IMG/VR virus record: IMGVR_UViG_3300009545_000018 | Location: 383,764 to 447,763 of that record | Reading direction: 5' to 3' (one strand) | Length of the DNA: 64,000 nt | Part shown: one piece after another, positions 1-64,000 of the stretch | How positions within the stretch are numbered: the first letter of the stretch is position 1 | Layout of the letters: each line of letters starts with the position of its first letter | Program-made: the position numbers and the translations under genes | Notes under the pieces: model-generated | Database searches by the model: none | What the model was told of the DNA's origin: nothing | Seen by the model: the letters and a program-made list of their open reading frames with translations, nothing else

Positions 1-2
1 TC

Positions 3-467
3 TTTTCGTCTTCTTTTTGTTCTATTTATTGGCTCAAAAAACGCGGACTAATGCCTGGACTTGGATTCTCCAATGAACTAATTTCTAGAGATGAAGGTAT
101 GCATACTGATTTTGCTTGCTTATTATACTCTTCATCCGATAACAAATTATCAATTGAACGTATTTATGAAATTCTAACTGAAGCTGTCAATATTGAATGT
201 GAATTTGCAACTGAATCTTTACCTGTAGAATTAATTGGGATGAATAGTAAGCTTATGTCGCAATATATAAAATTTGTTGCAGATAGATTATTAATATCTC
301 TTGGGTATAATAAGCTCTACAACAGTGCAAATCCATTTGATTTTATGGAAATGATTTCTTTACAAAATAAAGCTAATTTTTTCGAAAAGCGAGTGGCAGA
401 ATATCGTAAGTCTGGTGTGGGCAATTCGGCAACCCAAAATACAATTTCATTTGATGCAGATTTTTAA
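3..467 (+). CDS. nrdB: Ribonucleotide reductase class Ia small (beta) subunit, 5'-truncated by window edge
   Basis: Frame is open upstream of ORF 51 ([20 protein letters not shown]); [12 protein letters not shown] iron-ligand motif; [10 protein letters not shown]; C-terminal FDADF. Confidence 0.95.
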
Positions 468-476
468 TGAGGAACG

Positions 477-2876
477 ATGTTTGTAGTAAAAAGAGATGGA
501 AGAAAAGAACAAGTAAAGTTAGATAAAATTTCAAAAAGATTATCTACTGCGTGTAAAGGTTTAAAAAACACAGATCCACTTATTGTTGCACAAAAAGTTA
601 TTAATGGATTATATGATGGAGTTTCTACAGAAGAACTGGATAAGTTAGCTTGTGAAACAGCCTATGCTATGTCTGTAAAACATCCTGAATATGATACGCT
701 TGCAACCAGACTAGTTATATCAAATTTACATAAACAAACGCCATCTACTTTTGTTGAAGTAATTGAAAAACTTAATTCTACAATTGATGTATGGGGAAAT
801 TCAAAATCTCTAATATCAGATAAGGTTTATAAATTTGTAAAAAAATATGGTCATGTATTAGATTCTACCATTGATTATAGTAGAGATTATTTATTTGATT
901 ATTTCGGTTATAAAACATTAGAAAGGTCATATCTATTAAAAATCTATGATAAAAATGATTCTGGAAAAATTACTAAAAGGATCATTGAGCGTCCCCAACA
1001 TATGTGGATGCGTGTAGCAATTGGAATTCACTCAGATGATGTCGAAGCTGCAATTAATACTTATCACTTACTTTCTACTAAAAAAGCAACACATGCTACT
1101 CCAACATTATTTAACTCAGGCTTAGTTAAGAACCAATTAAGTTCTTGCTTCTTGATTGCAATGAAAGATGATAGTATTAGTGGAATTTATGATACACTAA
1201 CAGAATGCGCTTTAATTTCTCAATCTTCTGGTGGAATTGGAGTTCATTTTCATGATATTAGATCTAAAGGATCGCCAATTTATGGGACAGGTGGTGTAAG
1301 TAATGGCATTGTGCCCATGTTAAGAAATTTTAATGAAACTGCCCGCTACGTTGACCAAGGTGGCGGACGTCGAAAAGGTTCTTTTGCCATGTATTTAGAG
1401 CCATGGCATGCTGATGTTTTTGATTTTTTAGATTTACGTAAAAATACTGGCAAAGAAGAATTACGTTGTAGAGATTTAAATTTGGCTTTGTGGGTACCAG
1501 ATCTTTTTTTTAAAAGAGTAGAAGAAGATGGAAATTGGACCTTAATGGATCCTAATAAATGCAAAGGATTATCAGATTTATATGGAATAGCATTTGAAGA
1601 TCAATATTTAAAATATGAAGCATCTAATTTTGGAGAACGAACAATCAAAGCAAGAGAATTGTGGTCTGCTATTGTGGAGTCTCAAATTGAAACTGGACAA
1701 CCTTATATTTTAGCCAAAGATGCATGCAATAATAAATCTAATCAAAAAAATCTAGGAACTATTAAATCAAGCAATTTGTGTGCAGAAATTATTGAACATA
1801 CAGATAAAGATCATACAGCTGTATGTAATTTGGCTAGCATCTCTCTTCCATCTTGTGTTGAAGGTAAAAAATATAAAAAGACATTTAATTTTGATAAGTT
1901 ATATGAGATTACTAAAACATTAACGGAAAATCTTAACAAAATTATTGATACAGAATATTATCCAGTTGAAACAGCTAAAAGATCTAATTTAAAAGACAGA
2001 CCTATTGGAATTGGTATTCAAGGATTAGCAGATGTATTTGCATTAATGAGATATTCGTGGGAAAGCGAATCTGCAACAAATTTAAATAAACAAATTGCGG
2101 AAACTATTTACTATGCTTTTTTAGAAACATCATGTGACCTTGCAAAAGCAGAAAAACCATATTCTTCTTATGAAAATTCCCCAGTAAGTAAAGGAATTTT
2201 ACAATTTGAAGAATGGAATGTTAAACCGTCTGATTTATGGGACTGGGCATCTCTTAAGAAAAAAATTAAAAAATATGGTGTTAGAAATTCTTTAGGTATT
2301 GCATTGATGCCTACAGCCTCAACTTCCCAGATTCTTGGAAACACAGAATGCTTTGAGCCCATTACTAGTAATATATATAAAAGATCCACTTTATCTGGAG
2401 AGTTCATTCAAGTTAACAAATATTTAGTTGATGATTTAATTGAACAAGGTTTATGGACAGAAGATTTAAGGCAAAAAATTATCTCTAATAATGGTTCTAT
2501 TCAAAATATTGATGAGATACCAAATGAAATTAAAAATTTATATAAAACTGTTTGGGAACTATCGCAAAAGATTATTATAAATATGGCAGCTGATCGTGGA
2601 CCATATGTTTGTCAGTCGCAAAGTATGAATCTTTATATTAAGGATCCCAATGCCGCCAAATTAACTAGTGCTATTTTTCTTGCCTGGAAGAGGGGCTTGA
2701 AAACTTTGGTATATTACATGAGAACTAATGCGGCTAAAGATGCTATTAAAATAACTGTTGAAAAAGAAATTGAAAATAATTCAATTTCTATTACTAATGA
2801 AGAGGTGTTAAATAATGAGGAAAGAATTGCTTGTTCTTTGGATAATCCAGAGGCTTGTGAGATGTGTGGAAGCTAA
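477..2876 (+). CDS. nrdA: Ribonucleotide reductase class Ia large (alpha) subunit with N-terminal ATP cone
   Basis: VVKRDG ATP cone, TPTLFN, SSCF, SNLCAEI, CNLAS, MPTASTSQI, C-terminal CEMC. Confidence 0.97.
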   Translation: MFVVKRDGRKEQVKLDKISKRLSTACKGLKNTDPLIVAQKVINGLYDGVSTEELDKLACETAYAMSVKHPEYDTLATRLVISNLHKQTPSTFVEVIEKLNSTIDVWGNSKSLISDKVYKFVKKYGHVLDSTIDYSRDYLFDYFGYKTLERSYLLKIYDKNDSGKITKRIIERPQHMWMRVAIGIHSDDVEAAINTYHLLSTKKATHATPTLFNSGLVKNQLSSCFLIAMKDDSISGIYDTLTECALISQSSGGIGVHFHDIRSKGSPIYGTGGVSNGIVPMLRNFNETARYVDQGGGRRKGSFAMYLEPWHADVFDFLDLRKNTGKEELRCRDLNLALWVPDLFFKRVEEDGNWTLMDPNKCKGLSDLYGIAFEDQYLKYEASNFGERTIKARELWSAIVESQIETGQPYILAKDACNNKSNQKNLGTIKSSNLCAEIIEHTDKDHTAVCNLASISLPSCVEGKKYKKTFNFDKLYEITKTLTENLNKIIDTEYYPVETAKRSNLKDRPIGIGIQGLADVFALMRYSWESESATNLNKQIAETIYYAFLETSCDLAKAEKPYSSYENSPVSKGILQFEEWNVKPSDLWDWASLKKKIKKYGVRNSLGIALMPTASTSQILGNTECFEPITSNIYKRSTLSGEFIQVNKYLVDDLIEQGLWTEDLRQKIISNNGSIQNIDEIPNEIKNLYKTVWELSQKIIINMAADRGPYVCQSQSMNLYIKDPNAAKLTSAIFLAWKRGLKTLVYYMRTNAAKDAIKITVEKEIENNSISITNEEVLNNEERIACSLDNPEACEMCGS

Positions 2877-2917
2877 ATATATTTATATCAATTAACTGAT
2901 ATTGTAATTGAAAGGTT

Positions 2918-3283
2918 ATGAAAGGTACAATACTGCTTAATTATGACGCCAATGTCAAACAAGTAGAAGAAGAAGAGCAAATGCGTTTTCTTTATAGCTT
3001 ACTTGAATCGATGGGCGTTCCTATCCAAGATTTTTGGATGGGTGAAAATTCATTATCCGTAATTCAGAAAATTAAACTTAGAAACCTTCTGCATTTATAC
3101 AATATCAAATTAGTTGATGATCGTGATGGTCACCTAGAAGTATACTGTGAAAATGAGAAAATTGCAGAGTGGCATAAGTGTACCTATAAGATCAAAAAGG
3201 ATCTACAAGAATTAGATCCAAGAAAACAATTATATTTAGAAATGTCTGTAGATTGTTTTAGTGTATTTGATGAAAATGAGTAA
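2918..3283 (+). CDS. Hypothetical protein
   Basis: 121 aa ORF with GAAAGG upstream. Confidence 0.7.
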   Translation: MKGTILLNYDANVKQVEEEEQMRFLYSLLESMGVPIQDFWMGENSLSVIQKIKLRNLLHLYNIKLVDDRDGHLEVYCENEKIAEWHKCTYKIKKDLQELDPRKQLYLEMSVDCFSVFDENE

Positions 3284-3389
3284 TAAAATAACTACAAAAA
3301 TTTTTATTGAAAGAGAAAATTTTCTTAAATCTTCTGGATTTAATTTTGTAAGTATCTGGGAAGATGATTACAAAAAAGGTAATGAATGA
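3276..3389 (+). pseudogene. Internally deleted endonuclease remnant (Vsr/DUF559-like C-terminus)
   Basis: Mini-ORF MSNKITTKIFIERENFLKSSGFNFVSIWEDDYKKGNE; the RE..L...G.N.V.IWE.D pattern resembles Vsr-like phage nucleases. Confidence 0.4.
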
Positions 3390-4693
3390 AAAAATATATA
3401 CTAGATACTTCAACGTTAATTTCTGATCCACAAAGCTTTAAATTTTATCAAGATAGTGAAGTTATCATTCCAATTACTGTGCTTAATGAATTAGATAAAT
3501 TAAAAAAACAACCAGGAGAAGCTGGAAGAAATGCTAGAGTTTCCATTAAACTTATTGATGAAATAAGTTTATTAGGGGATATAAGTACGGGTGTGTTAAT
3601 TGATAATAATATTTTAATTAAAGTAGATGCTACCTATTATGATATAAAAAATGATCCAAAATTTTTGGGGTTTGGTGACCCGACATATGGTGATACTCAG
3701 ATTTTAGCATCTCTTTATACTCATTTTCTTGAGTTTATAAATGATGATGTTATTCTAATTAGTAATGATATTAATTTAAGAATTAAAGCAAAAGCCCGAG
3801 GCATTGATGCATGTGGTTATGAAGGAAATAAATTTTCCATTTCTGACTTATATTCTGGTAATCAATCATTTGTAGATGAAGGAACTGGTAATTTTTTATT
3901 AAAAAATGGATTTATTGATCCTGAAGTTTTTGGTTTAGAATTAAATCAAAATGAGTTTGTAAGTTTCGAAACTAAAAATAATGATTTAATTTCTTTTGGT
4001 AGAAAAATTGATGTTAATAGAGTAGAATTAGTTAAAAAAGTTTATCCCTGGGGAATTACTCCTAAAAATAAAGAACAAGCCTATTCTATAGATTTAATTA
4101 TGGATCCAAATATAGATCTTGTAACTTTAATTGGTAAAGCTGGTACTGGTAAAAGTTTAATGGTGCTGGCAAGTGCTTTGCAATTAGTTTTAAGTAAAAA
4201 ATATTATGAAAAATTTGTTATCTATCGACCAATACAACCAGTAGGTAATGATATTGGATTTTTGCCTGGAACTTTAGAAGAAAAATTAAGTCCTTGGTTT
4301 CAAGCAATTATGGATAACTTTGAGTTTTTATTAGGTGCCAAAAATCGTGAATGGAAAAAAGATTTTGAAATGTGGCAAAAAAAGGGATTAATAGAAATGG
4401 AAGCTATAACTTACATTCGAGGTAGAAGTATTCCTAATTCTATTATTCTTGTAGATGAATGTCAAAATTTATCAAAAGAAGAAGTTAAAACTATTCTCAC
4501 TAGAGCTGGAGAAAACACTAAAATAATATTAACAGGCGATCTTGATCAAATTGATAGATCTGATTTAGATGCAACTAACAATGGATTAATATATGTTATA
4601 GAAAAACTAAAAAACTCTGGTATTTCTGGGCATGTAACCCTAACAAAAGGTGAACGTAGTAAATTAGCTACAATAGCATCAGAATTATTATGA
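3386..4693 (+). CDS. phoH: PIN-domain PhoH family ATPase (PhoH2/YlaK-like)
   Basis: N-terminal YILDTS PIN motif, GKAGTGKS Walker A, IGFLPG, YIRGRS, DECQN, GDLDQID. Confidence 0.93.
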   Translation: MKKYILDTSTLISDPQSFKFYQDSEVIIPITVLNELDKLKKQPGEAGRNARVSIKLIDEISLLGDISTGVLIDNNILIKVDATYYDIKNDPKFLGFGDPTYGDTQILASLYTHFLEFINDDVILISNDINLRIKAKARGIDACGYEGNKFSISDLYSGNQSFVDEGTGNFLLKNGFIDPEVFGLELNQNEFVSFETKNNDLISFGRKIDVNRVELVKKVYPWGITPKNKEQAYSIDLIMDPNIDLVTLIGKAGTGKSLMVLASALQLVLSKKYYEKFVIYRPIQPVGNDIGFLPGTLEEKLSPWFQAIMDNFEFLLGAKNREWKKDFEMWQKKGLIEMEAITYIRGRSIPNSIILVDECQNLSKEEVKTILTRAGENTKIILTGDLDQIDRSDLDATNNGLIYVIEKLKNSGISGHVTLTKGERSKLATIASELL

Positions 4694-4854
4694 TAATATC
4701 AATACCTAATTCTCTTTTACAAACCGAACAAAATATTGAAAAATTTAAAGCTGCCCGTGAATTTGTTAAAATGTCTGATATAGATGAATTTGTTATTATA
4801 ACGGAAAATCATTTAAATAATGATATGTTAAATATATTTTGTAAGGCGTTATGA
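4690..4854 (+). pseudogene. Possible endonuclease remnant (TnsA/T4 gp4-like C-terminus)
   Basis: 54 aa ORF with N..KFKAAREF.....F.IITE..L; ATGA overlaps at both ends. Confidence 0.3.
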
Positions 4855-5204
4855 GCATTCAAATAGGGCTTGGCACACAAATAGGACCTAACGTACAAAT
4901 AGGGACTTATTCTCAAAAGTCTAGTATTATTGATAATAAAGGTGTTGAAATGAGTGAAGAAAATAAAAAGACAAAATTAGATGAAGTAGATCGTTTAGTT
5001 CTTGAGTTGGCAAAATCCCAAAGACAAGTTTCTTTAGCGGATGCTAAGACAGCTCTAGCCAATAATGAAAAATCAGAATTACAATATAAATATGTTGTAC
5101 TTCAAATTTATATGAAATATAATTTAACTGAAAATGATTCCATAACTGAATCTGGTGATATTAATTATGGTGGAGCTATAACTCAACAAGAAAATAAGGC
5201 GTAA
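4851..5204 (+). CDS. Hypothetical protein (start may be 4950)
   Basis: ORF track; helical composition. Confidence 0.6.
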   Translation: MSIQIGLGTQIGPNVQIGTYSQKSSIIDNKGVEMSEENKKTKLDEVDRLVLELAKSQRQVSLADAKTALANNEKSELQYKYVVLQIYMKYNLTENDSITESGDINYGGAITQQENKA

Positions 5205-5407
5205 TTATATGACCGCCGAATTGTCCAGTGAGATATCTAATTTAATTGTTATTCGCAATTATATTGATACTAATATAAATAGCGATACCATTTCTAGAGA
5301 AGAAGTAAATCAATTATATATTATAATGAAGAAAATAGATCGTAAAATAATTGATTTACTTCTATCTAAAGATCTGAAAATATAATTCTACATTAAGGTA
5401 AGTTACA

Positions 5408-6217
5408 ATGAGAATTCAAACTAAAAATACTTTTAGTGATAATTGTATTATTAATTTAAAAAATGATGACTGGTTACATAAACAAAGAGTGGCTGGTAAA
5501 GTTGTAGCAAAAACTCTAACATTTCTTAAAAACGAGGTTGCTAATAAAACAACCTCTACAATGTTAGATCTAAATGCTTTAGCGGAAGAAATAATTATTT
5601 CTTCCGGATGTACTCCAACCTTTAAAAATTATAAAGGATTTCCATCTGGCGTTTGTATTTCCATTAATAAACAATTAGTCCATGGAATTCCAACTGATTA
5701 TAAATTACAAGAAGGTGATGTAGTAAGTTTTGATCTAGGGGCAACTTACCAAGGTGCTATAGCAGATAGTGCAATAACTTGTATTTATGGTGAACCTAAG
5801 TCATTAGATCATGTTCGTTTAATTGAAGCAACTGAAGAATCTCTAATGAAAGGCATAGAGTCTATTAAAGTAGGCAATAGATTGGGTTGTATTGGTAGCG
5901 CCATTTCTAAATGTGCTAAATATCATGGATTTGGTTTAGTATCTAATTATGGTGGTCATGGATTAGATTGGGATGTTCCTCATGCTGCGCCCTTTGTTGC
6001 TAATAAATCTGAAATAAATGAAGGTATTAGAATAGCAGCAGGATTATCAATTGCTATTGAACCTATGTTAACAATTGGTAGCCCAACAACTAAGGTGTTA
6101 GATGATGGTTGGACTGTAGTTACTGATAATATTGGATCTCATTTTGAACACTCTGTTTATGTTCATGAAGATTATGTAGAAATTATTACAGACAGAACAC
6201 AATACAAGATGGCTTAA
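5408..6217 (+). CDS. map: Methionine aminopeptidase type I
   Basis: CISINxxLVHGIP, GDVVSFDLG, ADSAIT, GHGL, AIEPM, HFEHSV. Confidence 0.95.
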   Translation: MRIQTKNTFSDNCIINLKNDDWLHKQRVAGKVVAKTLTFLKNEVANKTTSTMLDLNALAEEIIISSGCTPTFKNYKGFPSGVCISINKQLVHGIPTDYKLQEGDVVSFDLGATYQGAIADSAITCIYGEPKSLDHVRLIEATEESLMKGIESIKVGNRLGCIGSAISKCAKYHGFGLVSNYGGHGLDWDVPHAAPFVANKSEINEGIRIAAGLSIAIEPMLTIGSPTTKVLDDGWTVVTDNIGSHFEHSVYVHEDYVEIITDRTQYKMA

Positions 6218-6220
6218 ATT

Positions 6221-6472
6221 ATGACATTACATGCCACTGAATATGAAAAACAAAAAATTAATAAAATGGTTACAGAAATAGCCAAAATGTCTTTGTCTGA
6301 ATGGCAATCTTTTAAAAAACTTTTTAAATACAAAGGATTGCGTGCAGTTGAAATACATATTAATACTAGTATTAAATATTCAAGTCATTATGTTGAATTT
6401 TTTTCTTATGATACAGTTGATAAATTTTGGGCAGATTTATACAAATTTAGGCATTTAAAAGCTTTCTTATAA
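6221..6472 (+). CDS. Small protein with shared C-terminal tail (HLKAFL)
   Basis: ORF track; tail matches the window-wide family. Confidence 0.7.
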   Translation: MTLHATEYEKQKINKMVTEIAKMSLSEWQSFKKLFKYKGLRAVEIHINTSIKYSSHYVEFFSYDTVDKFWADLYKFRHLKAFL

Positions 6473-6636
6473 TAAGGTTTACATGAAAATAGAATTTGAG
6501 GATAAATCTTACATTGAATGTAAAAAATCTTCTGACGGGAAGATAATTATAATTATTTCAGCAAAAGATCATAATAATGCTCTAAAAAAAATTACAAATG
6601 CTGTTGAGATATCTATTGATGATTTTAAAAGACTAA

Positions 6637-7017
6637 TTGAAGATGTTTAACGTTGAAGAATTTAATGATTATATAAAAAAGAATTATAATAAAAATATTA
6701 TATTTATATATAATGAACAAATACAAAATATAATAAATAATAATACAGTTTGTAATTGTGAAAATATTGAAAAGTTGATAATTAATGTTATGAAAAATGA
6801 GTTTTTTGTAGAAAACTTAGTTAATATTCCGGATTATAAACAGAGTTATGATGATTTTTTAAAAACTTTTACCCAATATAGTTATAATAGATTTAATTAT
6901 TTTTATTGTACACTAGCATCAACAAATAGTAGAGTAGTTGTTATTTTTCCACTTAAATATAGATCAGAATTTCATAAAAGATTGTCTAAAATAAATAATT
7001 TGAAAGTATTTTTATAA
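6637..7017 (+). CDS. Small protein with shared C-terminal tail (NLKVFL)
   Basis: ORF track; tail matches the family. Confidence 0.65.
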   Translation: MKMFNVEEFNDYIKKNYNKNIIFIYNEQIQNIINNNTVCNCENIEKLIINVMKNEFFVENLVNIPDYKQSYDDFLKTFTQYSYNRFNYFYCTLASTNSRVVVIFPLKYRSEFHKRLSKINNLKVFL

Positions 7018-7029
7018 TAAAGGATTAAT

Positions 7030-7581
7030 ATGAAAGTTTATTTTGTAGGATCACATTCAACGGGTAAAACAACTTGTGCTCGTTATATTTCTGAAACATA
7101 TCAGCTCCCAATGATTACTGAGGTTGCCAGAATGATTTTATCAGAAAAAGAGCTACAAATTGACTCTATGAGACATGATTTAAATTTAGTTGACGAATAT
7201 CAACAACAGATATTTTCTAGACAATTAGAAGAAGAATCTAAATATGTTTCATTTGTGTCTGATAGGAGCTTTGATCACTTAGCCTATGCTGCTCAACATA
7301 CAAGAATCCTATCTAAATTAATAAATTCTTCCGAGCTTCGGGACTACCTGACCACCTTGCAGGCGCCGGATTCTTTTATTTTCTTTGTACGTCCCTCTAA
7401 AGCCACCCTTAAAGATGATGGTGTAAGAGAAAGTTTGAGTTGGGATGGCGTAATTGCTATTGACTCTAAAATTCATTTATTATTAGAAATGTTTTCTTTA
7501 AGATATTTTCAAATTAATACTGATAATATGCAAGAAAGAGTTAGACTTATGGATTCTGTTTTAAGTCTTTCTAATGAATAA
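7030..7581 (+). CDS. P-loop NTPase / nucleotide kinase (NadR/AAA_28-like)
   Basis: GSHSTGKTT, EVAR, SDRS motifs; AAGGA SD. Confidence 0.75.
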   Translation: MKVYFVGSHSTGKTTCARYISETYQLPMITEVARMILSEKELQIDSMRHDLNLVDEYQQQIFSRQLEEESKYVSFVSDRSFDHLAYAAQHTRILSKLINSSELRDYLTTLQAPDSFIFFVRPSKATLKDDGVRESLSWDGVIAIDSKIHLLLEMFSLRYFQINTDNMQERVRLMDSVLSLSNE

Positions 7582-7865
7582 TTTATTATATTAAATATGA
7601 GCAAATCTATATTTATAACCGGATATCTCAAATGGGATGGCAAAAAATATATTATTAGAAATAATACTGAAAATATAGATGGAGAAATTACTGTTACATT
7701 AGATGATGAAAAAGTTGTATATTTTGTAAATGGAAAATGTAAAATTGTAAATAAAAATTAAAATATACGTCTTTTTACTATAAATCCTGATTATTTAAAA
7801 TATATGTAAGCTGCCTGCTAAAATTATCATATAATATTAGTACTTAATGTTATGGTGGGTAATTA

Positions 7866-9473
7866 ATGGCAGATTGTTCAGACGCAATTAACGCACTAGT
7901 AGAAGCTGTAGAAGCTATTGAATTTGAATTGGGAGTTACCCCAAGTACAGTCTATGCAAATGTTAGAGCTAGATTAGATATTCTAGAGGCTCGTATAAAT
8001 AATCCATTTGCTCCAGCTCCAGATGTGGAAAATCCATTTTTTATTGGAAATACTGGTGTTACCATTAGAGTTGGAGATGGTTATCCTGGACCTGCTGATG
8101 CGCCTGGTTCTTTATACTTAAGAACTGATGGATATGGTGGGCTTGGTGGTCTTTTCACCAGAGGAGCTGATAATTTATGGTGGGAAATAGGAGCTGGAGG
8201 TGGAGGTGGTGGAGGTGGGGGCGCGCCTTCAGGTCCTGCTGGAGGTGATTTAACTGGCACTTACCCTAATCCTACTATTCAGCTGAATACTATAACATTT
8301 GCTAAAATGCAAACTATAGCTACTGATAGCTTATTAGGCAGAGATACTACAGGTACTGGCAACATTGAGAATATTTTATTAAATACCACATTATCAATGG
8401 ATGGATCTGGTAATTTACAGAGATCTGCATTAACTGGCGATGTAACTGCTTCTGCAGGATCAAATACTACTACAATTGTTAGTGATGCAATTACCACTTC
8501 GAAAATTTTAAATTCAAATGTAACATTTGCTAAAATGCAAACTATAGCTACTGATAGCTTATTAGGTAGAGATACTGCAGGTACTGGTAACGTTGAGAAT
8601 ATATTGTTGAATACTACTTTAAGTATGGATGGGTCCGGCAATCTACAACGTTCTGCTATTTCTGGAGATATTACTATTGCAGCAGGATCTAATACTGCAG
8701 ACATTTCTTCTAATGTTATTGTAAATGCTGATATTAATTCTTCTGCCGCCATTGATTTTAGCAAATTAGCCAATATAGCTACTGATAGTTTATTGGGTAG
8801 AGATACTGCAGGTACTGGAGTTTTAGAGACCATTGGTATTAATAGTACTTTAATTATGAATGGTTCACAAGTTTTGGGTAGAGCAGCTATTAGTGGTGAT
8901 GTAACTATTGCTACAGGATCTAATTCTGCCACAGTAACAGATTTAACTATTACCTCAGAACAACAAGGTTCCATATTATATAACAATGGAAGTAATTGGG
9001 TACAATTATCACCAGCAACTGATGGTTATGTATTAACTACACACTCAACTGGAAATAATCCTACTTGGGCTACTCCATATGCAACAATAACAACTTTACC
9101 AACTGGCTCTCAAAATGTAGAAGTAGATTTTTTGCCCTCTACAATTGCTAGCGGAACTGTTAATACAGGAGGTAACGTTACATATGATGTAGCTTTGACT
9201 AGTGGTAAACGTTATATTATATCTTCTGATGTTTATGTAGATAACGGCTCTGGCGGATGTGCATATCAAAAGGGTTTAAGAATTACGGCACATAATACAA
9301 GTGGAACAGCTACCATTGACATAAATGCAACATTGGGAGACAATGGAGGTTCTGGATTTACCTTTACAGCAGCTATTTCTACTACAAATGTTAGATTTAC
9401 TCTGGCTAACACATCTGGTTCAAATAGAAATTATAATATAATTATTTCTAGAGTAATATTGGATAGACCATGA
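7866..9473 (+). CDS. Putative virion fibre protein with internal repeats
   Basis: Gly/Thr-rich; repeated [15 protein letters not shown]; [12 protein letters not shown]; N-terminal ELGVxPSxVY anchor shared with ORF 15544. Confidence 0.7.
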   Translation: MADCSDAINALVEAVEAIEFELGVTPSTVYANVRARLDILEARINNPFAPAPDVENPFFIGNTGVTIRVGDGYPGPADAPGSLYLRTDGYGGLGGLFTRGADNLWWEIGAGGGGGGGGGAPSGPAGGDLTGTYPNPTIQLNTITFAKMQTIATDSLLGRDTTGTGNIENILLNTTLSMDGSGNLQRSALTGDVTASAGSNTTTIVSDAITTSKILNSNVTFAKMQTIATDSLLGRDTAGTGNVENILLNTTLSMDGSGNLQRSAISGDITIAAGSNTADISSNVIVNADINSSAAIDFSKLANIATDSLLGRDTAGTGVLETIGINSTLIMNGSQVLGRAAISGDVTIATGSNSATVTDLTITSEQQGSILYNNGSNWVQLSPATDGYVLTTHSTGNNPTWATPYATITTLPTGSQNVEVDFLPSTIASGTVNTGGNVTYDVALTSGKRYIISSDVYVDNGSGGCAYQKGLRITAHNTSGTATIDINATLGDNGGSGFTFTAAISTTNVRFTLANTSGSNRNYNIIISRVILDRP

Positions 9474-10240
9474 TAACTGGACCTATGGGGATACGTGCAG
9501 TTGGTAATATTACATTTAATCCATTTTTAATTGGAGGCTTAGTAGGTTGGTTTGATATGCAAGACACCACTAAGTTTACTCAAAGTGGAGGCTTTGTTCA
9601 AAGTATTACTAACAAGGCAACATCAGTCACTTGGAATACAGCCAATACTGTTTTACCAACCTATAATGCTACTGGTATTAATTCTTTTCCAGCAATGTCT
9701 TTTAATGGATCTAGTCAAGGAATAAAATCAACAACCGATACTACTTTATTAAATGCTATTGGTGGAGATTTTGGCTATACTTTATTAGCTGTTATCAATA
9801 TGTCAAACATCTCCAATAGAATGTTTTTTGGAGTTGCTAATAGTGCATCAGCAAACGGATTTAAATGTTGGGGAGCTAATACTAATGGAAGTGTAAAGTG
9901 GTCTATTAATGGAAATACTACTGGTGGCACACAGGCAAATGTTTTCTCAACTGCCAATGCAGATTCCAATAATAATGTTTATGCTGCTTGGGCACCATCT
10001 ACTACCACAGCTTCTCTAAGAATAAATAATGGCTCCGAAGATCCTAGTGGAACTGCCGAATCAGTTGGAACTTTAACTTGTAATAATTTATGCATTGGAT
10101 GTAGACCACGTTCTACAAATGATCTTAAATGGCAAGGCTTTGTAGGAGAAATTATTATATATAATAATTCTTTATCTACAGCCGATATTACTGTATTAAC
10201 TAGATATTTAGGTAATAAGTGGAATATTTCTGTTTCATAA
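9470..10240 (+). CDS. LamG/concanavalin-like beta-sandwich virion protein
   Basis: GLVGWFD at N-terminus; GFVGEIIIYNxxLS...YLxxKW C-terminus typical of these domains. Confidence 0.6.
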   Translation: MITGPMGIRAVGNITFNPFLIGGLVGWFDMQDTTKFTQSGGFVQSITNKATSVTWNTANTVLPTYNATGINSFPAMSFNGSSQGIKSTTDTTLLNAIGGDFGYTLLAVINMSNISNRMFFGVANSASANGFKCWGANTNGSVKWSINGNTTGGTQANVFSTANADSNNNVYAAWAPSTTTASLRINNGSEDPSGTAESVGTLTCNNLCIGCRPRSTNDLKWQGFVGEIIIYNNSLSTADITVLTRYLGNKWNISVS

Positions 10241-11353
10241 ATATTTTTTACATAATAACATTTTACTAAAAATATCTTCTCTTTCTTCTTTATTAACATT
10301 ATAGTTATTCAATATAAATTTAAACATATCATATGATTCTTGAAATTTATTAGTACAAAATGCCGCTAAAGCTAATTCATATTTTATTAACCATAAATAA
10401 CAATTTGTATATATAAATAAACCATCTTCTGGTAATTGTAAATTAATACCTAATTTAGCATAAAAATAACTTAATTGAAACAATTTTTTTCTTCTAAAAA
10501 AAATTGATAAAGCTAATAAAGATTCTGCTCTATGTGGCAAAAGATTATAAGCCATAGTATAGGCATTTATGATACTGTTAGTATCATTAGGAGACATTTC
10601 TTCTAATACGTTTCCTAATCTATAAGCTGCAAAAAATTTTTCTTCAATCCATCCATTTTCCATTAAAGCTCTTTTTTGATATGCTTCTGCAGATTTAGTA
10701 AAATACTCTGCAGATTTTAATATATTTTTTTGTTCTTTATAAATATAAGCAGAATCATAACAACTCTGTGCATAATAAAAAACATTTCTAGGATTAGATG
10801 GATTTTTTTCTATTTCTTTTTGTAAAATATTAGAATCCTTTACATATTTTAGTGGATCTTGAGATCTAGCACCATCTCCACCAAAAATAATATAGCAACC
10901 CTGTAATAATTTGGCTGTTATATTATTAACATCAATATATTCATGCAAAACTCCTATATATTGAGACTGTATTGTGCTAGATATTAAAGCAATTCTTGGA
11001 TATATTGCACCACTATGATGAATGTTTAAATTATATACTGGATAATCTAAATTATTAAAACATAAATTATCATCAATTTGTAAGTAATCATCGGCATCAA
11101 TAAATAGTAGGTAATCTGCTTTGGGTTTAGCTAAATCTAAAGAAATATTTCTATTGGTAGAAAAATCTACCCACTCATTTTTATGAAATTCTCCCGGTAC
11201 ATCTTTTAAAACTTCTTTAATAATTTGCTCAGTGTTATCTGTGGATCCTGTATCACAAATAATCCAATAATCAATGTAATTTTTAACTGACTCTAAGCAC
11301 CGAGCAATACAATGGGCTTCATTTTTTACAATCATAGATAAACATATTGTCAT
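10235..11353 (-). CDS. Glycosyltransferase family 2 with TPR-like C-terminus
   Basis: ICLSMIVKNE, DTGSTD, FIDADD, GVLHE; helical TPR-like tail. Confidence 0.88.
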   Translation of the reverse strand: MTICLSMIVKNEAHCIARCLESVKNYIDYWIICDTGSTDNTEQIIKEVLKDVPGEFHKNEWVDFSTNRNISLDLAKPKADYLLFIDADDYLQIDDNLCFNNLDYPVYNLNIHHSGAIYPRIALISSTIQSQYIGVLHEYIDVNNITAKLLQGCYIIFGGDGARSQDPLKYVKDSNILQKEIEKNPSNPRNVFYYAQSCYDSAYIYKEQKNILKSAEYFTKSAEAYQKRALMENGWIEEKFFAAYRLGNVLEEMSPNDTNSIINAYTMAYNLLPHRAESLLALSIFFRRKKLFQLSYFYAKLGINLQLPEDGLFIYTNCYLWLIKYELALAAFCTNKFQESYDMFKFILNNYNVNKEEREDIFSKMLLCKKYL

Positions 11354-11406
11354 AATAGTCTTTATAACCTATAATCGTTTTTATTAAATTATAATATTAA
11401 CTAAAA

Positions 11407-11796
11407 TTAAAAAGTGCTAGTACGAATGTCGAGCCAACCATTCCAAGCAATAGTGGTGGCAGCCACTCCATTAGCTCTAATTCTAATAATATTAGAAGAA
11501 GTATCTAAAGTAATAGTTGACGATGTTAAAGCGGCTGATCCTTCTGACGCCACAATTGAAGTTTGAGATCCTAGCAAAGAAACAGTTCCTGAACTAATTA
11601 AAAAAGTAGCAGAGGCTTTAATACTAACTCCATTACTTGATTGTTTTCCAATAAGGGTACCTTCCACTACAACTATACAATTATCAACAACTGGAGTGTG
11701 CGAACCTGGTGTCCATGTATGAATGGTTGTCGCCGTAGTAGCATCAGTAGTATTAACAGTTGCAGAATTAACGGTAAAGTGATTAATTAAAGTCAT
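11407..11796 (-). CDS. Small beta-rich fibre-associated protein
   Basis: Thr/Ser/Val-rich; directly downstream of the 1223 aa fibre; resembles the C-terminal domain style of ORF 7866. Confidence 0.5.
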   Translation of the reverse strand: MTLINHFTVNSATVNTTDATTATTIHTWTPGSHTPVVDNCIVVVEGTLIGKQSSNGVSIKASATFLISSGTVSLLGSQTSIVASEGSAALTSSTITLDTSSNIIRIRANGVAATTIAWNGWLDIRTSTF

Positions 11797-11799
11797 GAT

Positions 11800-14700
11800 T
11801 TAACCTATTGTAGTAATGACATCTGAAGTATTTCTTGCATAAAGCTGTCCGCCACTAGCATAGACAATAACACCACTAACAGGAGATGCTGATGGTGCTG
11901 TCGTTGCATTTCCGATATAAACAACTCCATCTCCAGAGTTTGTTGGCATTTGAGTGGAAGTTACTGCAGTGGTGCGAGCTAAGCCTATAACCATTCCGCT
12001 ACTTGGATTAACTATTTGAATGCCAATATTAGATCCTCTTTGTATTTTAACATCACCATCAGCACTGGTTCCAACTCCAGATTTAATAATAATATTGCCA
12101 CCAGTTCTTGTTCCGCTGGCACCACTAGATGCACCAGCAGCAAGGGTAAGAATGCCACCAGTACCACCAGCTAATGTGGTAGCCTGTGCTGTAATTGACA
12201 TTGCAGCACCATCAGCCGCTGGTTGGTTAGCTTGATTTATAACTGCAGATGTTTGTGAGGCGTCCCATTGAAATGTGCTTGTTAGTATTGTAATTTGAGA
12301 TCCAATTCTAAATACATCAGATCCATTTGATAAACATCTAATTGAATTAGCTCCTGAAGGACCTGAAATAACAGTGTTAATAGTGCTATTACCTACAATA
12401 ACAGCATCGCCATTATTAAGTTCTATCATTTTGGCATCAGCCCCTACTGTAGTTCTACCATAAATGCCTTGTGCATTTGATAATCTAATTGCACCAGTAG
12501 TTGCTGGAGAAGATCCAAAAGTAATATAATCTGCTGTGCCAGTAGTCCATTGCGCCACAATAGTGTTACCTTTTTGAATAGTAACATAACCATCAGCACT
12601 AGCACCAGTACCAGAACGTATGGTGATATTACCACCAGTACGAGTTCCTGATCCTCCTGTAGCGTCACCTCCACGAAAAGTTGCTGCACCACCAACAACT
12701 GTTGTTGTTCCGCTACCATCTTGAGCCGCAAATAATGTGGACTGACAAGTGACTGTATTAGAAGCATCGGTTTCTTGCTGATATCTTGGGCTAGCAACAC
12801 TTGATTTGTGTTGTATTTTTGGAGCATAAGATGTTACATCTGTACCAACAGTAAATTTTAAAGTACCACTTGCAAGAATTGAAATTGTAGATAATCCATG
12901 TATAGATGTTGAAAAAGAATCATCACCTATATTTAAGGTATCTGTAGTGGTATTTCCCCAATCAATAATTAAAGAATTATTACTATTAGTACTATTTCTT
13001 CCATAAATAGTAGTTCCATGAGCTAAACGAATAGTTCCAGTATTAGATGGATTAGTGCCAACTTTAAGACCTATTGAGTTTGTAGTAACAATAGTTTGTG
13101 AGCCAAAATCTGGATTTATTTTTGTACCAGCAATAGCAGCAGCGGCATCAACGTTAATATCTTTAATAAAATCAGTAGTTAGTGATGTGCCAGTTCTTAA
13201 GAAAACATATCCATCAGTACCCGCAACAATGTCAACAACATTTGCAGTTGCATTAGTTGGATTACCAACAACTGATAATGCTGCAGATTGTCTAAATTTA
13301 GATCCGCTAACAACATTAGATGCAATTGTTGTTGCATTACTTCCAGCAGGAGCGGTTACATCACCAGTTAATGCAGATCTCTGTAACCCTCCAGCTCCAG
13401 TAAATTCTATTCCACCACCAATAGTTATTTCTTCAATTGGACCAGTTCCAGCAGTATCTCTACCTAATATTCTATCTGTAGTAATATCAGCAAGCTTACT
13501 AATAGCAATAGCAGCCGAAGCATTAATGTCAGAATTTATAATTACACCCGCGGCAATAGCTGTTGTATTAGAGCCTGCAGAAGCAGTAATGTCTCCAGTT
13601 AAAGCTGCCCTCTGTAAAGAGCCCGAACCAGTCATACTTAAAGTTGCATTTAATGTAATATTTTCTATATTGCCAGTACCTGCAGTATCTCTACCTAATA
13701 AGCTATCAGTAGCTATAGTTTGCATTTTAGCAAATGTTACAACATTATTAGCTATAGTGGGATTAGGATAAGTACCAGTTAAATCTCCTCCGGCTGCTCC
13801 ACCAGGTATAGCTACATCCCAAGTAGGATTATTTCCAGTAGAATGTGTAGTTAACACATAACCATCAGTATTTGCGGCTAATCTAACCCAATTACTTCCA
13901 TTAAAATATAGTATATCACCCTGTTGTTGTCCAGAAATAGTTAAATCTGTTACTGTGGGGTTTGGATAAGTTCCTGAAAGATTACCACCAGCTGGACCAA
14001 TAGGTACAGCCCCACCATTGACTAATCCCCAAGTAGGATTATTTCCAGTAGAATGTGTAATTAAAGCATAACCATCAGTACCAGGAGGTAATTGTACCCA
14101 ATTAGTGCCATTAAAATATAGTACAGATCCTTGAGTTTCTCCAGTAATAGTTAAATCTGTTACAATAGATGTAGTTGATCCTGCTGTTATAGTTACATCA
14201 CCACTAATAGCTGATCTTTGTAGTCCACCAGAACCTGTAAATTCTAATCCTCCAGATACGGAAATTGTCTCTAAAGTTCCAGTACCCGCAGTATCTCTAC
14301 CCAATAAACTATCAGTAGTTATAGTGGCTAATTTAGTAAAACTAATATTAGCATTACTATCAATGTATCCATCTACAATTTTAGAAAAGAAATTGGAATA
14401 ACCATCACTTACATATGCTGTATTAACTAATCCTGTTGGTATGCTTCCAGAACCACCCATTGGTATCCATGATGAAGTACCCACTCCATCTTTACTTAAA
14501 ACATATCCATTTGGAACACTGCTTAAATTGCCAATCATGTTGGCGCCATACACATTTAAAGTAGATATTAAATTAGTTTGTGTAGTATTAAAATAAGCAG
14601 CTTGACCACCAATATGAATATTAACAACCACACCAGCAATATTTAATACATCGTTTTCAATAATACTTAAATCATTTAAATAAAAATTAAAATTACCACC

Positions 14701-15471
14701 AGCCACGTTTTCAAATGGAGCATATCCAAGACTTTTTTCTATTCTAGCATATCCATCCATAGTAATATTGCCAGAAGGAGAACTAATTAATGGTGCTGTA
14801 GCAGAGTTTAATGTTCTAAATATAGCATTGTTTAACTTAATATCTGTTGAAACAAATGGCAAACTAGCTATTATATTTGGAGTAGATGTTGCAGCTCCCA
14901 ATACTCTTAGATTTCTAAATTCATAAGAGTTTCTTAAAACTGCACCTTCTGGTAATTGCATAGAAGGTAATATAGATGTATCTCCAGCATAACCTTGAAT
15001 AATAGTATTTTTACTTAAATTCCATGTGCCAGCTGGAATACTAGCTGGTGAAGATAATGAATCATCAATAACAATAGTGGCTAATCCATTTACAGCATTT
15101 CTTGCAGCCATTAATAATGACCAAGAGGTATAAATATTTCCAGTAGCAACACCTGCTGGTTTATAAATAAAAACTTGTCCACCTTGAGGACCAGTTGGAC
15201 CAGTAGGTCCGGTTGGACCAGTAGGTCCAGCAGGTCCTGTTAGTCCTGCAGGTCCTGTAGGTCCTGTTGGACCTGTTGGTCCTGTAATTCCATTTGCTCC
15301 ATTAGTACCATTAGTTCCAGGTGTGCCTGGAGCCCCAGGAGGTCCAACAGGACCTGTTGGTCCCGTTGGTCCAGTGGGTCCAACACCACCTCCACCACCA
15401 CCACCACATCCTCCTGGATCTACTGTTGGTAAAGAATCTGGATCATCATATGCATTAGGATATTTAGTCAT
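11800..15471 (-). CDS. Collagen-like long fibre protein
   Basis: GPT triplet run near N-terminus; the same [10 protein letters not shown] and [16 protein letters not shown] repeats as ORF 7866; starts MTKYP. Confidence 0.75.
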
Positions 15472-15543
15472 ATTTAGTACCTACACGTTATACTTTAGTA
15501 TACTAAATTTTTAGTATATAATAATATTAGAGGTATAAAACTT

Positions 15544-18500
15544 ATGACTAAATATCCCGCTCAATTAGACAACTCTTCAAGTCTACCTATTATTTTAGAT
15601 GATTCTCTTATTAATGGAAGCATTTATAATACATTGAGAGGGGCTGTTATTGCAATAGAACAAGAATTAGGGGTTAAACCAAGTGGAGTTTATTCTACTT
15701 TAAGAAATAGAATTGAAGTTTTAGAAGCAAGTATAGGGCAATCTTCAGGAGTTCAATTAAATAAGGATTTAGGTGGTACTCTTGAACTTCCGACAGTAAT
15801 AGGATTACAAGGAAGACCCATAAGCGAAACAGATCCTTCAATAAATGATATTTTAACTTGGAATGGAGTTGCTTGGATACCTCAAGCTGGAACTGGAGGT
15901 CCTACAGGACCAACAGGACCTGCTGGCGCAGATGGAGCAATAGGACCTACAGGTCCCACAGGTCCTGCTGGAGCAAATGGAATTACAGGACCTACTGGAC
16001 CTACAGGACCTATAGGTCCTACAGGACCCGCTGGTGTAAATGGAGATCCAGGACCAATTGGTGCTACAGGACCCGCCGGACCAATTGGTCCCATTGGTCC
16101 CGTTGGTCCAGGAGGACCAGGTGTTGATGAAAGATCTCCAAGAACTAGTGTTAGAGTTAAAGCAACAACTAATTTAAATATAGCTGGTTTGGTTAGTAGA
16201 ACGCAAGATGGTGTTACTTGTACTGAAAATCAAACTATTTTATTAGGATCACAAACAAATCAAAGTGAAAATGGTATTTATATATTTGGAACAGCTTCTG
16301 CTGGCAATGCTCCTCTTATAAGAATTGATAGTCCATTTTCTAGTTGTTATGCTACTGGTTCTGGTTTTAGAATTATGGTAAGAGAAGGTACCGTTAATGC
16401 AAATACTCAATGGACAATAAATAGTAGTAAACTCGTATCTAGTGCAACTCCAGTTGGATTATCAGCTACTGACGTAGATATTGAAGATTTTTATATTACA
16501 ACTGATGGAAATGATTATTCGCCTGCCTGGCATAGAATGCAAGGAGCAATGCGTTGTAATAATGCTATAGGTACATGTTTTATAAGAAGAAAATCTTCTT
16601 ATAGATTTGCGACACCATTATTATTAACACAAGCTATTGCCATAAAGAGTAATGGTGGTACATTAAAGAACGGACCTCAATTAAATTTTGCTAAATCTGG
16701 TATTTGGGTAATTGGTGGAAATAGAGAAAGTGATGGCGGATTAACTAATGCTGGCGGCACTGTAATGGATGAATTGCTTTTGCTTGGTCCAGGCTATAAT
16801 ACAGCAAATTTTTGGTGTGGTATTAATGCCACTTGTCAAATTTTTGCAAACAATGTATCAGTGCAAAGTTTTCCTGGACGAGGGGTTAATTTATATGGAT
16901 CAACAAGTCATGATTATGACAGTATAAATACAACTACATCAGCTAATTTTACTGTTCCAAGTGCTGGAACTACAGTATCCATTTCTTTTACAAATGGTGC
17001 TTCCATAAATACTGGAACAACTTTAAAAATTGCTGGTGCTGGATATTATTATGTTGAAGCCGTTTTAGGTGGCGGAACATTTACGTGTCAAAATATTGGA
17101 TTTGCTAGCGATACAGCATATGCAGTTGCTAATGCTGTAGCTGGAACCGTAATATCATCAGGGGCAGTTACACGTGGCGTATTCGGAAATGTTGATATCT
17201 CAAGTATAACTGGTGGAGCTATGTTACAAAATGGATTATCTGGATTATACATATCTGGTGATAATTCTAATGCCAGCTATTTTCTTGGTGTAAATATTAC
17301 AGATAATGGGAAAAGACAGATAAAAGATGATAATCATGGTGCAGTTGATGCATCATTTTTAGGTAACACCTGGATTATGATGCAAGCAGCCTCAAATACT
17401 GATCATGTTCCTTTAGGAATTCAAACTGCAGCTAATTTTAATTTGCCAGCAGAATCATATGGTACTACTGATTATGATAACACAAACTCACTTGGGGCGG
17501 CGGGATTACCAACTGTTACCTTAACTTTAACTAGTGTTGCTGGAATATCAGTTGGTGATAGAATAGCTATTGCTGCTGCAGGAACCATAGCAGTAGTTGC
17601 TACCCCGAGCACAAACGTACATCTTGCATCTAATCAAATTAAAGCTAATTTTTTGAGACATACATTGGCAGATGGTTATTTAATCACTAGCGGTAAAGAT
17701 TTATTATGGCCAGCATATGCTTACTTATGTGAAGGATCTGGAGCTGACTCTGCTTATGTGGGATGTTATTCAGAATCTTCCGATGTTAGTAAAATTGATT
17801 TACCTTCTCAAGTTTTAAGCGGAAGAGTCGGAAATATAGGAACTGCTGGTCGAATAACTTCTACTACTGCAGCTACTGAACCTAATACTATGTTTTGGAG
17901 AACTAGGGGCAAACAACAACCATATTTTGGAACTGGTTTATTAGGATCTAATCAAGTCTTTTCATTTGGTTGTGATGCTGGAAGTGATGGAGGTAATGGA
18001 TATACATTTGAGTGGGATGAAACAAATAAGTTTTATAACTTTTTATATGCTGGCAAAATAGCATCTTATTTTACAGGCAATAGTTTTGCTCCTAGTGGAA
18101 AAGCTTATGGAGCTGGTTTTACTAGTTTTCCTAGAGGTCACCTATTCGGATCACATCGCTTTCATTCTTCAACTGTTGCTAACGTACCAACAGTAAGTTC
18201 AGCATCTGATAATTGGGAAGTTGGAGATGTTATTATTAATAGAGATGCTACAGGACCATGGATGTATCGTTGTACATCTAAAGTTTCTAATAATTTAACA
18301 TTTGCTTCTGATAGAATATCTTTAAAAAATCAAACTTGTAATTTAGGATCTTCTGTTGCAGCATCTACAGCTGGAACCACAGTTACTAAAACTTTAACTG
18401 GAGCGGAAGTTGGAGATAATGTTATTTGGAATTTAAGAGGAGCCCCTATAGCTGGAGTAACTTTTTATGTTCGTATTTCAACTACAGATACTGTAGAAAT

Positions 18501-18576
18501 TATTGCATGGAATGGAACAAGCTCACCTCAGGACTTATCAGCCACCATTTTTGATTTTACTGTTATAAAAACATAA
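15544..18576 (+). CDS. Collagen-like fibre/tailspike protein with probable beta-helix domain
   Basis: Starts MTKYP; GPT/GPI triplets; tailspike-like DGNDYSPAW motif followed by a Gly/Asn-rich beta region. Confidence 0.7.
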
Positions 18577-18697
18577 TACATTAAATTTGTAATAATATCA
18601 TTGCAAGTCATGTTAAATCTATTAAAACTAATTTTATTGATTTAAGTTTGATTTTAATTGATATAATATTCGATGCTAACTAAATATTAGGAAAAGC

Positions 18698-19909
18698 ATG
18701 AATAATTTTGATGTTGGAATCATAGGTGCCGGAGTAGCAGGAGCATTTGCGGCTTTAAAAATTTCTAAAGATTATAAAGATGTAAAAACTATTTTATTTG
18801 ATTTAGGTCGCCCCCCAATGAAACGTCGACGCCAGCTTGAAGGTTGGTTAGGTTGTCTTCCAAATAGTGATGGAAAATTTTATCAAACAGATGTAGATAA
18901 AGTTGCCACCTTAGTTGGAAATAAAAAAATTAAATCTGCCAAAACCTTTGTTAACAAAGCACTATTGGATGTAAATGACTTTAACCTTTATAAAGATAAA
19001 GGTCCAACACAATCAGCTATTAAAAAAATTAATAAAAATGGCTTTAATGTTATTTTAAATGATTATATTCAATTATATCCAAAAGATATTCATTTGTTAT
19101 CTAAATTAATGGCTGAATTTATTGAAAGTAATTCTAATATATCATTTAGTTTTGATAATGAAGTTAGAAGAATACATAAACAAAAAAATATGTTCGTTAT
19201 TACTACAGATGAGCAAGAATATCGCTGTAAAAAGATTATTTTTGCTGTAGGTAGAAGTGGATGGCGCTGGGCGCATGATGTTTATTCTAATTTTGGAATT
19301 ATTGATGATAACAATACCGCTCGATTTGGAGTAAGAGTAGAGGTCAATGCGGCTAATTTAAAAGATTTTAATAAATCTAATTGTACTATATTAAAAGATG
19401 ATGATTTAGAAATTGGACCATTATCTTGGAATGGTACAATTATTCCGGAAGATCATGTAGACTTAGCAATATCTGCATTTAGATCAAATGAAAATAGATG
19501 GAAAAGTGATAAAGTAAGTTTTCAATTAATTAAAAATATTAATTTTCCCAATGAAGGATTTCAGCAAACAGATCGAATTGGAAAATTAACATTTGTTTTA
19601 TCAAATGATAGAATTATTAAAGAAAAAGTTTCTACTATTTTATCAGATAAAAGTAAAATATCTATTATTCCTGAATATGATTGGTTAAAAGATAGTTTTA
19701 ATCAATTAGAAACAATTATGCCAGATATTTCAAACAAATCATACTTTCATGTTCCTACTATTGTGCCAATGGCGCCTAAAATATTATTAGGTCAAAATTT
19801 AGAAAGTGAAATAGAAGGAATGTTTGTTGCAGGTGAGAGTGCAGGAATAACAGGAATATTATCTGCCGCTTTAATGGGAGTTATAGCAGGAGAATCTGCT
19901 TGTAAATAA
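18698..19909 (+). CDS. FAD-dependent oxidoreductase
   Basis: IIGAGVAG Rossmann motif, SDGK, AVGRSG, GMFVAGESAG. Confidence 0.85.
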   Translation: MNNFDVGIIGAGVAGAFAALKISKDYKDVKTILFDLGRPPMKRRRQLEGWLGCLPNSDGKFYQTDVDKVATLVGNKKIKSAKTFVNKALLDVNDFNLYKDKGPTQSAIKKINKNGFNVILNDYIQLYPKDIHLLSKLMAEFIESNSNISFSFDNEVRRIHKQKNMFVITTDEQEYRCKKIIFAVGRSGWRWAHDVYSNFGIIDDNNTARFGVRVEVNAANLKDFNKSNCTILKDDDLEIGPLSWNGTIIPEDHVDLAISAFRSNENRWKSDKVSFQLIKNINFPNEGFQQTDRIGKLTFVLSNDRIIKEKVSTILSDKSKISIIPEYDWLKDSFNQLETIMPDISNKSYFHVPTIVPMAPKILLGQNLESEIEGMFVAGESAGITGILSAALMGVIAGESACK

Positions 19910-19919
19910 TGAGGATAAC

Positions 19920-20267
19920 ATGTCAGACAAAGGTAGTGATTCTAATCAAACAATATCTGAGGAATTTAAGGATCAATCATCTAAACATACGTTAAATAAA
20001 TTTGAATATGATTTATATCATGAAGAAGATGATGTTGCTTTCAAAGTAATTAGAGTTAAACATATAGGTCTTCCTAATAAAGGTGATAAATGGAAGATTA
20101 TGGAAGATAATAAAAGTATTTTTATAATTGAAGGAAACAAATTAACAAAAAAAGAAAAAGATTTTTTAAAAACAGTTGATGGCATGAACTTTCTTATTTC
20201 ACAATATAAGACTGGATTAAAATCTCTCAATTATTTAAAAAATGAAATGAAGAAAATTTTAAAATAA
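19920..20267 (+). CDS. Hypothetical protein
   Basis: ORF with GAGGA SD. Confidence 0.7.
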   Translation: MSDKGSDSNQTISEEFKDQSSKHTLNKFEYDLYHEEDDVAFKVIRVKHIGLPNKGDKWKIMEDNKSIFIIEGNKLTKKEKDFLKTVDGMNFLISQYKTGLKSLNYLKNEMKKILK

Positions 20268-20273
20268 TAAAGC

Positions 20274-20301
20274 TTGACATAAATATTTTCATGTTTAAAC
20301 T
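20274..20301 (+). promoter_or_regulatory. sigma70-like promoter
   Basis: TTGACA-N16-TAAACT in the intergenic gap before AGGAGG and the exonuclease ATG. Confidence 0.5.
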
Positions 20302-20324
20302 AAAGCAGCTAAAATTTAGGAGGC

Positions 20325-20945
20325 ATGATGAATAATTACGTTATTTACGTAGCAGATACTGAAACTACTGGTCTTGATGATAGAGTTTATGATATTATTG
20401 AGTTATCTCTTTATCGATTATCTGATGAAACTCAAAAAACTTGGTTTCTTAAGCCAACAAATGTAGATCATATTGATGATGGCGCATTAAGAATTAATGG
20501 TCATAAAAAAGAAGATCTATTACATCAAACTAAATATGGGAGAGATACTTATTTAGATTCTAGTAAAGTTATTGTGGATATTGAAAATTGGATGATGGAA
20601 GATGGCGTTCCACACACTAATAGAATTTTAGTTGGTCATAATGTTTCATTTGATCGTTCTTTTATGGAACAATTATGGATTAAATGTCAATCAAAAGATT
20701 CTTTTCCATTTGGTAGAAGATTTTTAGACACTATGACCGTTGAACTATTTTTAGACTTTTGCAAAGGAGAAATGGCAGAAGGTTATAGCTTAAATAATTT
20801 AACTAAAAAATATGGTGTAAAAAATGAAAAAGCACATAGTGCAGCAGCAGATACTAAAGCAACTAGAGAAACTTTTGGTAAACAAGTAGATTATTTTAAA
20901 AAGATTTTAAATGTACATAATAAAAATTTAAGTTTAGATGTATAA
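20325..20945 (+). CDS. DEDDh 3'-5' exonuclease (DnaQ-like)
   Basis: DTETTG, GHNVSFD, HSAAAD. Confidence 0.9.
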   Translation: MMNNYVIYVADTETTGLDDRVYDIIELSLYRLSDETQKTWFLKPTNVDHIDDGALRINGHKKEDLLHQTKYGRDTYLDSSKVIVDIENWMMEDGVPHTNRILVGHNVSFDRSFMEQLWIKCQSKDSFPFGRRFLDTMTVELFLDFCKGEMAEGYSLNNLTKKYGVKNEKAHSAAADTKATRETFGKQVDYFKKILNVHNKNLSLDV

Positions 20946-21912
20946 AATATTATATGCTGCTAATAATACGCTTAATTCTATAATTCAATTAAATAGATTT
21001 TTAAAGGCTATTGAAAATAAACCATTTACTATAAAAATAGCAGCATATAAAAACTCTATTAAATCATCTAATGTGGATTGGACATTAAATTGTTTGCATA
21101 ATTACTTTGATAAAGATAAATTAAGTTTAGATAATGAATATTTTATAAATTATTACAATAGCATTAAATCATTTAATCCAGATTTAATTATTAGTGATTT
21201 AGAATATTTTACATCTTTTGCTGCCACCGATTTAGGAATACCACTTTGGCAGTGTAGCTCATCTTTATTGAACTATGCTTTGCCATGGAGAGAAAAATAT
21301 AGTTTAAATGTATTTTCTAATTATTCATATTTATTATATAGAAGATCTAATCAAAAATATGTAAACATAATAAATAATTCAGATCTAAATTTAGTTTATT
21401 CTCATTTTGGTGATACAAAAGATCCTCCAAAGCTCAAACAAAATTTTGAATGGATTAGACCATATGCTTATATTGGTAACAAATCTGTTCCCTGTAAACA
21501 TAATATTGTAGGGGCACTTTTATCTAATAATAAAAAAATATTTAAAAATTTAAATAATATTTATGATACTATTGCCTTTACGCCCCATATAAATGAAAAA
21601 TATTCAAATTTAAAATTAAAAGATATAGATGATAATGAAGAATATCAGTGTAACGTGAAAAATTGTAATTTATTTTTGTGTGAAGGACAAACTAGTTTTT
21701 TAGCGGATGCATTTTATAATAATAAATTTGCTTTAGTTGTACCGAATTTGCATGATACTGAATGTATTGTAAATAGTATGTATTCTGAAAAAATCGGATT
21801 AAGTAAAAATATCTATAATGATATAAATCTATCTAAAATAGATTATCAAGAAATTAATTATTCTTTAAATGATAAAGTTTATTACCTTCATGAAAGGTTA
21901 GATCAAATATGA
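20938..21912 (+). CDS. GT-B fold glycosyltransferase-like protein
   Basis: KILYA at N-terminus, PDLIISDLE, GQTSFLADAFYxxK..LVVP. Confidence 0.55.
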   Translation: MYKILYAANNTLNSIIQLNRFLKAIENKPFTIKIAAYKNSIKSSNVDWTLNCLHNYFDKDKLSLDNEYFINYYNSIKSFNPDLIISDLEYFTSFAATDLGIPLWQCSSSLLNYALPWREKYSLNVFSNYSYLLYRRSNQKYVNIINNSDLNLVYSHFGDTKDPPKLKQNFEWIRPYAYIGNKSVPCKHNIVGALLSNNKKIFKNLNNIYDTIAFTPHINEKYSNLKLKDIDDNEEYQCNVKNCNLFLCEGQTSFLADAFYNNKFALVVPNLHDTECIVNSMYSEKIGLSKNIYNDINLSKIDYQEINYSLNDKVYYLHERLDQI

Positions 21913-22598
21913 AATATGTAGCGTTTGATATTGGTGACGTTTTATGTCATTGTTTCGAAGACAAATTTTTAAATGCAGTTTCAGAAAGCGCCAATATATC
22001 TATTGATGATGCTTTGAGATTTTTTAAAAGATTTTGGGAGCATCATGACTTAGGATTTACAACTATTGAAGATGAACTCAAAGACAAATTGAATATCAAA
22101 TCAGAAATAACTATTAAAAAACTTACTGATATTTGGATGGATACCTTAGTTCCTAATAGGGAGATGTTTCAATTTTTAATACAAAAAATGTATACATATA
22201 AATCTATTTCTTGTAGTAAAAGAACTGATTTACAAGTAGCTTTATTATCTAATATTGGTAAGGAACATGCCGCTACTCTAAAAGAAAAGTTTGATAATCA
22301 AACGTATACTTGTAGTTTTGGGTTATTTGATGATTGTATAAAGCATTTAAGTTTTGAGGTAGGGGCTAGAAAACCATCTTTAATATATTATCAAAGTTTC
22401 TTATCTCTACATCCAGAATTTACTGGGTGTGTATATGTAGATGATAGAGAAGAAAACCTTATAACTGCTGAAAAACTAGGATTTCATCCATTTAAATTTA
22501 GCTTAAAAAATTATACAAAAGATAATTATGTTAATTTTAATGATGAAAATAAAATGAAGGCAAAATTACTTGAACTCGATAAACTTATTTCAGCTTGA
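21909..22598 (+). CDS. HAD-superfamily hydrolase
   Basis: FDIGDVL, LLSN, GARKP, YVDDREEN. Confidence 0.85.
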   Translation: MKYVAFDIGDVLCHCFEDKFLNAVSESANISIDDALRFFKRFWEHHDLGFTTIEDELKDKLNIKSEITIKKLTDIWMDTLVPNREMFQFLIQKMYTYKSISCSKRTDLQVALLSNIGKEHAATLKEKFDNQTYTCSFGLFDDCIKHLSFEVGARKPSLIYYQSFLSLHPEFTGCVYVDDREENLITAEKLGFHPFKFSLKNYTKDNYVNFNDENKMKAKLLELDKLISA

Positions 22599-22636
22599 TA
22601 TATAATCGTTTGTACTTCACATAACTAGGAAAATAG

Positions 22637-23113
22637 ATGGAAACCACAAACAAATTTCAAGCTCACGGGAATATAAAAGTAATTAATGGATCTATTTTAA
22701 ATCCACATAATGCCGGATTAAGATTTGTATTATCTTTCAATAATCTAGCTGGCAAGCCTGAAGGAAACCCACTCTTACCTGTTTTTGATAAAAAATGGAA
22801 AAAAGTTAGAGAAGAAAGTCGTGGCTGGTTTACCAATAAAACTGGCGCTTATAAGTTAGGCGCTATTAATACTACAGCTGTACAGTCAGACGTTTGGGTA
22901 GTTCATTTGCTTTGTCAAGATGATGCGCTTAAAGTAGATTTAAGGGGATTAAAAAACGCCTTAAAAGCCACAGCTAAATTAGCTAAATATGAAAAAGCTA
23001 CAATTCATGTTTCTGATATTTTAATTAAAACTGTTCCAGAATTATCTCAATTATTAGAAAGTACTGTTATATCAAATGGTATTTCTGTATCTTTTTATCA
23101 AGAGCCAGTGTAA
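22637..23113 (+). CDS. Divergent macro-domain-like protein
   Basis: IKVINGSI, KKW..VRE...W, YKLGAI...V...VWVVHLLCQ pattern of Poa1p/TARG-like macrodomains; Gly-rich loop not evident. Confidence 0.5.
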   Translation: METTNKFQAHGNIKVINGSILNPHNAGLRFVLSFNNLAGKPEGNPLLPVFDKKWKKVREESRGWFTNKTGAYKLGAINTTAVQSDVWVVHLLCQDDALKVDLRGLKNALKATAKLAKYEKATIHVSDILIKTVPELSQLLESTVISNGISVSFYQEPV

Positions 23114-23130
23114 TAATCTAGTATTATTGA

Positions 23131-23514
23131 ATGGCAAGACTGAAAGCTGGAGATCGTGTAAGCTGTAAGTTGAAAGAATCTAAAATCACAAGTCCATATG
23201 CTGACTTTGATGATATTAAAACATTTGAAATTATAGGTATTGATGAACATCTAAATGGATATTATTTATATATTCCATCTTATATTTTTGTTAAAGACTG
23301 TTTAAAAGTTGATAATTATAATTATAAAAAATTTAATGTAGCCGCCAAATATATTGGTGATGACTATGTTTTTATCGAAGAAAAATTAGTACATCAGGTT
23401 GTTTTTATTCTCGAAGGTACCTGTTGTTTCCGTTGCAAAGAATTTTTTGATTATGTACAAAACACTGATGAAAAGTGGCTTTGTTATTCTTGCAATAAAG
23501 ACCCTTATAGATAA
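23131..23514 (+). CDS. Hypothetical protein with C-terminal Zn finger
   Basis: CxxC...CxxC at C-terminus. Confidence 0.65.
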   Translation: MARLKAGDRVSCKLKESKITSPYADFDDIKTFEIIGIDEHLNGYYLYIPSYIFVKDCLKVDNYNYKKFNVAAKYIGDDYVFIEEKLVHQVVFILEGTCCFRCKEFFDYVQNTDEKWLCYSCNKDPYR

Positions 23515-23531
23515 TAATTTGTCATAATTAC

Positions 23532-24209
23532 ATGGCATACTCTAACGATATGGATTTGCAAGGTTTGTTGCATGAAATGGTTGATCTTATTAAAGGAAAT
23601 AAGAGTCAATCAGTTACATCAATAAATCCAGCTTCTCCAGTTATTGGATTTCAATCACCTATTAAAGGTAACTATTATAATTCTGGTAATTTTTCACCAA
23701 ATACAGCCACTGATGCTAGACATGCGGGCGGGCACCAAGGCATAGATTTGAGAGCTAGTGGTGGTACACCAATTTATTCTATTGGACCAGGCATCGTTAC
23801 ATCTGTTGGTACCGACCCCAAAGGTGGTAATGTTATAAATATTTCTCATCCCCAGGGCATCAAATCATACTATGCTCACTTAGGAACGGTTAAAGTTCAT
23901 AAAGGAGATAGAGTTGGGATGGATACTCAAATTGCTACTATTGGAAATTCTGGAAATGCTAAAGGCACTTTTCCTCATTTACATATTCAAGTGTGGAAAG
24001 ACGGTCAATTAATTGACCCTGGCACATTATTTCATGTTCCAAAGTATTCTAAAGTTGATTCAACTAAAGAAAAAGTATGGTTATCGGATCAAGCAAAAAT
24101 ACAAGCTGCTAATTTTGATATGAAATCTCATAAAGAACAAAAGCTTGCATATCATCAACATGGTGAACTGATGGCTCTAGCTGATATGTTTGAAAATTTA
24201 ACTAAATAA
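23532..24209 (+). CDS. M23 family peptidoglycan endopeptidase
   Basis: HxGID, YAHL, GNSGN, PHLH. Confidence 0.9.
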   Translation: MAYSNDMDLQGLLHEMVDLIKGNKSQSVTSINPASPVIGFQSPIKGNYYNSGNFSPNTATDARHAGGHQGIDLRASGGTPIYSIGPGIVTSVGTDPKGGNVINISHPQGIKSYYAHLGTVKVHKGDRVGMDTQIATIGNSGNAKGTFPHLHIQVWKDGQLIDPGTLFHVPKYSKVDSTKEKVWLSDQAKIQAANFDMKSHKEQKLAYHQHGELMALADMFENLTK

Positions 24210-24525
24210 AAGATAATAATTTTATTTTTCTTTTAAATTCTTCAGTATTTTTACATTCTATCTTCTTGCCTTCATACCAGTATTCATAAATACTATTTTG
24301 TCTATTAAGATAGAATTCATCAATGACAGCTGGACCATCTATTCTGTGTCTTTTGCCATTTGAATAAAATTCAACTCTACCACTATTCCAAATAACTGCA
24401 GGAGCATCATCTCTATGAATTTTACCTTTATATAAATAAATGTATTTAAAGTCTAAATCTTCTCTTGAAGTATACCACCATTTCTTTATAATACTAAAAA
24501 GAGTATAAATTTTCATAGTTACCAA
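24202..24525 (-). CDS. HRxDGPAV-repeat protein with shared C-terminal tail (KLLSFI)
   Basis: HRDDAPAV and HRIDGPAV repeats. Confidence 0.75.
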   Translation of the reverse strand: MVTMKIYTLFSIIKKWWYTSREDLDFKYIYLYKGKIHRDDAPAVIWNSGRVEFYSNGKRHRIDGPAVIDEFYLNRQNSIYEYWYEGKKIECKNTEEFKRKIKLLSFI

Positions 24526-24806
24526 AATGCTTTTAATTTTAAAAGTTTTTCAAACTCTTCTTGAGAAGAACAATTTAATTTATTTCCTTCAATCCACCAT
24601 TCTTTTTTATAACTATAACTAACGGCAGGACCAACCAAACTATGTTTGTAAGAGTCCTTAATGCCATTCTCATATGTTATGATTTTTGCACAAATAAAAT
24701 CACCATTTGAATACTCAAACTTTTGAGTATCATCGTCATAATTAATTAGTACAAATCCATTACCATTTGGATTAGTATAATCTCTTACATCAGAAATCTG
24801 TTTCAT
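24519..24806 (-). CDS. HRxDGPAV-type protein with shared tail (KLKAFW)
   Basis: HSLVGPAV, KEWWIEG, EEFEKLLKLKAFW. Confidence 0.75.
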   Translation of the reverse strand: MKQISDVRDYTNPNGNGFVLINYDDDTQKFEYSNGDFICAKIITYENGIKDSYKHSLVGPAVSYSYKKEWWIEGNKLNCSSQEEFEKLLKLKAFW

Positions 24807-24809
24807 TTA

Positions 24810-25277
24810 TTATATTCTTTTATATATACAATATTTTAATGTAGGAGCATCATAAAGATATTCCCAAGAATCTAACTTAAAAACTGTTGGATCTATCCAT
24901 GGAAACTTGACTGAATTAGAATTTTTTTCTTCATCTGGAGTAATAGTTAAATGAATCTCTTGTGCATATTTCATGCCTTCTTGATATATCTGAGCTCCAC
25001 CAATTAACCAAATTTCTGCACTATGATTTAAATTATCTAATGCTGTAAATAAAGATGGATATACTTCTATATTTTCAATAGGTGTCGAACTAACAACTAT
25101 ATTTCTTCTTTTAGGCAGAGGCTTTCCTATACTCTCAAAAGTTTTTCTACCCATAACTACTATAGAATTAATAGTAAGACTTTTAAAAAGTTTCATGTCA
25201 GCAGGATAATTGAAGGGAATTTTACCATCCACACCAATTACTCCATTACTAGTTACAGCAGCAATCATTTTAATCAT
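24810..25277 (-). CDS. folA: Dihydrofolate reductase
   Basis: IAAVxxNGVIG, DMKLFK, MGRKTFESIGKPLPKRRNIV, IGGAQIY. Confidence 0.95.
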   Translation of the reverse strand: MIKMIAAVTSNGVIGVDGKIPFNYPADMKLFKSLTINSIVVMGRKTFESIGKPLPKRRNIVVSSTPIENIEVYPSLFTALDNLNHSAEIWLIGGAQIYQEGMKYAQEIHLTITPDEEKNSNSVKFPWIDPTVFKLDSWEYLYDAPTLKYCIYKRI

Positions 25278-25283
25278 ATTAGC

Positions 25284-25613
25284 TCACATAAATATTAAAA
25301 GTTTTCTATATTTTTCTACTTTTTCTTGAAATTCATCCCACCATTCAGGGCATTCACTTCTACATTTTACAGTATAGTTTTTTAAATTTAAAACAAGGTT
25401 ATTATAAATAATTACTTCAGGATTTATATTATGTCTTGCTTTATTGGCGGATTCACTTAAAAAGAAATATTTAAATAACAGTTCAACAAAGTTTTGAACT
25501 GTGCCTTTACATATAATTATTTTATCTTTATAAACATTCACTTCAGCAGATTCATCAGAAGAAAGTATAGTAAGATATTCATTATGTGCTGAATATAATA
25601 TAACTGACTTCAT
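25284..25613 (-). CDS. Small protein with shared tail (KLLIFM)
   Basis: ORF inserted between thyA and folA. Confidence 0.65.
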   Translation of the reverse strand: MKSVILYSAHNEYLTILSSDESAEVNVYKDKIIICKGTVQNFVELLFKYFFLSESANKARHNINPEVIIYNNLVLNLKNYTVKCRSECPEWWDEFQEKVEKYRKLLIFM

Positions 25614-26515
25614 ATTGCCATAACTGCTTTAATGGCTGGATGGCTTATATATCCGTTTATTTTAAAATCTTCAAAAGACAATAATTCAATATCTGCTACT
25701 GAATTTAAATCTTTATTAATTTCTAACATAGGAAACGCATAAGGCTCCCTAGATATTTGTTCATTTACTTGTTCTTGATGGTTTAAATAAATATGAGTAT
25801 CACCGCCACTAAATATTAATTCTTTAGATATTAAGCCTACTGTTTTGGCTATAATATGATTCATTATAGCATAGCTCATAATATTAAATGGTAAACCTAA
25901 AAAGGTATCAACTGAACGCATATAAAAATGAGATGATAGTTGTCCATTATCTACATAGTATTGAGCGAGGATATGACATGGCGGAAGTGCCATTTGTTCT
26001 AATTGGTTTGGATTCCAAGCAGAGATAATGTGACGCCGTCCGTTTGGATCTTTTTTAAGACCATCTATTAGATTAGCTAATTGATCAGTTCCATCAAAAG
26101 ACACAGCTGTGTAATGTTTGTTGCCTTCAAAACATACTTTGTGGGCGCCTCCATCAAAATTACGCCATTGATATCCATAACCTTTACCCATATCACCTTC
26201 TGGTAAGTGAGTTAGCCCACGCTTATCTAAAAATTCTCTGGTAGTATTACCTTTCCAAATATTAACTCCCTTAGCCTCTAATTGCTTGGTGTCTGTATCG
26301 CCCCGTAAGAAAAATAATAGTTCCTCAATAACTCCCTTAGAAAACATTTTCTTGGTAGTTAACATTGGAATTTTATTATTTTTTAAAGAGAAGCGCAATT
26401 GAGTTCCAAAGATAGAACGAGTTCCAATGCCCGTTCTATCTTTTCTCTCAGAACCATTCTCAACAATATTTTTTAATAATTTTAAATATTCTTTTTCTTC
26501 AAAGCAATCTTGCAT
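25610..26515 (-). CDS. thyA: Thymidylate synthase
   Basis: DRTGIGT, EELLFFL, YGYQWR, MALPPCH, RSVDxFLGLPFN, GDTHIY. Confidence 0.97.
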   Translation of the reverse strand: MQDCFEEKEYLKLLKNIVENGSERKDRTGIGTRSIFGTQLRFSLKNNKIPMLTTKKMFSKGVIEELLFFLRGDTDTKQLEAKGVNIWKGNTTREFLDKRGLTHLPEGDMGKGYGYQWRNFDGGAHKVCFEGNKHYTAVSFDGTDQLANLIDGLKKDPNGRRHIISAWNPNQLEQMALPPCHILAQYYVDNGQLSSHFYMRSVDTFLGLPFNIMSYAIMNHIIAKTVGLISKELIFSGGDTHIYLNHQEQVNEQISREPYAFPMLEINKDLNSVADIELLSFEDFKINGYISHPAIKAVMAI

Positions 26516-26905
26516 TATCTTTCTCTTTCTTTACTCAAAGAATCTGAATAAACAGAAGCAAAGGAAATTAAAGCCGTAGCAAAAGCACAAATAATTAATG
26601 TTACAATCCAATCAGCCCCAAATGATCTAGCGGCACCTGCAACTATTACATTAATACCAGCATGATATGCAAAAATTATTAAAAATAATATTAAGTATTT
26701 AGTTAACTTACTCTTTATCATTATTTTTACCGAAAAAATACAAAAAATCTTTGTAAACAAAAACACTAGTTCCTAGTGCAATCATAAAACAAACCAAAAC
26801 CATAATTGGAATTTTAACTACTATTCCCCAGACAAAACCAGCTACTAGGGCAAGAAAAGTGATAAGTGTCAATATAGCTAATACTACTCTAAAATATGTA
26901 TTCAT
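26515..26905 (-). CDS. Two small membrane proteins (26515-26766 and 26708-26905)
   Basis: Each has two hydrophobic helices. Confidence 0.55.
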
Positions 26906-26914
26906 TTTTATACC

Positions 26915-27940
26915 TCATAATTTAACATCGTGTGGAAGAGATTCTCTCAAACCAGCATTCGTAATTCTAACAAACTGTGGATCTTCTTTTAATTGTGTCA
27001 AGTTGGAAGATCCTTGATAAGAGCATCCGGAACGAACACCCTCTAACAACTTATTTAAAACATCTTTAAATTTACCCTTACAATCAACAAAAGCCGCCAC
27101 CCCCTCTATATGGTTGGCTTTGTGAGTTGAGCTTCCCACATATTGTTTGTGTGGAGTTCCATTAACCAATATAATTTCTCCTGGAGTTTCTTCACAGCCT
27201 GCAAAAAGATTCCCAGACATTACCATATCTGCAAAACATAATGCTTTGGTGAGATCTCCGGAATTTTTAATTCCACCATCAGCAATAAAAGGAAAATCTC
27301 TATTTAATCCAGCAGCCCTAGCACGAACAATCATTTGTTTTTTAACTTCAGCCACTTCCATAATAGCTGTTAATTGAGGCACACCATTACCTGTTTCAAT
27401 TCTTGTAGTACAAAGTGAACCTGGACCCACCCCAATTTTTATTACATCAGCTCCAGCTTCCCATAAATTTCTAGCCCCAGAACCAGTAGCAACATTTCCT
27501 GCAATTACAATAGTATCGGAATATTTATTTTTAATCCAAGAAATCATTTCCACACAATGAGAAGAATCTCCATGAGCAATATCAATGCAAATGATCTTAA
27601 CTCCAACCTCACTAAACATATCAACAATCTCTCTGTCATTACTTTTAACGCCAACCGAAACTCCGATATATTGCGGTCCATAACGATGGATTAAATCTTT
27701 TGTTATTCTTATTTGATCTTCTAACGGCATGAATCTATGAAGAATGGCTAATCCTTTAGTTTCAGCAATTTGTGCTGCCATTTCCATTCCAGTGATGGTT
27801 TTCATATTAGCTGGAATAATTGGATGTTCGTAAGTATAATTACCAATTTTAACTGATATGTCTACCTGTGAACGACTTTTTAATGTTGAATGTTTAGGGA
27901 CCATTAAAACATCATCAAATACAAGACCGTCTTTAATCAT
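26915..27940 (-). CDS. IMP dehydrogenase / GMP reductase family protein without CBS domains
   Basis: [36 protein letters not shown]; start chosen at MIKDGL after GGAGAG. Confidence 0.9.
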
Positions 27941-28092
27941 TAAACTCTCCGAATTGTGACACCAGGAAAGATATATCATCATCTTATTTTTGCAATAGAT
28001 TCAATATATTATAAAATATCTAACTATAATTTAAAATAATTAATTAACAAAAATTAATTATATGGCTTTCATTGCATTTTTATGAGGTTATT

Positions 28093-28422
28093 ATGATAAA
28101 AGGAACCATTATATTATTATCTTTATTTGCTCTGCATGATTGTACTCCAACAATTGGATCAGATCCTGTACCGCCTAAACCAACTCCAATTCCTACAGAT
28201 ACCGGAATGTGTCAATCAGCAGAAGATCATTTAACACAAATGTGTAAATCTGACCCACAAACAAATTCATATTGTTGTGCAGTAGTTGCTCCAACTAAAA
28301 AGGGTAAATCTTTTAGTCAATTTTGTCAAGATAAACAAAATGATGGCGTATCATTAAATCCAAAATGTTTATCTGAAGTTAAATCTTGTGGGGAAATAGA
28401 TTCTTGTACTGGATCAAAGTGA
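28093..28422 (+). CDS. Cys-rich secreted/lipoprotein-like protein
   Basis: GAGG SD before ATG 28093; hydrophobic signal followed by Cys; 8 Cys. Confidence 0.55.
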   Translation: MIKGTIILLSLFALHDCTPTIGSDPVPPKPTPIPTDTGMCQSAEDHLTQMCKSDPQTNSYCCAVVAPTKKGKSFSQFCQDKQNDGVSLNPKCLSEVKSCGEIDSCTGSK

Positions 28423-28429
28423 GGATAAC

Positions 28430-29251
28430 ATGATGAAATTAAATGGCTGCATATTTGTAAAAGACCACACTAACCCACATCACCCTCTAGCTGTTCAAAG
28501 AGATGCTAAAATAGAGACTTTTGTACCCAGTGATACTTTAAAGAAATTAGGGGCAAGTAATACATCAGATTTATATATGATTCCCGAGTATACTCCAATT
28601 AGTGATCAAGGACCCCTTAGCTCTTGTGTTGCCAATGCTACCGCAGATGCTTTTGAAATTATCAAAGGTTTAGAAAATCCAAATAAAGTAAAACAATTAA
28701 GCAGATTGTTTATCTATTGGAATGCTCGCTTATATAGCAAAGATACAGATAAAGATGAAGGCACATACGTTATGTATGCCATGGATTCTTTATCTCAATA
28801 TGGTGTTTGCGAAGAAACAACTTGGGGATATGATCCTAACAAAGTATTTGCTCAACCTAATATTGTGTCTTATAAAGAAGCAGATGATAATACATTAAAG
28901 ATCGATAATTATTATAAAATAAGAACCTTAGATCAATACAGATTAAATGATATTGAAACTGCTTTACGAGCAAATCATCCAGTTATTTTTGGAACTAAAG
29001 TAAATCAAGATTTTGCTAACTTTGGTGGCGGCGACGATGCTTTTCCTGAACCTACCAATTATGTAGGTGGGCACGCAATGGTTATCGTAGGAGTTAGAAC
29101 CAAGAACAATAATAAAGAGTTTTGTATTAGAAATTCTTGGAGCAGTAGCTGGGGAAATAGTGGTCATGCATGGTTAAGTAGCAATTATATTACTTCTAAT
29201 TATACAGATGACCTTTATGTTCCTACAATAATGCCAGATTTGTTAAAGTGA
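28430..29251 (+). CDS. Papain-like C1 cysteine protease
   Basis: DQGxxSSCVANA, SRLFIY, GGHAM, IRNSW. Confidence 0.9.
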   Translation: MMKLNGCIFVKDHTNPHHPLAVQRDAKIETFVPSDTLKKLGASNTSDLYMIPEYTPISDQGPLSSCVANATADAFEIIKGLENPNKVKQLSRLFIYWNARLYSKDTDKDEGTYVMYAMDSLSQYGVCEETTWGYDPNKVFAQPNIVSYKEADDNTLKIDNYYKIRTLDQYRLNDIETALRANHPVIFGTKVNQDFANFGGGDDAFPEPTNYVGGHAMVIVGVRTKNNNKEFCIRNSWSSSWGNSGHAWLSSNYITSNYTDDLYVPTIMPDLLK

Positions 29252-29258
29252 GATAATT

Positions 29259-30017
29259 ATGGGTCACTTAATACCAGATAGAGATATCAACTGTGTTGGC
29301 GGTAAACAATTTATCACTGATAACATTAATGATAATGGACAAAATAGAGAAGATAATATTATAAAAGAGGCATTGAAAGGAAATATACCTTCCTTTTTAA
29401 GAAATTTTGTTAGCATATCTATTGTTGAAAATACTGATAATATAACTTATTTGGTTATGCCTGATGTCTTTTCTATTGGTAGTGATGATGATTTTGTTAG
29501 AATGCCAATGAACCCATTAACTGCTAAAAAAATATGTGATAAATATAATTGTATTTTGCCAACTAAGAAAATGTGTGATCAGATTTGGAAGGCAGCCACT
29601 ATTAAAATAGAGCCACAACCAAAAGGTCCACCTTATGATATGAGTATGTTAGCCAGCCAAACTTATTTAGATCATAATAATAAAATTGAAAAACAATTAA
29701 TTGGCAAACCACGTGGCGAATTAGTATCTGGACATAAAAAAGACGTTATCTTTGATAAAATTTTATTGACAAAAAAAGATAATGTTGTTATTTATGGATG
29801 GTTTCATCTTAATGGAACCCCCATTCAAGGACCATTACCTAATAGTTCGAGTCATAATGTACACTACCGCGACTATTCTCATGGAATAAGATTAATTGCT
29901 CAAGATGTAATTGTTAATGGTCAGGTTAAAAATATTTATGATGTGCTAAATGATCCTAGTTTATGTCATTTAATCAGTCATGAAGGCTCTTATGATGCGA
30001 AAGGGTTTTATCAATAA
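29259..30017 (+). CDS. Hypothetical protein, possibly a cell-wall enzyme
   Basis: GHKKDV, IYGW, HxxxYxDYSHG conserved-looking motifs. Confidence 0.6.
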   Translation: MGHLIPDRDINCVGGKQFITDNINDNGQNREDNIIKEALKGNIPSFLRNFVSISIVENTDNITYLVMPDVFSIGSDDDFVRMPMNPLTAKKICDKYNCILPTKKMCDQIWKAATIKIEPQPKGPPYDMSMLASQTYLDHNNKIEKQLIGKPRGELVSGHKKDVIFDKILLTKKDNVVIYGWFHLNGTPIQGPLPNSSSHNVHYRDYSHGIRLIAQDVIVNGQVKNIYDVLNDPSLCHLISHEGSYDAKGFYQ

Positions 30018-30409
30018 TGTCTAATGAAAATGTTATTATGGGTAATCCTTATTTACCATCGGATAACCAAATTGGTCCTGGACCTAATGGTGCTCCTAAA
30101 GGTCCACCAGCAGGATTTAAGCCTTTAACAGCCCCTTCAGCTGAAGTTGCAAGAATAGCCAAATCATTATTAGGAAATGATTTTGGAACGCTTATCCCTT
30201 TTAGCATAGAAGGTATTAAGTATATGGCTAGGTTAGAGCCACACTATCATCCACCAGGATTTAAAGGTGGACCAAATGGATGGCATAAGGGAGTTACTGT
30301 TTATCAGATCAATGATTCTATAAAAGAACCAAATAATAAAAAAGTTGATCGTCAAAAGCTTTACGATAGAATTGATGCTTTTTTAAATGAATTTGGTGAT
30401 TTTACGTAA
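30017..30409 (+). CDS. Hypothetical protein
   Basis: EPHYH...GWHKGVTVY. Confidence 0.6.
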   Translation: MSNENVIMGNPYLPSDNQIGPGPNGAPKGPPAGFKPLTAPSAEVARIAKSLLGNDFGTLIPFSIEGIKYMARLEPHYHPPGFKGGPNGWHKGVTVYQINDSIKEPNNKKVDRQKLYDRIDAFLNEFGDFT

Positions 30410-30988
30410 ACACTAGTAGTTTGGCGTATTTTTTAATTATCCTTCCCATATCTGATACATTAAAATCAGGAACTTTAATATAGTTATTTGAGCTATCTAA
30501 CGTAGAAAATATACAAGAATTCGATGAAGTCTTCATTAAGCAAAATTTTTGGTTTTTAGAATACAAATAAAGAGTATGTTCTTGGGAAGATTTAAATCTC
30601 TCAATAACAAAACAATGATGCTTATCCTTACATATAAATCCCTCAAAATACTTTATAGTAAGTTCATTATTACAATATGGGCAATTCATGTAAATGCTAA
30701 AAGCTTTAAATATTTTTCCATATTTCTTTTGCATATTAAAAACGAATCACTAACCTCAAATTTTTCTAATTTCATTTCCAAGATGGGTAGATTTTTCTCC
30801 CATATAGTAAAATAATTATAACGCCCACTAGTTTCTACAGAAAATTCTAAATTTTTACAAAATAAACTTAATACATAATCATTTTTTTTAGCATATAGAA
30901 AATTATGATTGCTATTTTTACATTCAAGACATTCTATGTTGCTATACATCACTGGTTTCATTTCCGATCCACATACCACACAAATCAC
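30402..30988 (-). CDS. Two Zn-ribbon proteins with shared tail (30686-30988 KLLAFT; 30402-~30689 KLLVFT)
   Basis: MICVVC and MNCPYC N-termini; ATGA overlap; same family as the 40-49 kb array. Confidence 0.75.
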
Positions 30989-30990
30989 TA

Positions 30991-31215
30991 TTAATTGCCT
31001 TTTATTCTATAAACAATACGACCCATAGTCATATCATACTCAGAAACCTCAATTTTAACAGAGTCTCCTACTAAAATTCTAACTGAATTTTGTCTTATTT
31101 TACCAGATAAGGTACAAAGCACAATATTATTATCTCCAACATCTACTTTGAATCTGCCTTTATTTGAATCAACAACAACACCTTCAAGCTCAAGACGTTC
31201 TCTTTCAATATTCAT
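30991..31215 (-). CDS. infA: Translation initiation factor IF-1
   Basis: LEGVV, FKV, LSGKIR..VRILVGDxVKIEVSxYDxTxGRIVYR. Confidence 0.92.
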   Translation of the reverse strand: MNIERERLELEGVVVDSNKGRFKVDVGDNNIVLCTLSGKIRQNSVRILVGDSVKIEVSEYDMTMGRIVYRIKGN

Positions 31216-31835
31216 ATTACTTCCTTATATGTTTGTTTTTTAATAATTCTTCTAATAACTTCCGTCCGTTTAATCTTAAATTTCATAGCCAATTCTTTAT
31301 AAGATAATCCTAGATTAAAGTCAATTCTTATTTGTCTTATTTCATCATTTGATAATAGCGCCCGTGGATTATCCTCTCCTTGATGTGATAATTTTGCGAT
31401 ATTAGACATTTTAATTTTCGCTTCATCTGAGTGATTTTTTCCAAACATTACATTTCCGCTGCCTGATCTCTGTTCTGACATTTTTATTTTTGCTTCAGGT
31501 GTATGTGTTTTTCCATACATTGGATTTTTATTTCCACTTAATGCTCCTCTACCACCAAAATCTTCATTATATCCTTCAATTTTCGAACGGAAAAATTCTA
31601 TCCAAAACATTTCAGCTTCAATCATATCATTTTCTTCAGAAAATGACTCTATTACCATAAATTTGAAATTTTCAATACCATACTTATTTATAGCGGCATG
31701 AATACTACTATAATTTTTAGATTTTGTATTTTTAACAATTGACCTATGATCACTCCATCGTCTGGCGGAGTCATTAGTTCTTCCTACATATAATTTATAA
31801 TTAATTAAATTTTGAATGATATATACATAAAACAT
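31212..31835 (-). CDS. GIY-YIG homing endonuclease with NUMOD3 repeats (free-standing)
   Basis: YVY..Q...YVGRT, AIxKYG..NF, GYN, NPMYGKTHT repeats. Confidence 0.88.
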   Translation of the reverse strand: MFYVYIIQNLINYKLYVGRTNDSARRWSDHRSIVKNTKSKNYSSIHAAINKYGIENFKFMVIESFSEENDMIEAEMFWIEFFRSKIEGYNEDFGGRGALSGNKNPMYGKTHTPEAKIKMSEQRSGSGNVMFGKNHSDEAKIKMSNIAKLSHQGEDNPRALLSNDEIRQIRIDFNLGLSYKELAMKFKIKRTEVIRRIIKKQTYKEVI

Positions 31836-32492
31836 TTATTTAAAAACACTTGATAAATTAGGATAATCCTTTTTTATCAGATCAATACAAGTTTGGTTTG
31901 GTGGTAGTAATGTTAGCCATTGGCTGGCTCGAAGACAAGGGAATGGTATATTTTTTAAATTGTCTAAACTTAAAAAATATTTAATGTCTGTTTTTGCTGC
32001 TATAAACTTTAAATTATTAATACCTAAATGAAGAGTAGAAATTTGATTCCATTCTCCGTCAAAAAAATAAGTTCTAAAATAATTATCTATTCCTAATAAA
32101 CAAATATAATTTCTCTCTTCCAAAGTATCATCATCAAATCCGGCACACAAATAGGCTAATTTACTTATCTTTATCATATTTGATAAAGATAAACCATAGT
32201 ATAAGTCTGTACAATTAATCTTATCTCTATCCAAAGATAGATCATTATAAATGATTTTGATTTTTTTATTCTTTGTAATAATGAATGAATTACCAAATTC
32301 ATCTATCCAATGTCTTTTTAAAACTATTTTTGGATTCCGGTCTTTTAGATAATCAATAGGTACTAATCTACAAGATTTAATAATAAATGACAAACCTTTA
32401 CATTCTGTATAAGATTCAGCGAGTAGTATTTGTTTTTGTATATTATGGTGAATTGATTCCAGACTTAAGCTTTTCATTAAATTTATCTTCAT
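31836..32492 (-). CDS. Hypothetical protein
   Basis: 218 aa ORF in operon context. Confidence 0.6.
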   Translation of the reverse strand: MKINLMKSLSLESIHHNIQKQILLAESYTECKGLSFIIKSCRLVPIDYLKDRNPKIVLKRHWIDEFGNSFIITKNKKIKIIYNDLSLDRDKINCTDLYYGLSLSNMIKISKLAYLCAGFDDDTLEERNYICLLGIDNYFRTYFFDGEWNQISTLHLGINNLKFIAAKTDIKYFLSLDNLKNIPFPCLRASQWLTLLPPNQTCIDLIKKDYPNLSSVFK

Positions 32493-32826
32493 TTACTAAA
32501 TAGTAAACTAGGAATGCTAAAAAGTGTGCCCAACCAAAAGATAATAAAATTGAAAACACTACCCTTCTAGTTATGGTAAAATATGGAGATGAAGATAAAC
32601 CAGCTGTTATAAACCATACCACTATAGCAACTAATAATCCTATTATAAAAAATCCAAAAGGATTTATAAAAGTTGCCTTCATTATAATAAATAATATTAT
32701 TGCGCCCAGCAAAAAATATGGTAAATTATGAATTGATAATTTATTACCAATTACTTGGTTTCCTTGAATGATAGTGTTTACTAAAATTAATGAACTTATG
32801 ACGTGTAATAATAGAAGATAGTGCAT
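32443..32826 (-). CDS. Membrane protein
   Basis: About four hydrophobic segments. Confidence 0.6.
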   Translation of the reverse strand: MHYLLLLHVISSLILVNTIIQGNQVIGNKLSIHNLPYFLLGAIILFIIMKATFINPFGFFIIGLLVAIVVWFITAGLSSSPYFTITRRVVFSILLSFGWAHFLAFLVYYLVNEDKFNEKLKSGINSP

Positions 32827-32827
32827 G

Positions 32828-33466
32828 TTACTCTAATAAAGAAAGATCTAAACCTTCTTCATCAGTTGAAGAGTCTAAGTTAATTGTATGAATTGCTGTT
32901 TTAATAAATGGTAAGTAATCTACCTTTTTATTTTCAACTAAATCTTTGTGTAATAGATATGTATTCCTACTGTCCACTTTTGCGTTATGGGCGTCCGAAA
33001 ACTTTTTTATCCCCGCAATTTCACAACTTGCATGTAAATTTACTTTGGGTTTAACTAAACCAATTTTTTTAGCATATTCTCTAGTCAAAGACATAGTGTC
33101 TAACCAAAGATCTGCTGGAAATCTTTTTCCCATTTGTTCCCATAAAGCATGAAGGAATTTTCTGTCGAATGGCGCATTATGAGCTATAATAATGCGATGC
33201 GCCGAAGTCAAGCCATCTTCATTAAAAAATTTTTCACATTCTTCTACTACTTCTCCTTTTGTATGTCCCTTTTCTAAATCAGCTAATGTTTTCTTCGTTA
33301 TGGCTAAAGCATCAAAATTGGCTCGTTCAGGATATTCTGCTTTAATCTGTCTCCATAATTGTACACGATCAGTACATCTAATAATACCAATTTCAGTCAT
33401 TTCGTGATAACCAGATTTTAGCCCTGTTGTTTCCGTATCGATCACATAATATTGTAAATTACTCAT
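32828..33466 (-). CDS. DEDDh 3'-5' exonuclease (second paralogue)
   Basis: DTETTG, AHNAPFD, HNAKVD. Confidence 0.9.
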   Translation of the reverse strand: MSNLQYYVIDTETTGLKSGYHEMTEIGIIRCTDRVQLWRQIKAEYPERANFDALAITKKTLADLEKGHTKGEVVEECEKFFNEDGLTSAHRIIIAHNAPFDRKFLHALWEQMGKRFPADLWLDTMSLTREYAKKIGLVKPKVNLHASCEIAGIKKFSDAHNAKVDSRNTYLLHKDLVENKKVDYLPFIKTAIHTINLDSSTDEEGLDLSLLE

Positions 33467-33488
33467 ATTTAATTCCTTATTACTTTTT

Positions 33489-34033
33489 CTATTTTATTCT
33501 TCTAATGGTGGAAAAACTTAAATTACCTTCACTATAAATAAATGTGATAGTATCTTTATATTTAGATAAATGTGAGGAAATATAATTTTTAACTTCTTCT
33601 AAACTTTCTTTATCTGCTAAAGAAACAAAATCTGTAGGTAACACATCAGTAATTATAGTCCATTTGCAAGTATACCAGCAATATGTCTCCCAATTTATTT
33701 CATTTTTATTATTCCAATATTCTTTAGGAATGAGAGATCCGTTTCTTACACCAATAAATGTGGTCATATTTACCAAAATACTTTATTTTTACAAGCTCTT
33801 TTCATCTCTTCTTCCGAAAAAAATCTTTGTCCATAAGCCCAAAATTGCACTTCATTAATTTTATCTAAACAAATAACTAATTCATATCCTGCATAAATGA
33901 CATTGTCAAGCCTGCAGATTTGATATCCATCCTCATATATATCTAATATATAAGCTTTCCAGTGTGGATAATAAGAGGAATGATCGGGATAAAAATAAGT
34001 ACCTATTTTAATTAAATTAATTATTTCATTCAT
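33489..34033 (-). CDS. Two hypothetical proteins (33489-33776; 33770-34033 with tail KNKVFW)
   Basis: ORF track; overlapping starts and stops. Confidence 0.55.
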
Positions 34034-34419
34034 AAAAATGCTTTTAATTTAAATTTCTTATATTCAATTGAATTTAATAGTTCTTCATTAGATTCAACGA
34101 GCACCCTATTTCCATCAATATACCATAATTTATTATATGGTTCTATTGTAAATTCCACTGCCGGACCATTCTCATTATGCAGCTTTGTGTCTCTATACCA
34201 CTCAACGTAATGTGCATATTTTACACAATAATTTCTAATTATTTTTTCTTTATAGGGAGGATGATATCTCATCTGACGGCTCCCACAACCTAAACAAATA
34301 TAATGAAAATTATCATATAGGCAAATACATTTATATTGTATTTTACAACTATGACATTCAATTATCTTAGGAAAATAATATTCAATTAAATAGGCTTCTT
34401 TATTTAAATCTACACTCAT
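34030..34419 (-). CDS. Zn-finger plus HxxxGPAV protein with tail KLKAFL
   Basis: CxxC pairs, HNENGPAVEF, WYIDG. Confidence 0.7.
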   Translation of the reverse strand: MSVDLNKEAYLIEYYFPKIIECHSCKIQYKCICLYDNFHYICLGCGSRQMRYHPPYKEKIIRNYCVKYAHYVEWYRDTKLHNENGPAVEFTIEPYNKLWYIDGNRVLVESNEELLNSIEYKKFKLKAFL

Positions 34420-34895
34420 TTTTTCATAAAAATATTTGTTATCATAAAAAGCGGAATAATGCCCTTTTGTTTATATTCCTCTTGTAGTAGAGGGTCTAGA
34501 TATTGTAAGCCACTAATAACTTTTCTACAATTAAATGAACCACAATTGCATTGCATGGTCCAACTATCTAACGTATCAGTAGAACTAGTGGAATAATCAA
34601 ATGTGATTTCTGTATTTGGCTCAATAACATATGTTGAATATAAAAAGGCTCGTTTGCCTACTATATGTAGATAGCAATTGGGGTTACAATTATGTCTAAC
34701 AGCATCTCCAATATTTCCTGAAGGAGATAAATAATAATTTGGACCTATTTGTAATACTTCTGGTTGAGGTATTTTTTTATTATCATGTAAGTCGCCACCA
34801 AACTCTAAAACAATTGAATTTGCAGGAATTTTAATATTAGTAAAAACTCCAACACCAGTTTTGGTAAGAACTAAAGATAAATTTTGATTATACAT
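34416..34895 (-). CDS. SET-domain methyltransferase with post-SET
   Basis: GVGVF, RHNCNPN (NHxCxPN-like), EITFDY, CNCGSFNCR. Confidence 0.88.
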   Translation of the reverse strand: MYNQNLSLVLTKTGVGVFTNIKIPANSIVLEFGGDLHDNKKIPQPEVLQIGPNYYLSPSGNIGDAVRHNCNPNCYLHIVGKRAFLYSTYVIEPNTEITFDYSTSSTDTLDSWTMQCNCGSFNCRKVISGLQYLDPLLQEEYKQKGIIPLFMITNIFMKK

Positions 34896-35135
34896 TTAAA
34901 ATAGTTTCCTAATGAATTTAATTAAATTACTACCTGCTGAGTAAACAGCTAATTTTAATTCTTTTTTTCCAGCTAATTTGTGTTTAACTCCTACTGGGGA
35001 GTGATGTTTATATAATTCAGCTGCTTGCTCTGGTGTTTCTGCTAAAACTCTATAAGTAACAGTGGCTGGTAGCATACATTCAACTTTTACATCAAAATAG
35101 AACTTTTGGGGAGGTTGTAATTTATCTTGTTTCAT
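34896..35135 (-). CDS. Hypothetical protein
   Basis: 79 aa ORF coupled to its neighbours. Confidence 0.6.
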   Translation of the reverse strand: MKQDKLQPPQKFYFDVKVECMLPATVTYRVLAETPEQAAELYKHHSPVGVKHKLAGKKELKLAVYSAGSNLIKFIRKLF

Positions 35136-36697
35136 CTATTATTTATATCATTATACTCATACTTTAAATAATGATTATAATAAGTCTCGGGTGTACCCGT
35201 TAATTCGTAAAATCTCTTCATAAATAGATCTTTTGCTTGTTGAGGAGGCAATGGATCTATTATAAATGGGTAGGCTTCTTTTTTTATTTCCCAATCTGAA
35301 CGAAGAGTTTTAAATAAATCTCTAGCTTCAGTGTATAACATTTTTGTATCGGCAAATTTAACGCTTTGTGGTTCATTTTGTGATAAACCAAATTTCTTAT
35401 AAATAGTTTCTTGTAAAGAGTTTTCATATTCTTTAAATATATTAAACTTACCAGATCTTTTTAATGGGCTCGGTAAATCTATTAAATATGCTTCAGAAGC
35501 ATCATGCAACAAACCGTGTAATGCATGTGCACTATCACATAAATGACTGACTAAAACAGAATGTTGAGCTACAGAGTTATGTGCACCGTAACCTTCAGCA
35601 AAATATGTTTTAGAGCTTGTTTCTAAAGCTACTACTTCTTGAACACCAAGATCTTCTATTTTTAGAATCTCGGACATATTAATGCTATCAAATTCTTTAC
35701 GCCAATCACCATTTTTTAAACTATTTTTAAAGTTATTTATTAATCTTTTACTTTTAATTTTTCCAAGAGATTGTAATTTAGTAAACCATTTACCAGTTAA
35801 AGTAATATTTTTACAATTTTTATTTGTTTTATATTGTGAATTGGGCACTTTATTATTATCTAATAATTTTTTTATTTTGTTTAAAATTTCTCCCTCATTT
35901 TGAGCAATTGAAATAACAAAACCTTTCTTTTTTGCTGAAATAGTTGCTTCACCATCAAATATTCCTTCTAAATAAGCTAACTCATAATTTAGGGGATCTT
36001 CTTTCCACACATCAATAAATTTAAGCATAAATCTTTGTTTGCCTGACTTTACTGCTTTTACAATTCCTTCGGTTGTTTCCCAAAATTGATTTCTAGATTT
36101 TTTAGAACAAATAAGCCAAGGATGTTCAGCAGATGATTTTAAAATAGTTCCATCTGATAAATGAAGGGCAAATACATGTCTTTTTATTATGCCTGTATGT
36201 AGAACATATGAGTTATCTAATTTTCTACGACTCTCCCTATTATTTTTTTTTAAACCATCAACTCCAGTATTTTCATCAAATCCAATTAATTGTTCAAAAT
36301 TTTTAAGTTCGCCCGCCGGCTTCCAAGTTAAATCTGCCGTTAAAACTTTTGTATCTGGAGTAACACAATAAAATTTTTTAATATGACCAGAAAATCGACA
36401 TGTCATGGCAAGAGCATGAGCTATATCTTGAATTACAATTGTATCAGGATTTGGATTCAAAGGTGTAAATCTTAAACCCGTATAAGTTTGAATCCAAGGC
36501 TCAGATGGATCATAGTTGAAAGGATCTTGTTCTTTATTTTTTAAATCTGTATTATCATTATAAAACTGTTTAATTACATCTAATTCTTCTGGTTGAACCA
36601 ACGGAGAATTTAAATCTTGTGATGCTGTTGATTCCCATTTTATTTTAACTTCGTCAAATTGGGATGGATTATTAATTATATCTTGTTTATCTTTCAT
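35132..36697 (-). CDS. HD-domain 5'-deoxynucleotidase (YfdR/YfbR-like) interrupted by an intein
   Basis: WIQTYTG, DIAHALAxxCRFxGH, FY|SVAQHS, LLHDASEAY; start at MKDKQD just after the dUTPase stop. Confidence 0.88.
   Translation of the reverse strand: MKDKQDIINNPSQFDEVKIKWESTASQDLNSPLVQPEELDVIKQFYNDNTDLKNKEQDPFNYDPSEPWIQTYTGLRFTPLNPNPDTIVIQDIAHALAMTCRFSGHIKKFYCVTPDTKVLTADLTWKPAGELKNFEQLIGFDENTGVDGLKKNNRESRRKLDNSYVLHTGIIKRHVFALHLSDGTILKSSAEHPWLICSKKSRNQFWETTEGIVKAVKSGKQRFMLKFIDVWKEDPLNYELAYLEGIFDGEATISAKKKGFVISIAQNEGEILNKIKKLLDNNKVPNSQYKTNKNCKNITLTGKWFTKLQSLGKIKSKRLINNFKNSLKNGDWRKEFDSINMSEILKIEDLGVQEVVALETSSKTYFAEGYGAHNSVAQHSVLVSHLCDSAHALHGLLHDASEAYLIDLPSPLKRSGKFNIFKEYENSLQETIYKKFGLSQNEPQSVKFADTKMLYTEARDLFKTLRSDWEIKKEAYPFIIDPLPPQQAKDLFMKRFYELTGTPETYYNHYLKYEYNDINNR
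35576..36367 (-). mobile_element. Intein (264 aa) with LAGLIDADG-like motif
   Basis: Starts CVTPDTKVLTAD, SAEHPWL block B, YLEGIFDGEA, ends YFAEGYGAHN followed by Ser. Confidence 0.92.
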
Positions 36698-36698
36698 T

Positions 36699-37211
36699 TT
36701 ACTTTCCTGTACTACCAAATCCACTAGCTCCACGACTAGCATTCCTATTTTTACACAAGACATCATATTCTTCATTTGATATTTCTTCAACAATCATTTC
36801 TTTTCTTTTGACAGGAATAATTTGCCCCAAGGCATCCCCAAAATTAATTTCTAACTTTTTACTATTACTAAATGAAGTTTCATTATTAGTACAAATAATA
36901 GCTTCAGGTATATATTGGCAAGCTAATAATAATTCTCCTTCATAGGTTTCATCGATTGTACCATATAAACAGTGCAATCGTTTTTTACCAAATGTTGAAG
37001 ATCTTGGCTTTAATTCAAACCACCAACCCTCTGGGCAAAAAGTTCTAAAACCTAATGGAATAATAGCTTTCTCAAAAGGAGAAAGCGATAAACTTGTGGC
37101 TGCTCTTACATCCCATCCTGTGGCATGTGGCTCTGCTTTTGTTGGTAAAAACTCTTTATTATTTTTTAGATCTTCTCTTAATGCAAACTTAAAATTTGGA
37201 ATTTCTGACAT
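36699..37211 (-). CDS. dut: Trimeric dUTPase
   Basis: GWDVRA, PRSS, GTIDETYEG, RGASGFGSTG. Confidence 0.93.
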   Translation of the reverse strand: MSEIPNFKFALREDLKNNKEFLPTKAEPHATGWDVRAATSLSLSPFEKAIIPLGFRTFCPEGWWFELKPRSSTFGKKRLHCLYGTIDETYEGELLLACQYIPEAIICTNNETSFSNSKKLEINFGDALGQIIPVKRKEMIVEEISNEEYDVLCKNRNASRGASGFGSTGK

Positions 37212-37271
37212 TAATACTTTCCTGTTAATTTGATTCGATCGTCTATATCCTATGAAATTTTTAATTAATTA

Positions 37272-37547
37272 TTACCAAAATGCTTTTAATTCCAAAGGTT
37301 TAAACATATTTTGTACAATTATTTGAAAATCATTCAAAGAATTAACATCTATTAAATATCCTTTATAATAGAATTTAATTTCATCATCTAATTCAATTGC
37401 AGGACCATTTATTCTATGTTTTTTGCCTTTTACCCAATATTCTTTTCCACCATCTTTATATTCTACTGCTGGACCATCTAAACGATGTAATAAGTCATTC
37501 TCATAATAATAATCTCCATATTCATCTGTAACTATTCCATTTTTCAT
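37272..37547 (-). CDS. HRxDGPAV-repeat protein with tail ELKAFW
   Basis: HRLDGPAVE and HRINGPAIE. Confidence 0.75.
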   Translation of the reverse strand: MKNGIVTDEYGDYYYENDLLHRLDGPAVEYKDGGKEYWVKGKKHRINGPAIELDDEIKFYYKGYLIDVNSLNDFQIIVQNMFKPLELKAFW

Positions 37548-37575
37548 AATTATCCTAATATTTACACATTAATTT

Positions 37576-39008
37576 ATGCAATTGCCACCTGCCATCATAT
37601 TTATAAATTCTGATTTAAATGACACCTCTAAGGCGACATTACGCTCACAACTTTATATTAATCAAATAATTACTGGAAAACAATTTGATGATGTAGTAGC
37701 AATTGATCCTACTTTTCCAGATCAAATTCATTTAAATGGTGCCAGGGTTCTAGTCATCCGAGATGAATTCTACCCTTATCCTAACTATAACCTTGCTGAC
37801 GTGGTTGTATTTTTAAAACAAAGGCTAGCTACTGTTGAAAAAAATAATTTAGGTCCTCCCAAATTAACTTTATCATTAGATAGATTAAATATTTATGCTC
37901 TTTTACGTGGAGCTAATTCTCAATATGTTACTATTTTGCCACAATTACCTTGCGGTCCAAGATTAAATTGTGGATGTTTTTGCCATCAACATTGTAATGG
38001 ATTTAGAGGAATTATTGGTATTGAATGGTATGCTAATGATACTACTGGCGTACATTGTAAAAATCCTGACAATATTTTTAATAATCAAGCCTTTATAAAT
38101 AGAAAATAAAATTTATTTATGGCATAATAAAGTATGTTTTATAAGTTTCATCATAAAGGTGTTTTATGTCAAAGTTTGATGCATTGTTTAGTAAAGTAGA
38201 CGTTTATGAAAAATTGTCTATCTATGGAGATAGATTAGACTTTTTACAATCTTTATCTCAAGATTATCAATCTGTTTCAGATAAGGATTTAACTGCTAAT
38301 ATCAATTCTGTTAAAAATGCAGTACAAAATTGGATTAATAATGATGCTGAAAAACAAGAAGATCTTCCGGGTGGTCAAATTCGTGGATTACCTCCAGGGC
38401 TACGAAGTCCTTATCAAGTAATTAGATCTATTAATACTTTTGATGCAGATACTTTACCACAAGTATATCAAGCTTTGCTTCAATTATCAACTGTAAATAA
38501 TTTAGGTAATATGGGAGGTGATGCTAAATCTGCTTGGTTACAATCAGTATTCCCAGTACTTGGAACAGCTATGAAAGTTGTAAAACAACAAATAGATTAT
38601 ATAAAAGCTTGGTCAAATAAATTTCCAGTAGATGATGCACCAACAGAAAATGCAAATTATCATACTAACTCAGAGCCTACTCCAGTAGCTAATACAAAAC
38701 ATATGGTAAAATCAAAAAATGAAGAAGCAAAGTCATTATCTAAAATATTGAATAATAAAATAGAAAAATTACCAAATAGTCCAAATAGAGCTGCTGAACT
38801 AAAAAATATTAATGAATATGTAAAATCATTGCAAAATCATTTTAAAGCATTACAACACAACAATGATTTACAAAGTTATTTCGCCAGAATGGAAATTGCA
38901 AAATCATTACAAAATGCCTACAATACACTCGATTATAATGATCTAGACTTAGTAAGTGCTCTTAATTCTGGACGTGGAGTTCCAGAAAATCCTGACTCAA
39001 AAATATAA
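37576..39008 (+). CDS. Two hypothetical proteins (37576-38109; 38166-39008)
   Basis: Long ORFs in AT-rich DNA; no recognisable motif. Confidence 0.6.
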
Positions 39009-39080
39009 AAACATAGAGAATTAGGTTAGTCTCACTATCATATTAGGTTTGATGATAGTTGTTTAATAAATACTTATCTT

Positions 39081-39115
39081 AAAGGCGTTATTTAATCATA
39101 GCGCCTTTTTCTTTT
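39081..39115 (+). terminator. Intrinsic terminator
   Basis: AAAGGCGTTA/TAGCGCCTTT stem with T tract. Confidence 0.6.
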
Positions 39116-39221
39116 AATTAAACGAACTTTTTCTCGACATGTGTTGAGGGGATCTATAGGGGAGTAGACATTGATACTGATCATAATAATTTATAAATTA
39201 TTAATAACCTAGTATCTATTT

Positions 39222-39869
39222 ATGAATTCAAAGAAACTTCTAAGATTTGCTATAGCATTCTATTCAATAGCAATGAAAGAAAAACTACCAGAAAATTCTA
39301 AAGATACTTCTAAAATACTTAAAAACTTAGAGGCATTAGAATCATTTAATGCTCGCAAAAGATATGCCAACGCCAATTTAAAAAATTTATCTTCCGGCTC
39401 ATCCAGGATTGTGTACTTGACACCTGATAAAACTATCCTTAAGTTAGCAAAAAATGAAAAAGGATTGGCTCAAAATGAAGCAGAGTCTAATCCTAAAATG
39501 AAATCTAAGTATATTAATAAAGTACTTAAACGAGCTAAAAATGATGCTTGGATAGAGGTTCCATATTTAGATAAGATTACTGAAAGAGATTTTAAAAAGA
39601 TGACAACATTATCTTTTAATGATTTTAGTAATTGTATTAGGTATGGTTTAAAATCAGTATCAGGAAATACTGATAAAGATAAACCTGACTGTTTTGATAA
39701 GGTGTCCAAACATCCTTTGTATGTAGAAATGTTAGAAATAGGTAAAAAATTTAAATTAATGCCCGGTGATTTATCCAAAATATCATCTTGGGGATCTAAA
39801 GATAATAAACCTATTCTTATAGATGCTGGATTGACACAAAAAGTATATGAAGAATTTTATGAATCATGA
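39222..39869 (+). CDS. Protein-kinase-like protein
   Basis: SSGSSRIVY loop, ILKLAK...QNxxE, GDL...SWG, LIDAG. Confidence 0.55.
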   Translation: MNSKKLLRFAIAFYSIAMKEKLPENSKDTSKILKNLEALESFNARKRYANANLKNLSSGSSRIVYLTPDKTILKLAKNEKGLAQNEAESNPKMKSKYINKVLKRAKNDAWIEVPYLDKITERDFKKMTTLSFNDFSNCIRYGLKSVSGNTDKDKPDCFDKVSKHPLYVEMLEIGKKFKLMPGDLSKISSWGSKDNKPILIDAGLTQKVYEEFYES

Positions 39870-41600
39870 TATTTAATAAAATCTTGGATGGATTATATTA
39901 TTACGGAACATGTATTTTATGTGATGGTAATATGTCTATAAATAATGATGGATTTAATTACCAACCAGCTTATAATAATTGTGGTTTCAATTTAGTATTT
40001 AATCTTGACAAGATGGATAGACTTGTTGTAGATCCAATTTCAGAGTCTGTATATATAAATTATGAACCGGAAGAGTTACTTTTTTATAATAATGATGTTG
40101 ATGATTTTAAAAATATATATGGATATAATGATTGTTTTACAACTATAATAAAATGTAAGAATTGTGATAAGTTTGCGTACTCTATAGATATTCATATTGA
40201 TTTATATGATCAAAAAATATTACATAGTAATTTAAATGATATTACTTGTAATTATAAAGAAAAATATTGGATAATGAATAATTATTATCAAAATACAACA
40301 ACATTATTAAATGATGTTAATGATGAATTGATTAAAGTGCCATTAATTACACTAGAAAAACAAAATATTAATTATATTTTTAATCGTTTACAAAAATTAA
40401 TTATTTTCTCCTAATGCTATATGTAGTGGCATGTTATCTTCAAATTTTTTAGAGCATGGTAAAACGTGCCCAATTTGTAATAAAAAATTGTCTTTATATG
40501 CAATAGTAGGTGAAATAGGAACTTTTAAATGCAATAACAATTATGTTGCAAATAAAAAAAGAAAACTTAATTTTTATCCATTAAGAGATAAAATGTTTTT
40601 ATTACACTCAAGTGTGAATAAAACTGACAATTTTGTAATTAAATTAATGGATGATAATAAATTTGATTTTACTTTCTCTTCTGAGAATTTATTTAAAACT
40701 ATAATTAAATCTAATATAAGTTTTTTTTATATTTGTAATCTATCTTCATTTTATAATGAAACAAGCTATTCTATTAATAGCTATAATGTTGACGGGTTTA
40801 ATGCATGTTATTATAAATTATCCAGTATTCTTTCTTTTAATTATAAAGACGATAATTTAACCCTAACAAATTATAATTCAAGTTCATGTCATTTAGAAAT
40901 GTTCTCTCTATTAGAAGATAATAATAAATATTCTTTGATTTATAATTATGGAACTCAAAAAACTCTATTTTATTTTAATGACTCTAAAGAAAACAATATA
41001 GAACCATCCTTCTTTAAAGAATTTGATATTTTAGAATATTATCCTGATTTTACTAATCATTCTAAAGTTTTGAATAAATTTAAATCTTGGGTTCTATTAT
41101 CATAAATGATTACTATTAATGATTTTATAAATAGCCGAAATCATTGTTTCTGTTGTGGTTCAAATTTAGAAATCTGTATAGAAAGTTTTTCTTTACAAAA
41201 AACACCTTCTTTATTATTAAAAAACAATATATTATTAATTAATTCATCTTACTTTGATATACATATAGATTTATTAAATAATTATGTAATAAAAGGTTGC
41301 GATAAATCACATTGGGAATTTAAACTGGTATTATTTTGTCCTTTACATAAAGAGTTGCCAAAAGATATATATAAGTATGAACTTATTTTTGATATTTATT
41401 GTGGAAAAATAGCCAATGAAACGCCTATAGAATACCTAATGACTGATAATTTTATTTTACAGTCATTTCCATCTCTAGATGAGATGGAATATGTTAGTTT
41501 AAAATCCAACAAAAAAATTACATTTCCTTACTTTGATTATAGTCAGATGTCACTACCAAAGTTAAAGAGTAAACTAAAGACATATTTGTTAATGCAATGA
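39866..41600 (+). CDS. Three Zn-ribbon array proteins (39866-40414, 40431-41105, 41106-41600)
   Basis: N-terminal CxxC; tails KLIIFS, KSWVLLS, KTYLLMQ. Confidence 0.7.
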
Positions 41601-42676
41601 ATACATATCAAAAAATAATGGCTTGTGAAGATAAATTTCAAGCTATCCAAAAAATTATCTCAATAGATGAATTTACAAGAAGACTTTCAGAAATTGATCA
41701 TATTTGTAACGATCCTACTACATGGAATGATCATAAAGCTGCCGCACGTATCATGAAAGAACGGCAAAAAATATCTGATGTAATAAGTAAATATACTTAC
41801 TTTAAAAATTGGGTTCTCTTTTTTAAAGAGATAGTAAATGAACTTCCAGAAGAAATACAATCGTTTAGCCAAGAATCTTCTACTCTGCTATCAGAATTGT
41901 CTGCATTTGAGATTAGTCAGATTTTTAAAGAAGAGTCTGATGATTTGCCTGCTATCCTCTCTATCAATGCCGGGGCTGGTGGTTTAGAGGCAGCAAATTG
42001 GGTTACTATGCTCTTACGTATGTATGCTAGATATGCCAGTAATAATAATTTCAAAGTAGAAATTTTAGACACCAAACCATCTGAAGAGCATAGTTCTATT
42101 TGTACTGATTCAGTATCTATTAGAATAGAAGGTACTTATGCTTATGGTTTTTTTAAAAGTGAGTCTGGTGTACATAGGTTAATACGTAACTCTCCATTTA
42201 GTTCAAATGATACTAGACATACATCCTTTGCTGCCGTGTCTGTTATGCCAGATATAGAAGACACTATTGATATTAATATTTTAGATAAGGATTTAGAAAT
42301 AACTGCAATGCGGGCGGGCGGTAGTGGAGGACAACATCAAAATAAAACTAATAGTGCCGTTAGATTAAAACACTTGCCAACAGGGATTAATATTGCTGTT
42401 AGAGGTGAGAGAGATTATCATCAAAATAAAAGAACAGCTATGAAGATGTTGAAAGCTAAATTATATGAAATTGAGTTAAAGAAGCAACAAGAAGAAAAGA
42501 ATAAACATTTAGATGCTATGCAAGATGTAGCTTTTGGTTCTCAAATAAGAACTTATACTATGAGTCCCACTCAAATAGTAAAAGATCATAGAACAGATTT
42601 TGAATGTAATAATACTAATAATGTTTTAGATGGAGAAATTGATGATTTTATTAGTGCCTATTTGCATATGATGTAA
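41597..42676 (+). CDS. prfB: Peptide chain release factor 2 (no internal frameshift)
   Basis: AGAGGxEA, ESGVHRLIRNSPF (SPF specificity motif), RHTSF, GGQ, FGSQIRTY. Confidence 0.93.
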   Translation: MNTYQKIMACEDKFQAIQKIISIDEFTRRLSEIDHICNDPTTWNDHKAAARIMKERQKISDVISKYTYFKNWVLFFKEIVNELPEEIQSFSQESSTLLSELSAFEISQIFKEESDDLPAILSINAGAGGLEAANWVTMLLRMYARYASNNNFKVEILDTKPSEEHSSICTDSVSIRIEGTYAYGFFKSESGVHRLIRNSPFSSNDTRHTSFAAVSVMPDIEDTIDINILDKDLEITAMRAGGSGGQHQNKTNSAVRLKHLPTGINIAVRGERDYHQNKRTAMKMLKAKLYEIELKKQQEEKNKHLDAMQDVAFGSQIRTYTMSPTQIVKDHRTDFECNNTNNVLDGEIDDFISAYLHMM

Positions 42677-42677
42677 T

Positions 42678-43250
42678 ATGAATAAGCTTTTATTAAAAGA
42701 TTTTATAAAATATAATAGTCCTTGTTTTGTCTGCAATAGTAATATTGAATTAATTGTTAATAATTATGATAATTTAACTCAACATAACTCTAGACTACAT
42801 TGTCATGTTTCATCTAAACAAACTGTTATACCAATTAAAATTAAGTATAGTAATTCTCTAGAGTTAATCATTCATCATAAAGATAATAGATTTAGCACTA
42901 ACAATATAGATGAGTTACTAAAGTATTTTCAAACAAACATTTTGTGGTTAACTAGCCAATGTTCAAATTTAAAATGTAATTCTGTTATTGTATCCTCTCA
43001 AATTGTATTAAATACTAAATTTTTTAGACTTGATCCTCTAACCATACAATATGAACATTTTTACTTAAAAAATTCTAATAAAATATCAGCTATAGTAATG
43101 ACTGATTATAGAAATAATAGTACAGTCATATCTTTAGCTGATGAATTTAATATTATTCTTAATCTATCACTAACCGCAATGAGTTTGAAAAAATATAAAA
43201 CTAAAGAACAATTCTTTAAAAAAATGAAAACGTATATTACATTTTCATAA
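42678..43250 (+). CDS. Zn-ribbon array protein (tail KTYITFS)
   Basis: CFVC; family tail. Confidence 0.7.
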   Translation: MNKLLLKDFIKYNSPCFVCNSNIELIVNNYDNLTQHNSRLHCHVSSKQTVIPIKIKYSNSLELIIHHKDNRFSTNNIDELLKYFQTNILWLTSQCSNLKCNSVIVSSQIVLNTKFFRLDPLTIQYEHFYLKNSNKISAIVMTDYRNNSTVISLADEFNIILNLSLTAMSLKKYKTKEQFFKKMKTYITFS

Positions 43251-43649
43251 AAAAATCTTAAGATTATTAAGCCTTTTACAGTATAGAATGGTTTCTACTA
43301 AATCACGTATCTTTAATTGATGTTCATTGTTGTCTTTAATCCATTTTTGTTTTTTAAATCTGTAATCTGTTTTAATATTTATCTCTTTACCTAATTCAAA
43401 TAATCTAATTTGAAAATGACTAAACTCTCTAAGTTTTTTAGGTTTACAATCGTAAGCGTCGTCAAGAACTAATTGTATATTATAATCGCCTACCTTAATA
43501 AAGTTATCAAAAATAATCCTTTTATTCTTATTGTAGTAGGTATATAATATAATGTTGTCTCTTAGAGATTCTTTTATTTTATTTTTAGTAACTTTATTAC
43601 TAAAATCTAAAATTACGGTTGTTTGTCTAGTTGCTTTAATTAAACTCAT
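43245..43649 (-). CDS. Protein with shared tail (NLKIFL), opposite strand
   Basis: Likely start MSLIK; family tail. Confidence 0.6.
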   Translation of the reverse strand: MSLIKATRQTTVILDFSNKVTKNKIKESLRDNIILYTYYNKNKRIIFDNFIKVGDYNIQLVLDDAYDCKPKKLREFSHFQIRLFELGKEINIKTDYRFKKQKWIKDNNEHQLKIRDLVETILYCKRLNNLKIFL

Positions 43650-43679
43650 AATGTATGTTTGTAATGCAGGTATATTAAT

Positions 43680-46600
43680 ATGTTTGATGTAAATGATCCA
43701 CATTGCTTAATTTGTAATAGACAATGTCGTGCTTTTATAGAAAACTTTTACTCCTGTGATCTTATGCCAGCTCATTATTTTTCAATAATGATCAAAGATA
43801 ATGTAATTAAACATATTCAAATTAGATTGGAAAATTTTTGCGCAACTTCCAATTATTCTTTGAATAAAACTTTTATTTGGAAGCATTGTGATAATAATTT
43901 AAATTGTTCCAAAATTATTATGTCTCCGGCAATGGAATTTGATTTTAATAATTATATTAAGATGTTAAATAAATTGAAAACCATAATTAATTTTAGTTGA
44001 TAATGTTACATATAAAAGTGATATTAAAACAAATGCCAATTAATTGTCCAATATGTAATGGACCCTTAGTCAATAACTTTAAAGAATATCCCAAAGGTAA
44101 TACATATGCAATGGATAAAAATTGTTTTCAAGCCAGCCATTACTTTTATTGTGCTTCTACAAAAGGTAAGGAAGATGAAGTTGCTTTTATTTGTATCGGA
44201 CTTGATCCATATAAAAAAGTAACGGCAAATTGGTTAGTCTTAGAAAAGAAATTATATATTTATGGTAATGAGTCTACCAATAATCGAAAAAATATCTCAG
44301 AAGTAAAAACGACATATATTCCATATGTTGAACCAGATTTTTCGGATCCTTTTAAATTAATTGACAAAATAAGATTATATTGTAAATTAATATAATCGTG
44401 TTATATGTCCATCATATGGATGATACTTTGCTGTGTCCTATCTGTGGCAGCAAGATGAGAAACCTTATTATGAATGATAAGTTTTGTTATCAAATTGGTA
44501 AAGTTCTCTCTTACATAGAGAGATCTTGTCATAATAAAGTAAATCATTATGTTCAAATGATTGTAGACAAGAGTTCTAAAAAAGTTTTTTGTGTAAAACT
44601 TCCTTTGAATCCACAATATTCTAAAACAATAGAAATAAATTTCTATAAAAGTGAATGTATTTTAAATCTTCTTAAAGATAAAATAAGTTATACTTTAAAT
44701 ATTCCTAAAATAATTGTGCCTGACTTTCCAAATCTAATTAAATTGAAACAACAAGTTAACTTATATTCTCTATTTTCATGAGGTGATATATATAAAGTAT
44801 GATAAATTGTCAAGTCTGCGGACAAAATCTAGTGAGATCAGGCAATGCAGAAATATATACTTGTATGTCTTCTTTCCATTGGATTGAAACTTATAATAAA
44901 TATATAGAATATAAACACTTTGCTTGTCATTTTAAAGATAGTAAAATATTATATAAGGTTGTAACAATCTATCCATATTGTTTCAAAATGTTTTATGAAG
45001 ATAATAAAACTAGAATATCTAAATCCATTGTCAGGTCTGAAATTAAGAAAAATGGTAAAGAGACCGCTTACTCTTCTGAAGAAGTTAATATTTTAGAAAT
45101 TGATTCTATCATAGAATTTCCTTGGTCTAATAAAGATCAAGTGCTTGATAAATTAAAATTATATTCTATCTTTTCATGAACTATCAATGTCATTATTGTA
45201 ATAAAAATTTAGAAAGAACCTCAACTGTTACATTGTCTTGTATTGGAACAGGAAATTACATTATTAAATGTTTAAATTGTTTTAAAACTAAAATAAAATT
45301 TAAGGATTATAATATTTTTGATGTAATTCTAGTTGGTAATAATTATAGTTGTCTAAAATTTTCTAATAGTTTTGATAGTAATAAAAGTTGTATAGAGGTA
45401 AATTCTTCCGAACATTTATATTTAAATAAGTGTTTATCTTATGAAGATTGTATATTAATCTTTAAAAAATTTAACAAAATATCTGCTTTCTTATGATTTG
45501 TCCTATTTGTAACTATAATTTATCTAAAAGTGACCTTCATGAAGGCGTCTTTATTTGTCAACAAGAAAAGAAAGTAAAACATATTTTTATGTGTTATTTT
45601 TCTTTATCTGAACCAGATATTCTAGAAGATTATTATATAGAAGTTTCTTCTCTTAATTTAAATATTGATGGTTACCCCACTGACAATGAAACTCATATAA
45701 CTTTTAATAAGAATACAATAATTTTCTCATATATAGATTATTGTGACGCCTTAGAACTCTTTAATAAAATAAAGAAAATGTATATATTTACTTAATTATG
45801 TTATGTCCCATCTGTAATAATCCATGTTCTCCTAAATTAACTACTAAAAATAATATTATTGGTGTATCTTGTGAAATAATTACAATTAGTAATTATTATC
45901 ATATATTTATTTATGCTTCTGAAGACAATTTTATGCTGGCAATATATTACACTACCCTTGAAGAAGAACAATTTATAATTGTTGGCTGTTACAATGATAG
46001 TAATTCTGTAAATTTTATTTTTTCTATAAAAAATAAAACCTTTTTAATACCACAATTTAATCCCTGTTCTTCTTTAGAAGTAATAGATAAATATTTAAAT
46101 ATGAAGGCATTTATATAATGTGTCCTATTTGTTTTGAACCTCATCCTTCTCATAAAGTTAGATTTAATCATAGGTTTGTTTATATAAATGACTTTCATTG
46201 GTCTCTTTCTATACATTATAAAAATACTACTATAGAAATTAGCAGAGAATGTCCTAGTAATGGTTTTAATTATAATTATTATGTTTATTTACAGATCGGC
46301 TCAAACGAATACCAATTACCAGAATTTGAATTGTGTAATACTTTAGAAGTATTAAATAAATTTATGAAAATTAAATCATTTGCATAATTATTTTTAATTG
46401 CTTTATCGATTATCATGATTATAGTAGTGCTGATATAAAATTTTCAATGCATTGTCCAATTTGTAATAAATTTATAACGCCTGACGCCGATGCCATCAGA
46501 GTATGTCGAGGTAATAATCCAGAGGGATTTCATCATTTTTATTTTGAAAACCCAACTAATTTTAGTTTATTTTTTGAAAATGTAGAACTCCATGCCCTTA

Positions 46601-47589
46601 ATAATAAATATACTTTTATAGTCGAAGAGCCCCGCCAAATAATAAAAATTAATTTAGATAAAATTGAATATTGTGAAATTATGGAAATTATAGATAGATA
46701 TATGAAAATGTTGGTTTTTTCATGAATTGTCCCATTTGTCAGCTATCTATGACACTTATTAAAATAAATAATAAAGATGAAAGATTTCGCTGTGAATCAA
46801 ATAAGCAACATTATTGTGTTTATTATTTAAATGGACTTACTTGGTGGGTGCAACATAATAACATGGAAATTGAATATGATCATCTATTTGGTTGTAGTTT
46901 AATTGTAAATGATGAATCAGGTATAGAACACTATTACAGAATAGATTATAATGTGTCTTTTCAAGATGCACCAAAACTTTTAAAATTGAAAGCTTTTTTA
47001 TGAATTGTCCAGTTTGTAATCAACCTATGATTTATGTAAAAGAAGATGAAGGTGGTCCGCAAACCTTTAATAGAAATAAATGTAACTATCGTCCTGACCA
47101 TGATACTAGGCATTATGATGATGGTGCCTGGTTTACAAAATTAAATAATATTCAAATAGGACATAATCTAGATGATCCTAATCTTTCCAACTTCTATGTA
47201 AGAATAATTGGCGAACATGAAACCTCCTTTTTAAATATTGATGCAATATCTTTTGAAGATAGTTATAATTATCTTATTAAATTTTCGAAATTGAAAGCCT
47301 TTCTATGAATTGCCCCATCTGTAACCATCAAATGGAAGAAAGATATAAATATTTAGCTCCCACAGGAATTTTCTTTAGATGTATCCAATTCTCACAACAG
47401 CATGATACCGTTTTTATTAACGAAAAAGAATGGACCGTTAGATATAACAGTATCATTTTGTTTACAATAAATAGTTTGTTTTATTTAAAATTTTCCACCA
47501 ATAGTCAAAGCATTAATATTCCCAATATTCCTTTTAATGAATCTTTTAAATGTATACAAAAATATCTTAAATTACAAAGCTTTACATGA
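43680..47589 (+). CDS. Tandem run of 12 small Zn-ribbon genes (starts 43680, ~44033, ~44416, 44799, 45176, 45493, 45798, 46118, 46447, 46722, 47000, 47305)
   Basis: M-x(0-2)-CPxC or related N-terminus, downstream C..H, variable beta middle, K-hydrophobic-x-x-F-x tail; ATGA/TAATG overlaps. Confidence 0.8.
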
Positions 47590-47642
47590 TCTGCCCCTTT
47601 AATATTCTGCAACGTTATATTAATTTATCAGCTTTCTTATGA
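47586..47642 (+). pseudogene. Mini-gene MICPFNILQRYINLSAFL (deleted array member)
   Basis: Keeps the family N-terminus and tail; ATGA overlaps on both sides. Confidence 0.6.
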
Positions 47643-48009
47643 TTATTCTTTATACTTTTCTCTTGTCTTTAATATTAGCAGCTTGGCTTACAGCTACCCC
47701 CAAATTACAGCTAATCCCAACTAAACATCTTCTTATATGTCCATTTTGTCTAAAACAATTGGATAAGTATGCTGTTATGTTTAGAGACTGTAATAATTTC
47801 CCTCCCCTGGAAAAATTAATCATGCTTTCTCTATGTTTGCAGAAAATTTCTATCTGATTGTTTATGCTGATGTTACTATTAAATTAGAAAAATATTATAA
47901 TTCATATTTTATCACAATCAATGATAAAATATTTACAATCCCTCCCTTCCAAGTGTGTAATAGTTTAGAGGTAATGCATAAATATTTAAAATTATTGCCC
48001 TTTTCTTAA
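47639..48009 (+). pseudogene. Frameshifted Zn-ribbon array member with N-terminal hydrophobic segment
   Basis: The CPFC frame stops at 47857; the -1 frame from TTTCCCTCCCCTGG continues to ...HKYLKLLPFS stop. Confidence 0.6.
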
Positions 48010-48053
48010 CAACATACAATATCTCGATCGCAACTTCCCTCGCGCATAAAATT

Positions 48054-49291
48054 ATGAAATGTCCCCTCTGTTATGATAGCTGTCAAACTCTCTATTCTAA
48101 TGAATTTAGATGTACTAAGTTTGATCATAGTTTCGTTTTTTCTCATCATGATTGGGCTCTCTATCATATACCATCGGATATAATTACTACAACTTATGGG
48201 CTATCGTATTATACCAGTAATAATATTATCTCCTTTGAAACGCTAAAATCCCCTGATGCTGCTATTAAAATTTTGTTAAAATTCTTAAAAATATCCGCCT
48301 TTGCCTAAAATGAATTGTCCCATTTGTCAAGCTAAACTTATAAAATATCTAAGAATCCATTAGAAGAATTGTCTTGCTATAAAATGAAAATTATCCCGTT
48401 TTCAGAGTGTTATCAAACGTTACAACGCTATATCAAGATGTCTGCCTTCCTATGAAAATTTGTCCCGTTTGTCATCAGCCACTAATAAAAGAAAAATTAG
48501 GTAGTCCCATATTTACTTCTTATTATTGTACCGAATTTGGTCATGTTGCTTCTTGGTCTTCTTCTAACAGTTGGTCATTATACTGCTATGTTAATGATTA
48601 TTTATATGCTATTATCGGCTCGGAAGATAAATGTAGTTTTATCACCTTTACTGATAATACAACAAAAGTAACAACAACGAATATTTATACTTCTTTTGAA
48701 GAGTCTTATCTGTCTATCCAACGAATGGTTAAATTATTAACTTTTATTTAAAATGAATTGCCCCCACTGTAATATAATGTGTTCTAAATCTGATCATACT
48801 TATGATTGTTTTAAAGATTTTAAACATACTTTTATCTTTTCTAACAAAAACTCTTGGTGGCTTATTATTAAATATGATAGTCTAATAGAATATCGTTTGG
48901 AAATTCATAATTCTCTTCCTACTTTTTATGTCTTTGCTAATCCTCCCTTTTCTATAGTCTTTGAATATGTAATACATGAACCCGTAATAGCAGCAAATGC
49001 TAAATCTATAATAGAAAAATATATTAATCATTATAATAAAATGAAAGCCTTTATATGAAAGAATTACCTGTTAAAAATGATAGTTATTTCTATAATGATA
49101 ATAATTGGTCTGTTTATTATGTTTTCTGTAATAAATATAAGGTAAGAATTTGCTGCATCTTAGAAAAATGTTATGTCCATATGTTGAATGAACAATACGT
49201 AACGGTAAAATGTATGCCAATTAATTCTTTAAAGTTTGATGATGCAGATTCTTTTGTTAATAGATATTTTAATTTAATGGCTTTTTATTAA
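48054..49291 (+). CDS. Last array genes (48054-48308, 48452-48751, 48753-49058, 49055-49291) plus remnant 48310-48455
   Basis: CPxC starts (absent in the last gene); tails KISAFA, KLLTFI, KMKAFI, NLMAFY; remnant ends KMSAFL. Confidence 0.75.
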
Positions 49292-49904
49292 AATATAATG
49301 TCATAGGATGCTGTCAAAGGGAGCAAAGTGTTAGAAAGTGGGAGGGTGTGGGAAGATAGCTGAATTAATGTCTTTTAATGTTTTGGCTGTCATTTGGGGT
49401 GGAATAGGATAGAAAGAGAAGATAAGTTATACTTTGATTTAGAAGGTTTAAGGAGGAAAGTAAGATTTTGGATTGGTTTGAACTGTATTATAGAGCTTAT
49501 AGATGGTTTGATGTGTTTAAAATAGCTGTAGACCGGGTCCCCAGCCGCCTCGGACCGTCAAACTCCCCACCTTTTCACTGCTGCTACAATACAGGGTTTG
49601 GCATACTCTCTGCATTATTCAATTAACATACCAATTATTCTTTTATAAGTCTTATTAATTAATTATACTTACATTACAATCATTTAATAAACATTATTAA
49701 TCATTTATGGCATCTTTCTTGCTTTCGCTGTTATTTTGCCTCACTGAACAGCTTTTCAGCCCTTTTAGTAGTCTTGGTACAGTAACTGCAAGATGCAAAG
49801 CCTATACCATGCCATAGCAGTCATTCCAGTTACACTGCACTTACCCATCTTTTAACGGTTAGTACCTGATTAATGTAGCGGGTAGCTGAGATAAGGAGAT
49901 TACT

Positions 49905-50096
49905 ATGGCACAATTCAAGATTTTGTCTCAAGTCAATGGTTCTTGGTTGGAGCAGGGGAAAGATCTCGGCGGTACTACTGTTATGAATCAAGCTGCTCAA
50001 TTGGAAAAGCAGGGATTGAATGTTCGAGTTTTCCGAACTGATATTCCCAAGTTCATTTATGAAACGGGAGCAGGATACCACGGAATCTGGTACTGA
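49905..50096 (+). CDS. First small gene of the motif block
   Basis: AAGGAG SD; follows motif 49844; ends before a terminator. Confidence 0.75.
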   Translation: MAQFKILSQVNGSWLEQGKDLGGTTVMNQAAQLEKQGLNVRVFRTDIPKFIYETGAGYHGIWY

Positions 50097-50102
50097 AAGA
50101 AT

Positions 50103-50130
50103 AAAGGAGCCTAAGGCTCCTTTTCTTTTT
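50103..50130 (+). terminator. Intrinsic terminator
   Basis: AAAGGAGCC-TAA-GGCTCCTTT with T tract. Confidence 0.85.
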
Positions 50131-50244
50131 ATCTTTGTGGTATAGGATTTGCTTATTGCAATTAATATACCAAGACTTTTTAGATAAAAGAGCTCTACCC
50201 ATCCTATAACGGAATCAAAGCAGCTATTGTAAGGTAGGTATCAT

Positions 50245-50616
50245 ATGGAATTCACCTATGAGAATGATGAAGGGGAAGACATTACAGTCACCTTCCCTAG
50301 TGTTAAGGTAGTTTGCCCAAGGTGTAAAGGGCACGGAACCCACCTTCACAATGATATTGGTAGCTATGCTTACAGCGTAGAAGAATTCCAAGATTCCTTT
50401 GATGAAGAAGAACAGGCAGAGTATTTTCGCCATGGTGGAAGATATGACGTTCTCTGCGAACGCTGTCACGGTAAAAACGTGGTGGATGAGATTGACGAAG
50501 AGAAGTGTCAGCAGGATCCGGCTTTGACAGAAGCCTGGCAAGCTTTTTGTCAGAAAGAAAAGGATGATGCTGATTATGAAAGACTCTGTGAATCAGAGCG
50601 GCGCTTTGGTTGCTGA
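50245..50616 (+). CDS. Acidic protein with CxxCxGxG Zn finger
   Basis: CPRCKGHG...CERCHGK. Confidence 0.75.
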   Translation: MEFTYENDEGEDITVTFPSVKVVCPRCKGHGTHLHNDIGSYAYSVEEFQDSFDEEEQAEYFRHGGRYDVLCERCHGKNVVDEIDEEKCQQDPALTEAWQAFCQKEKDDADYERLCESERRFGC

Positions 50617-50653
50617 TTGAGATCCCATCCTATAACGGATTACTGCTAATAGT

Positions 50654-53199
50654 ATGACAACCCTGCAGAATCTCAAGAAGCGTGACTTGTCTTTTGCTTA
50701 CCAGATTGCAGTGGCAGACTGGAAAAAACTTTCTGCTATGTGTTCTGGGCAGTCAGCTGACGATCTGGCTAATGGCTTTCATGGTAAGTCATTGGCTGGA
50801 GTGCTGTTTGATTCGGAATTGGCAGTGGATCAGATTGCAGCTAAGCTGGATCGGTTGAATCCTTAAGGGATTGAAAGGGAGGTTTACCTCCCTTTCTTTT
50901 TAATTGATGCTGGTATGCCGTTTGCATATTGCAATGTTCGAGCCAACCGTCATAAAGTTTGCTTTAAACTTGTTCCCATCTGATAACGGATAGATCCTAA
51001 TAGTATAGTTTTTCTGAGGGTTCTGACTAAAAGTAAAACCCTCCCCCTTTACGTTGCAAACAGTAACTGTAGTAGGCAATAAGCTTCCAGTTATATTGTA
51101 ACAAAGTTTGGCGGTATCTTAAAACCGCCACATTTTTTAATCCCATCATTTAACGGAAAGGTCTAAGTAATATGAATACTCTTTTTAAGTTGGTTGTTGT
51201 GATGTTGGCATTGTTTGCCGTGACTTTCTTGATTCAAACCTATGCCAATTCTTGGTTTCATCAAGTGGCATTCACGGCTCCTATCATTGGAACCATGAGC
51301 TATGCAGCTTGTACCATTGTGGCAGTAGGTTGTGTGTTGCTGTCAAAGCTGCATTGGGGCAAGTAATGTTAGGTTTCGTGGTGTTTTGCCTGGTAGGTTT
51401 TTTTACTGGGCATTGGGTAGTGGGTGGTATTATTGGAATTGTAGTATACGCCCTAAATAAGTAACTCCCATCAATAAACGGTTGAATGTTATTGATATGA
51501 CATATCATCCCAGTTACCGAGCAGTAGATTCTGTTGGTACTGAATGTGAAACTTTTGAACATGAGTATCAAGCGGTAGACTATTGGACTGGTGCTCCTAC
51601 TGGAATTGATATTCAATATTGGAATGGTTCTGAATGGGAAGAATATAATCCTAGGACTTTCACTAAAGATTAATTCCCATCAATTAACGGATTGTACCTA
51701 GTTATTGAGATGCAAAACCTAAAAGACCGATTGGAAAAGTTAGCAGATTCTTTTAAGGGTACTACCAATTCTTTTGGTAGGTTTACCGTCACCAATGTAG
51801 GTTGCGGGATTCTGAGAGTTGATGGTGAAGGTGTGCAGTATACTCCCGATGTAATATTGGGTTTTCTCAATCGACACGGCATTAAGTAATTCCCATCAAT
51901 AAACGGATTAGATCTATTAGAAAGGATAAAAAAGATGAAAGCATTCAATTGTTATATTGTCAAGCGCAAGGGCAAAGTCATCAAGGGTGAGAGTCGCAAG
52001 CTGCGCAATGCAGCCAAGCGACAACGTCAAGGTCGCTAAACCAAAAGAATGAGAGCTTAATTGTTCTCATTCTTTTTTAATTGGTCTTGGCATATGCTTT
52101 GCAACTTGCAATAAGCTTGCCAGGCGTTATATTTTTATATCCCATCTATTAACGGAAAGACATACTAAGTGGAGGCTGGTAATGTTCATTAAGATTAAAG
52201 CTTTGTTCAAGCTGTATGATCTGGGAATCATTAGCAGCGAACGTTTATCCGAAGCCTTGGTAAAGCTCTCCCCATCTGATAACGGATAAAGATTATTAAT
52301 TATGAATACTCTAGAATTCAGCCGAGCTTGCCGAACAGAGTTTGCTGCTTTGCCGGAAGCCTATCGTAATGACGATGTCTTGGAATTCTGGTTTGAGGGT
52401 GGGCTTTGGTATTGCCGCCCCAAACTATCAGAAGTAACAATTCTAGGAAACTGGGAATGTTATTATAGTGATGGTGTATGGGAGAATCAAGAAGCCCATC
52501 TTTAAACGGATGATAGGAGTCTAATATGAAAGCCAGGACTCAGTATCTGATTAATGTTTATGTCACGTTGAATAGTGCTGGTCGTAAGGATCAATTCCGC
52601 CGGGGTCGTTACAATGACCCGGAACACTCTGCCATAGCTTGGGGTGGGGTTCATGGTCCTCTTTTGGGCTGCGAACCTTCCGCTGAGGAATTGCAAGAAT
52701 TGGTAACAGAGGGTTACATTACAGTTAAGTCCAATGGCGCTGTAACTCCTACAGCTAAAGCTAAGGCGGCTAGGACTGGAAGCTTAGGCAGTATTAGTCC
52801 TTAATACCAATGAATAGTTTAGAGCCTAAAGAGACAGAAGATCAACGCAGAGCCCGATTAGCATCAAGAGAAGATCTAGCGTGTTTAGAGTGCCACCATA
52901 GGGTTTGCTTATACTTTTGCTCTAAGAGAGTTAAAAAGCGTCCCATCAAGTAACGGATTAGTGTATCTAATATGAAGTACCTAGATGAAAAGTCTGTTAC
53001 TGCAGTGCGTCGAACTAAGCCTCTAGCAGTTAGGACTAGGTCAGGATATGGGAGTAAACTTCCAACTGATATTATGCTGCAATTGAATAAGCGTTGGTAT
53101 CGGGTCTATGTGATGATCTATTCTAATGCTGGTTCGGCATATATCTTGCAAAAGGGAGAAAAGGTTTTGCTTGGGTCCTATGATCCTCAACCCATCTAA
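50654..53199 (+). CDS. Small motif-associated genes: 50654-50866, 51172-51366, 51366-51464, 51497-51673, 51710-51889, 51935-52039, 52182-52289, 52302-52505, 52526-52804, 52810-52953, 52972-53199
   Basis: Each starts just after a motif or is coupled to the previous gene; products unknown (two are hydrophobic). Confidence 0.65.
50873..50901 (+). terminator. Intrinsic terminator
   Basis: GAAAGGGAGG/CCTCCCTTTC with T tract. Confidence 0.85.
51005..51138 (+). ncRNA. Candidate small structured RNA
   Basis: ORF-free unit between motif 50975 and a terminator; stems GAGGGTT/AACCCTC, GTTGCAA/TTGTAAC, TAACTG/CAGTTA. Confidence 0.5.
51109..51138 (+). terminator. Intrinsic terminator
   Basis: TGGCGGT/ACCGCCA with T tract. 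Confidence 0.75.
52043..52078 (+). terminator. Intrinsic terminator
   Basis: AAAAGAATGAGAGC/GTTCTCATTCTTTT. Confidence 0.8.
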
Positions 53200-53210
53200 T
53201 AACGGATTCC

Positions 53211-53241
53211 AGGGGAGCTGTAATGGCTCCCTTTTCTTTTT
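53211..53241 (+). terminator. Intrinsic terminator
   Basis: GGGAGCT/GGCTCCC with T tract. Confidence 0.8.
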
Positions 53242-53330
53242 GGTGGGGTGGCAAGGCTTTTGCATATTGCAAGGCTCGTGCCACGCCCCAATAACAACCC
53301 ATCTATTAACGGATTAATAGGTATTATGTA

Positions 53331-53446
53331 TCCGATTGGTTGGCACCTTTTTAGTTAGTAGTGAAACATAATTCATTAGCTTTCACTGGCAATTAATGAA
53401 TTATGTTCTGACTAAAACTAAGGTTCGATTCCTTAGAGTCGGGCTA
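53331..53446 (+). ncRNA. tRNA-like RNA with greatly extended central arm
   Basis: CCGATT/AGTCGG acceptor-like stem, TAAGG-TTCGATT-CCTTA T-arm, long central stem. Confidence 0.55.
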
Positions 53447-53479
53447 ATTCCCATCTAATAACGGTAGAATATAATTAAT

Positions 53480-56400
53480 ATGAATCGCACTAAGCAAAAC
53501 CTAGATTCTGCTAAGATGCTGGTTGCTAAAGCTCTGGCTATTCTGGCGCAAGCTGGTTTGGCTCAACGATAGAGAAGACAATGAAAAAGCCCAATCAAGA
53601 ATTGTTTCGGCTGCTTCGTTTTGCCATTCGTTTTCCAGGCTGGCACTCTTACGATTCCAGTGTAGCTAAACATATCAAAAGGGCAGCTGCATTGGAATTT
53701 CTGGAAGTTGATACCAAAACCAAACAATTCCGATTGATGCCAAGTCAATGGGCGGAAGACTTTCGCAAAGGTCCCATCGTTTAACGGTTGAGGGTATCTA
53801 ATATGAATCTCAATAAAAGAATCAAGCTGGATCGTTCCTTCGAACTAGCAGAAGATTCTGCTAAGCCTGATATTACTGGAACCATTGTGGGCTTGGGACA
53901 TATTGTCGGCATAACAGTTTATATCGTGGAACTGGATCAAGGTTTCTATTCGCCAGATAGGCGAATCTATATTAGCAGAATGGTAGTAGCAAGGGAAAGC
54001 CTTCGTCCCATCGAATAACGGGTGAAGGTAACTAACTGGGGACTGAAACCCGAGCTGACCGAAAGGAAAAGCTCCATATAGTATTACTGGATGAGATCCT
54101 AATCCGGGTTGTAAAAGAATAACGGTTGGTACCGTTTACAATCATGTCGAAAGACCTTAGGCTGGCGAAGTAAGTCCCCATCATTTAACGGCGGAAGATT
54201 AATAACATGAGGAAAAACGCTCAAAAGGTTCTGCAAGCTTTCAATGCTGGGCAGGCTGCTAATGAGAAAACCATTAGCACCAATGGTAAGGAATTGTTTT
54301 CCTACGCCATGTTGATCGCCCGCAAGAATGGCGATAAGGTAGAGCTTATCGATTATAGTAAAGCTCCCAGCAACACTACCCGCAGTCAGGTTAACGCAGT
54401 GCGGCAATTCTTTCCTGCTAGTCAGATTGTGGTAGTGGAGAGTTTCTAAAAACAAGTTTTCCTAAAACTTGTTCCCATCCTTTAACGGAATAAGGCTCTT
54501 ACCATGAGAGTTGGTCCTGCTACACTATCCTACTTGAAACGTTTGGGCGATGAGGAAGCTGCTTTGATGTTGAAAGCCGGTTCATTGGTTTTCAGTCAAG
54601 CTCAAAAAGCAGGTTTGACGCCGGGTTTCTTTTTCATTCAAGGGCAACTGAGAATGGTGCCAGTACCCAAAACCTTTGCAGTGAGTCCCATCTTCTAACG
54701 GAAGGATCCTTCTAATATGGAAGAGTTAATGGATCGAGCCCGGGAATGGGTCAATGAGAATTATCCTCACTTGGAAGGCGATGACTATTCCGCCAAGCTA
54801 GAAGAGACACTATGGGATCTGGCGGAGATTGATGGCACGGATCCTATTAACTATCTGACTTATTATAATTAATTACACTAAAGCAATAATTGAGGTTTAA
54901 TGATTCGAGCCCCGCCGAGCTAGGCGTCTCTAATGTTTAATAATAGTTGATTGAATTTATAAGATTACAGTTTGAGAGGAATGGGGAGAAGGCGACCTTC
55001 TCCCCATTCCAATGTTATACATTGGTATAGGCTTTGCATCTTGCAATCCTTATACCAACCTTGCTATTATCTTTCCCATCCAATAACGGAAGCATTCAAT
55101 TAGATATGACAATTAGTTATCACAAGCGAGACTTGCAACATGCCCAAAAGATTGCAGAAGCAGAAAAGTACCATATCCTGAGTTTCAGTGACGGTGCAAA
55201 CTCCGCGGAGCATCTAGTTCGGGTAGTAGAACTGGAAAACGATCTTCGTCGTATCTCTCAACAATTGAATCCCATCAAGTAACGGCTAGAGACATAATAT
55301 AAGAAACATGGCAAAGTCAAACAAGTACTGTAGGGATTGTGAGTGTTATCATCCGGCAGGCGATTGTAATGGTAATGATCGTCGGCAAGATCATAAGAAG
55401 CGAGAAAAGGTCAAGCAAGCCGAAAGCCCCATGTTCTTCTATGATCAAGATCCAATGTTGATGGATCCATAAAAACCTGTTCCCATCTGATAACAGTTAA
55501 TGTAAGTGGTTGTATCATTGAACGCGGCGTAAAAGACTATAATTAATAAGGTTCACGCGGGAAAAAGATAGTCTTTCCACTTTTCCATCTAATAACGGCT
55601 CCTAGATACTAATTGAAAGAATAAAGACAATGTTTTATGTAACCAAGAATGACGCGCAATACATCATGGCTGCCCTGCTGATTCCGACCCTGCTGGGCTT
55701 TTACTCTCTCTGCCTTTACTTCTAAAAACTTAATAGGCAGTTTAGAATAGCTGCCTATCTTTCTTCCGGTTTAGCTCAGTTGGCAGGGAAACATTAATGA
55801 CAGCTAATTGGTTGCATAATGTTTCCCATCCATTAACGGTTGAAGGTGTCTAATATGACTTGGAATAAAGAACAGATTAGGATTGCCATTCAAACCCGTG
55901 ATGTTGTGGTAGAGCGTGCCATTGTTGCTATCTATCAACGTCAGACACTAGACGAACAATCCTCAGAAGAAACCAAGCATTCTAATGGAGTTGGTTTTAG
56001 TGGGGCGCATGCACGTTTGGGCACGTATTATGCCAAGTGGATTCTTCAGGGACGTCACTTAACCGGAAACCATCTAGTCAAAGCTCGTGCCATGGCATTG
56101 CATTACGTAGGACAATTAGAGCAGATTGCTGCACAAGTTTAATTCAAACTTGTTCCCATCTATTAACGGATTGATATTACTAATATGGATTACCTAACTC
56201 GTAACATTCAAGACACTGGTAGCAAAACGGTTTTGATGCCAGCCAGCCACGTTCGTGGGAGCACCATTATCTTTTGGACTTGCTGTGTGTTCTGGACCAT
56301 TGCCGCCATTGCTTATCACAGCATGCACTGAACCAAGATGCATATCTTCCTGTTAGTCATTATGGCATACTGTCATGTCTCCTGGGAATCTACCGATAGG

Positions 56401-57052
56401 GGACAGCCTGTTTATGATGCTAACGGGTATAACTACAGTGACAATGTTATCTCCTGTCATATCGATCCCATTGAGGATAATATAACAGAACAACGTCACC
56501 ATATTACTTGCTGGGGCACTGATAAGCAGGTAGTGGTAGATCGGTCCTTGCATTGTGATAAGCAGCAGATTGAAGATTACATTGAAGTGCAAAGCTTATT
56601 CTTAGGCTGTAAGTATCACTGAATGTTAGGCATTATTCTTGCCGCTGTAATTCCGATAGTAATACCAGTTATTATTAATTGTTTGGATTACTTCATAGAT
56701 TAAATCCCATCTGATAACGGAGAAGGGTTTGTAGGCATTATCAAGAGGGAATTTATATTACTGAACATTCCAATATGTTGGAGTTGATTAATCGTTGCAA
56801 TAAGCTTGCAACCTTACAGACAACTATTACATGGATGTATGTAGTTGTCTGAGTTTATAACGGCACTGTAATGGTGCCGTTTCTTTTATGCGCGTGTTGG
56901 TACGTGCTTTGCATATTGCAATAAGCTTGCCAACCATCCGTCAAGCCAAATTATTATCCCATCTAATAACGGAAGGATACACGTAAATGAAGCTAAAGTT
57001 AATAGGTCAAGGTACACACACTCGTAAGGGTGCCGCAATCTATGGCGACTAA
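53480..57052 (+). CDS. Small motif-associated genes: 53480-53572, 53581-53784, 53803-54018, 54207-54449, 54504-54698, 54717-54872, 55106-55282, 55308-55472, 55630-55725, 55855-56142, 56185-56331, 56338-56622, 56987-57052
   Basis: Starts re-assigned to the ATG about 15 nt after each motif where present; products unknown. Confidence 0.65.
54037..54180 (+). ncRNA. Candidate multi-stem structured RNA
   Basis: Closing stem TGGGGACT/AGTCCCCA, GAAA tetraloops, several nested stems. Confidence 0.6.
54978..55010. terminator. 15-bp perfect hairpin without a U tract
   Basis: GGAATGGGGAGAAGG-CGA-CCTTCTCCCCATTCC. Confidence 0.6.
56736..56887 (+). ncRNA. Candidate small structured RNA
   Basis: ORF-poor unit after motif 56706; GTTGCAA/TTGCAAC and CAGACAACTA/TAGTTGTCTG hairpins, then a terminator. 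Confidence 0.4.
56859..56887 (+). terminator. Intrinsic terminator
   Basis: AACGGCAC/GTGCCGTT with T tract. Confidence 0.8.
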
Positions 57053-57149
57053 TCCACATAGGTTGTTCTGATTAGAGAATAGCTTTAAAAGCTCCGAACA
57101 CTTTAGCTTCCCATCCTATAACGGTTTCATACTCTGATTGAGATACACA

Positions 57150-57518
57150 ATGAAGATCGAATGTACCACTGAGGAATTGGTAGCGCTGCAACGTACCACG
57201 GAACTGGAATCCTTGCAATATGAAGTAGTAGCATTGCGAGAACGGAATTCTTCCCTGGAAGATCGGATCGCTAACCTGAAGGATCACAACACTGACCTAC
57301 AGCGGGAATTGGTGAAGCCGGCAGCTACTATTAATGGCGCCAGTATGCAGCAAGTTTCGGATCTGTTCAAGGTATACTTGGGTGGTGCCAATAGGGAAAC
57401 CCCTATTGGAGCCCAAAAGATCGCTGCTATCAAAGCCGTTCGTGAAGTTTTCAAGTGCGGATTAAGGGAAGCCAAGTTTATCATTGAAGGTAACTTGGAA
57501 AACGAGCGATACGGCTGA
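57150..57518 (+). CDS. Coiled-coil protein with ribosomal protein bL12 (L7/L12) C-terminal-like domain
   Basis: KIAAIKAVREVFKCGLREAKFIIE matches the bL12 KIxxIKxVRxxxGxGLKEAKxxVE signature. Confidence 0.7.
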   Translation: MKIECTTEELVALQRTTELESLQYEVVALRERNSSLEDRIANLKDHNTDLQRELVKPAATINGASMQQVSDLFKVYLGGANRETPIGAQKIAAIKAVREVFKCGLREAKFIIEGNLENERYG

Positions 57519-57556
57519 ATAAACTTCCCATCCTTTAACGGTTGATTGCATTCAAT

Positions 57557-60500
57557 ATGGATCCTGAGCAATTGATTCAGCAAAGCGCGGCTTCTGGGGA
57601 AACCATCAAGATTGATTGGAATGTCAAAGTGTTTTCTCACTTGATGCGCCGGTCTCCTATTTACACCGAATATACAACCTTCACGGAATTCCAGGGTAAA
57701 GAATTGGATAAGTCCTGGTGTATCCAATTGATACATTAACCCATCCTTTAACGGTTAGAGACACCTAACATGACATTCGATAAAGGACAGCGAGTCAACA
57801 CTCCTAATGGTCTTGGTACTATTAATTACCAAAGGATGGTACCGCCCGATTACAGTGAAGCTATGATAGTTTCTGTCTTTCTGGATTCTCGCCAATTGGA
57901 TCGGGACTTGGGAAAGTATTCTGGAACTATCTTTCCGGCAGATGTTGTTACTCCCATCCAATAACGGACTACTAATAATAGTATAAGACAAATGGTAAAA
58001 ACCAACCACCATAACGAATGGTTTCGACCCGTTACCAAAACCACTTGCTCTTGCGGTCAAAAGAAAACGCAAGTTTATAGTTGGGGAGAATATGTGTGTG
58101 CCAAGTGGCGCACCATTGACTATGTGTGTCAAAACTGTTTTCCGATTGTAAGCGAACGTTTACAGCAGCATAAAAAGGAATGCGGCTGTGAATTTAAGCT
58201 AATTGGTTATCGCGGCTGTAGTTTGCCTGACTGGCTTAAAATGCCTGTGCAATCTTGCCAGTTTTCCCATCAAGTAACGGTTGAAGATGTCTAATATGAC
58301 TAAGCAACAAGCTCTGCAGGACTTTAAAGAAAACGTACTGCCGGCAGTCAAACAGCAATATCCACATGATAAGCATGCTGTTATTCAAGCTTGGAATGAT
58401 TACACTGACAGCTTGTGTAAAGACCGGCAGATTACCGCCAAGCAATACCATAACTGGTCCAATCCTTTTTGAGCCTCATGTCTAAGTGTGAACATGTATT
58501 TCCACGTGTAGCTAATTACGAGTTATTAGGCACTGGTGGCAAAAGGATTATATGGTCCTGCAATAACTGTCTTTCCATCAAGGTTCACTTCATTAATGAT
58601 GTAAAAGTTAATGATAAATGGACTACATATGAAAAAACAGTCATAGTAGACTGTTTAGATTACGATCCTGATCCCATCCAGTAACGGTTAGGTACAACCA
58701 ATATGACAACTATGTATCTAATACGCGATACCACTGGCAAGATATTGTCGAGTTGCTCTTTCAATTCCGTTGCAGCTTTATGTGAAGCAGTTAAGGTCTG
58801 GCATTATTTGGGCAACATTAGCGCCGATAGCTATGGTGTTGTAGTTATCTTTTAGTTCCCATCCTATAACGGCTAGGTACAATTAATATGAGCCAGTTAT
58901 CCGAAGCCCTAAAAAAAGTCGCTGCTATTGCATCTTCTACCTACCTAGGAGAAGAGACTGAAAAGTATAGTCAAGGCAGCGGTACTTACAAGGTTAATAA
59001 GTGGAAAGTAGAATTGTCTTTCCAGGGGCGCCGATATACTTGTCCCTTATATAAGACAGGTGAAGGTCTTCGAAAGAAAAAGTACAGCTTTAATAGCAAG
59101 CTGGGACAATGGGGTAATTTTCCCGTTGCAGGATCAAACCACCCTGATGTAGCTGACGTTATTCATTGTCTGATTACTGATACTCATTGCGGCATGATGG
59201 CATTCGACGAGTATTGCAGCGAGTTTGGACTTGATACTGATTCCCGTGCTGCTTTCAAAGTGTGGGAGCAATGCGTGGAAACTGCTGGACCTTTTAGACG
59301 GTTTCTAGGTTCGGAGTTTGATCATCTGTCAATGTTGGAACACTAATGAAAACTTACAGGCTCAAAGAAAACCATCCCACCTATCAGAAATTTCTTAAGC
59401 TATATAATCTAGCTGAGAAGTTAGGTATCTCTCTTGAATTTATTGGAGATCAATGTTTTTTGGTAGATTTTGATCTGCCTAAGATACGGTTTCAAGTGAA
59501 AGATATAGAGCCTAATCATATCTTAACTTCGTTTCCTTATCCAACGGAATTTGAGATTACATATCAGAAGCCCCATCCATAGACGGAAGTGTGTATTTAA
59601 TATGCGCAACTATCAAAGCATGATTGAGCGACGAAAAGCGGAATTCCAAGATCATTTCTCGGATGTTGGATTGTCCAAACAGTTCATTCAATATTACGAG
59701 AATGGCAAGCGTATCAAGGTGCGGTTTCCCGATGGTCGTACAGAGTGCGGTACCGTTGGAGTTACAACCGGTTGGGTCCCTTGCTTTCTGCTAATGCATC
59801 GCAGTACTGATACTGGAAGCTCTACAGTCTTGGCAGACATGGATAAGATTGTGGGCGTGCAAGTCAGTAAGAAGTACGTTACGCCGTGAATGGAAAAGGA
59901 GCATCTGCTCCTTTTCATTTTGCCCAATATGGTATGTGCTTTGCATATTGCAGCATTCGTACCACTACCTCCGGGGCAAAAAACAAACTCCCATCACATA
60001 ACGGGTTGATACTAAAGGTAAGAGATATGAAAGTTAAAGTGTTTCCCGTCAATGGCAGCTATACTATCTGTGCGGTTTTACCTAACGGCAGCATGGATCC
60101 GCATTATCCTGCTATTACGGATATTGCGCATCATGGTAATGCGCAATACATTGCGGACAGAATCAATGAGGCTTATCGGGCGGGTGAAACCAATAAAGCC
60201 ATTGAGATTCGAAAAGTCTTGGGTCTTTTATATTAATCCCATCTTCTAACGGATGAATGCAATTAATATGGCAAAACAATATCCCTGTGATGGTTTTACT
60301 CGACTCACAGAAGAATCAGACTTGGTTCCAGGTACCGTGCTTCGCATGGTTAACTTTATCGATAACCCTGCTGTTAGCGCTCCCTTTTCCGATTGTGTCA
60401 TTACTAAAGTAGAAGATGGTATTGTCTACCTGAATCGTCCCATGGGATGGTCCAATGGCAAAACTCATACAGAAGAGTTTTGTGCCTACACTACCAGGGT

Positions 60501-62428
60501 TGTCAAGTTCTGGCATACTGTACTGACCGCTAGTGGTAAGCCTTATAGTATGTTTGGGGTGTAGTTCCCATCCTGTAACGGAACCAGTATATTAATTATG
60601 GATAGATTTACAAGGTGTCTGCTACTAGGTCTATTCTTCTTTGTTCTAAACGTTCTTTTATATAAGATGTTTAGGTTGGTTTATTGGGAACGTACAGTCA
60701 TTACCTCTATAGTAGCACTTTATGTCGGTTGGTTTCATGGCAGTTGGTTTTTCAAAAAAAGAAATAAACCCATCCAGTAACGGATATTATCTTCCTATTG
60801 TAAGAAAGTAAAAGACAATGGAAATTCTTTCTCATTCTCGCAGTGTTAAGGTAGAACAATACAGCTTGTGTTTCGATTATATCGGAGCCAGCAAGCATCA
60901 TGGTTTCTCGTTTGACTGCAATGCAGCTGGAGAAGTAGATGTTGTGGCTTTGCAGAAAAAGCCGGCAGCATATGATAACTATCTGAAATGTCTGTCAGGC
61001 GAGCATAAGGTTCATGCTCCTTACGTTCAGGACTTTTCGCATCGTTATACCGAGCCGGCAGTAGGTCGGTGTGTCTGCGGCTGCAAAGTAGAATTGGCTC
61101 GTTTTACCAATACCTGCGATGGTTGCAATCGGGATTACAATTACAGCGGAGATCTTTTGGCACATAGAAGCCAATGGGGTGAGGAAACTGGGGAAAGCTA
61201 CTGTGATATTCAGGACCTGTAATGAAAAAGCGCAATCGCTGTAAGTGTAAAAAGTGTGGTACGATTATTGAATCCAAACATCGGCATGACTTTGTTTACT
61301 GTAGATGTAAGTCCATTTTCACTGATGGTGGAACTGATTACATTAGAAGGGGAGGAGATCTTTCTTTAATTGAGGAAGTTCCAGAAGATAACAACATCTC
61401 CTAACGGAATATATTATGAGTTACGAACTAAGCTTCAGTGAAACATTCTTCTTCGGCGAATGTGATCCCTACGAAACTGACATTACTGCAACACCTACCA
61501 GTGTGTATGCTGCTATCTGCTGCTGTAAGGAACTGGATCCTGACAAGTGGCAAGACATTGCAGCGGAAGTCTTTCAAGTAGAGCCGGATCTATTGACAGA
61601 GGAAGCTGTCATGAGAAAGATTCGTAAAACCGACACATGTTCTAACTTGAACGTGCCTGTACGGGTGTGGATAGATGAACAGGGTTGGTATAAACTAGAA
61701 GTGTATTGATCCCATCTGATAACGGTGGAGCATATCTAATATGAAGATTACAGCAGATCGTTTCAGTGAGCTATCTCTTTCGATTCAAGATCAAGCCACT
61801 AGTCTTTACAATAAGGCTTTTCGTTTGGGCTTTAATGCCGAGCTTGGCGCTAAAGATGGTGGCACTGAAACTGTCATTAGCATGATTACGGAACTGGAAT
61901 CTACCTTGCGGGTATTGAAACGACGCCTGCAGGAAACCCTCCCATCCTCTAACGGGTAGAGATACTTATTATGCAAGCCAGTCTTTGTGATTCAGATTGC
62001 AGTGAAAATGCTGTCATAGCAATCCTTCAAGGTGAAGGTGCTGCTAAGTTTGCCAAAGAGACATGTCAATCGCTCAATGGTAGCAACTGGGAATGTGATG
62101 GCAATGATTTTGCCTATTGTCTCACGGAAAACTGTCCAAGCTTATTGGAAGAATTCCAAAAAGACTTGGGCGATATTGAGATAAACGATTCTGAGTATAC
62201 TCCCATCACATAACGGATAATAAATATAATATGTTAACTCAAAAGGGAATGGAAATTCTGTTGAAGATGTATTCTCTACATCGCAGCAATTTCTTAGAAA
62301 CTCATGATGGTTGCAATCGGAATGATTGCGAGCGGGATTTTCTCCATAACATTCTGTCGAAAGTTTCCGGTAGTTATAACGAAATTGTCTATGCCAAGTT
62401 AGCTAACGAGATTGAAAGCATTCGATGA
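57557..62428 (+). CDS. Small motif-associated genes: 57557-57739, 57770-57964, 57992-58294, 58296-58472, ~58478-58684, 58703-58855, 58888-59346, 59346-59582, 59602-59889, 60027-60236, 60268-60564, 60598-60780, 60818-61222, 61222-61404, 61416-61709, 61741-61959, 61971-62213, 62231-62428
   Basis: Same unit architecture; several are Cys-rich Zn-binding peptides (57992, 60818, 61222). Confidence 0.7.
59893..59921 (+). terminator. Intrinsic terminator
   Basis: GAAAAGGAGC/GCTCCTTTTC then ATTTT. Confidence 0.75.
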
Positions 62429-62823
62429 AAGCTGTACTACTAGGATTGTTACTGTTAGGTTGCGGAGATCATGATAATCCTCCTCCGGAAGCCCCTAAGT
62501 TTTGCATTCAACCCGCCGCCACTTATGTAGAAAGTTTTAGTCCGGTCTATGGTAGTTGTCCAGGTTTACCATCAGTTTTGATTACCATTCCGGAAGATGG
62601 AAGTTTTCCAATCAATACGGATGAAACCTGTCATGTTAAGGTAGATGGTTGCAAGGCAGACAATACTGGGTGCGTGTATCAGAGTGACGGCTGCACTATC
62701 AAGTCTGATACCACTGTCACCTTTAAGGATGATGGTACTGCAGTAGGCTATATGACAGTATCGACAGCTAAGTGTGGATACGACTGTATGGGTATCTATG
62801 AGTTGTACTTAGTTAAGCAATAA
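62425..62823 (+). CDS. Cys-rich lipoprotein
   Basis: MKAVLLGLLLLG-C lipobox. Confidence 0.75.
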   Translation: MKAVLLGLLLLGCGDHDNPPPEAPKFCIQPAATYVESFSPVYGSCPGLPSVLITIPEDGSFPINTDETCHVKVDGCKADNTGCVYQSDGCTIKSDTTVTFKDDGTAVGYMTVSTAKCGYDCMGIYELYLVKQ

Positions 62824-62825
62824 CT

Positions 62826-63776
62826 ATGGAACTGGTAAAGTTAGGCGCTAAGCAAGGCACAGAATGCTGTACCTGTAGAAACAGGATTAAGCATAACGAG
62901 ATCTGTTATCGAAAACAACGCTTAGCCGAAACTTATCACGAACGATTACATGCTAACGGTAAAGGCATGGTTCAATGGTACCATCACAAGTCATGCATTG
63001 AAAAAATTCCCATCTGATAACGGATACCTACGAGTAATATGAGTAGCAAATGCACAGTTAAGAAAGCCAAAGAGTTGAATGCCTATGACATTAAATTCAA
63101 GCTAACGCAGGGAGAATTAATTGCATTGTACAATGCATTAAAACGATATTCCTCTGCTTCTACTGGAGGCGCGGCTGTACACGCTTATCTGTGTAATAGT
63201 TTGCAAGAGCTGTCTGTGGAACATGGCGTCAAGTTTCCCATCGACTAACGGAAGAGCTTATTTAATATGCTAAGTATGAAGGTAGAGACGGTTGTTAACG
63301 CACTAGTTACTCAATTGCTGTCAACGGATCTATATAATGAAGCAATTCATTTCCACTTGGATTGCCGGCTCAATTACTTTGAGGATGGCAAGCGTAATTA
63401 TCGAACGGCACGCGCCTTGCATTTGCTATATCAGCGTCATACGGGAAGCACCTATATCAGTGCCTTTTCTGCTGTCTTGGATAATCCATTCGATAAGATT
63501 GATAAGGTCAAAGATTGGAATCATGAATGCACTCATGACTACTGCTGGCGTAGTGTAAACTGTTTCTCTGCCGTCTATTTTTCTATGGCAGAAGATATTA
63601 ATCGTCAGTTGGTAAAAGCTGGATTGTCGGAAGTAGCACCCATTGATATGAGAGAGTTTAACTCTTTTGGTGGCATTAGCGGAAATGTTTTCCAATTGGT
63701 TCCAGTCAAGGTAGAACTGGATCCTACAGACAAGAATCATCATAGAAGGATGATAACAGTTTCTCCCATCCTTTAA
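62826..63776 (+). CDS. Three small genes (62826-63017, 63039-63248, 63267-63776)
   Basis: All end inside the next motif (IPI, FPID, SPIL). Confidence 0.7.
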
Positions 63777-63810
63777 CGGAATAGTGCTTAGATTATTACC
63801 AGGAAAGTAA

Positions 63811-64000
63811 ATGAATTATATTAAATTAAGTGTGTTGCAAACATTGGTTTTCTTGATCTGTGCAGTTGCTTGTGGGCAAACTCTGCAAACTACAAGCTTC
63901 TCCGAAGGAGGCAGTAATTCTGCCATTGGTGGCGAGTCTGGAAACCCAGCTATGCTGTCAATGTCTGGTGGAGTAGCAGAAGATCCATCTGTCGGGGGCG
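63811..64000 (+). CDS. Putative lipoprotein, 3'-truncated by window edge
   Basis: MNYIKLSVLQTLVFLICAVA-CGQ followed by a Gly/Ser-rich linker; AGGA SD. Confidence 0.6.
   Translation, partial: MNYIKLSVLQTLVFLICAVACGQTLQTTSFSEGGSNSAIGGESGNPAMLSMSGGVAEDPSVGG

Follow-up and report, generated by a model that had tools for sequence, protein, structure and literature searches.

A recurring 15-base motif heads the units of a small-gene array in a huge phage and may act as a per-gene transcription start signal that also lets units be shuffled between related phages

The closest documented analogue of the locus described here is the PeSL (promoter-early stem-loop) cassette of T4-type phages, which combines promoter, terminator and recombination roles (PMC2839356, PMC4122927). 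About 50 of these conserved repeats occur per genome, concentrated in regions of small genes of unknown function, where each lies between the stop of one gene and the ribosome-binding site and start of the next, is combined with terminators, and marks the borders of insertions, deletions and swaps between relatives. PeSLs are sigma-70 consensus promoters fused to a stem-loop. The promoters of single-subunit phage RNA polymerases (T7, T3, SP6 type) are near-invariant, strand-specific, short contiguous sequences ending in GG at the start site, with an A/T-rich stretch just before it and a specificity block further upstream; they number 10-20 per genome, their transcripts end at hairpin-plus-U terminators, and they normally drift with their polymerase. 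Sigma-54 (RpoN) promoters follow the consensus TGGCACRNNNNTTGCW (Barrios et al. 1999, as quoted in PMC4371752), and integrons carry gene-cassette arrays, one-directional rows of small, unrelated, mobile-looking units separated by a recurring attC site that folds as an imperfect inverted repeat, next to an integrase/attI/Pc module.

We analyzed a 64,000-nt window, the last 64 kb of the 447,763-bp phage contig Ga0105237_10000004, in which a preliminary description had noted 47 copies of CCCATC-N3-TAACGG dividing 14 kb into single-gene units. That observation is confirmed. The exact pattern occurs 40 times, all on the + strand and within 49844-63779, where about 0.01 sites are expected by chance. 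Allowing up to 2 mismatches gives 47 sites at the coordinates first described, with none on the - strand and none in 1-49843, against a chance expectation of 1.84 over the whole window on both strands. The two 2-mismatch sites (59572 and 61393) both lie at gene junctions, and an independent repeat finder recovers the same family. The copies, better written (T)CCCATC-N3-TAACGG, are spaced 102-807 nt apart and head units that together hold about 55 small + strand ORFs of 21-169 aa and at least 3 non-coding RNA units. The array is a distinct block of 42% GC against 28%, with many intrinsic terminators and all genes on one strand. The shift in GC occurs within a leader at 49531-49843 (+), of which 49531-49713 is conserved (74% identity) at the 5′ edge of L028, one of the independent arrays from metagenomes (denoted by L numbers) discussed below.

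The placement at gene junctions claimed in the preliminary description also holds. Within the window an ORF-opening ATG lies 14-16 nt after the motif in about half of the units and 19-54 nt after it in most others, and in 13 units the upstream ORF ends inside or just after the motif, 8 of them using the motif's own TAA. The term single-gene unit is roughly right: about 34 units hold one ORF, about 7 hold 2-3 translationally coupled ORFs, and 5 (50975, 53191, 53298, 54007 and 55482) hold none. Of these five, three hold RNA-like units. The unit at 50988-51136 (+) carries its own terminator, forms an operon on its own (palindrome, motif, RNA, terminator) and folds with z = -3.7; that at 53311-53449 (+) folds far better than shuffles (z = -5.1) and its 3′ end looks like a tRNA T-arm plus acceptor strand, although ARAGORN does not call it a tRNA; and that at 54020-54176 (+) lies in a stretch (54006-54191) that is 84% identical to an L028 unit, the aligned core differing at only a few positions, while the protein units shared with L028 are 34-85% identical. 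The unit at 55482 holds 102 nt that do not fold better than shuffles, and the motif copy at 53191-53205 (+) overlaps the stop of ORF 52972-53199 and is followed after 5 nt by a terminator, and this unit holds only a terminator plus the palindrome; the homologous site in L019 is degenerate. No tRNA gene was found in the window, and no known RNA family was found in the window at gathering score or in the array at E up to 1.

The cargo consists of small proteins of unknown function, 10 of 41 with PHROG matches, and the earlier proposal that these are early or host-takeover genes remains a conjecture. The gene shared by most arrays, at 50245-50616 (+), encodes a 123-aa protein with two CxxC pairs and a predicted DnaJ/BSD2-like zinc-finger fold, with homologs in arrays L006, L007, L018 and L028. 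We considered it as a candidate reader of the motif, but the fold points to a DnaJ/BSD2-type zinc finger and not a DNA binder, and the match is weak (E = 0.12). The last unit, at 63811-64000 (+), is an ORF with a signal-peptide-like start and a Gly-rich continuation that is cut by the contig end, such that the array may be longer. Three assemblies break at essentially this point, namely the 447,763-bp contig at 64000, a JGI 48.6-kb contig 5 nt later, and an ENA contig by coordinate inference, and attempts to walk beyond both array ends found that the contigs stop.

A second conserved element was missed in the preliminary description. After 24 of 28 terminators sits a symmetric site, TGGYAYR-N4-TTGCA-N3-TGCAA-N4-YRTRCCA, which is two inverted sigma-54-type consensus sequences fused head to head. 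Copies lie at 50138-50172, 50911-50945, 52088-52122, 53249-53283, 55023-55057, 56898-56932 and 59930-59964, each 13-17 nt after a terminator and 14-34 nt before a CCCATC site, and two further copies (49599-49633 and 49775-49809) are in the array leader. Each half matches the -24 GG / -12 GC consensus and its spacing: 10 loci in the array match TGGCACR-N4-TTGCW, with GG and GC 10 bp apart, on both strands, giving 28 matches in the window against 4.5 expected, and seven window copies have at least one half-site with 0 mismatches to the relaxed pattern TGGYAYRNNNNTTGCW. The element is orientation-neutral (centre TNT in 15 copies, ANA in 14), and because its variable positions pair no better than shuffles a hairpin or cruciform reading was rejected in favor of a protein site on DNA. 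No activator ATPase or rpoN was seen, and use of sigma-54 by a phage would be unusual. Intrinsic terminators (GC hairpin plus T run) lie on the + strand at 50102-50124, 50872-50897, 51106-51133, 52045-52074, 53210-53234, 55734-55757, 56859-56881 and 59897-59912, and together cut the array into at least 10 operons.

To place the array among its relatives we searched for the motif elsewhere. The same 12 fixed bases head units in at least 11 independent metagenome arrays and are the same at about 175 sites, in arrays of 40-51% GC whose shared proteins are only 32-98% identical. These arrays share homologous units in scrambled order: the window array and L028 share about 15 of 46 units, and blastn blocks begin at motif positions -2 to 0 and end at +14/+15 of the next motif. 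Across arrays an ATG lies 14-16 nt after the motif at 98 of 177 sites, but RNA genes also follow it, and in L028 a tRNA-Lys begins exactly at its terminal GG. In contrast, a search of IMG/VR found arrays only in this phage, 185,579 reference bacterial and archaeal genomes gave only single chance hits, and neither similar DNA nor the zinc-finger protein was found in isolated phages. A related 394-kb phage (release factor 48% identical) has no array near that gene, and a literature search with the motif letters returned only primer sequences.

The interpretation offered in the preliminary description, namely a promoter for a phage-encoded RNA polymerase, sigma factor or activator, or an integron-like recombination site, or both, is partly supported. 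Absence of motif-bounded gain, loss or reordering among relatives had been named as part of what would count against it, and such gain, loss and reordering is what we observe. The motif is neither a sigma-70 promoter nor a CRISPR repeat, as had been stated: its two blocks are 3 bp apart instead of the 16-18 bp that separate -35 and -10 hexamers resembling TTGACA and TATAAT, a consensus scan of the array finds 36 sites against 34.2 in shuffles, and no conserved sequence lies upstream, while the repeat is 15 bp, shorter than the 23-50 bp of CRISPR repeats, and the units are of 102-807 bp and mostly coding, unlike the non-coding CRISPR spacers of similar, uniform length. The statement that the window encodes no polymerase, sigma factor or recombinase agrees with Pfam scans of the larger ORFs; however, a sigma-70-family gene lies about 0.6 kb upstream of window position 1 on the same contig, at contig positions 382573-383202.

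We suggest, with a probability of about 0.5, that the motif is the invariant core of a compact per-gene expression cassette, most likely a class-specific promoter read by something other than the host's sigma-70-type holoenzyme, such as a phage polymerase or a phage-directed initiation factor. In this view RNA 5′ ends would lie at or near the terminal GG, followed by a C-poor leader of 14-16 nt with a weak Shine-Dalgarno-like stretch and then the ATG, and transcription would run on until one of the intrinsic terminators. Because the same 12 bases stand in front of every unit they would also act as a patch of homology, at which ordinary homologous recombination can insert, delete and reorder units as PeSL elements do. 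The motif itself, its positions and strand bias, its invariance in independent arrays and the motif-bounded shuffling are established by the analysis, whereas its action on DNA as a promoter, the position of transcript starts, and the homologous rather than site-specific nature of the shuffling are inferred. The promoter reading fits with the extreme, strand-specific enrichment in one compositionally distinct block, and with the absence of the motif from the 49.8 kb of ordinary phage genes next door, as expected for a temporal-class signal. All information lies in T-CCCATC-N3-TAACGG, with a sharp 5′ edge and only weak C-depleted sequence downstream, which is the asymmetry of a promoter ending at the start site, and the presence of the motif before RNA units argues against a purely translational signal and for an RNA 5′ end at GG. 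Furthermore, two terminators (51106 and 55734) are followed by motif-led genes with no other conserved element, and those genes need a promoter, and the phage encodes at least one sigma-70-family factor close by. However, the start-site placement rests on one tRNA and should be interpreted with caution; the symmetric sigma-54-like site could be the real operon promoter, making a promoter before every gene redundant; the 6-3-6 geometry fits neither sigma-54 nor the -35/-10 reading of a sigma-70-family factor, the only transcription factor seen; and one copy (53191) would fire straight into a terminator. The pattern T-CCCATC-NNN-TAAC-GG is compatible with a T7-type promoter, being near-invariant and strand-specific and ending in GG after an A/T-rich stretch (TAAC), but is shorter, has three free positions in the middle, is present in 47 copies in 14 kb, and does not drift between diverged relatives, which is unusual for phage-polymerase promoters. 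No polymerase gene was found in the about 84 of 448 kb that was read (the window and 20 kb upstream), and a scan of the contig for an RNA polymerase beta′ gene by back-translated NADFDGD patterns was uninformative. Relative to PeSLs, the motif likewise sits between small genes of unknown function in a variable region and marks the borders of exchange, but it has no -35/-10 and no hairpin or covariation, the terminator is a separate element paired with the sigma-54-like site, and the repeat is identical across much more diverged genomes.

The main rival, which we regard as possible but less likely, is an RNA-level signal. Here the sigma-54-like palindromes would be the operon promoters, and the transcribed motif would be recognized by a sequence-specific RNA-binding protein or endoribonuclease that cuts or protects the polycistronic RNA just before each gene or RNA, leaving 5′ ends at GG, as in PPR-defined mRNA ends in organelles or RegB/RNase III processing of T4/T7 early RNA. 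The operon architecture of palindrome, repeated motif-gene units and terminator, seen in 24 of 28 cases, is the main argument for it, and the motif is single-stranded in character, having no dyad symmetry and occurring on one strand only. It also precedes RNA units that would need to be released, with the tRNA-Lys 5′ end coinciding with GG, and some sites are preceded by small A/T hairpins ending in ACTTGTT that could protect a new 3′ end. On the other hand, a 12-base linear specificity is unusual for an RNase, operons at 51142 and 55825 follow terminators without a palindrome, the orientation-neutral palindrome is odd for a one-way promoter, and no covariation or structure exists around the motif. 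A translation signal, recruiting ribosomes in place of a strong Shine-Dalgarno sequence, is very unlikely. The position of the ATG would suit it, and the commonest leader 8-mer, TATCTAAT, is complementary to 16S rRNA 787-794, the best-matched 16S window; but only 9 of 97 leaders carry this 8-mer, the motif also heads tRNA and other RNA units, coupled downstream ORFs lack it, and short leaders already have Shine-Dalgarno-like strength close to long ones (-4.75 against -5.30 kcal/mol, with random sequence at -3.25). Complementarity of the motif itself to 16S rRNA, considered by eye, was dropped because it needs an indel, and a leaderless mRNA starting at the ATG, 16 nt after the motif, is weakened by the strength of the short leaders and because the L028 tRNA would be truncated.

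A dedicated site-specific recombination site, making the block a true integron-like cassette array, is also unlikely, and this half of the earlier interpretation is supported only in the weak sense of a shared homology patch. The reshuffled, motif-bounded units, the direct orientation of all sites, and the unit consisting only of terminator plus palindrome flanked by two motifs (53191-53298) would be consistent with it. However, the motif halves are not reverse complements, there are no inverted binding arms or attC-type folded repeats, the leader shows no pairing signal, and the 3-nt spacer takes 39 of 64 possible values among 176 sites, which is incompatible with an identical crossover core. 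No integrase or recombinase appears in Pfam scans of the window, including the 49 kb upstream of the array, or in the precomputed Pfam families of the genes called in the 20 kb before it, the downstream side lying beyond the contig end. Leaders of homologous genes differ between arrays, so breakpoints are not at one fixed base, and every unit carries its own expression signal, with the fixed distance to the start codon and the position before every gene that such a signal needs and a recombination site does not.

A more far-reaching scenario, doubtful but compatible with the evidence, is that huge phages of this clade carry a self-contained, exchangeable cassette expression array with its own two-level cis code: an invariant 15-base per-unit start signal, read by a so far unknown, deeply conserved initiation factor or polymerase whose promoter spans about -13 to +2, and symmetric sigma-54-type sites welded to terminators as operon punctuation. 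One and the same sequence would then be both promoter and recombination handle, a phage counterpart of an integron that needs no integrase, and possibly the first phage gene block run through sigma-54.

If the motif is a promoter, it defines a new and very strict transcription specificity, which could serve as an orthogonal expression part and would point to an undiscovered polymerase or initiation factor in huge phages. The sigma-54-like terminator-linked sites are a second unexplained regulatory element, and the 12 fixed bases make these arrays easy to find in metagenomes. The array shows how such phages keep a large, fast-changing stock of small accessory genes and RNAs, in which every unit brings its own identical signal and the signal itself is the place where units are exchanged.

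The motif CCCATC-N3-TAACGG noted in the preliminary description was confirmed as a genuine repeat. The exact pattern occurs 40 times, always on the + strand and only between 49844 and 63779, whereas dinucleotide shuffles give 0.01 occurrences. With up to two mismatches allowed there are 47 sites, the number originally reported, again all on the + strand and all within the same block. The same family was recovered by a repeat finder run without knowledge of the pattern. A position count over 130 sites from this and other arrays showed that all of the information resides in T-CCCATC-NNN-TAACGG, with nothing conserved upstream and only a weak, C-poor signal downstream.

The window forms the last 64 kb of a 447,763-bp viral contig. 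The first 49.5 kb is 25-38% GC (about 28% on average) and encodes ordinary large-phage functions: ribonucleotide reductase (nearest to Tenacibaculum and Cellulophaga phages and to a 642-kb uncultured phage), PhoH, thymidylate synthase, DHFR, dUTPase, collagen/DUF5907 fibre proteins, a release factor and homing endonucleases. The homing-endonuclease-type genes, of the GIY-YIG/NUMOD3 and LAGLIDADG types (31212-31835 and 35132-36793), lie among the nucleotide-metabolism genes. The release factor (41597-42676) is of the bacterial peptide chain type with PCRF and RF-1 domains, and a 48% identical copy is found on a 394-kb phage contig; long ORFs in the window read normally with code 11. A tight run of + strand genes encoding proteins of about 90-106 aa, several of them distant paralogues (23-29% identity), is seen in the AT-rich flank at about 45800-47590. 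Just outside the window, about 0.6 kb before position 1 (contig 382573-383202; positions 8334-8963 of the upstream sequence L269), lies a gene for a 209-aa sigma-70-family factor that contains regions 2 and 4 and matches TIGR02937 at 51.5 bits, above the cut-off. It is preceded by two Zn_ribbon_8 proteins, with a DnaB-type helicase and a TubZ-like tubulin further upstream.

At the edge of the array (49400-49800) the GC content rises abruptly to 41-42%, and it remains there to the end of the contig. The three assemblies that contain this junction between the 28%-GC body and the array may derive from the same reads, so that the junction is likely real but not independently proven. Isolated array contigs from other samples all break near the 5' edge of the array: those from five sequencing runs (L028, L029 and L257-L259) all begin within about 370 nt upstream of the first array gene, and L029 begins with a Nextera adapter sequence. 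This suggests a drop in coverage or variation at the 5' border, and could reflect sequencing bias against the AT-rich body, strain variation, or extra copies of the array. At the other end the contig stops inside an ORF (63811-64000) that is Gly-rich and has a signal-peptide-like start. Two other assemblies of the same phage end within a few bases of this point, probably because a repeat there breaks assembly, and the array may therefore be longer.

All genes of the array are on the + strand. Of 46 complete units, about 34 hold one small ORF (21-169 aa) and about seven hold two or three overlapping, coupled ORFs. Five units hold no ORF: those at 50975, 53298 and 54007 hold RNA-like units, that at 53191 holds only a terminator plus a palindrome, and that at 55482 holds 102 nt that do not fold better than shuffles. 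Across all arrays, the ORF-opening ATG lies 14-16 nt after the motif at 98 of 177 sites, and exactly 15 nt after it at 57, typically in the context YTAAT-ATG; the other sites have longer leaders, often with clear GGAG-type sequences. The commonest leader 8-mer, TATCTAAT, found in leaders such as 53788-53802, 52957-52971 and 61726-61740, is the exact complement of 16S rRNA 787-794 (the “790 loop”), the best-matched 16S window, although only 9 of 97 leaders carry it. Thirteen upstream ORFs end inside or just after the motif, eight of them on its own TAA, and TAA and TGA are the commonest spacers. Ten of 176 motifs are preceded by A(A/C)(C/T)TGTT (50966-50974, 54465-54473, 55473-55481 and 56146-56154 in the window, and six sites in the metagenomic arrays L013 and L028), often as the 3' arm of a small A/T hairpin.

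Ten of 41 encoded proteins match phage protein families of unknown function. The most widely shared is a predicted DnaJ/BSD2-like zinc-finger protein, and one protein has an L7/L12-like C-terminal stretch. The three RNA-like non-coding units fold better than shuffles. One of these (53311-53449; z = -5.1) has a tRNA-like 3' end, with a GGTTCGATTCC T-loop and an acceptor-like 3' strand, but also a long odd insert, and it is not called as a tRNA. Another is a 157-nt unit (54020-54176) whose aligned core differs from the copy in L028 (11014-11168) at only a few positions, making it far more conserved than the neighbouring proteins; its first and last core bases pair, and it has no Rfam match.

A second element, absent from the preliminary description, accompanies the terminators. 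Eight strong intrinsic terminators lie in the 14 kb of the array, against one convincing terminator in the 14.6 kb before it. The leaders in the array are Shine-Dalgarno-like, while start regions in the first 49 kb look no more so than random sequence (-3.4 against -3.25 kcal/mol). Thirteen to seventeen nt after six of the eight terminators (10-17 nt across all arrays) lies a 35-bp symmetric site, TGGYAYR-N4-TTGCA-N3-TGCAA-N4-YRTRCCA. Three further copies in the window follow a weak hairpin without a T run (55023) or lie in the array leader (49599, 49775), and a CCCATC site follows 14-34 nt later except after the first leader copy. Each half matches the sigma-54 promoter consensus TGGCACRNNNNTTGCW (quoted in PMC4371752), with 28 half-site matches in the window against 4.5 expected, the 20 paired ones sitting at 10 array loci. 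The variable positions of the two halves do not co-vary, from which we infer a protein site on DNA and not a hairpin, and the centre is TNT in 15 copies and ANA in 14, so that it has no preferred direction. Across all arrays, 24 of 28 terminators are followed by this site. The array is therefore a row of at least 10 short operons, with the layout palindrome, then motif plus unit repeated one to thirteen times, then terminator.

To look for relatives, the stricter pattern of the motif, 8-14 nt and TAATATG was used. It found only this phage in IMG/VR and only single chance hits in the reference genomes, but in metagenomes it found ten further contigs that are arrays from end to end, such as L006 (8.8 kb, 28 sites, 46% GC) and L007 (13 sites, 51% GC). 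A homologue search with the zinc-finger protein led to L028, which has 46 sites in 11.5 kb, extends to about 14 kb through L262 and L266, and begins with the same leader as the array in the window. The 12 fixed bases are the same everywhere, while shared proteins are 32-98% identical.

The array in the window and L028 share about 15 units, in thoroughly scrambled order. In the array L013 two genes are adjacent that are separated by two extra units in the window, L007 and the array L018 differ by one inserted unit, and L012 has three shared units in another order. Nucleotide homology blocks start at motif position -2 to 0 in eight cases and end at position +14/+15 of the next motif in four. Motif-bounded gain, loss and reordering of units, whose absence, together with a lack of transcript starts at a fixed distance from the motif, had been named beforehand as a ground for rejecting the proposed roles, are thus present among the relatives. 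The exchange looks homologous rather than site-specific: the motif has no inverted arms, its spacer takes 39 values, and leaders of the same gene can differ between arrays. No recombinase appears in Pfam scans of the window or in the precomputed Pfam families of the genes called in the 20 kb upstream, the remaining 364 kb of the genome lying outside the sequence read.

Three facts point to an RNA 5' end at the 3' edge of the motif: all conserved bases lie upstream of and including GG, the motif also heads RNA genes, and in L028 a tRNA-Lys (anticodon TTT; 6818-6913) begins exactly at the first G of that GG, its 3' end being followed by CAACTTGTT and the next motif. On sequence evidence alone such an end could be made by initiation or by cleavage. 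We favour initiation, and hence a promoter, since such strict, strand-specific, class-restricted repeats in phages are usually promoters, and since the layout of a specificity block, free positions, an A/T-rich TAAC and then GG resembles promoters of single-subunit polymerases. In addition, two terminators in the window (51106, 55734) are followed by motif-led genes with no palindrome, and the motif is absent from the neighbouring 49.8 kb. The sigma-70-family gene just outside the window shows that the phage has at least one such factor, but given that the 6-3-6 layout fits no -35/-10 geometry, this protein should be regarded only as a candidate. The main counter-argument is the palindrome: if it is the operon promoter, the motif would be transcribed and could be a processing or protection site. 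A purely translational role is unlikely, because RNA units carry the motif and short leaders already have Shine-Dalgarno-like strength.

The motif, its placement and strand, its invariance and the motif-bounded shuffling are thus observed directly, while promoter activity, the position of the RNA 5' end and the homologous nature of the exchange are inferred from sequence. The interpretation first put forward, of a promoter before each gene, an integron-like recombination site, or both, is supported in part: units are exchanged at the motif and a promoter is the favoured reading, but the array is not an integron. Nor is it a CRISPR array or a sigma-70 promoter set, in agreement with the preliminary description. 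As far as our searches show, the motif, its invariance across diverged phages, its density (47 in 14 kb) and the terminator-linked sigma-54-like sites are undescribed. The nearest described system is that of the PeSL cassettes of T4-type phages, among which the array cannot be counted because it lacks a sigma-70 promoter and a built-in stem-loop. In our reading it nevertheless works like these cassettes, which are conserved promoter-terminator repeats in front of small genes of unknown function, at which modules are exchanged.

Follow-up and report, generated by a model that had tools for sequence, protein, structure and literature searches.

In bacteria, sigma-54 (RpoN) recognizes −24/−12 promoters with the consensus YTGGCACGrNNNTTGCW, including a TGGTAT variant at nifH. 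These promoters are solitary and unidirectional, and they depend on an enhancer-binding protein with an upstream site. Sigma-54 is the one bacterial sigma factor that needs an ATP-driven activator, and its closed complexes are stable and silent without one. Little is known about phages exploiting this system. One precedent is Pseudomonas phage YuA, a virulent phage for which promoter fragments were annotated as "-24/-12 consensus" (Ceyssens et al. 2008, as cited in PMC10914365 and in the NC_010116 record). However, when we scanned the YuA genome, we found no TGGYA-N6-YTGCW match at all, single or double.

Several other described systems share some of the layout reported here. Symmetric sigma-70 promoters are reported to drive two divergent starts separated by 18 bp (Warman et al. 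2021, Nature Microbiology), a property that reportedly rests on the near-palindromic −10 hexamer and is common in bacterial chromosomes. In T4-type phages, PeSL cassettes (early promoter plus stem-loop) are reported to lie between small ORFs in hyperplastic regions (Arbiol et al. 2010), with promoters of the sigma-70 type that are not palindromic. The phage N4 virion RNA polymerase uses hairpin promoters with a 5-bp stem and a 3-nt loop.

Here, we examined a 35-bp element in a 64,000-nt stretch (the window) of IMG/VR virus record IMGVR_UViG_3300009545_000018, a 447-kb jumbo phage from soil. Each element consists of two sigma-54-type sites facing each other. Literature searches found no published description of this arrangement.

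Results

A first-pass annotation had claimed ten head-to-head double sigma-54 sites between 49599 and 59964, with exact GG-N10-GC spacing and non-complementary inner bases. We confirmed this observation, with the count refined to nine clear sites and one degenerate site of the form TGGYA-N6-TTGCA-N3-TGCAA-N6-TRCCA. A scan with TGGCANNNNNNTTGCANNNTGCAANNNNNNTGCCA at up to 3 mismatches found nine sites, whereas shuffled sequences gave 0.00 matches. A looser scan (up to 5 mismatches, spacers 2-5) added the degenerate site, in which only the forward half is good. Every site in the window has a spacer of exactly 3, both halves of all nine keep GG-N10-GC, and the two example sites cited in the annotation, at 52088 and 53249, are exact. 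The other 49 kb of the window contained no sites apart from isolated weak half-sites. The features are as follows, with twin sites listed without a strand:

49599..49633, twin site 1, weakest of the nine (CTGCA and TTCAA in the −12 boxes), first of a cluster of three at the left edge of the GC-richer module
49708..49741, degenerate tenth site; the forward half, TGGCATCTTTCTTGCT, is good and the reverse half has decayed
49775..49809, twin site 2, 34 nt upstream of the first CCCATC motif and of gene 49905-50096
50138..50172, twin site 3, directly after the terminator at 50103-50123
50911..50945, twin site 4, directly after the terminator at 50873-50896
52088..52122, twin site 5 (exact match), after the hairpin and T-run at about 52046-52078
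53249..53283, twin site 6 (exact match; the reverse half, TGGCACGAGCCTTGCA, is the best sigma-54 match in the window), after the terminator at 53211-53233
55023..55057, twin site 7 (exact to TGGYA...TRCCA), after the long hairpin at 54979-55009
56898..56932, twin site 8, after the terminator at 56859-56881
59930..59964, twin site 9, after the hairpin and T-run at about 59894-59921; it starts the last operon, which runs beyond 64000
50103..50123, plus strand, example of the intrinsic terminators that precede the sites by 8-15 nt (also 50873-50896, about 52046-52078, 53211-53233, 56859-56881 and about 59894-59915); this one also scores as a terminator on the minus strand
49844..63779, plus strand, module of small genes, each preceded by CCCATCNNNTAACGG (the CCCATC motif; 47 copies, all on the plus strand)

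Each half fits the sigma-54 consensus, including at positions that no search had fixed, and the matches include the TGGTAT variant known from nifH. In 210 half-sites from 105 unrelated viral twin sites, position 6 was Y in 98%, position 7 was R in 97%, position 8 was R in 73%, and T/C preceded TGG in 73%. By contrast, TGGCA pentamers without a −12 box in the same loci had flat flanks. Identity between the two halves at the six N positions was only 0.28 in the 105 viral twin sites, indicating a dyad of two half-sites and not a hairpin, as the annotation had proposed.

Every site sits directly after an intrinsic terminator (a hairpin and T-run) and before the first gene of a plus-strand operon, and the forward halves in the window point toward those genes. 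Within the module, a purine-rich stretch follows the CCCATC motif, and the ATG lies 15-16 nt after it. The first copy of the motif in each operon lies 14-34 nt after a twin site. The module, from about 49.6 kb to beyond 64 kb, has a GC content of 0.42 against 0.28 elsewhere. Sigma-70-like promoters were not enriched in it (41 found against 39.3 expected). Reading the inner TTGCAA as a sigma-70 −35 box fit a downstream −10-like hexamer at only 3-4 of 9 sites and did not explain the outer boxes. The CCCATC motif did not form a conserved hairpin, as its N3 showed no pairing with downstream bases in 185 copies, but it could itself be a promoter for a phage polymerase.

We next asked whether these features were retained in relatives. 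In about 20 related soil and groundwater contigs (GC 0.41-0.55), 51 distinct sites showed the same order of terminator, site with spacer 3, CCCATC motif, and gene. In the window and these contigs, the site lies 4-35 nt before the motif, or up to about 400 nt for sites at the head of a cluster. GG-N10-GC was kept, the N positions varied freely, and a T-run lay at −14 to −8. The layout resembles PeSL cassettes in that a terminator is immediately followed by a putative promoter, repeated between small genes of unknown function in a phage module. Flanks shared no extended homology beyond the motifs, so no cassette mobility is shown. In 55 sites of the clade, the half pointing into the genes was significantly better conserved than the other (23 against 49 mismatches; 27 sites against 6; p = 3e-4). 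Still, within the window alone, both halves scored equally well even though all genes point one way. About half of the hits from a CCCATC pair scan of metagenomes were tandem tRNA-Glu genes and not relatives. The same scan of IMG/VR returned only the window's own contigs, the only indexed one of which ends at 64000. Megablast of the region against GenBank phages and an Rfam search of the window found nothing.

The arrangement is not peculiar to this phage. The head-to-head layout, with a spacer tightly limited to 2-5 nt, occurred in more than 120 stretches of viral contigs, including jumbo phages and a marine phage family with tandem arrays. By contrast, 596 Gb of bacterial and archaeal genomes gave only 14 hits, mostly unrelated perfect hairpins in actinobacteria. 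Across viral contigs, sites were intergenic in 62% of cases against 31% for random positions, and flanking genes were tandem (32) or divergent (21) and rarely convergent (6). The marine family places arrays of 3-4 twin sites in the divergent control region next to the terminase genes. In small marine phages, the sites form lattice-like arrays (gaps of 2-5, 10, 20, and 10-12 nt) packed too tightly for every site to hold a polymerase at once. In phages of Pseudomonas, a genus that has sigma-54, one twin site is conserved across species with free N positions. In PAK_P4, the coverage-based annotation of an early minus-strand transcript (PAK_P4as16) places its 5′ end inside the reverse half. Methylophilales phage MEP301, a weak relative of one site-bearing contig, had no sites, and locus L007 had no relatives among the GenBank phages.

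A search for RpoN-like and enhancer-binding-protein genes, a check proposed with the original observation, gave no candidate. No rpoN homologue and no canonical (PspF- or NtrC-like) enhancer-binding-protein gene was found in the window or within about 7 kb of any site in 2.16 Mb of site-bearing loci, although 384 kb of the phage genome lay outside this search. Pfam scans of about 40 window ORFs also found none. Upstream of each site there was only a terminator and the previous gene, and no upstream activator site was found. A search of IMG/VR for close relatives of E. coli RpoN found none, although the peptide stretches used as queries were poor. An RpoN-box DNA scan found only 6 IMG/VR contigs with a canonical box, unrelated to the sites and lacking twin sites, and a GAFTGA-x12-GGT scan gave 104 contigs, none with twin sites. 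PHROGs has no RpoN-like family. One family (phrog_7998) resembles PspF, but its tblastn hits in the GenBank phage collection were mostly bacterial DNA filed as phage. The C11 host-gene paper does not mention rpoN.

Discussion

We interpret the 35-bp elements as the putative operon-start promoters of a separate gene module, a reading we hold with moderate confidence. In this view, each element is two interdigitated, oppositely oriented sigma-54-type promoters whose −12 boxes are 3 bp apart. An RNA polymerase carrying sigma-54, either the host's or a phage factor with the same DNA-reading geometry, would bind one half at a time. The forward half would start transcription about 12 nt past its GC, inside the right half, and read into the operon. 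The reverse half would start about 18 bp away on the other strand and run into the often bidirectional upstream terminator, giving only a short RNA. It may also compete with the forward half, or share with it the few base pairs where melting begins. The terminator immediately upstream would shield a slow-firing closed complex from read-through transcription. The sequence match, the position, the conservation in relatives, the strand asymmetry, and the restriction to viruses come directly from our analysis, whereas binding by sigma-54, the start sites, mutual exclusion, and the mode of activation are inferred. Several observations fit this model less well, namely the absence of nearby rpoN or activator genes in the loci searched, the lattice-like marine arrays, which would also fit cooperative binding of a smaller protein, and the equal scores of both halves within the window. 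Moreover, the sites are obligate head-to-head pairs, an arrangement that bacterial sigma-54 regulons essentially never use, so something beyond ordinary sigma-54 promoter function must select for it.

The interpretation in the first-pass annotation was only partly supported. Its reading of the halves as sigma-54-type elements was supported, and its inference that two holoenzymes would occlude each other is reasonable from geometry. However, it described the paired sites as convergent. With a start 12 nt past each GC, the predicted starts cross (top strand near position 27, bottom strand near position 9), so the transcripts would diverge, about 18 bp apart. By our arithmetic, this separation for spacer 3 equals that reported for symmetric sigma-70 promoters. 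However, a sigma-54 promoter has no built-in symmetry, so here the twin must be selected for, and it is virus-specific.

An alternative that we consider unlikely, though the strongest of the rivals, is that the element is an operator or activator site for a phage-encoded dimeric or tetrameric protein, perhaps with an RpoN-box-like or winged-helix fold, that reads four TKGCA pentamers. The resemblance to sigma-54 promoters would then reflect a shared reading head or convergence. In its favor, the element is symmetric, both halves are kept even where all genes point one way, marine arrays show preferred gaps, no rpoN or enhancer-binding-protein gene was found nearby, and the arrangement is essentially absent from bacterial genomes containing millions of true sigma-54 promoters. 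However, the same half-site, with the same weakly conserved flanks, occurs in unrelated phages of GC 0.33-0.59 that share no proteins near the sites, which is easier to explain by a universal host factor. In addition, the GG box always comes first and the TTGC box second, with different flanks, which identical subunits reading direct repeats would not give. The 2-5 nt variation in spacer between phages would not be tolerated by a rigid dimer, although this is weak evidence because the spacer is fixed at 3 within this clade. No candidate regulator gene was found next to the sites, and the forward half is the better conserved.

The decoy, roadblock, or insulator reading offered in the annotation is doubtful but not excluded. 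Holoenzyme bound without productive transcription could titrate sigma-54 or reinforce the terminator 8-15 nt upstream. The stability of silent closed complexes, the absence of a detected activator gene or upstream site, and the fact that either orientation of two interdigitated sites can be occupied are all consistent with this. Yet a decoy has no need to sit at operon starts, and a roadblock has no need for the gene-directed half to be better conserved, as a promoter predicts. The module would also have no other operon-level promoter, since sigma-70-like sites are at chance level, and the marine arrays lie between divergent operons, where promoters are expected. Lastly, a cruciform or N4-type hairpin promoter, or an RNA hairpin forming part of the terminator, is very unlikely: although the central TTGCA-NNN-TGCAA could form a 5-bp stem with a 3-nt loop and the outer pentamers are also complementary, the stems are conserved in sequence and do not covary, the inner 6+6 bases are not complementary, spacers of 2 nt are common, the flanks and outer boxes follow the sigma-54 consensus, and no large virion-type polymerase gene was found in the window.

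A bolder and more tentative possibility, which our data do not rule out, is that many uncultivated phages, from 35-kb marine phages to jumbo phages of about 450 kb, use a promoter class of their own, in which two interdigitated sigma-54-type elements share the few base pairs where DNA melting begins. This would let the phage take over the host sigma-54 polymerase, or a sigma-54-like phage factor, without a classical enhancer-binding protein. Activation might come from a new phage activator, perhaps acting from solution, or from the twin geometry itself. The sigma-54 polymerase would then serve as a switchable, bidirectional phage transcription machine.

The conserved and virus-specific twin arrangement of sigma-54 promoter elements implies that phages do one of two things. 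Either they use sigma-54 polymerase in a way that bacteria do not (bidirectional, self-competing, and perhaps independent of an activator), or they carry an unknown factor with the same DNA-reading geometry. The conserved site in Pseudomonas phages makes this question testable in laboratory strains. Either outcome would add a new chapter to phage transcription control, give a sequence signature for finding operon starts in uncultivated phage genomes, and provide compact bidirectional or insulated promoter parts.

Twin sites within the window

We scanned the window for TGGCA-N6-TTGCA-N3-TGCAA-N6-TGCCA with up to three mismatches and found nine sites, whereas dinucleotide-preserving shuffles gave none. 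The sites start at the following positions:

49599
49775
50138
50911
52088
53249
55023
56898
59930

A looser scan added a decayed tenth site at 49708, whose forward half is intact. All sites in the window have a spacer of exactly 3 nt, and apart from scattered weak half-sites, there is nothing comparable in the other 49 kb. The first-pass annotation had reported ten such sites, and its coordinates, examples, and count are therefore essentially right. We also noted isolated partial copies of the right half at 51078-51091 and 56795-56811 (GCAATAAGCTTCCA and TTGCAATAAGCTTGCAA), which share the inner sequence AATAAGCTTGCC of sites 52088 and 56898. These may be remnants of decayed or duplicated sites.

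Genomic context

The window is part of a 447,763-bp metagenomic jumbo-phage contig (IMGVR_UViG_3300009545_000018, also Ga0105237_10000004). The first 49 kb have a GC content of 0.28 and encode ribonucleotide reductase, PhoH-PIN, collagen-like tail fibers, thymidylate synthase, DHFR, GMP reductase, a release-factor homolog, and homing endonucleases, with TATAAT-like boxes preceding these genes. Individual features of the window include the following:

34416-34895; 28430-29251, a SET-domain protein and a papain-family cysteine protease
35132-36793; 31212-31835, a 553-aa deoxynucleotide phosphatase-like gene split by a LAGLIDADG domain (an intein-like or homing-endonuclease insert), with a free-standing GIY-YIG/NUMOD3 homing endonuclease nearby
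41597-42676, a full-length class-I release-factor homolog (PCRF and RF-1 domains)
57150-57518, a small protein combining a coiled coil with a domain resembling the C-terminal domain of ribosomal protein L7/L12 (E = 3.6e-6)

At about 49.6 kb, the GC content rises sharply to 0.42, and a block of small plus-strand genes of unknown function begins. This step coincides with a change of expression signals, from TATAAT-like boxes to twin sites plus a gene-start motif (the CCCATC motif). The junction is also covered by an independent 48.6-kb assembly. The source soils are samples 3300009545 and 3300025914. The module may have been acquired from another phage, or it may represent a separate temporal class of genes.

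Within this block, almost every gene is preceded by CCCATCNNNTAACGG, with 47 copies at 49844-63779, all on the plus strand, against 1.8 expected. A purine-rich stretch follows the motif, and the ATG lies 15-16 nt after it. The motif likewise precedes almost every small gene in other loci of our collection (L274, L275, L278, L302-L304, L308, L312, and L313), for a total of 185 distinct copies in 23 sources with no conserved pairing. Its TAA, or a stop codon in the N3, often ends the upstream gene (proteins ending ...P-I-x), and stop codons make up 18% of N3 against about 5% expected. The motif could be a promoter for a phage polymerase that starts at GG, an RNA-processing site, or a translation signal.

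The twin sites of the window occur only in this block and always in the same place. Each lies 8-15 nt after an intrinsic terminator or strong hairpin and before the first CCCATC motif of the next operon. This distance is 14-34 nt in eight of the nine sites, the exception being site 1, which heads a three-site cluster 210 nt from the motif. By contrast, sigma-70-type promoters are at chance level in the block (41 found against 39.3 expected). Non-coding gaps of the module also contain tRNA-like fragments, namely a T-arm-like GGTTCGATTCC and a D-arm-like GCTCAGTTGG (53420-53445 and 55762-55780), although ARAGORN and Rfam call nothing in the window. Other non-coding gaps are at 50990-51141, 54022-54176, and 55497-55583.

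Distribution of the arrangement

To determine whether the arrangement is peculiar to this phage, we scanned IMG/VR with the exact pattern and a spacer of 3 nt, which returned 41 stretches. A scan allowing 0-24 nt between the inner boxes returned at least 120. Among distinct sequences, the spacer is 2, 3, 4, or 5 nt in 107 cases, with at most four cases for nearly every other length, and the same range accounts for 207 of 260 adjacent head-to-head pairs. The carriers include other jumbo contigs of 210-481 kb, where the sites again follow terminators. They also include a marine family of small phages, in which three or four twin sites, 46-50 bp apart, fill the divergent region between the terminase/structural genes and the opposite operon. 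These marine phages (loci L044, L047, L051, L052, L065, L074, and others) carry lattice-like arrays of sigma-54-type sites, with preferred gaps of 2-5 nt head to head, 10 or 20 nt back to back, and 10-12 nt in tandem.

By contrast, the same pattern with a 2-5 nt spacer gave only 14 hits in 596 Gb of bacterial and archaeal genomes. Most of these are perfect hairpins in high-GC actinobacteria, and at least two others, on short contigs of metagenome-assembled genomes, look like phage DNA binned with a bacterial genome. Bacterial chromosomes hold very many genuine sigma-54 promoters yet do not use this layout. The layout is therefore a viral feature.

Sequence of the half-sites

Although our searches fixed only TGGCA and TTGCA, the unfixed positions in 210 half-sites from 105 distinct viral twin sites still follow YTGGCACGrNNNTTGCW, the sigma-54 consensus as used in published work. 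T or C precedes TGG in 73%, position 6 is C or T in 98%, position 7 is G or A in 97%, and position 8 is a purine in 73%. By contrast, TGGCA pentamers without a -12 box in the same loci have flat flanks. The six inner bases of the two halves are no more alike than chance (0.28), so the element is two half-sites and not a hairpin. Moreover, the GG box always comes first and the TTGC box second, with different flanks, which fits two different reading modules, as in sigma-54, better than identical subunits on direct repeats.

Relatives of the module

To find relatives of this module, we scanned metagenome contigs for two CCCATC motifs 185-215 nt apart. This yielded about 20 soil, sediment, and groundwater contigs with GC contents of 0.41-0.55, which carry dense CCCATC motifs together with twin sites of spacer 3. 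The other hits were tandem tRNA-Glu genes (loci L268, L269, L271, L282-L284, L287, L298, L299, L301, and others), whose acceptor and D-arm stretch CCCATCGTCTAACGG is identical to the 12 fixed bases of the gene-start motif. This may be coincidence, or it may hint that the motif mimics or derives from the 5' part of a tRNA (tRNA-style punctuation of mRNAs).

Fifty-one distinct twin sites from this clade show one architecture: a terminator hairpin and T-run, about 10 nt, the 35-bp site, 4-35 nt (longer where sites are clustered), the CCCATC motif, and the gene. The N positions vary freely while GG-N10-GC is kept in both halves. Loss of this spacing in related sites had been named in advance as grounds for rejecting the sigma-54 reading, and the spacing is not lost.

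The gene-directed half is also better conserved in the clade, with 23 mismatches against 49 for the other half, and the reverse half is the worse one in 27 sites against 6 (p = 3e-4). Within the nine window sites alone, the two halves score alike. A directional asymmetry aligned with the genes is what a promoter predicts, whereas a symmetric operator, a decoy, or a roadblock does not predict it.

Inferred geometry

The sequence match, the placement of the sites, their conservation in relatives, and the asymmetry between halves come directly from the analysis, whereas binding by sigma-54, the start sites, and mutual exclusion are inferred. If a start site lies 12 nt past the C of each GC, the forward promoter would start at about position 27 of the element and read right, and the reverse promoter would start at about position 9 and read left. 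The transcripts would therefore diverge, about 18 bp apart for spacer 3. Each polymerase would need the other's -12 box, so only one could be bound at a time. The positions just downstream of each GC, where sigma-54 complexes begin melting, would coincide in the central spacer.

In the window, a leftward transcript would run straight into the upstream hairpin. Several of these hairpins are flanked by A and T runs, and one scores as a terminator on both strands. At most, a short RNA would result. In this view, placing a terminator right in front of each site makes sense for a slow-firing closed complex that read-through polymerases would dislodge.

Candidate readers of the sites

We next searched for factors that could read the sites. 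E. coli RpoN and PspF find no relative in the window or in 2.16 Mb of site-bearing loci, and Pfam scans of about 40 window ORFs show no sigma factor and no sigma-54 activator. Canonical RpoN boxes occur in only six IMG/VR contigs, and GAFTGA-type activators occur in 104 contigs, none with twin sites. PHROGs has no RpoN-like family. Unrelated phages that share no neighboring proteins carry the same half-site. The most economical reader is therefore the host's conserved sigma-54 polymerase, although this is inferred for a phage without an assigned host and from a window that leaves out 384 kb of its genome, and it does not explain how such promoters would be opened without a known activator. A diverged phage factor with the same reading geometry remains possible.

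A twin site in cultured Pseudomonas phages

One IMG/VR hit is Pseudomonas phage vB_PaeM_C2-10_Ab02, of the genus Pakpunavirus, whose single twin site (spacer 2) lies in an intergenic stretch of the early region. The site is conserved in PAK_P4 (at 55824-55857) and EM, and in P. plecoglossicida phage SYP, with the boxes kept and the N positions free, whereas in P. putida phage KoPa-4 the inner boxes are partly decayed. A strongly conserved non-coding block of about 90 nt follows it. This shared arrangement of site and block in the Pseudomonas phages and relatives was noted at loci L078 (10163-10196) and L392 (1415-1540) and in their alignment A1. PAK_P3 keeps only the reverse half and the block.

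The PAK_P4 record annotates an early minus-strand RNA (PAK_P4as16) from RNA-seq, with its 5' end inside the reverse half. These data are suggestive only, as the annotation is coverage-based and a sigma-70-like promoter is also annotated there. However, Pseudomonas has rpoN, so the hypothesis is testable in laboratory strains.

Interpretation

Full-text literature searches found no description of head-to-head sigma-54 sites in phages. The closest items were a report that phage YuA uses sigma-54-like promoters, although its genome in fact has no consensus match, and a small T7-like phage protein with weak structural similarity to sigma-54.

The observation made in the first-pass annotation is confirmed and is much broader than could be seen from the window alone. 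Its interpretation is partly supported: the halves are sigma-54-type and form a dyad of half-sites, but the suggested decoy or roadblock role is not the reading we favor. Our best reading, which we hold with only moderate confidence, is an operon-start promoter made of two interdigitated sigma-54-type elements. It would be read by sigma-54 polymerase or a functional analog, with the gene-directed half as the productive one. A site for a symmetric phage regulator is possible but unlikely, and a non-productive decoy or roadblock is more doubtful still. A structural element is very unlikely. Although the half-site itself is of an already described sigma-54 type, its twin, virus-specific architecture appears to be new.

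What the first reader, a model, noticed from the sequence alone, without database searches (positions are those of the whole stretch)
50103..60004. Repeated three-part junction: terminator, double sigma54 dyad, CCCATC motif
Seen in seven places, always in this order within about 110 bp: 50103/50138/50198, 50873/50911/50975, 52043/52088/52141, 53211/53249/53298, 54978/55023/55075, 56859/56898/56958, 59893/59930/59990. The three remaining dyads cluster before the first motif of the block. Inference: the block has a two-level grammar in which dyads mark the starts of multi-unit segments and motifs mark individual genes. The dyad could load or recruit polymerase for the downstream motif promoters, or insulate the segments.
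Basis: partly seen in the sequence, partly recalled or inferred. Interest (0 to 1): 0.72.

Follow-up and report, generated by a model that had tools for sequence, protein, structure and literature searches.

The report
Repeated promoter-terminator junctions in a megaphage
A 448-kb soil phage punctuates a GC-rich block of about 90 small genes with a terminator hairpin, a palindrome of two opposed sigma-54-type promoter sequences and a 15-base signal 30 bases before each start codon; distant relatives keep the same punctuation, so it looks like an undescribed way of running phage gene expression.

Summary
All seven terminator / dyad / CCCATC triplets are at the stated coordinates.

**Per-gene motif.** T-CCCATC-N3-TAACGG occurs 46 times in the window and 92 times in the 447,763-bp phage genome. 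Every copy is on the + strand.

**Dyad.** The 35-bp dyad occurs 11 times. All copies lie in one GC-rich block (about 42% GC against 30% elsewhere) that runs off the window end into the start of the record.

- Each half fits the sigma-54 -24/-12 consensus, including positions my search left free.
- The gene-facing half is better kept.
- It is not a hairpin.

**Relatives.** Four related megaphages share a sigma-70-family protein at 73-77% identity. Three of them (G1, G2, G5) keep clustered dyads, a CCCAT core and a GC-rich block; G1 and G5 also keep the start codon at +30, and G2 the terminator before the dyad. G3 has clustered dyads and a few motif copies.

**Reading.** The motif most likely works in transcription, as a promoter. 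It also heads three tRNA genes and a terminator-ended non-coding RNA. It can follow a terminator by 3 nt, and it is avoided on the antisense strand. The dyad is best read as a sigma-54-type promoter or holoenzyme-binding site at operon heads.

**Limits.** The phage encodes no sigma-54 and no activator, the host is unknown, and no RNA data exist.

The parts
49599..64000 (+). GC-rich block of small co-oriented genes. It continues past the window end into genome 1 to about 12,300 at high density, and sparsely to 76 kb.
   Evidence: GC is 0.37-0.42 here against about 0.30 elsewhere. All motifs and dyads lie in it.
49844..63779 (+). 46 copies of the per-gene element T-CCCATC-N3-TAACGG. The start codon is usually exactly 30 nt after the first C.
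   Evidence: Coordinates are listed. The spacing peak is 37 of 91 at +30.
49599..49633 (.). Leading dyad 1, with no terminator before it.
49708..49723 (+). Single gene-facing sigma-54-type site between the leading dyads.
   Evidence: 0 mismatches
49775..49809 (.). Leading dyad 2. The first motif follows 34 nt after it.
50103..50123 (+). Intrinsic terminator of junction 1. It is also terminator-like on the - strand.
50138..50172 (.). Dyad of junction 1.
50198..50212 (+). Motif of junction 1.
50873..50896 (+). Terminator of junction 2.
50911..50945 (.). Dyad of junction 2.
50975..51138 (+). Motif of junction 2, heading a non-coding structured unit that ends in terminator 51109-51130 plus a T-run.
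   Evidence: There is no ORF. The fold z-score is -3.4.
51142..51156 (+). Motif 3 nt after the T-run of terminator 51109-51138, with no dyad.
   Evidence: There is no room for another promoter.
52046..52073 (+). Terminator of junction 3.
   Evidence: -17.8 kcal/mol
52088..52122 (.). Dyad of junction 3.
52141..52155 (+). Motif of junction 3.
53191..53205 (+). Orphan motif. It encodes the last codons and stop of ORF 52972-53199 and is followed at once by a terminator.
53211..53233 (+). Terminator of junction 4.
53249..53283 (.). Dyad of junction 4.
53298..53449 (+). Motif of junction 4, heading a non-coding tRNA-like unit with a T-arm-like hairpin whose 7-nt loop reads UUCGAUU.
   Evidence: The fold z-score is -5.05. 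ARAGORN calls it only at relaxed settings.
54978..55010 (+). 15-bp hairpin of junction 5, with no T-run.
55023..55057 (.). Dyad of junction 5.
55075..55089 (+). Motif of junction 5.
55733..55758 (+). Terminator without a dyad. The next motif is 66 nt downstream.
56859..56881 (+). Terminator of junction 6.
56898..56932 (.). Dyad of junction 6.
56958..56972 (+). Motif of junction 6.
59894..59915 (+). Terminator of junction 7.
59930..59964 (.). Dyad of junction 7.
59990..60004 (+). Motif of junction 7.

Best explanation
The junction is the operon boundary of a densely regulated block of small genes, probably the early or host-takeover genes, in a 448-kb phage that has no RNA polymerase of its own.

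1. Shown: an intrinsic terminator ends the upstream unit.
2. Shown at sequence level, inferred as function: it is followed within 8-16 nt by a 35-bp palindrome made of two opposed, overlapping sigma-54-type -24/-12 promoter sequences. The gene-facing half is the better kept one. I read it as a sigma-54-holoenzyme site that restarts or gates transcription at the head of each multi-gene segment.
3. Positions shown, function inferred: T-CCCATC-N3-TAACGG, whose first C lies 30 nt before the start codon, is a lineage-specific single-block promoter. It gives each gene, some tRNAs and some small RNAs their own transcription start, with a leader of roughly 10-18 nt. It would be read by host polymerase with an unidentified specificity factor.

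The rest of the genome uses a different, extended -10-like element (TGWTATAW).
For: Reality and grammar.

Sigma-54 reading:
- Both strands fit TGGYAY-N5-TTGCW.
- In 53 dyads from six phages, found with a pattern that left positions 4-7 free, those positions came out Y-A-Y-R as in TGGCACG.
- The gene-facing half is better in 24 dyads and worse in 7, with 14 against 43 mismatches in total, p=0.003.
- Mirrored spacer positions pair only at chance level, so it is a DNA site and not a hairpin.

Conservation:
- 39 IMG/VR loci carry the dyad.
- Relatives G1, G2, G3 and G5 share the sigma-70-family protein at 73-77% identity.
- G1, G2 and G5 keep clustered dyads, a CCCAT core and a GC-rich block. G1 and G5 also keep the +30 start-codon peak.

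Motif as a transcription signal:
- It precedes tRNA-Leu by 38 nt, tRNA-Arg by 49 nt and tRNA-Leu by 92 nt.
- It heads a terminator-ended non-coding unit and a tRNA-like unit.
- It sits 3 nt after a terminator's T-run.
- The core hexamer (CCCATC, or CCCATT in G1 and G5) is 10-20 times enriched on the sense strand and depleted on the antisense strand, 8 observed against 31 expected, p=7e-7.
- Sigma-70-type sites are not enriched in the block.
- TGWTATAW is absent from the block's two 20-kb bins.

No own polymerase.
Against: - The phage and four relatives tested have no sigma-54 DNA-binding domain and no enhancer-binding ATPase.
- The host is unknown, so it may lack sigma-54.
- The palindromic form has no match in 596 Gb of bacterial and archaeal genomes. 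It is therefore not an ordinary bacterial promoter layout.
- In one 41-kb phage, tandem dyads precede the terminase operon, not early genes.
- In relative G2 half of the 181 CCCATC copies lie inside long ORFs in all three frames. This is odd for a promoter.
- No -35-like element accompanies the motif.
- No RNA run could be listed, so no 5' end is known.
- 'Early' rests only on gene size, ORFan content and composition.
Confidence: 0.5

Rival explanations
1. The dyad is the operator of a phage-encoded dimeric or tetrameric DNA-binding protein, acting as a repressor, an insulator or a roadblock that backs up the terminator. It would read four TKGCA pentamers. The likeness to sigma-54 promoters would be coincidence.
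For: - Strict two-fold symmetry, with 0 matches in 596 Gb of cellular genomes against 39 viral loci.
- No sigma-54 or activator in the phages.
- In another phage family the dyads sit next to TGCCA-N5-TGGCA palindromes that reuse the same pentamer.
- The dyad abuts the terminator's T-run.
Against: - The -24-like and -12-like elements have different flanks (YR after TGGCA, W after TTGCA), as in sigma-54 sites.
- The gene-facing half is consistently the better kept one. A symmetric operator does not predict this.
- No protein family is shared by all dyad-bearing loci. The one family shared by five loci is absent from this phage.
- The dyad occurs in phages with local GC from 33 to 59%. This suggests a widely conserved reader.
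Confidence: 0.3
2. CCCATC-N3-TAACGG acts in the RNA, as a cleavage site that cuts polycistronic transcripts into units or as a standby or enhancer site for ribosomes. The dyads would then be the only promoters.
For: - Exact 30-nt spacing to the start codon in three phages.
- The motif often overlaps the upstream stop codon in a fixed frame.
- Segments run dyad-to-terminator.
- Intragenic copies in G2 would be harmless for an enhancer.
Against: - The motif heads tRNA genes and non-coding units, which are not translated.
- It follows strong terminators with no dyad and no room for a promoter.
- About nine motif-led genes after the terminator at genome 8,696 have no dyad at all.
- Antisense avoidance is expected for a DNA signal.
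- A cleavage site every 190 nt inside G2 genes would destroy the mRNAs.
Confidence: 0.2
3. The junctions are mainly recombination cassettes, like the PeSLs of T4-type phages. Repeated terminator and promoter modules would drive gain, loss and shuffling of small genes, with regulation as a side effect.
For: - The architecture matches composite terminator/promoter cassettes in hyperplastic regions (PMC4122927).
- The genes are mostly ORFans.
- An orphan motif lies directly before terminator 53211.
- Block proteins are poorly conserved between relatives, while the sigma factor is 73-77% identical.
Against: - This is not exclusive of a regulatory role.
- The only close copy (L046) is 99.985% identical, so no indel at a junction could be observed.
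Confidence: 0.3
4. The CCCAT core is an orientation signal read on DNA. It could be a Chi-like anti-nuclease site or a signal for a translocating machine, including transcription-driven genome entry. Its place before genes would be secondary.
For: - One-strand bias, antisense avoidance and high density regardless of reading frame in G2.
- The block starts abruptly with a cluster of dyads.
Against: - Exact +30 phasing to start codons in three phages.
- Isolated copies before tRNA genes far from the block.
- The genome termini are unknown.
Confidence: 0.08

Closest known systems
PeSLs (promoter-early stem-loops) of T4-type phages (PMC2839356, PMC4122927)
   Same: Small composite terminator-plus-promoter modules, repeated between small variable genes in one orientation in a plastic region.
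   Different: - The PeSL promoter is a sigma-70 early promoter.
- Here there are two non-sigma-70 elements at two levels, a sigma-54-like palindrome per segment and a CCCAT element per gene.
- A recombination role is not shown here.
Sigma-54 (RpoN) dependent -24/-12 promoters
   Same: TGGCAC-N5-TTGCW sequence and spacing, including the weaker Y and R positions. Location at heads of transcription units.
   Different: - Always a palindrome of two opposed overlapping sites.
- No upstream enhancer recognised, and no activator or sigma-54 in the phage.
- No such palindrome found in the 185,579 species genomes scanned.
- I found no report of phage promoters of this type in the paper library.
Single-block phage-specific promoters, such as the T4 late promoter TATAAATA read through gp55 (from my own knowledge)
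   Same: A short element without a -35 partner, close to the start codon, repeated before many genes of one class.
   Different: - The sequence is unrelated.
- The reader protein is unidentified.
- The phage's one detectable sigma factor is a conventional two-domain sigma-70-family protein.
E. coli sigma-32 -10 element CCCCATWT (PMC6687850)
   Same: The CCCAT core, with CCCATT in relatives G1 and G5.
   Different: No CTTGAA -35 element at any spacing. Flanking bases differ.
Host-takeover module of Bacillus phage SPO1 (from my own knowledge)
   Same: A cluster of many small genes packed with repeated promoters and terminators.
   Different: SPO1 uses strong host sigma-A promoters. There are no dyads and no composition shift.

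Membership tests
Sigma-54-dependent promoter | GG at -24 and GC at -12 within TGGCAC-N5-TTGCW, with fixed spacing. | tested here: met
   Positions 4-7 were not imposed by the pattern and follow Y-A-Y-R.
Sigma-54-dependent promoter | A sigma-54 protein is available, from the phage or the host. | tested here: inconclusive
   The Sigma54_DBD domain is absent from the phage and from four relatives tested. The host is unknown.
Sigma-54-dependent promoter | An AAA+ enhancer-binding activator, usually with upstream binding sites. | tested here: not met
   No Sigma54_activat domain in the phage or relatives. The only weak hit is a MoxR-like ATPase by my reading of its sequence. A host activator cannot be excluded.
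Sigma-54-dependent promoter | Transcription start about 12 nt downstream of the GC. | not testable with these tools
   No RNA run could be listed.
PeSL-type terminator/promoter cassette | A stem-loop terminator directly followed by a promoter, repeated among small variable genes. | tested here: met
PeSL-type terminator/promoter cassette | The promoter is a sigma-70 early promoter. | tested here: not met
   Sigma-70-like sites number 64 against 57 expected.
PeSL-type terminator/promoter cassette | Indels between close relatives end at the cassettes. | tested here: inconclusive
   The only close copy is 99.985% identical.
Intrinsic terminator | A GC-rich hairpin followed by a T-run. | tested here: met
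   Six of the seven junction hairpins. 54978-55010 lacks the T-run.
Sigma-32 heat-shock promoter | -10 CCCCATWT together with -35 CTTGAA. | tested here: not met
   Only the CCCAT core matches. Nothing is conserved upstream.
Promoter of a phage-encoded RNA polymerase | The phage encodes a single-subunit or multisubunit RNA polymerase. | tested here: not met
   No PF00940 or PF00562 hit. No DFDGD motif in any frame. Caveat: the PF00940 control rang nowhere.

The most novel reading that the evidence does not exclude
Phages of several unrelated lineages, from roughly 40-kb phages to 480-kb megaphages, may use the host's sigma-54 holoenzyme through a virus-specific palindromic double -24/-12 site, without encoding an activator.

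Two forms are possible:
- Promoters fired by a host enhancer-binding protein that infection stress switches on.
- Silent, tightly bound holoenzyme complexes that insulate neighbouring operons.

In this megaphage clade the dyad is coupled to a second, unknown promoter class (CCCAT core) that runs a compositionally distinct gene block.
Probability: 0.25. Interest if true: 0.85.

Novelty: new variant of a known kind. Interest (0 to 1): 0.66.

Why it matters
**An unreported promoter class in phages.** Sigma-54 promoters cannot fire without an ATP-driven activator, and I found no report of phage promoters of this class in the library searched. A virus-specific palindromic form appears in 39 viral contigs and in none of 185,579 species genomes. 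That would be either a new way for phages to tap or park host polymerase, or a new operator family that mimics it.

**Three regulatory vocabularies in one uncultivated megaphage.** The genome separates into dyads, CCCAT elements and TGWTATAW elements. The gene block carrying the first two is 10-20 GC points richer than the rest of the genome in four relatives.

**Directly testable.** This gives a readable map of transcription units for a clade with no cultured member. The sequences are short enough for reporter and footprint tests.

Tried and rejected
- **Hairpin reading of the dyad:** rejected. Spacer positions pair at chance and the arms never covary.
- **Chance or assembly artefact:** rejected. 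The same sequence is in a second contig and a DNA run.
- **Rfam:** nothing at E <= 1 above noise in 48,000-64,000.
- **RNA evidence:** none was listed.
- **Cultured relatives:** no DNA or protein match for the block or for the sigma factor in 50,697 phage records.
- **Own-type 15-nt motif elsewhere in IMG/VR:** only single matches, which I judge chance-level, apart from the same phage.
- **Host identification:**
  - PhoH and RF2 homologues are too distant.
  - The sigma factor hits one contig of a 1.2-Mb 'Gammaproteobacteria' MAG at 52%, with no dyads there.
  - Shine-Dalgarno use is intermediate.
- **A protein shared by dyad-bearing phages:** one family of about 60 aa occurs in five loci but is absent here.
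- **Stop-codon recoding:** not supported. Code 11 already gives 0.85-0.99 coverage outside the block.
- **Dyads at the left end of terminal-repeat phages:** I withdrew this idea once the contig coordinates showed arbitrary starts.
Full report
**Setting**

The window is the last 64 kb of a 447,763-bp IMG/VR virus record rated complete. Overall GC is 31%. A DNA run from a rhizosphere metagenome holds the sequence.

The first 44 kb of the window carry ordinary large-phage genes:
- ribonucleotide reductase
- a PIN-PhoH fusion
- collagen-like fibre proteins
- an IMP dehydrogenase/GMP reductase-family protein
- an RF2-like release factor (best tblastn matches are annotated RF2)

From 49,599 onward the character changes. 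Genes are small, tightly packed and all on the + strand, and GC rises to about 0.37-0.42.

**Check of the observation**

- The pattern CCCATC-N4-AACGG gives 46 matches in the window, all on the + strand, against 0.26 expected.
- The palindrome TGG-N8-TTGCA-N3-TGCAA-N8-CCA gives 9 matches against 0.29 expected.
- The 'three remaining dyads' are two full dyads (49,599 and 49,775) and one single site (49,708), ahead of the first motif at 49,844.
- Genome-wide there are 92 motifs on the + strand (up to one mismatch) and none on the - strand.
- There are 11 dyads, all between genome 433,362 and 8,144 across the record's ends. The block therefore continues beyond the window. It is dense to about 12.3 kb and sparse to 76 kb.
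- Ten of 11 dyads have a motif 45-100 nt downstream. Random placement gives a mean of 1.8 and never more than 7 in 20,000 trials.
- Eight of 11 dyads have a strong hairpin plus T-run starting 8-16 nt upstream, against 8 of 300 random positions.
- The hairpin at 54,978 is very stable but lacks a T-run.
- Segments between junctions hold 2 to 11 motif-led units.

**Anatomy of the per-gene element**

The conserved block is T-CCCATC-N3-TAACGG-(A).
- The ten bases before it are A/T-rich, and nothing resembling a -35 element lies upstream.
- The start codon lies exactly 30 nt after the first C in 37 of 91 copies, and at +31 in 8 more. A TAAT box sits just before the ATG.
- The motif often supplies the upstream gene's last codons and stop, as CCC ATC NNN TAA. 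Of 43 well-supported upstream frames, 27 end inside the motif in this frame, at motif positions 10-12 (22 cases) or 7-9 (5 cases).

**Why I read the motif as a transcription signal**

- It precedes genes that are not translated. The full motif lies 38 nt before tRNA-Leu(UAA) at genome 12,053 and 92 nt before tRNA-Leu(UAG) at 76,113. A one-mismatch copy lies 49 nt before tRNA-Arg(UCU) at 71,786. The last two are isolated copies far from the block.
- In the window, the motif at 50,975 heads an ORF-less, well-folded unit that ends in the terminator at 51,109 (z = -3.4). The motif at 53,298 heads a tRNA-like unit (z = -5.05).
- The motif at 51,142 begins 3 nt after the T-run of that terminator. 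This leaves no room for another promoter. The terminators at 55,733 and at genome 15,157 are likewise followed by a motif and not by a dyad.
- The core hexamer (CCCATC here and in G2, CCCATT in G1 and G5) is 10-20 times enriched on the sense strand in four phages. On the antisense strand it is depleted, with 8 observed against 31 expected (p = 7e-7). This is expected for a DNA signal that would be harmful if it pointed backwards.
- Sigma-70-type promoter matches are not enriched in the block, with 64 found against 57 expected.

**Anatomy of the dyad**

- Read on either strand, it is TGGYAY-N5-TTGCW, the -24/-12 layout of sigma-54 promoters, with the correct spacing.
- I collected 53 dyads from this phage and five other megaphages using a pattern that fixed only TGG, TTGCA, TGCAA and CCA. 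The free positions 4-7 still came out C/T, A, T/C, A/G, as in TGGCACG.
- The half that faces the genes is closer to the consensus in 24 dyads and further in 7. Total mismatches are 14 against 43 (sign test p = 0.003).
- Mirrored positions in the two 5-nt spacers pair at chance level (15-30%). The arms are conserved rather than covarying. The element is therefore read as double-stranded DNA and not as an RNA or DNA hairpin.
- The predicted gene-facing start would fall about 8 nt before the right end of the dyad (inference from the known geometry of sigma-54 promoters).
- The gap from the dyad to the motif varies between 14 and 58 nt with no helical phasing. This argues against the dyad acting as a positioned activator site for the motif.

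**What the phage brings itself**

- No sigma-54 DNA-binding domain and no sigma-54 activator domain. The only weak ATPase hit looks MoxR-like by my reading of its sequence.
- No T7-type polymerase family hit, no Rpb2 domain, and no DFDGD catalytic motif in any frame.
- One sigma-70-family protein of 209 aa, encoded just upstream of the window (genome 382,573-383,202). It is a conventional two-domain sigma.
- The phage therefore depends on host polymerase.

**A third regulatory vocabulary**

Outside the block a different upstream element, TGWTATAW, is enriched before genes.
- It lies 14-20 nt before several tRNA genes and 15-17 nt before about 19 start codons. This is the geometry of an extended -10 promoter giving leaderless transcripts.
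- It is absent from the two 20-kb bins that hold the dense part of the block.
- So the genome has three separate sets of signals. Which one the phage sigma reads is unknown.

**Relatives**

- An IMG/VR scan for the dyad found 39 loci. I estimate the chance expectation for this roughly 40-bit pattern at well below one.
- The same pattern found nothing in 596 Gb of bacterial and archaeal genomes.
- Five hits lie in records of 210-481 kb, each with 5-14 dyads clustered in one region. Four of them (G1, G2, G3, G5) carry the sigma factor at 73-77% identity. The fifth (G4) lacks it and also lacks the CCCAT element.
- Block proteins are only sporadically and weakly similar between these phages. The punctuation is kept all the same:
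  - G1 and G5 use gCTCCCATTCAC, and G2 uses CCCATC.
  - The start codon peaks at exactly +30 in G1 (16 of 51) and G5 (11 of 43).
  - Nine of 12 G2 dyads follow a terminator.
  - The first CCCAT usually lies 7-39 nt after the dyad.
- In G1, G2 and G5, as here, the block is 10-20 GC points richer than the rest of the genome, with an abrupt rise at its start.
- G2 is odd. Half of its 181 CCCATC copies lie inside long ORFs, in all three frames. No explanation offered here accounts well for that.
- The dyad also occurs in small phages. In a 44-kb genome, four dyads and a single gene-facing site fill a 900-bp non-coding region. In a 41-kb genome, tandem dyads precede the terminase operon, whose large subunit resembles those of podophages of Proteobacteria. 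The dyad is therefore not tied to one temporal class.

**Interpretation**

The grammar is shown. How it works is inferred.

I favour the following reading:
- the terminator ends the upstream unit;
- the sigma-54-type site stands at the head of each segment;
- the CCCAT element acts as a per-gene promoter for host polymerase, with an unidentified specificity factor.

That the block is early or host-takeover rests on three points:
- small ORFan genes;
- a composition unlike the AT-rich remainder of the genome;
- 37 phage tRNAs, mostly for A/U-ending codons, of which three carry the motif.

The main rival for the dyad is an operator for an unknown symmetric phage protein. The absence of sigma-54 and activator genes, and the virus-only distribution of the palindrome, fit that view. 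The asymmetry of conservation and the sigma-54-like flanks do not.

Sigma-54 holoenzyme is known to sit on DNA in a transcriptionally inactive state (abstract of PMC4591121, shown).

**Comparison with known systems**

- The closest described architecture is the PeSL cassette of T4-type phages (PMC4122927). Its promoter is a sigma-70 type, which was tested here and not met.
- The CCCAT core resembles the E. coli sigma-32 -10 element CCCCATWT (PMC6687850). The -35 partner is absent.
- Three literature searches found no report of sigma-54-type phage promoters.

Noticed in passing
window 49,599-64,000 and genome 1-20,000; L050-L055: The dyad/CCCAT block is 10-20 GC points richer than the rest of the genome in this phage and in relatives G1, G2 and G5. 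The rise at its start is abrupt and the decline is gradual.
   Followed up: partly
G000:C1:12015-12137, 71737-71861, 76021-76198: The block's motif also stands 38, 49 and 92 nt before tRNA-Leu(UAA), tRNA-Arg(UCU) and tRNA-Leu(UAG). Two of these are isolated copies far from the block.
   Followed up: yes
G000 genome 20,000-430,000: A second upstream element, TGWTATAW, lies 14-20 nt before several tRNA genes and 15-17 nt before about 19 start codons. This suggests extended -10 promoters with leaderless transcripts. It is absent from the two 20-kb bins holding the dense part of the block.
   Followed up: partly
window 53309-53449: Non-coding unit with a T-arm-like hairpin (7-nt loop UUCGAUU), an acceptor-like stem and a long extra hairpin (z = -5.05). 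ARAGORN calls it only at relaxed thresholds, so it may be a decayed or unusual tRNA.
   Followed up: partly
window 50986-51138: ORF-less, well-folded unit (z = -3.4) between a motif and an intrinsic terminator. It is a candidate small RNA gene.
   Followed up: partly
window 49,844-63,779: The motif often encodes the upstream protein's C-terminus and stop (CCC ATC NNN TAA, that is Pro-Ile-X-stop). Of 43 upstream frames, 27 end inside the motif in this frame.
   Followed up: partly
L050-L052 (G002:C1:245,000-280,000): In relative G2 the bare hexamer CCCATC occurs about every 190 nt on the coding strand. This includes 11 copies inside one 744-aa ORF, in all three frames. It is unexplained.
   Followed up: partly
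G000:C1:212881-213035 and window 41597-42676: Two adjacent tRNAs with anticodon CUA (amber suppressors) and a phage RF2-like release factor. Even so, standard code 11 already gives 0.85-0.99 coding coverage outside the block, so recoding is not evident.
   Followed up: partly
window 57138-57518: Small block protein with a coiled-coil N-terminus and a C-terminal stretch matching the ribosomal L7/L12 C-terminal domain (E = 3.6e-6).
   Followed up: no
L016:2806-2992, L017:3000-3180, L030:6913-7342, L039:6157-6343, L047:3372-3564: A protein family of about 60 aa is shared by five dyad-bearing phages of very different size. It is absent from this genome.
   Followed up: partly
L022:9736-12300 (also L036, L042): In another phage family each dyad is followed by two copies of a 15-bp palindrome of the form TGCCA-N5-TGGCA, which reuses the dyad's pentamer.
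   Followed up: no
window 35132-36793: A 553-aa ORF carries a LAGLIDADG homing-endonuclease domain.
   Followed up: no

What the first reader, a model, noticed from the sequence alone, without database searches (positions are those of the whole stretch)
50624..63267. ATG fixed 15 nt after the motif with no SD: a block of leaderless mRNAs
Seen: 22 motifs have an ATG exactly 15 nt downstream (e.g. 50654, 51172, 52972, 53803, 54207, 55855, 57770, 58888, 61741, 63267) and 6 more at 14 or 16 nt. These ATGs are usually preceded by TAAT and lack an SD. Where the ATG is further away (49905, 50245, 51935, 52182, 63811) a purine-rich SD-like run appears. The closing stem of the RNA at 54037 starts at exactly the same offset. 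Inference: +1 is the A of ATG, placing the boxes near -30 and -21, a geometry unlike sigma70 promoters. Leaderless messages could keep these genes translated while SD-dependent host initiation is inhibited. This also corrects several ORF-track starts (51497, 53803, 55106, 55855, 57557, 58296, 59602, 60268).
Basis: partly seen in the sequence, partly recalled or inferred. Interest (0 to 1): 0.82.

Follow-up and report, generated by a model that had tools for sequence, protein, structure and literature searches.

The report
Phage promoter box driving leaderless genes
The last 14 kb of a 448-kb uncultured phage genome holds about 50 tiny genes, most preceded at a fixed distance by one 15-base box that most likely acts as a phage-specific promoter starting the RNA on the A of the start codon; this has not been shown experimentally.

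Summary
The box CCCATC-N3-TAACGG occurs 47 times, all on the + strand between 49844 and 63779. It does not occur elsewhere in the window. In 22 cases an ATG lies exactly 15 nt after the box (about 1 expected, p~1e-24), and every one opens an ORF of 30-169 codons.

The same box forms one-strand arrays in about 35 other metagenome contigs, including a syntenic 118-kb relative. There, ATGs at +15/+16 open long ORFs in 59 of 63 cases.

The key new evidence comes from 119 sites with no ATG at that place. Their most conserved downstream position is a purine at +16 (106/119), preceded by a pyrimidine (89/119). This is a start-site signature at the place where the A of ATG otherwise sits. Four structured non-coding RNAs also begin there. 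Genes without a box are translationally coupled to the gene before them.

Best reading (0.6): a phage-specific promoter with boxes near -30 and -21 and +1 at the A of ATG, giving leaderless mRNAs. The polymerase or specificity factor is unknown.

Rivals are RNA cleavage at the same point, or a start at the box end that leaves a 15-nt leader. Sigma54-type promoters after each terminator complicate the picture. No RNA data were listed.

The parts
49844..64000 (+). Array of about 50 small + strand genes and 4-5 non-coding RNAs. It has 42% G+C against 28% upstream and runs to the end of the contig.
   Evidence: The window is the last 64 kb of a 447,763-bp contig. The junction at 49.3-49.8 kb is covered in one piece by an independent Logan contig.
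49844..63779 (+). 47 copies of the 15-nt box CCCATC-N3-TAACGG. First bases: 49844 50198 50624 50975 51142 51467 51676 51892 52141 52271 52495 52942 53191 53298 53450 53773 54007 54177 54474 54687 55075 55271 55482 55584 55825 56155 56706 56958 57110 57527 57740 57953 58266 58673 58858 59572 59990 60238 60567 60769 61393 61711 61941 62202 63009 63237 63765.
   Evidence: 40 exact, 47 with up to 2 mismatches, all on one strand; 12 near-invariant positions, plus T just before the box.
50654..63776 (+). 22 genes whose ATG lies exactly 15 nt after a box (proposed leaderless). A of ATG at: 50654 51172 51497 52972 53480 53803 54207 54504 54717 55855 56185 57557 57770 58296 58703 58888 59602 60268 61741 61971 63039 63267.
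   Evidence: All open ORFs of 30-169 codons.
52302..62428 (+). Six genes with the ATG 16 nt (52302, 52526, 55106, 60598) or 14 nt (56987, 62231) after a box. The expected leader is 0-1 nt.
49905..64000 (+). Twelve box-led genes with short leaders of 4-31 nt counted from the proposed +1. ATG at 49905 50245 51710 51935 52182 55308 55630 57150 57992 60027 60818 63811. The leaders are purine-rich and several hold a clear SD.
51366..63017 (+). Genes without a box, joined to the upstream gene by overlap or a gap of 9 nt or less (translational coupling). ATG at 51366 52810 53581 56338 58478 59346 61222 62425 62826.
51005..51135 (+). Non-coding RNA 1. The box at 50975 is followed at +15 by ATA, not ATG. 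There is no ORF, and the RNA ends at an intrinsic terminator at 51109-51130.
   Evidence: (z = -4.8).
53328..53445 (+). tRNA-like RNA after the box at 53298. It has a 7-bp acceptor-like stem from 53331, a long central hairpin, and a T-arm with GGTTCGATTCC.
   Evidence: z = -5.4. Not called by ARAGORN or Rfam.
54037..54184 (+). Structured RNA of about 148 nt. Its closing 8-bp helix begins at offset 15 after the box at 54007.
   Evidence: z = -2.5. No Rfam match.
56736..56885 (+). Non-coding RNA after the box at 56706, ending at the terminator at 56859-56881.
   Evidence: (z = -4.2).
49599..59945 (+). Ten sigma54-type -24/-12 elements (TGGYA-N6-YTGCW). First bases: 49599 49708 49775 50138 50911 52088 53249 55023 56898 59930. 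Seven of them also read as the same element on the - strand, so they are palindromic. They lie after terminators and 49-69 nt before the next box (136 and 245 nt for the first two of the opening trio).
   Evidence: In relatives, 62 occur in 119 kb against about 1 expected.
50103..56881 (+). Intrinsic terminators at 50103-50123, 50873-50896, 51109-51130, 53211-53233, 55733-55758 and 56859-56881. The terminators at 51130 and 55758 are followed by a box with no sigma54-type element in between.
   Evidence: with sequence read.

Best explanation
The box CCCATC-N3-TAACGG is the upstream part of a promoter used by a clade of large virulent phages. A polymerase or specificity factor, not yet identified and probably phage-encoded, binds the box. 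It starts RNA synthesis 15 bp (in this phage) or 16 bp (in most relatives) after the box, at a purine that follows a pyrimidine.

The two half-boxes therefore sit near -30 and -21. There is a weak AA at about -12/-11 and an initiator (TAAT|A here).

In 28 of the 47 sites the initiating A is the A of the start codon or lies within one base of it. These small genes would then be expressed from leaderless mRNAs, which ribosomes can start on without an SD.

The same promoter also drives genes with short SD-containing leaders and several structured non-coding RNAs. Genes without a box are translated by coupling to the gene before them.

Shown: the box, its spacing, its conservation, and the start-site-like signature. 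Inferred: that the signal acts on DNA, that +1 is the A of ATG, and which enzyme reads it.
For: 1. Spacing is sharp to one nucleotide: 22 ATGs at +15 against 3-4 at each neighbouring offset.

2. In the terminal small-gene array of Xanthomonas phage Xoo-sp13, which uses ordinary sigma70 promoters and leaders, the -10-to-ATG distance is spread over 25-32 nt.

3. There are 242 unique box sites in the window plus about 35 contigs, always on one strand per contig. In relatives, ATGs at +15 and +16 open ORFs of 30 codons or more in 21/21 and 38/42 cases, against 39% for random ATGs.

4. In the 119 sites without a nearby ATG, the most informative downstream position is +16. It is a purine in 106/119, and +15 is a pyrimidine in 89/119. 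AA at +4/+5 and C at +8 are also conserved.

5. Four structured RNAs without ORFs start at this offset.

6. Two terminators (51109-51130, 55733-55758) are followed directly by box-led genes with no other promoter-like element.

7. Genes lacking a box are all coupled to the upstream gene, so the box is not needed for translation as such.

8. Array proteins are unrelated to each other (mean column identity 7%). The syntenic 118-kb relative shares the box but none of the array genes. The box is therefore a conserved signal and not a by-product of gene duplication.

9. Orthologues keep the ATG at +15 although the spacer sequence differs (L049 against window 55855). The RcZahn homologue starts at the same residue.
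Against: - No transcript 5' end has been mapped; no RNA run was listed.
- No RNA polymerase or sigma-like gene was found in the window, in the array, or in the 37 kb examined of the relative.
- Sigma54-type promoters precede the array (three in tandem) and follow most terminators. The boxes may therefore lie inside longer host-made transcripts, which would allow an RNA-level role.
- The spacer is purine- and A-rich at -15..-9, and 8 of 29 sites hold an SD-like core. This would also fit a 15-nt leader.
- A pyrimidine/purine step can also mark an RNA cleavage site.
Confidence: 0.6

Rival explanations
1. RNA processing. Host RNA polymerase with sigma54 makes long transcripts from the -24/-12 promoters. 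A sequence-specific endoribonuclease, probably phage-encoded, binds the box in the RNA and cuts 15-16 nt downstream. This releases leaderless mRNAs and the non-coding RNAs, much as RNase III cuts the T7 early transcript between genes. The messages would still be leaderless.
For: - Sigma54-type elements stand before the array (three in tandem in the window, in L057 and in L016/L050) and after most terminators. Each lies 45-70 nt before the next box.
- Every box lies downstream of such an element.
- The pyrimidine/purine step at +15/+16 is also a common cleavage context.
Against: - No known ribonuclease reads 12 fixed bases of unstructured RNA and cuts at a ruler distance.
- The box has no self-complementarity (seen directly in the sequence).
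- Two terminators are followed by box-led operons without a sigma54 element.
- Sigma54 promoters need an activator ATPase, and none was seen.
Confidence: 0.13
2. The box is a promoter of the T7 type, with the start at or just after its 3' end. The mRNAs then carry a fixed 15-16-nt leader whose purine-rich 5' part helps ribosome binding. The genes are short-leadered, not leaderless.
For: - In single-subunit phage polymerase promoters the conserved block ends at the start site and is followed by a purine-rich initial sequence.
- Relatives show GAAAG, AGGAG and GTAAAG directly after the box, and A-rich positions at +4/+5.
- A at -3 fits the A-rich start contexts of bacteria that do not use SD (from my own knowledge of Flavobacterium work, not checked here).
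Against: - It does not explain the conserved pyrimidine/purine step at +15/+16 in sites with no ATG there.
- It does not explain the single-nucleotide sharpness of the spacing.
- It does not explain RNA helices that begin at +15.
- Position +1 after the box is not a conserved purine; A, C and G are each 36/119.
Confidence: 0.15
3. The box is a translation signal in the RNA. It would act as an SD substitute or a re-initiation tether read by the ribosome or by a phage factor, placed at a fixed distance from the start codon inside polycistronic messages.
For: - The distance to the ATG is fixed.
- 12 upstream ORFs stop at the TAA inside the box and 19 of 32 overlap the box or spacer, so stop and restart lie 18-21 nt apart.
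- The phage encodes IF1, RF1 and a protein with an L12 C-terminal domain.
Against: - The box also precedes four non-coding RNAs and 12 genes whose ATG lies 19-46 nt away with its own SD.
- Genes without a box are translated by plain coupling.
- Sites without an ATG keep a conserved feature at the same offset.
Confidence: 0.05

Closest known systems
Terminal arrays of small early genes in large virulent phages (T4 early genes, T5 pre-early region, and the first 20 kb of Xanthomonas jumbo phage Xoo-sp13 examined here)
   Same: Dozens of small, mostly orphan genes lie on one strand at a genome end. Many have their own strong near-consensus promoter, and intrinsic terminators sit between groups. 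Xoo-sp13 shares two distant homologues with this phage.
   Different: Those arrays use host sigma70 promoters (TTGAC-N17-19-TAnnnT in 23 of 47 Xoo-sp13 genes) and leaders of 25-32 nt. Here there is no -35/-10 pair, a different 15-nt box, and the ATG lies at the predicted start.
Leaderless mRNAs of bacteria and phages (lambda cI from PRM; many genes of Actinobacteria and Deinococcus-Thermus; Thermus phage middle and late genes)
   Same: The start codon lies at the predicted 5' end, is always ATG, and has no usable SD. PMC3160421 and PMC12340547 describe the bacterial cases.
   Different: In those cases a sigma70-type -10 box lies about 7 nt before the ATG. Here positions -12..-7 show no TAnnnT, and the conserved box lies at -30..-16. 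The jumbo phages phiKZ and AR9 have no leaderless mRNAs (PMC8244752, PMC5312081).
Promoters of phage-encoded single-subunit RNA polymerases (T7, T3, SP6, Syn5)
   Same: A long, almost invariant, asymmetric sequence is repeated before many genes of one phage and absent from host genomes. There is an A/T-rich stretch just before +1.
   Different: T7-type promoters are conserved from -17 to +6 (my own knowledge). Here the invariant part ends at -16 and -15..-1 is weakly conserved. No such polymerase gene was found in the parts examined.
Poxvirus early promoters and archaeal TATA/BRE promoters (resemblance of geometry only)
   Same: A conserved core of about 15 bp sits around -30 to -15, followed by a loosely conserved spacer and a purine start at a fixed distance. 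Archaea combine this geometry with widespread leaderless mRNAs (my own knowledge).
   Different: The sequence is different and the organisms are different. The hairpin plus T-run terminators, sigma54 elements and bacterial RF1/IF1 point to a bacterial host. No homologous factors were identified.
Sigma54 (-24/-12) promoters
   Same: The separate palindromic elements in the array match TGGCAC-N5-TTGCA on one or both strands and are about 70-fold enriched in the relatives.
   Different: The CCCATC box itself has no GG/GC pair at that spacing. Its two halves start 9 nt apart and lie further from the start.

Membership tests
Leaderless mRNA | The RNA 5' end coincides with the first base of the start codon | not testable with these tools
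   No RNA run was listed. Indirect support only: a pyrimidine/purine step at the same offset in 119 sites without an ATG.
Leaderless mRNA | The start codon is AUG and opens a real gene | tested here: met
   22/22 ATGs at +15 in the window open ORFs of 30-169 codons. In relatives, 59/63 ATGs at +15/+16 do so.
Leaderless mRNA | No functional SD at 5-9 nt before the start | tested here: met
   Positions -8..-1 are Y-W-W-n-T-A-A-T. Purine cores, where present (8/29), lie 9 nt or more from the ATG.
Sigma70-type promoter | -35 and -10 hexamers 16-18 bp apart, with the -10 hexamer at -12..-7 | tested here: not met
   Consensus scan gives 41 matches against 39.3 expected. There is no TAnnnT at -12..-7 in the site profile. 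TAATAT over the ATG is absent in relatives, which keep only the ATG.
T7-type single-subunit polymerase promoter | Contiguous conservation from about -17 to +6 | tested here: not met
   If +1 is the ATG, the invariant block lies at -30..-16. If +1 is the box end, the geometry would fit, but position +1 is not a conserved purine.
T7-type single-subunit polymerase promoter | A cognate polymerase gene in the same genome | not testable with these tools
   Only 64 of 448 kb, and 37 of 118 kb of the relative, could be read. None was found there.
Sigma54 promoter (for the CCCATC box) | GG at -24 and GC at -12, ten bases apart | tested here: not met
   The box has no such pair. The separate palindromic elements do.
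N4-type hairpin promoter | An inverted repeat forming a short hairpin at the promoter | tested here: not met
   The two half-boxes are not complementary: 3 of 6 positions, read directly from the consensus.
Bacteroidota primary promoter (-33 TTTG / -7 TAnnTTTG) | Enrichment of TAnnTTTG before genes | tested here: not met
   5 in the block against 14.9 expected, and 97 in the low-GC part against 87.7 expected.

The most novel reading that the evidence does not exclude
A clade of large soil and water phages carries a so far undescribed transcription machine: a polymerase or specificity factor, possibly delivered with the DNA. Its promoter (a bipartite box at -30/-21, no -10 element, start at a fixed 15-16 bp) is unlike every described bacterial or phage promoter class. 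It is dedicated to expressing a hypervariable, G+C-enriched terminal array of takeover genes as leaderless mRNAs, alongside host sigma54 promoters.
Probability: 0.4. Interest if true: 0.8.

Novelty: new variant of a known kind. Interest (0 to 1): 0.62.

Why it matters
If the box is a promoter, it defines a new promoter geometry and implies an unknown polymerase or specificity factor in a widespread but uncultured group of large phages.

It would also be the first phage block known to me in which dozens of early-type genes are systematically leaderless. phiKZ and AR9, the mapped jumbo phages, have no leaderless mRNAs.

In practice the box gives exact gene starts for many orphan genes. It is also a simple DNA signature for finding these phages and their accessory-gene arrays in metagenomes.

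The co-occurring sigma54-type promoters would be an unusual use of that host sigma factor by a virulent phage.

Tried and rejected
- RNA evidence: two run searches listed only the source DNA run. Read laying could therefore only confirm that the G+C junction is contiguous.
- Known RNA families: none for the box or the non-coding RNAs, at gathering or relaxed thresholds. ARAGORN calls no tRNA in the window.
- Cultured relatives: there is no DNA match in the phage collection. The box is absent from the parts examined of the 642-kb phage LR756502, Tenacibaculum phage pT24 and Xoo-sp13.
- Host or prophage search: two pattern scans of 185,579 genomes found nothing.
- Polymerase hunt: Pfam and PHROG scans of window and array proteins, and a walk over 37 kb of the 118-kb relative, gave no polymerase or sigma-like protein. 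The walk was stopped as too slow.
- TAATAT as a -10 hexamer: rejected, because relatives lack it but keep the ATG.
- ATG at +14 as a gene-start class in L051/L052: rejected, because 8 of 10 such ORFs are under 20 codons. These sites instead fit a start at the G.
- tRNA link: the box equals positions 4-18 of tRNA-Glu(UUC), which produced false hits in the scans. The variable N3 shows no pairing with downstream bases, so I treat this as coincidence.
- Literature: searches found no description of this box or of sigma54 promoters in phage early regions.
Full report
**What the window is.** The window is the last 64 kb of a 447,763-bp viral contig from a rhizosphere metagenome. A second assembly and a Logan contig of the source run agree with it, and all end at the same place.

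Bases 1-49,300 have 25-38% G+C. They encode ribonucleotide reductase, PhoH-PIN, collagen-like fibres, thymidylate synthase, GMP reductase, a release factor RF1 and an IF1 homologue.

From about 49.8 kb to the end the G+C content jumps to 42%. This part consists of about 50 small + strand genes. One contig of the source run spans the junction with even depth, so it is not an assembly chimera.

**The observation.** The motif is CCCATC-N3-TAACGG. It occurs 40 times exactly and 47 times with up to two mismatches. Every copy is on the + strand between 49844 and 63779, and none lies in the other 49.8 kb.

- Twenty-two copies have an ATG exactly 15 nt after the box, against about one expected (p about 1e-24). 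Four have one at 16 nt and three at 14 nt, one of which is spurious.
- All 22 open ORFs of 30-169 codons.
- T-A-A-T is the consensus at -4..-1.
- Where the ATG lies further off, clear SD-like runs appear.
- The helix that closes the RNA at 54037 starts at offset 15.

**Relatives.** A scan for two boxes 190-220 nt apart found 51 stretches in metagenome contigs. About fifteen are tRNA-Glu gene clusters, because the box happens to equal positions 4-18 of tRNA-Glu(UUC). The rest are arrays of up to 17 boxes in 5 kb, always on one strand, in contigs of 41-57% G+C from soil, groundwater and sea.

One relative is a 118-kb contig that is collinear with window 0.5-44.8 kb at 26-69% protein identity. 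It carries its array at the same place, again at the contig end, and again richer in G+C than the rest (0.47 against 0.37). None of the array proteins is shared.

The box is thus a conserved signal of a phage lineage, set in a hypervariable gene array. It was not found in 185,579 bacterial and archaeal genomes.

**Where the RNA starts.** Four lines of evidence bear on this.

1. The spacing is sharp to one base. In the comparable terminal array of Xanthomonas phage Xoo-sp13, which uses ordinary sigma70 promoters and leaders, the distance from the -10 box to the ATG is spread over 25-32 nt.
2. In relatives, ATGs at +15 and +16 open long ORFs in 59 of 63 cases, against 39% for random ATGs. ATGs at +14 mostly do not.
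3. Among the 119 unique sites with no ATG at +12..+19, the most informative position after the box is +16. It is a purine in 106 sites, preceded by a pyrimidine in 89. AA at +4/+5 and C at +8 are also conserved. This initiator-like step sits where the A of ATG sits in the other class, and it cannot be explained by translation. In the window the step lies at +14/+15 or +15/+16.
4. Four structured RNAs without ORFs follow boxes at the same offset. Two of them end at intrinsic terminators.

Genes that lack a box overlap or abut the gene before them, so they are translated by coupling. Twelve upstream ORFs use the TAA of the box as their stop codon.

**What it is not.**
- Sigma70-like matches are at chance level, and there is no TAnnnT at -12..-7.
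- The apparent TAATAT over the ATG is absent in relatives.
- The box has no GG/GC pair at sigma54 spacing and no inverted repeat.
- The invariant part ends at -16, unlike T7-type promoters.
- The Bacteroidota -7 motif is not enriched.

**The complication.** After most terminators, and three times in tandem before the first box, there is a second conserved element, TGGYA-N6-YTGCW. It matches the sigma54 -24/-12 consensus and is often present on both strands as a palindrome. Relatives hold 62 copies in 119 kb against about one expected, in the same positions.

If host sigma54 holoenzyme fires from these elements, the boxes also lie inside longer transcripts. That leaves room for an RNA-level role: cleavage 15-16 nt after the box, comparable to RNase III processing of the T7 early transcript.

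I rank this lower for three reasons:
- the box is unstructured;
- a cut at a ruler distance from a 12-base recognition sequence has no precedent that I know of;
- two terminators (51109-51130, 55733-55758) are followed by box-led operons with no sigma54 element.

A start at the box end, giving a 15-nt leader, would fit the purine-rich bases just after the box. It does not explain the conserved step at +15/+16 or the sharp spacing.

**Verdict.**
- The box is most likely a promoter of a new geometry: half-boxes near -30 and -21, a purine start at a fixed 15-16 bp, confidence 0.6.
- About 28 of its 47 copies in this window place the start on or next to the A of ATG, so these genes would be leaderless.
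- Taken together, a 5' end at the ATG, whether by initiation or by cleavage, has a probability of roughly 0.7.
- The enzyme that reads the box was not found in the parts of the genomes that I could read.
The rest of the genome rarely uses SD, and a quarter of the box-led genes do use SD-like leaders.
- The mapped jumbo phages phiKZ and AR9 have no leaderless mRNAs (PMC8244752, PMC5312081). Bacterial leaderless genes have a -10 box next to the ATG (PMC3160421, PMC12340547). This would therefore be a new variant of two known things, phage-specific promoters and leaderless messages.

Noticed in passing
window 49599, 49708, 49775, 50138, 50911, 52088, 53249, 55023, 56898, 59930 (16 nt each, + strand; most also on the - strand): Sigma54-type -24/-12 promoter elements, often palindromic, lie after terminators and in a tandem trio before the array. 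The same layout is found in relatives (62 in 119 kb, about 1 expected). Use of sigma54 by a virulent phage would be unusual. Their role is open: promoter, roadblock or regulator site.
   Followed up: partly
window 49300-49850; L057 14000-19123: G+C content jumps from 28% to 42% at the start of the array. The 118-kb relative shows the same step (0.37 to 0.47). The higher G+C of the array is therefore a conserved property and not a recent insertion or a chimera.
   Followed up: partly
window 64000 (contig end); L057 19123 (contig end): Three assemblies of this phage, and the contig of the relative, all end inside the array. Many relatives are short contigs made only of array. This suggests a genome terminus, a terminal repeat or strain-level hypervariability.
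   Followed up: no
window 53328-53445: A tRNA-like RNA with an acceptor-like stem, a T-arm (GGTTCGATTCC) and a very long central hairpin in place of a normal anticodon arm. It is not recognised by ARAGORN or Rfam.
   Followed up: partly
window 57150-57518: A 122-residue protein with an N-terminal coiled coil and a C-terminal domain matching ribosomal protein L7/L12 CTD (Pfam E = 3.6e-06). It could be a decoy or adaptor for translation GTPases.
   Followed up: no
window 30994-31215 (-) and 41597-42676 (+): Phage-encoded homologues of initiation factor IF1 (69% identical to the one in the 118-kb relative) and of release factor RF1.
   Followed up: partly
L017, L021, L038, L054, L056 and others: The box is identical to positions 4-18 of tRNA-Glu(UUC) (acceptor strand plus D-arm). 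A few window sites also continue with TTAGGTAC, like the tRNA. I treat this as coincidence, but it is unexplained.
   Followed up: partly
window 53191-53233: A box is followed at once by a terminator hairpin, so the predicted start lies in the hairpin loop. RNAs started here would lack the 5' arm and escape this terminator, while RNAs from upstream would stop.
   Followed up: no
window 43680-49291: A second, low-G+C run of small + strand genes with 4-nt start/stop overlaps. Several share the junction GAAAGCYTTTYT before the ATG, so they are probably a paralogue family. No CCCATC box occurs here.
   Followed up: no
window 35132-36793 (-): A deoxyribonucleoside monophosphate phosphatase gene is interrupted by a LAGLIDADG domain (likely an intein). 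The relative's ribonucleotide reductase also carries an intein with LAGLIDADG.
   Followed up: no
L065 (Xanthomonas phage Xoo-sp13) 1-20500: The first 20 kb of this cultured jumbo phage is an outward-facing array of about 47 small genes. In 23 of them a near-consensus sigma70 promoter lies 25-32 nt before the ATG, followed by an ACACACC-rich leader. The array is an architectural counterpart of the one studied here.
   Followed up: partly

What the first reader, a model, noticed from the sequence alone, without database searches (positions are those of the whole stretch)
52810..63776. The motif supplies the stop codon of the upstream gene (proteins ending P-I-x-stop)
Seen: 14 unrelated ORFs run into the motif in frame and end there: RPIK (52953), QPI (53199), GPIV (53784), RPIE (54018), SPIF (54698), NPIK (55282), TPIQ (57964), DPIQ (58684), KPIQ (60780), NIS (61404, degenerate copy), TPIT (62213), IPI (63017), FPID (63248), SPIL (63776). 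About nine others stop 0-2 nt before it. Established: integron cassette ORFs often end within the attC boundary. Inference: genes may be captured or exchanged as motif-to-motif modules, possibly through RNA intermediates, since units match apparent transcripts. Strong compaction against a promoter is the simpler alternative.
Basis: partly seen in the sequence, partly recalled or inferred. Interest (0 to 1): 0.75.

Follow-up and report, generated by a model that had tools for sequence, protein, structure and literature searches.

The report
Gene-start motif doubling as stop codon
In the tightly packed early region of an uncultured 448-kb soil phage, every small gene is preceded by the same 15-base signal, and because that signal contains TAA, upstream genes that reach it in one reading frame end there; this looks like a side effect of packing, but the signal also marks where related phages swap genes.

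Summary
All 14 listed ORFs end at the TAA (or a stop in N3) of T-CCCATC-NNN-TAACGG.

The motif:
- 79 exact copies, all on the + strand.
- Confined to one early region: genome 433.6 kb, across the record ends, to 76 kb.
- About 30 metagenome contigs carry the identical motif.

The stop-codon use looks incidental:
- TAACGG is invariant in the 57 copies not used as a stop.
- ORFs stopping in the motif number 22 of 60, about the one third that random phase gives.
- Homologues elsewhere end with other residues, or read the motif in another frame.
- The motif appears to travel with the downstream gene, usually 15 nt before ATG. It also precedes two tRNA genes.

Best reading: a clade-specific gene-start signal, probably a promoter (not shown), against which genes are packed.

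The cassette idea is partly supported. Gene order is scrambled among relatives, and homology blocks break at the motif (14 of 44 ends; 8% expected). This resembles T4 PeSL shuffling. No integrase or reverse transcriptase was found, and no read evidence for circles.

Side findings:
- Sigma54-like palindromic promoters head the early operons.
- Terminase relatives carry the bare hexamer CCCATC at extreme strand skew.

The parts
49844..63779 (+). Array of 45 copies of T-CCCATC-NNN-TAACGG. It continues past the record end to genome 76,021. Typically 15 nt separate the motif from the next ATG.
52810..52953 (+). ORF (47 aa) ending RPIK at the motif TAA
52972..53199 (+). ORF (75 aa) ending QPI at a TAA in N3. 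This motif copy is followed 5 nt later by a terminator hairpin (53211-53233), not by a gene.
53581..53784 (+). ORF (67 aa) ending GPIV. It has a homologue in L039 in a different neighbourhood.
53803..54018 (+). ORF (71 aa) ending RPIE. Its homologue in L028 ends ...QPI at a stop in N3.
54504..54698 (+). ORF (64 aa) ending SPIF
55106..55282 (+). ORF (58 aa) ending NPIK. Its homologue in L039 stops 1 nt before its motif.
57770..57964 (+). ORF (64 aa) ending TPIQ. Its homologue in L030 reads the motif in frame 1 (...LPSDNG).
58478..58684 (+). ORF (68 aa) ending DPIQ
60598..60780 (+). ORF (60 aa) ending KPIQ
61222..61404 (+). ORF (60 aa) ending NIS at the TAA of a degenerate motif copy
61971..62213 (+). 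ORF (80 aa) ending TPIT
62826..63017 (+). ORF (63 aa) ending IPI at a TGA in N3
63039..63248 (+). ORF (69 aa) ending FPID
63267..63776 (+). ORF (169 aa) ending SPIL. Homologues P0002 and P0003 have nearly the same length but end ...VEVL and ...IRKEV.
49599..49809 (+). Three tandem sigma54-like (-24/-12) palindromic elements at the head of the early region, just before the first motif copy
50103..50172 (+). Composite of terminator hairpin plus sigma54-like palindrome, followed by a motif copy. Further composites lie near 50873-50945, 52050-52125, 53211-53290, 54940-55060, 56859-56935 and 59895-59965.
53313..53449 (+). Motif-to-motif unit without an ORF. It is a structured RNA candidate with a tRNA-like T-arm, and its 3' end is conserved in L039.

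Best explanation
T-CCCATC-NNN-TAACGG is a strand-specific gene-start signal of the phage's early region. It is most probably a promoter (or a start-site-proximal element) read by a machinery specific to this phage clade. It belongs to the gene downstream of it.

The early region has almost no spacer: [gene][motif][about 15 nt with a purine-rich ribosome site][ATG]. The TAA inside TAACGG is an invariant part of the signal. An upstream ORF that arrives in phase 0 therefore cannot pass it and ends Pro-Ile-x-stop. ORFs in the other phases place their own stop 0-2 nt before the motif, or read through to stops at +16 or +26. The PIx tails are translated signal, not protein features.

Because the same 15-mer sits at every gene boundary, it is also where homology between related phages breaks. 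Units of motif plus gene get reshuffled, as at T4 PeSL elements.

Shown: the anatomy, the conservation, the incidental nature of the tails, and the boundary association. Inferred: promoter activity and recombination within the motif.
For: 1. Distribution. 79 exact copies, none on the reverse strand, only in genome 433.6 kb to the record end plus 1 to 76 kb. Spacing grows from about 0.3 kb to 19 kb, and distal copies head operons of up to 10 genes.
2. Position. ATG lies exactly 15 nt after the motif in 28 of 66 cases. Upstream of T(-1) nothing is conserved.
3. Not tied to translation. The motif also precedes tRNA-Leu genes (12015 to 12053; 76021 to 76113). At 15177 it follows a strong terminator with no other promoter-like element.
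4. Conservation independent of stop use. TAACGG is invariant in the 57 of 79 copies not used as a stop. In relative G001 all 12 copies are intact while most ORFs stop before them.
5. Tails are incidental. SPIL here against KEV or L in homologues from a phage without the motif. The TPIQ gene's homologue reads the motif in frame 1, and the NPIK gene's homologue stops before the motif.
6. Ownership by the downstream gene. The G000/L039 homology block starts 1 nt before the motif. Paralogues at 439618 and 11612 share N3 = CAT.
7. Breadth. About 30 metagenome contigs, 41-56% GC, carry the identical motif.
8. Boundaries. 14 of 44 internal homology-block ends lie within 8 nt of the motif in both partners; 8% is expected, p about 7e-6. 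L068 and L069 are 97% identical up to the last motif base and then unrelated. L026 and L028 are 98% identical up to +5.
Against: - No transcription start site data exist for this phage.
- No cognate RNA polymerase was identified. The T7-like search found nothing but its control was silent. No beta-prime was found. The large unknown proteins have no Pfam or PHROG hit.
- Every sigma54-like promoter is followed 25-45 nt later by a motif copy, so the motif would also lie inside those transcripts. That equally suits an RNA-level role.
- One copy (53191) is followed directly by a terminator.
- In terminase relatives G004, G005 and G007 only the hexamer CCCATC is present. It is also enriched inside ORFs in all frames, which a simple promoter does not explain.
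- In G004 a hexamer abuts the 5' end of a tRNA.
- The boundary association could arise from selection for intact genes alone, since the motif is nearly the only intergenic DNA.
Confidence: 0.6

Rival explanations
1. RNA-level punctuation. The motif acts in polycistronic early transcripts that start at the sigma54-like promoters. It would be either a cleavage site for a sequence-specific endoribonuclease, giving gene-sized mRNAs and releasing tRNAs or small RNAs, or a binding site for a translational regulator placed at a fixed distance from AUG.
For: - Every sigma54-like promoter is followed by a motif copy within 25-45 nt, and terminators are followed by sigma54-like elements rather than by the motif alone.
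- The distance from CCCATC to ATG is fixed at 24 nt here and 23 nt in G004.
- The motif directly follows a tRNA-like RNA (53450) and flanks tRNA-Asn in G004.
- One copy sits in front of a terminator (53191).
- Five-to-seven-base specificity is typical of known sequence-specific RNases (own knowledge: T4 RegB, MazF family).
Against: - Many genes inside multi-gene units have no motif, so it is not needed per cistron.
- From genome 9 kb to 76 kb there are motif copies but no sigma54-like elements, and at 15177 the motif follows a terminator directly.
- In G001 the distance from motif to ATG varies from 16 to 57 nt.
- No candidate RNase was identified.
Confidence: 0.2
2. Dedicated mobile-cassette system. 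The motif would be a recombination site, like attC, at which motif-to-motif gene modules are excised and captured, possibly via RNA intermediates. The stop codon would be part of the cassette boundary.
For: - Gene order is scrambled among relatives.
- Homology blocks break at the motif.
- Unit order is swapped between L047 and L054.
- Fixed N3 (GCC or AAG) in some lineages could reflect homogenisation of copies.
Against: - No tyrosine recombinase and no reverse transcriptase in the complete genome, with working controls.
- The motif is not self-complementary, so it cannot form an attC-like hairpin (sequence).
- The unit that moves is motif plus downstream gene, as expected for a regulatory element.
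- The right-hand breakpoint of the L068/L069 replacement lies about 60 nt inside the gene, not in the motif.
- No variant joints were seen in the one run available, though only contigs could be laid.
Confidence: 0.1
3. DNA-level polar signal. CCCATC would be a strand-oriented oligomer needed at high density on the first-entering part of the genome, for example a Chi-like sequence (GATGGG on the other strand) that tames a host end-processing nuclease, or a signal for DNA internalisation. Intergenic placement would simply be the cheapest location.
For: - In terminase relatives the bare hexamer is the most frequent hexamer of the early region, with 60-fold strand skew: 268 vs 3, 172 vs 3 and 222 vs 6. 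This includes positions inside conserved ORFs in all frames.
- All copies point the same way from the head of the early region.
Against: - In this genome 80 of 88 hexamers are part of the full 15-mer at gene starts, and none is inside a long ORF.
- The fixed distance to ATG and the invariant TAACGG half are not explained.
- Spacing grows to many kb after 15 kb.
Confidence: 0.08

Closest known systems
PeSL (promoter-early stem-loop) cassettes of T4-type phages (Arbiol et al. 2010, PMC2839356; Comeau et al. 2014, PMC4122927)
   Same: Short conserved regulatory elements are repeated between small non-essential early genes in hyperplastic regions. Insertions, deletions and replacements between related phages have their breakpoints at these elements, so genes shuffle as modules.
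   Different: PeSLs are sigma70-like promoters plus a terminator stem-loop. This motif has no -35/-10 pattern and usually no stem-loop. It is a 15-mer with 12 invariant bases shared across phages of 36-56% GC, and it overlaps the upstream stop codon. Mini-circles were shown for PeSLs and could not be tested here.
Phage-polymerase promoters of the T7/SP6/Syn5 type, and other repeated intergenic promoter motifs such as the halovirus HF2 intergenic repeats (PMC8707807)
   Same: A contiguous, strongly conserved, co-oriented motif lies directly upstream of many genes of one temporal class, with short leaders.
   Different: No single-subunit polymerase gene was detected (the search control was silent). 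Transcription start sites are unknown. Density reaches one copy per roughly 300 nt.
Integron attC sites and gene cassettes
   Same: Small, mostly unknown ORFs are bounded by a repeated element, and ORFs can end within the boundary element.
   Different: There is no integrase and no palindromic hairpin-forming site. The element goes with the downstream gene and sits at a fixed distance from its ATG. Every unit has its own copy in the sense orientation.
Chi and other skewed polar oligomers
   Same: The core hexamer shows extreme strand bias in relatives.
   Different: In this genome the motif is confined to gene starts and extended to 15 nt.

Membership tests
Integron cassette / attC | Tyrosine recombinase (IntI) encoded with the array | tested here: not met
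   PF00589 has no match in the complete 447.8-kb genome; the control rang in 14 of 14 genomes
Integron cassette / attC | Boundary element is an imperfect palindrome that folds into a hairpin | tested here: not met
   CCCATCNNNTAACGG has no self-complementarity beyond CC/GG, and no copy lies on the reverse strand (sequence)
Integron cassette / attC | Cassette consists of the ORF plus its downstream site | tested here: not met
   Homology blocks and shared N3 tie the motif to the downstream gene. The number of informative cases is small.
T4-type PeSL | Sigma70-like early promoter | tested here: not met
   There is no conserved -35/-10 pattern around the motif. Sigma70-like sites are not above shuffles (41 vs 39.3).
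T4-type PeSL | Adjacent terminator stem-loop | tested here: not met
   Only about 12 composites of terminator plus sigma54-like palindrome exist. Most motif copies have no stem-loop.
T4-type PeSL | Breakpoints of replacements between relatives lie at the element | tested here: met
   14 of 44 block ends lie within 8 nt of the motif against 8% expected; see also L068/L069 and L026/L028
T4-type PeSL | Mini-circles formed by exchange between neighbouring elements | not testable with these tools
   Only Logan contigs of one DNA run could be laid, and they showed no joints
Single-subunit phage RNA polymerase promoter | Cognate T7-like polymerase gene in the genome | tested here: inconclusive
   PF00940 gave no match, but the control rang nowhere
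Single-subunit phage RNA polymerase promoter | Contiguous conserved motif of at least 15 nt, co-oriented, directly upstream of genes | tested here: met
Single-subunit phage RNA polymerase promoter | Transcription starts within or at the end of the motif | not testable with these tools
   No RNA run holds the region
Sigma54 (-24/-12) promoter (second element only) | TGGCAC-N5-TTGCW with GG and GC 10 nt apart | tested here: met
   TGGYAYN5YTGCW gives 14 matches in the window against 0.57 expected. All lie at operon heads, but five are mirror halves on the - strand.
Sigma54 (-24/-12) promoter (second element only) | Sigma54 and an enhancer-binding ATPase are available | tested here: not met
   Neither is encoded by the phage. 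The host is unknown.

The most novel reading that the evidence does not exclude
CCCATC, extended here to CCCATC-N3-TAACGG, is the recognition word of a still unidentified machinery of a large clade of uncultured 350-450-kb phages, for example a virion-delivered or early-made polymerase, or an RNA endonuclease. The same word would start or punctuate each early transcript, close the upstream reading frame, and serve as the crossover point at which early gene cassettes are exchanged. Together with sigma54-type palindromic promoters, that would be an early-expression programme unlike any described phage.
Probability: 0.15. Interest if true: 0.8.

Novelty: new variant of a known kind. Interest (0 to 1): 0.55.

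Why it matters
As far as my searches went, this motif is undescribed. Four literature searches found no description of it, and no GenBank phage is a close relative.

It is a sharp handle on early gene expression in a widespread clade of huge soil and groundwater phages:
- It gives exact gene starts for dozens of orphan genes.
- It offers a testable promoter or processing site.
- It is a natural marker for tracing how early 'ORFan' genes are shuffled between phages.

The stop-codon overlap itself is ordinary genome economy.

The accompanying sigma54-like palindromes, if functional, would be an unusual way for a phage to start infection.

Tried and rejected
- Rfam at E up to 0.1 on 48-64 kb: no family.
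- ARAGORN on the window: no tRNA.
- Read laying on the only holder run (X1, Logan contigs): one 48.6-kb contig identical to the window, with no variants. The listed 'joint' and loose ends are motif repeats.
- Phage-encoded recognisers sought and not found: T7-like RNAP (control silent), beta-prime (19), sigma54 DNA-binding domain (24), sigma54 activator (25), integrase (83), reverse transcriptase (84).
- One small sigma70-family gene exists at genome 382573-383202, but nothing ties it to the motif.
- Pfam and PHROGs on the largest unknown proteins and on conserved early proteins gave no useful hit.
- GenBank phages: only remote sheath hits, and no hit for the conserved early protein.
- Co-segregation of N3 with the downstream rather than the upstream gene: at identities of 57-83% it was 3 of 5 against 0 of 5. 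This is suggestive, not significant.
- 19 of the 51 metagenome hits are bacterial tRNA-Glu arrays that happen to contain CCCATCGTCTAACGG. They were set aside.
- Pairing of the motif with the start codon or with the 16S 3' end was considered by eye and dropped: no consistent complement.
- The sigma32 -10 element (CCCCATNT, from memory) resembles the core, but there is no -35 and no preference for C before CCCATC.
- My crude ORF calls in the GC-rich regions of G004 are unreliable.
Full report
**What the window is.** The window is bases 383,764-447,763 of a 447,763-bp IMG/VR virus record from a rhizosphere metagenome, rated 100% complete. It encodes a tail sheath, baseplate J, large terminase, portal, DNA polymerase III alpha, ribonucleotide reductase, NAD ligase and about 38 tRNAs. 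No GenBank phage is close. An ORF of 508 codons runs from 447,574 across the record ends to 1,337, so the two ends are contiguous in the phage. G+C is about 30% over most of the genome. It is 40-42% from about 433 kb, through the ends, to about 15 kb.

**The motif.**
- CCCATCNNNTAACGG has 79 exact copies (85 with relaxed matching, plus a few degenerate ones). Every copy is on the + strand.
- All copies lie between genome 433,607 and 76,021, passing through the record ends. Spacing is about 0.1-0.5 kb at first and grows to 19 kb.
- The consensus is T-CCCATC-NNN-TAACGG-A, then a purine-rich stretch, then TAAT-ATG.
- Nothing is conserved upstream of the T.
- ATG lies exactly 15 nt after the motif in 28 of 66 cases with a downstream ORF.
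- Genes inside multi-gene units lack the motif and are closely abutted.
- The motif also precedes two tRNA-Leu genes. At 15,177 it follows a strong terminator with nothing else promoter-like in between.

**The observation.** All 14 listed ORF ends are correct, and the ORFs are unrelated to each other. The 79 exact copies break down as follows:

| Upstream ORF (35 codons or more) | Copies |
|---|---|
| Stops at the motif TAA | 18 |
| Stops at a stop codon in N3 | 4 |
| Stops 0-2 nt before the motif | 15 |
| Reads through to +16 to +26 | 5 |
| Stops 3-30 nt before the motif | 18 |
| No ORF close upstream | 19 |

In phase 0 the motif reads Pro-Ile-x-stop. The other two phases have no obligatory stop.

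**Is the stop use selected?** It does not appear to be.
- ORFs stopping in the motif number 22 of 60. This does not exceed the one third expected from random phase (p=0.34).
- TAACGG is invariant in the 57 copies where it is not a stop.
- It is also invariant in relative G001, where most ORFs end a few bases before the motif.
- The 169-aa ORF ending SPIL has homologues of nearly equal length ending ...VEVL and ...IRKEV. One of them comes from a phage region with no motif at all.
- The homologue of the TPIQ gene in L030 runs through its motif in frame 1 and ends ...LPSDNG.
- The homologue of the NPIK gene in L039 stops 1 nt before its motif.

So the tails are translated motif.

One thing remains unexplained. 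In this genome the upstream ORF is in phase 0 more often than expected, 34:13:13 (p=6e-4), even when it uses its own stop. Relatives show no such bias (38:33:28). A possible reason is that phase 0 is the safest state, because loss of a stop or a late frameshift ends at the TAA within three codons.

**Whose motif is it?** The few informative cases tie it to the downstream gene.
- The block shared with L039 starts 1 nt before the motif at genome 439,034 and ends at that gene's stop. The gene upstream differs between the two phages.
- Paralogues at 439,618 and 11,612 share N3 = CAT.
- Over all homologous pairs, N3 co-segregation with the downstream gene is suggestive only.

**Relatives.**
- A scan for two motif copies 190-220 nt apart found a near-identical 48.6-kb contig and a distinct 118-kb phage contig, G001, with 12 copies all carrying N3 = GCC.
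- The same scan of metagenomes found 51 loci. About 30 are phage-like arrays of the identical motif in soils, wetlands and groundwater, at 41-56% GC. The remaining 19 are tRNA-Glu arrays that share the 15-mer by coincidence.
- The large terminase has 225 relatives at 70% identity or more. None of 16 large relatives has the full motif.
- G004, G005 and G007 carry the bare hexamer CCCATC at 268 vs 3, 172 vs 3 and 222 vs 6 (sense vs antisense) in GC-rich early regions. It occurs at junctions as [stop]-CCCATC-23 nt-ATG, and also inside ORFs in all frames.
- CCCATC is therefore the older core, and TAACGG is an extension in this subclade.

**Shuffling.**
- Among homologous junction pairs, excluding near-identical contigs, 79 are homologous on one side only and 3 on both sides.
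- Of 44 internal ends of blastn blocks, 14 lie within 8 nt of a motif in both partners. The expectation is 8% (p about 7e-6).
- L068 and L069 are 97% identical up to the last base of a motif and unrelated after it. L026 and L028 are 98% identical up to 5 nt past a motif. L047 and L054 carry two units in swapped order.
- Two caveats apply. The motif is almost the only intergenic DNA, so selection for intact genes alone would favour such boundaries. And the right-hand junction of the L068/L069 replacement lies about 60 nt inside the next gene.
- The pattern matches what was described for PeSL elements of T4-type phages (PMC2839356, PMC4122927).
- No integrase or reverse transcriptase is encoded. 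The only run holding this DNA gave no variant joints, but only contigs could be laid.

**What the motif does.** I favour a promoter or start-site element, for these reasons:
- It is strictly co-oriented with the genes.
- It is confined to one temporal region.
- It heads operons and tRNA genes.
- It occurs in tandem.
- It follows a terminator directly at 15,177.
- If CCCATC acts like a -10 element, 23-24 nt from CCCATC to ATG is about the shortest distance that still leaves room for a start site and a ribosome-binding site (inference).

The main rival is an RNA-level role, because a second element looks like the true operon promoter. Three copies of that second element stand in tandem at the head of the early region, and one follows each terminator. 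Each is a roughly 40-nt palindrome whose halves match the sigma54 -24/-12 consensus: 14 matches in the window against 0.57 expected. Each is followed 25-45 nt later by a motif copy. G001 has the same arrangement. The phage encodes neither sigma54 nor an activator.

The hexamer skew inside ORFs of G004, G005 and G007 leaves room for a DNA-level polar function as well.

**Verdict.** The stop-codon overlap is a by-product of packing genes against a conserved gene-start signal. The cassette idea survives in the PeSL sense, meaning exchange at a conserved regulatory element. It does not survive in the integron or RNA-intermediate sense.

Noticed in passing
window 49599-49809, 50138-50172, 50911-50945, 52088-52125, 53259-53283, 55023-55057, 56898-56935, 59930-59964; genome 1636 and 8154: Roughly 40-nt palindromes TGGYAY-N5-YTGCW-N3-TGCAA-N6-7-RCCA. 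Both halves match the sigma54 -24/-12 consensus. Three stand in tandem at the head of the early region and one follows each terminator. The same arrangement is seen in G001 and in several metagenome relatives. The phage has no sigma54 or activator gene. I found no report of sigma54-type phage early promoters in the library searched.
   Followed up: partly
G004 (L154-L160), G005 (L179-L181), G007 (L177-L178): In terminase relatives (about 76-79% identity) the bare hexamer CCCATC is the commonest hexamer of the GC-rich early region, with about 60-fold strand skew. This includes positions inside conserved ORFs in all frames. The full 15-mer is absent.
   Followed up: partly
window about 49300 to the end, continuing to genome about 15 kb: G+C steps from about 30% to 40-42% in the early region. 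In G004 the step is from 34% to 50-60%. Early genes may be tuned to a GC-richer host before the phage's own roughly 38 tRNAs are made.
   Followed up: no
genome 212,881-213,035 (L011 12881-13035); G004 L154 15230-15303: tRNAs with anticodon CTA (amber suppressors) are present. TAG ends only 11 of 299 long ORFs. Some genes may be recoded at TAG late in infection. I did not test this and used the standard code throughout.
   Followed up: no
window 53313-53449 and 54022-54176; also 55762-55800: Motif-bounded units without ORFs. One has a long hairpin and a tRNA-like T-arm whose 3' end, followed by the motif, is conserved in L039. A fragment resembling a tRNA D-arm lies after the terminator at 55733. 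No Rfam or ARAGORN hit.
   Followed up: partly
immediately upstream of the motif copies at window 50975, 54474 and 56155 (55482 ends in only a truncated version): A small shared hairpin (AACAAGTTT...AAACTTGTT) sits between the upstream stop codon and the motif.
   Followed up: no
window 64000 / genome 447,763: Three assemblies (this record, IMG/VR contig G002 and the Logan contig of run X1) all break at the same base. The break lies inside an ORF that spans the record ends and starts with a lipoprotein-like signal followed by Gly/Ser-rich sequence. It is probably an assembly break at a repeat or a variable stretch.
   Followed up: partly
L055, L038, L034 and 16 other metagenome loci: Bacterial tRNA-Glu(UUC) gene arrays contain CCCATCGTCTAACGG as their acceptor-stem and D-arm segment. 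The last motif copy of the phage (genome 76,021) has this same N3. Probably coincidence.
   Followed up: partly
genome 439618, 11612, 28747; and 12403, 15401, 21746: Two three-member paralogue families lie within the early region, each copy behind its own motif. The conserved 196-aa early protein at genome 18943 is found in at least 8 relatives.
   Followed up: partly
window 59572-59586: A further degenerate motif copy (CCCATCCATAGACGG). Here a 78-aa ORF ends at a TAG that overlaps the motif in another frame.
   Followed up: partly
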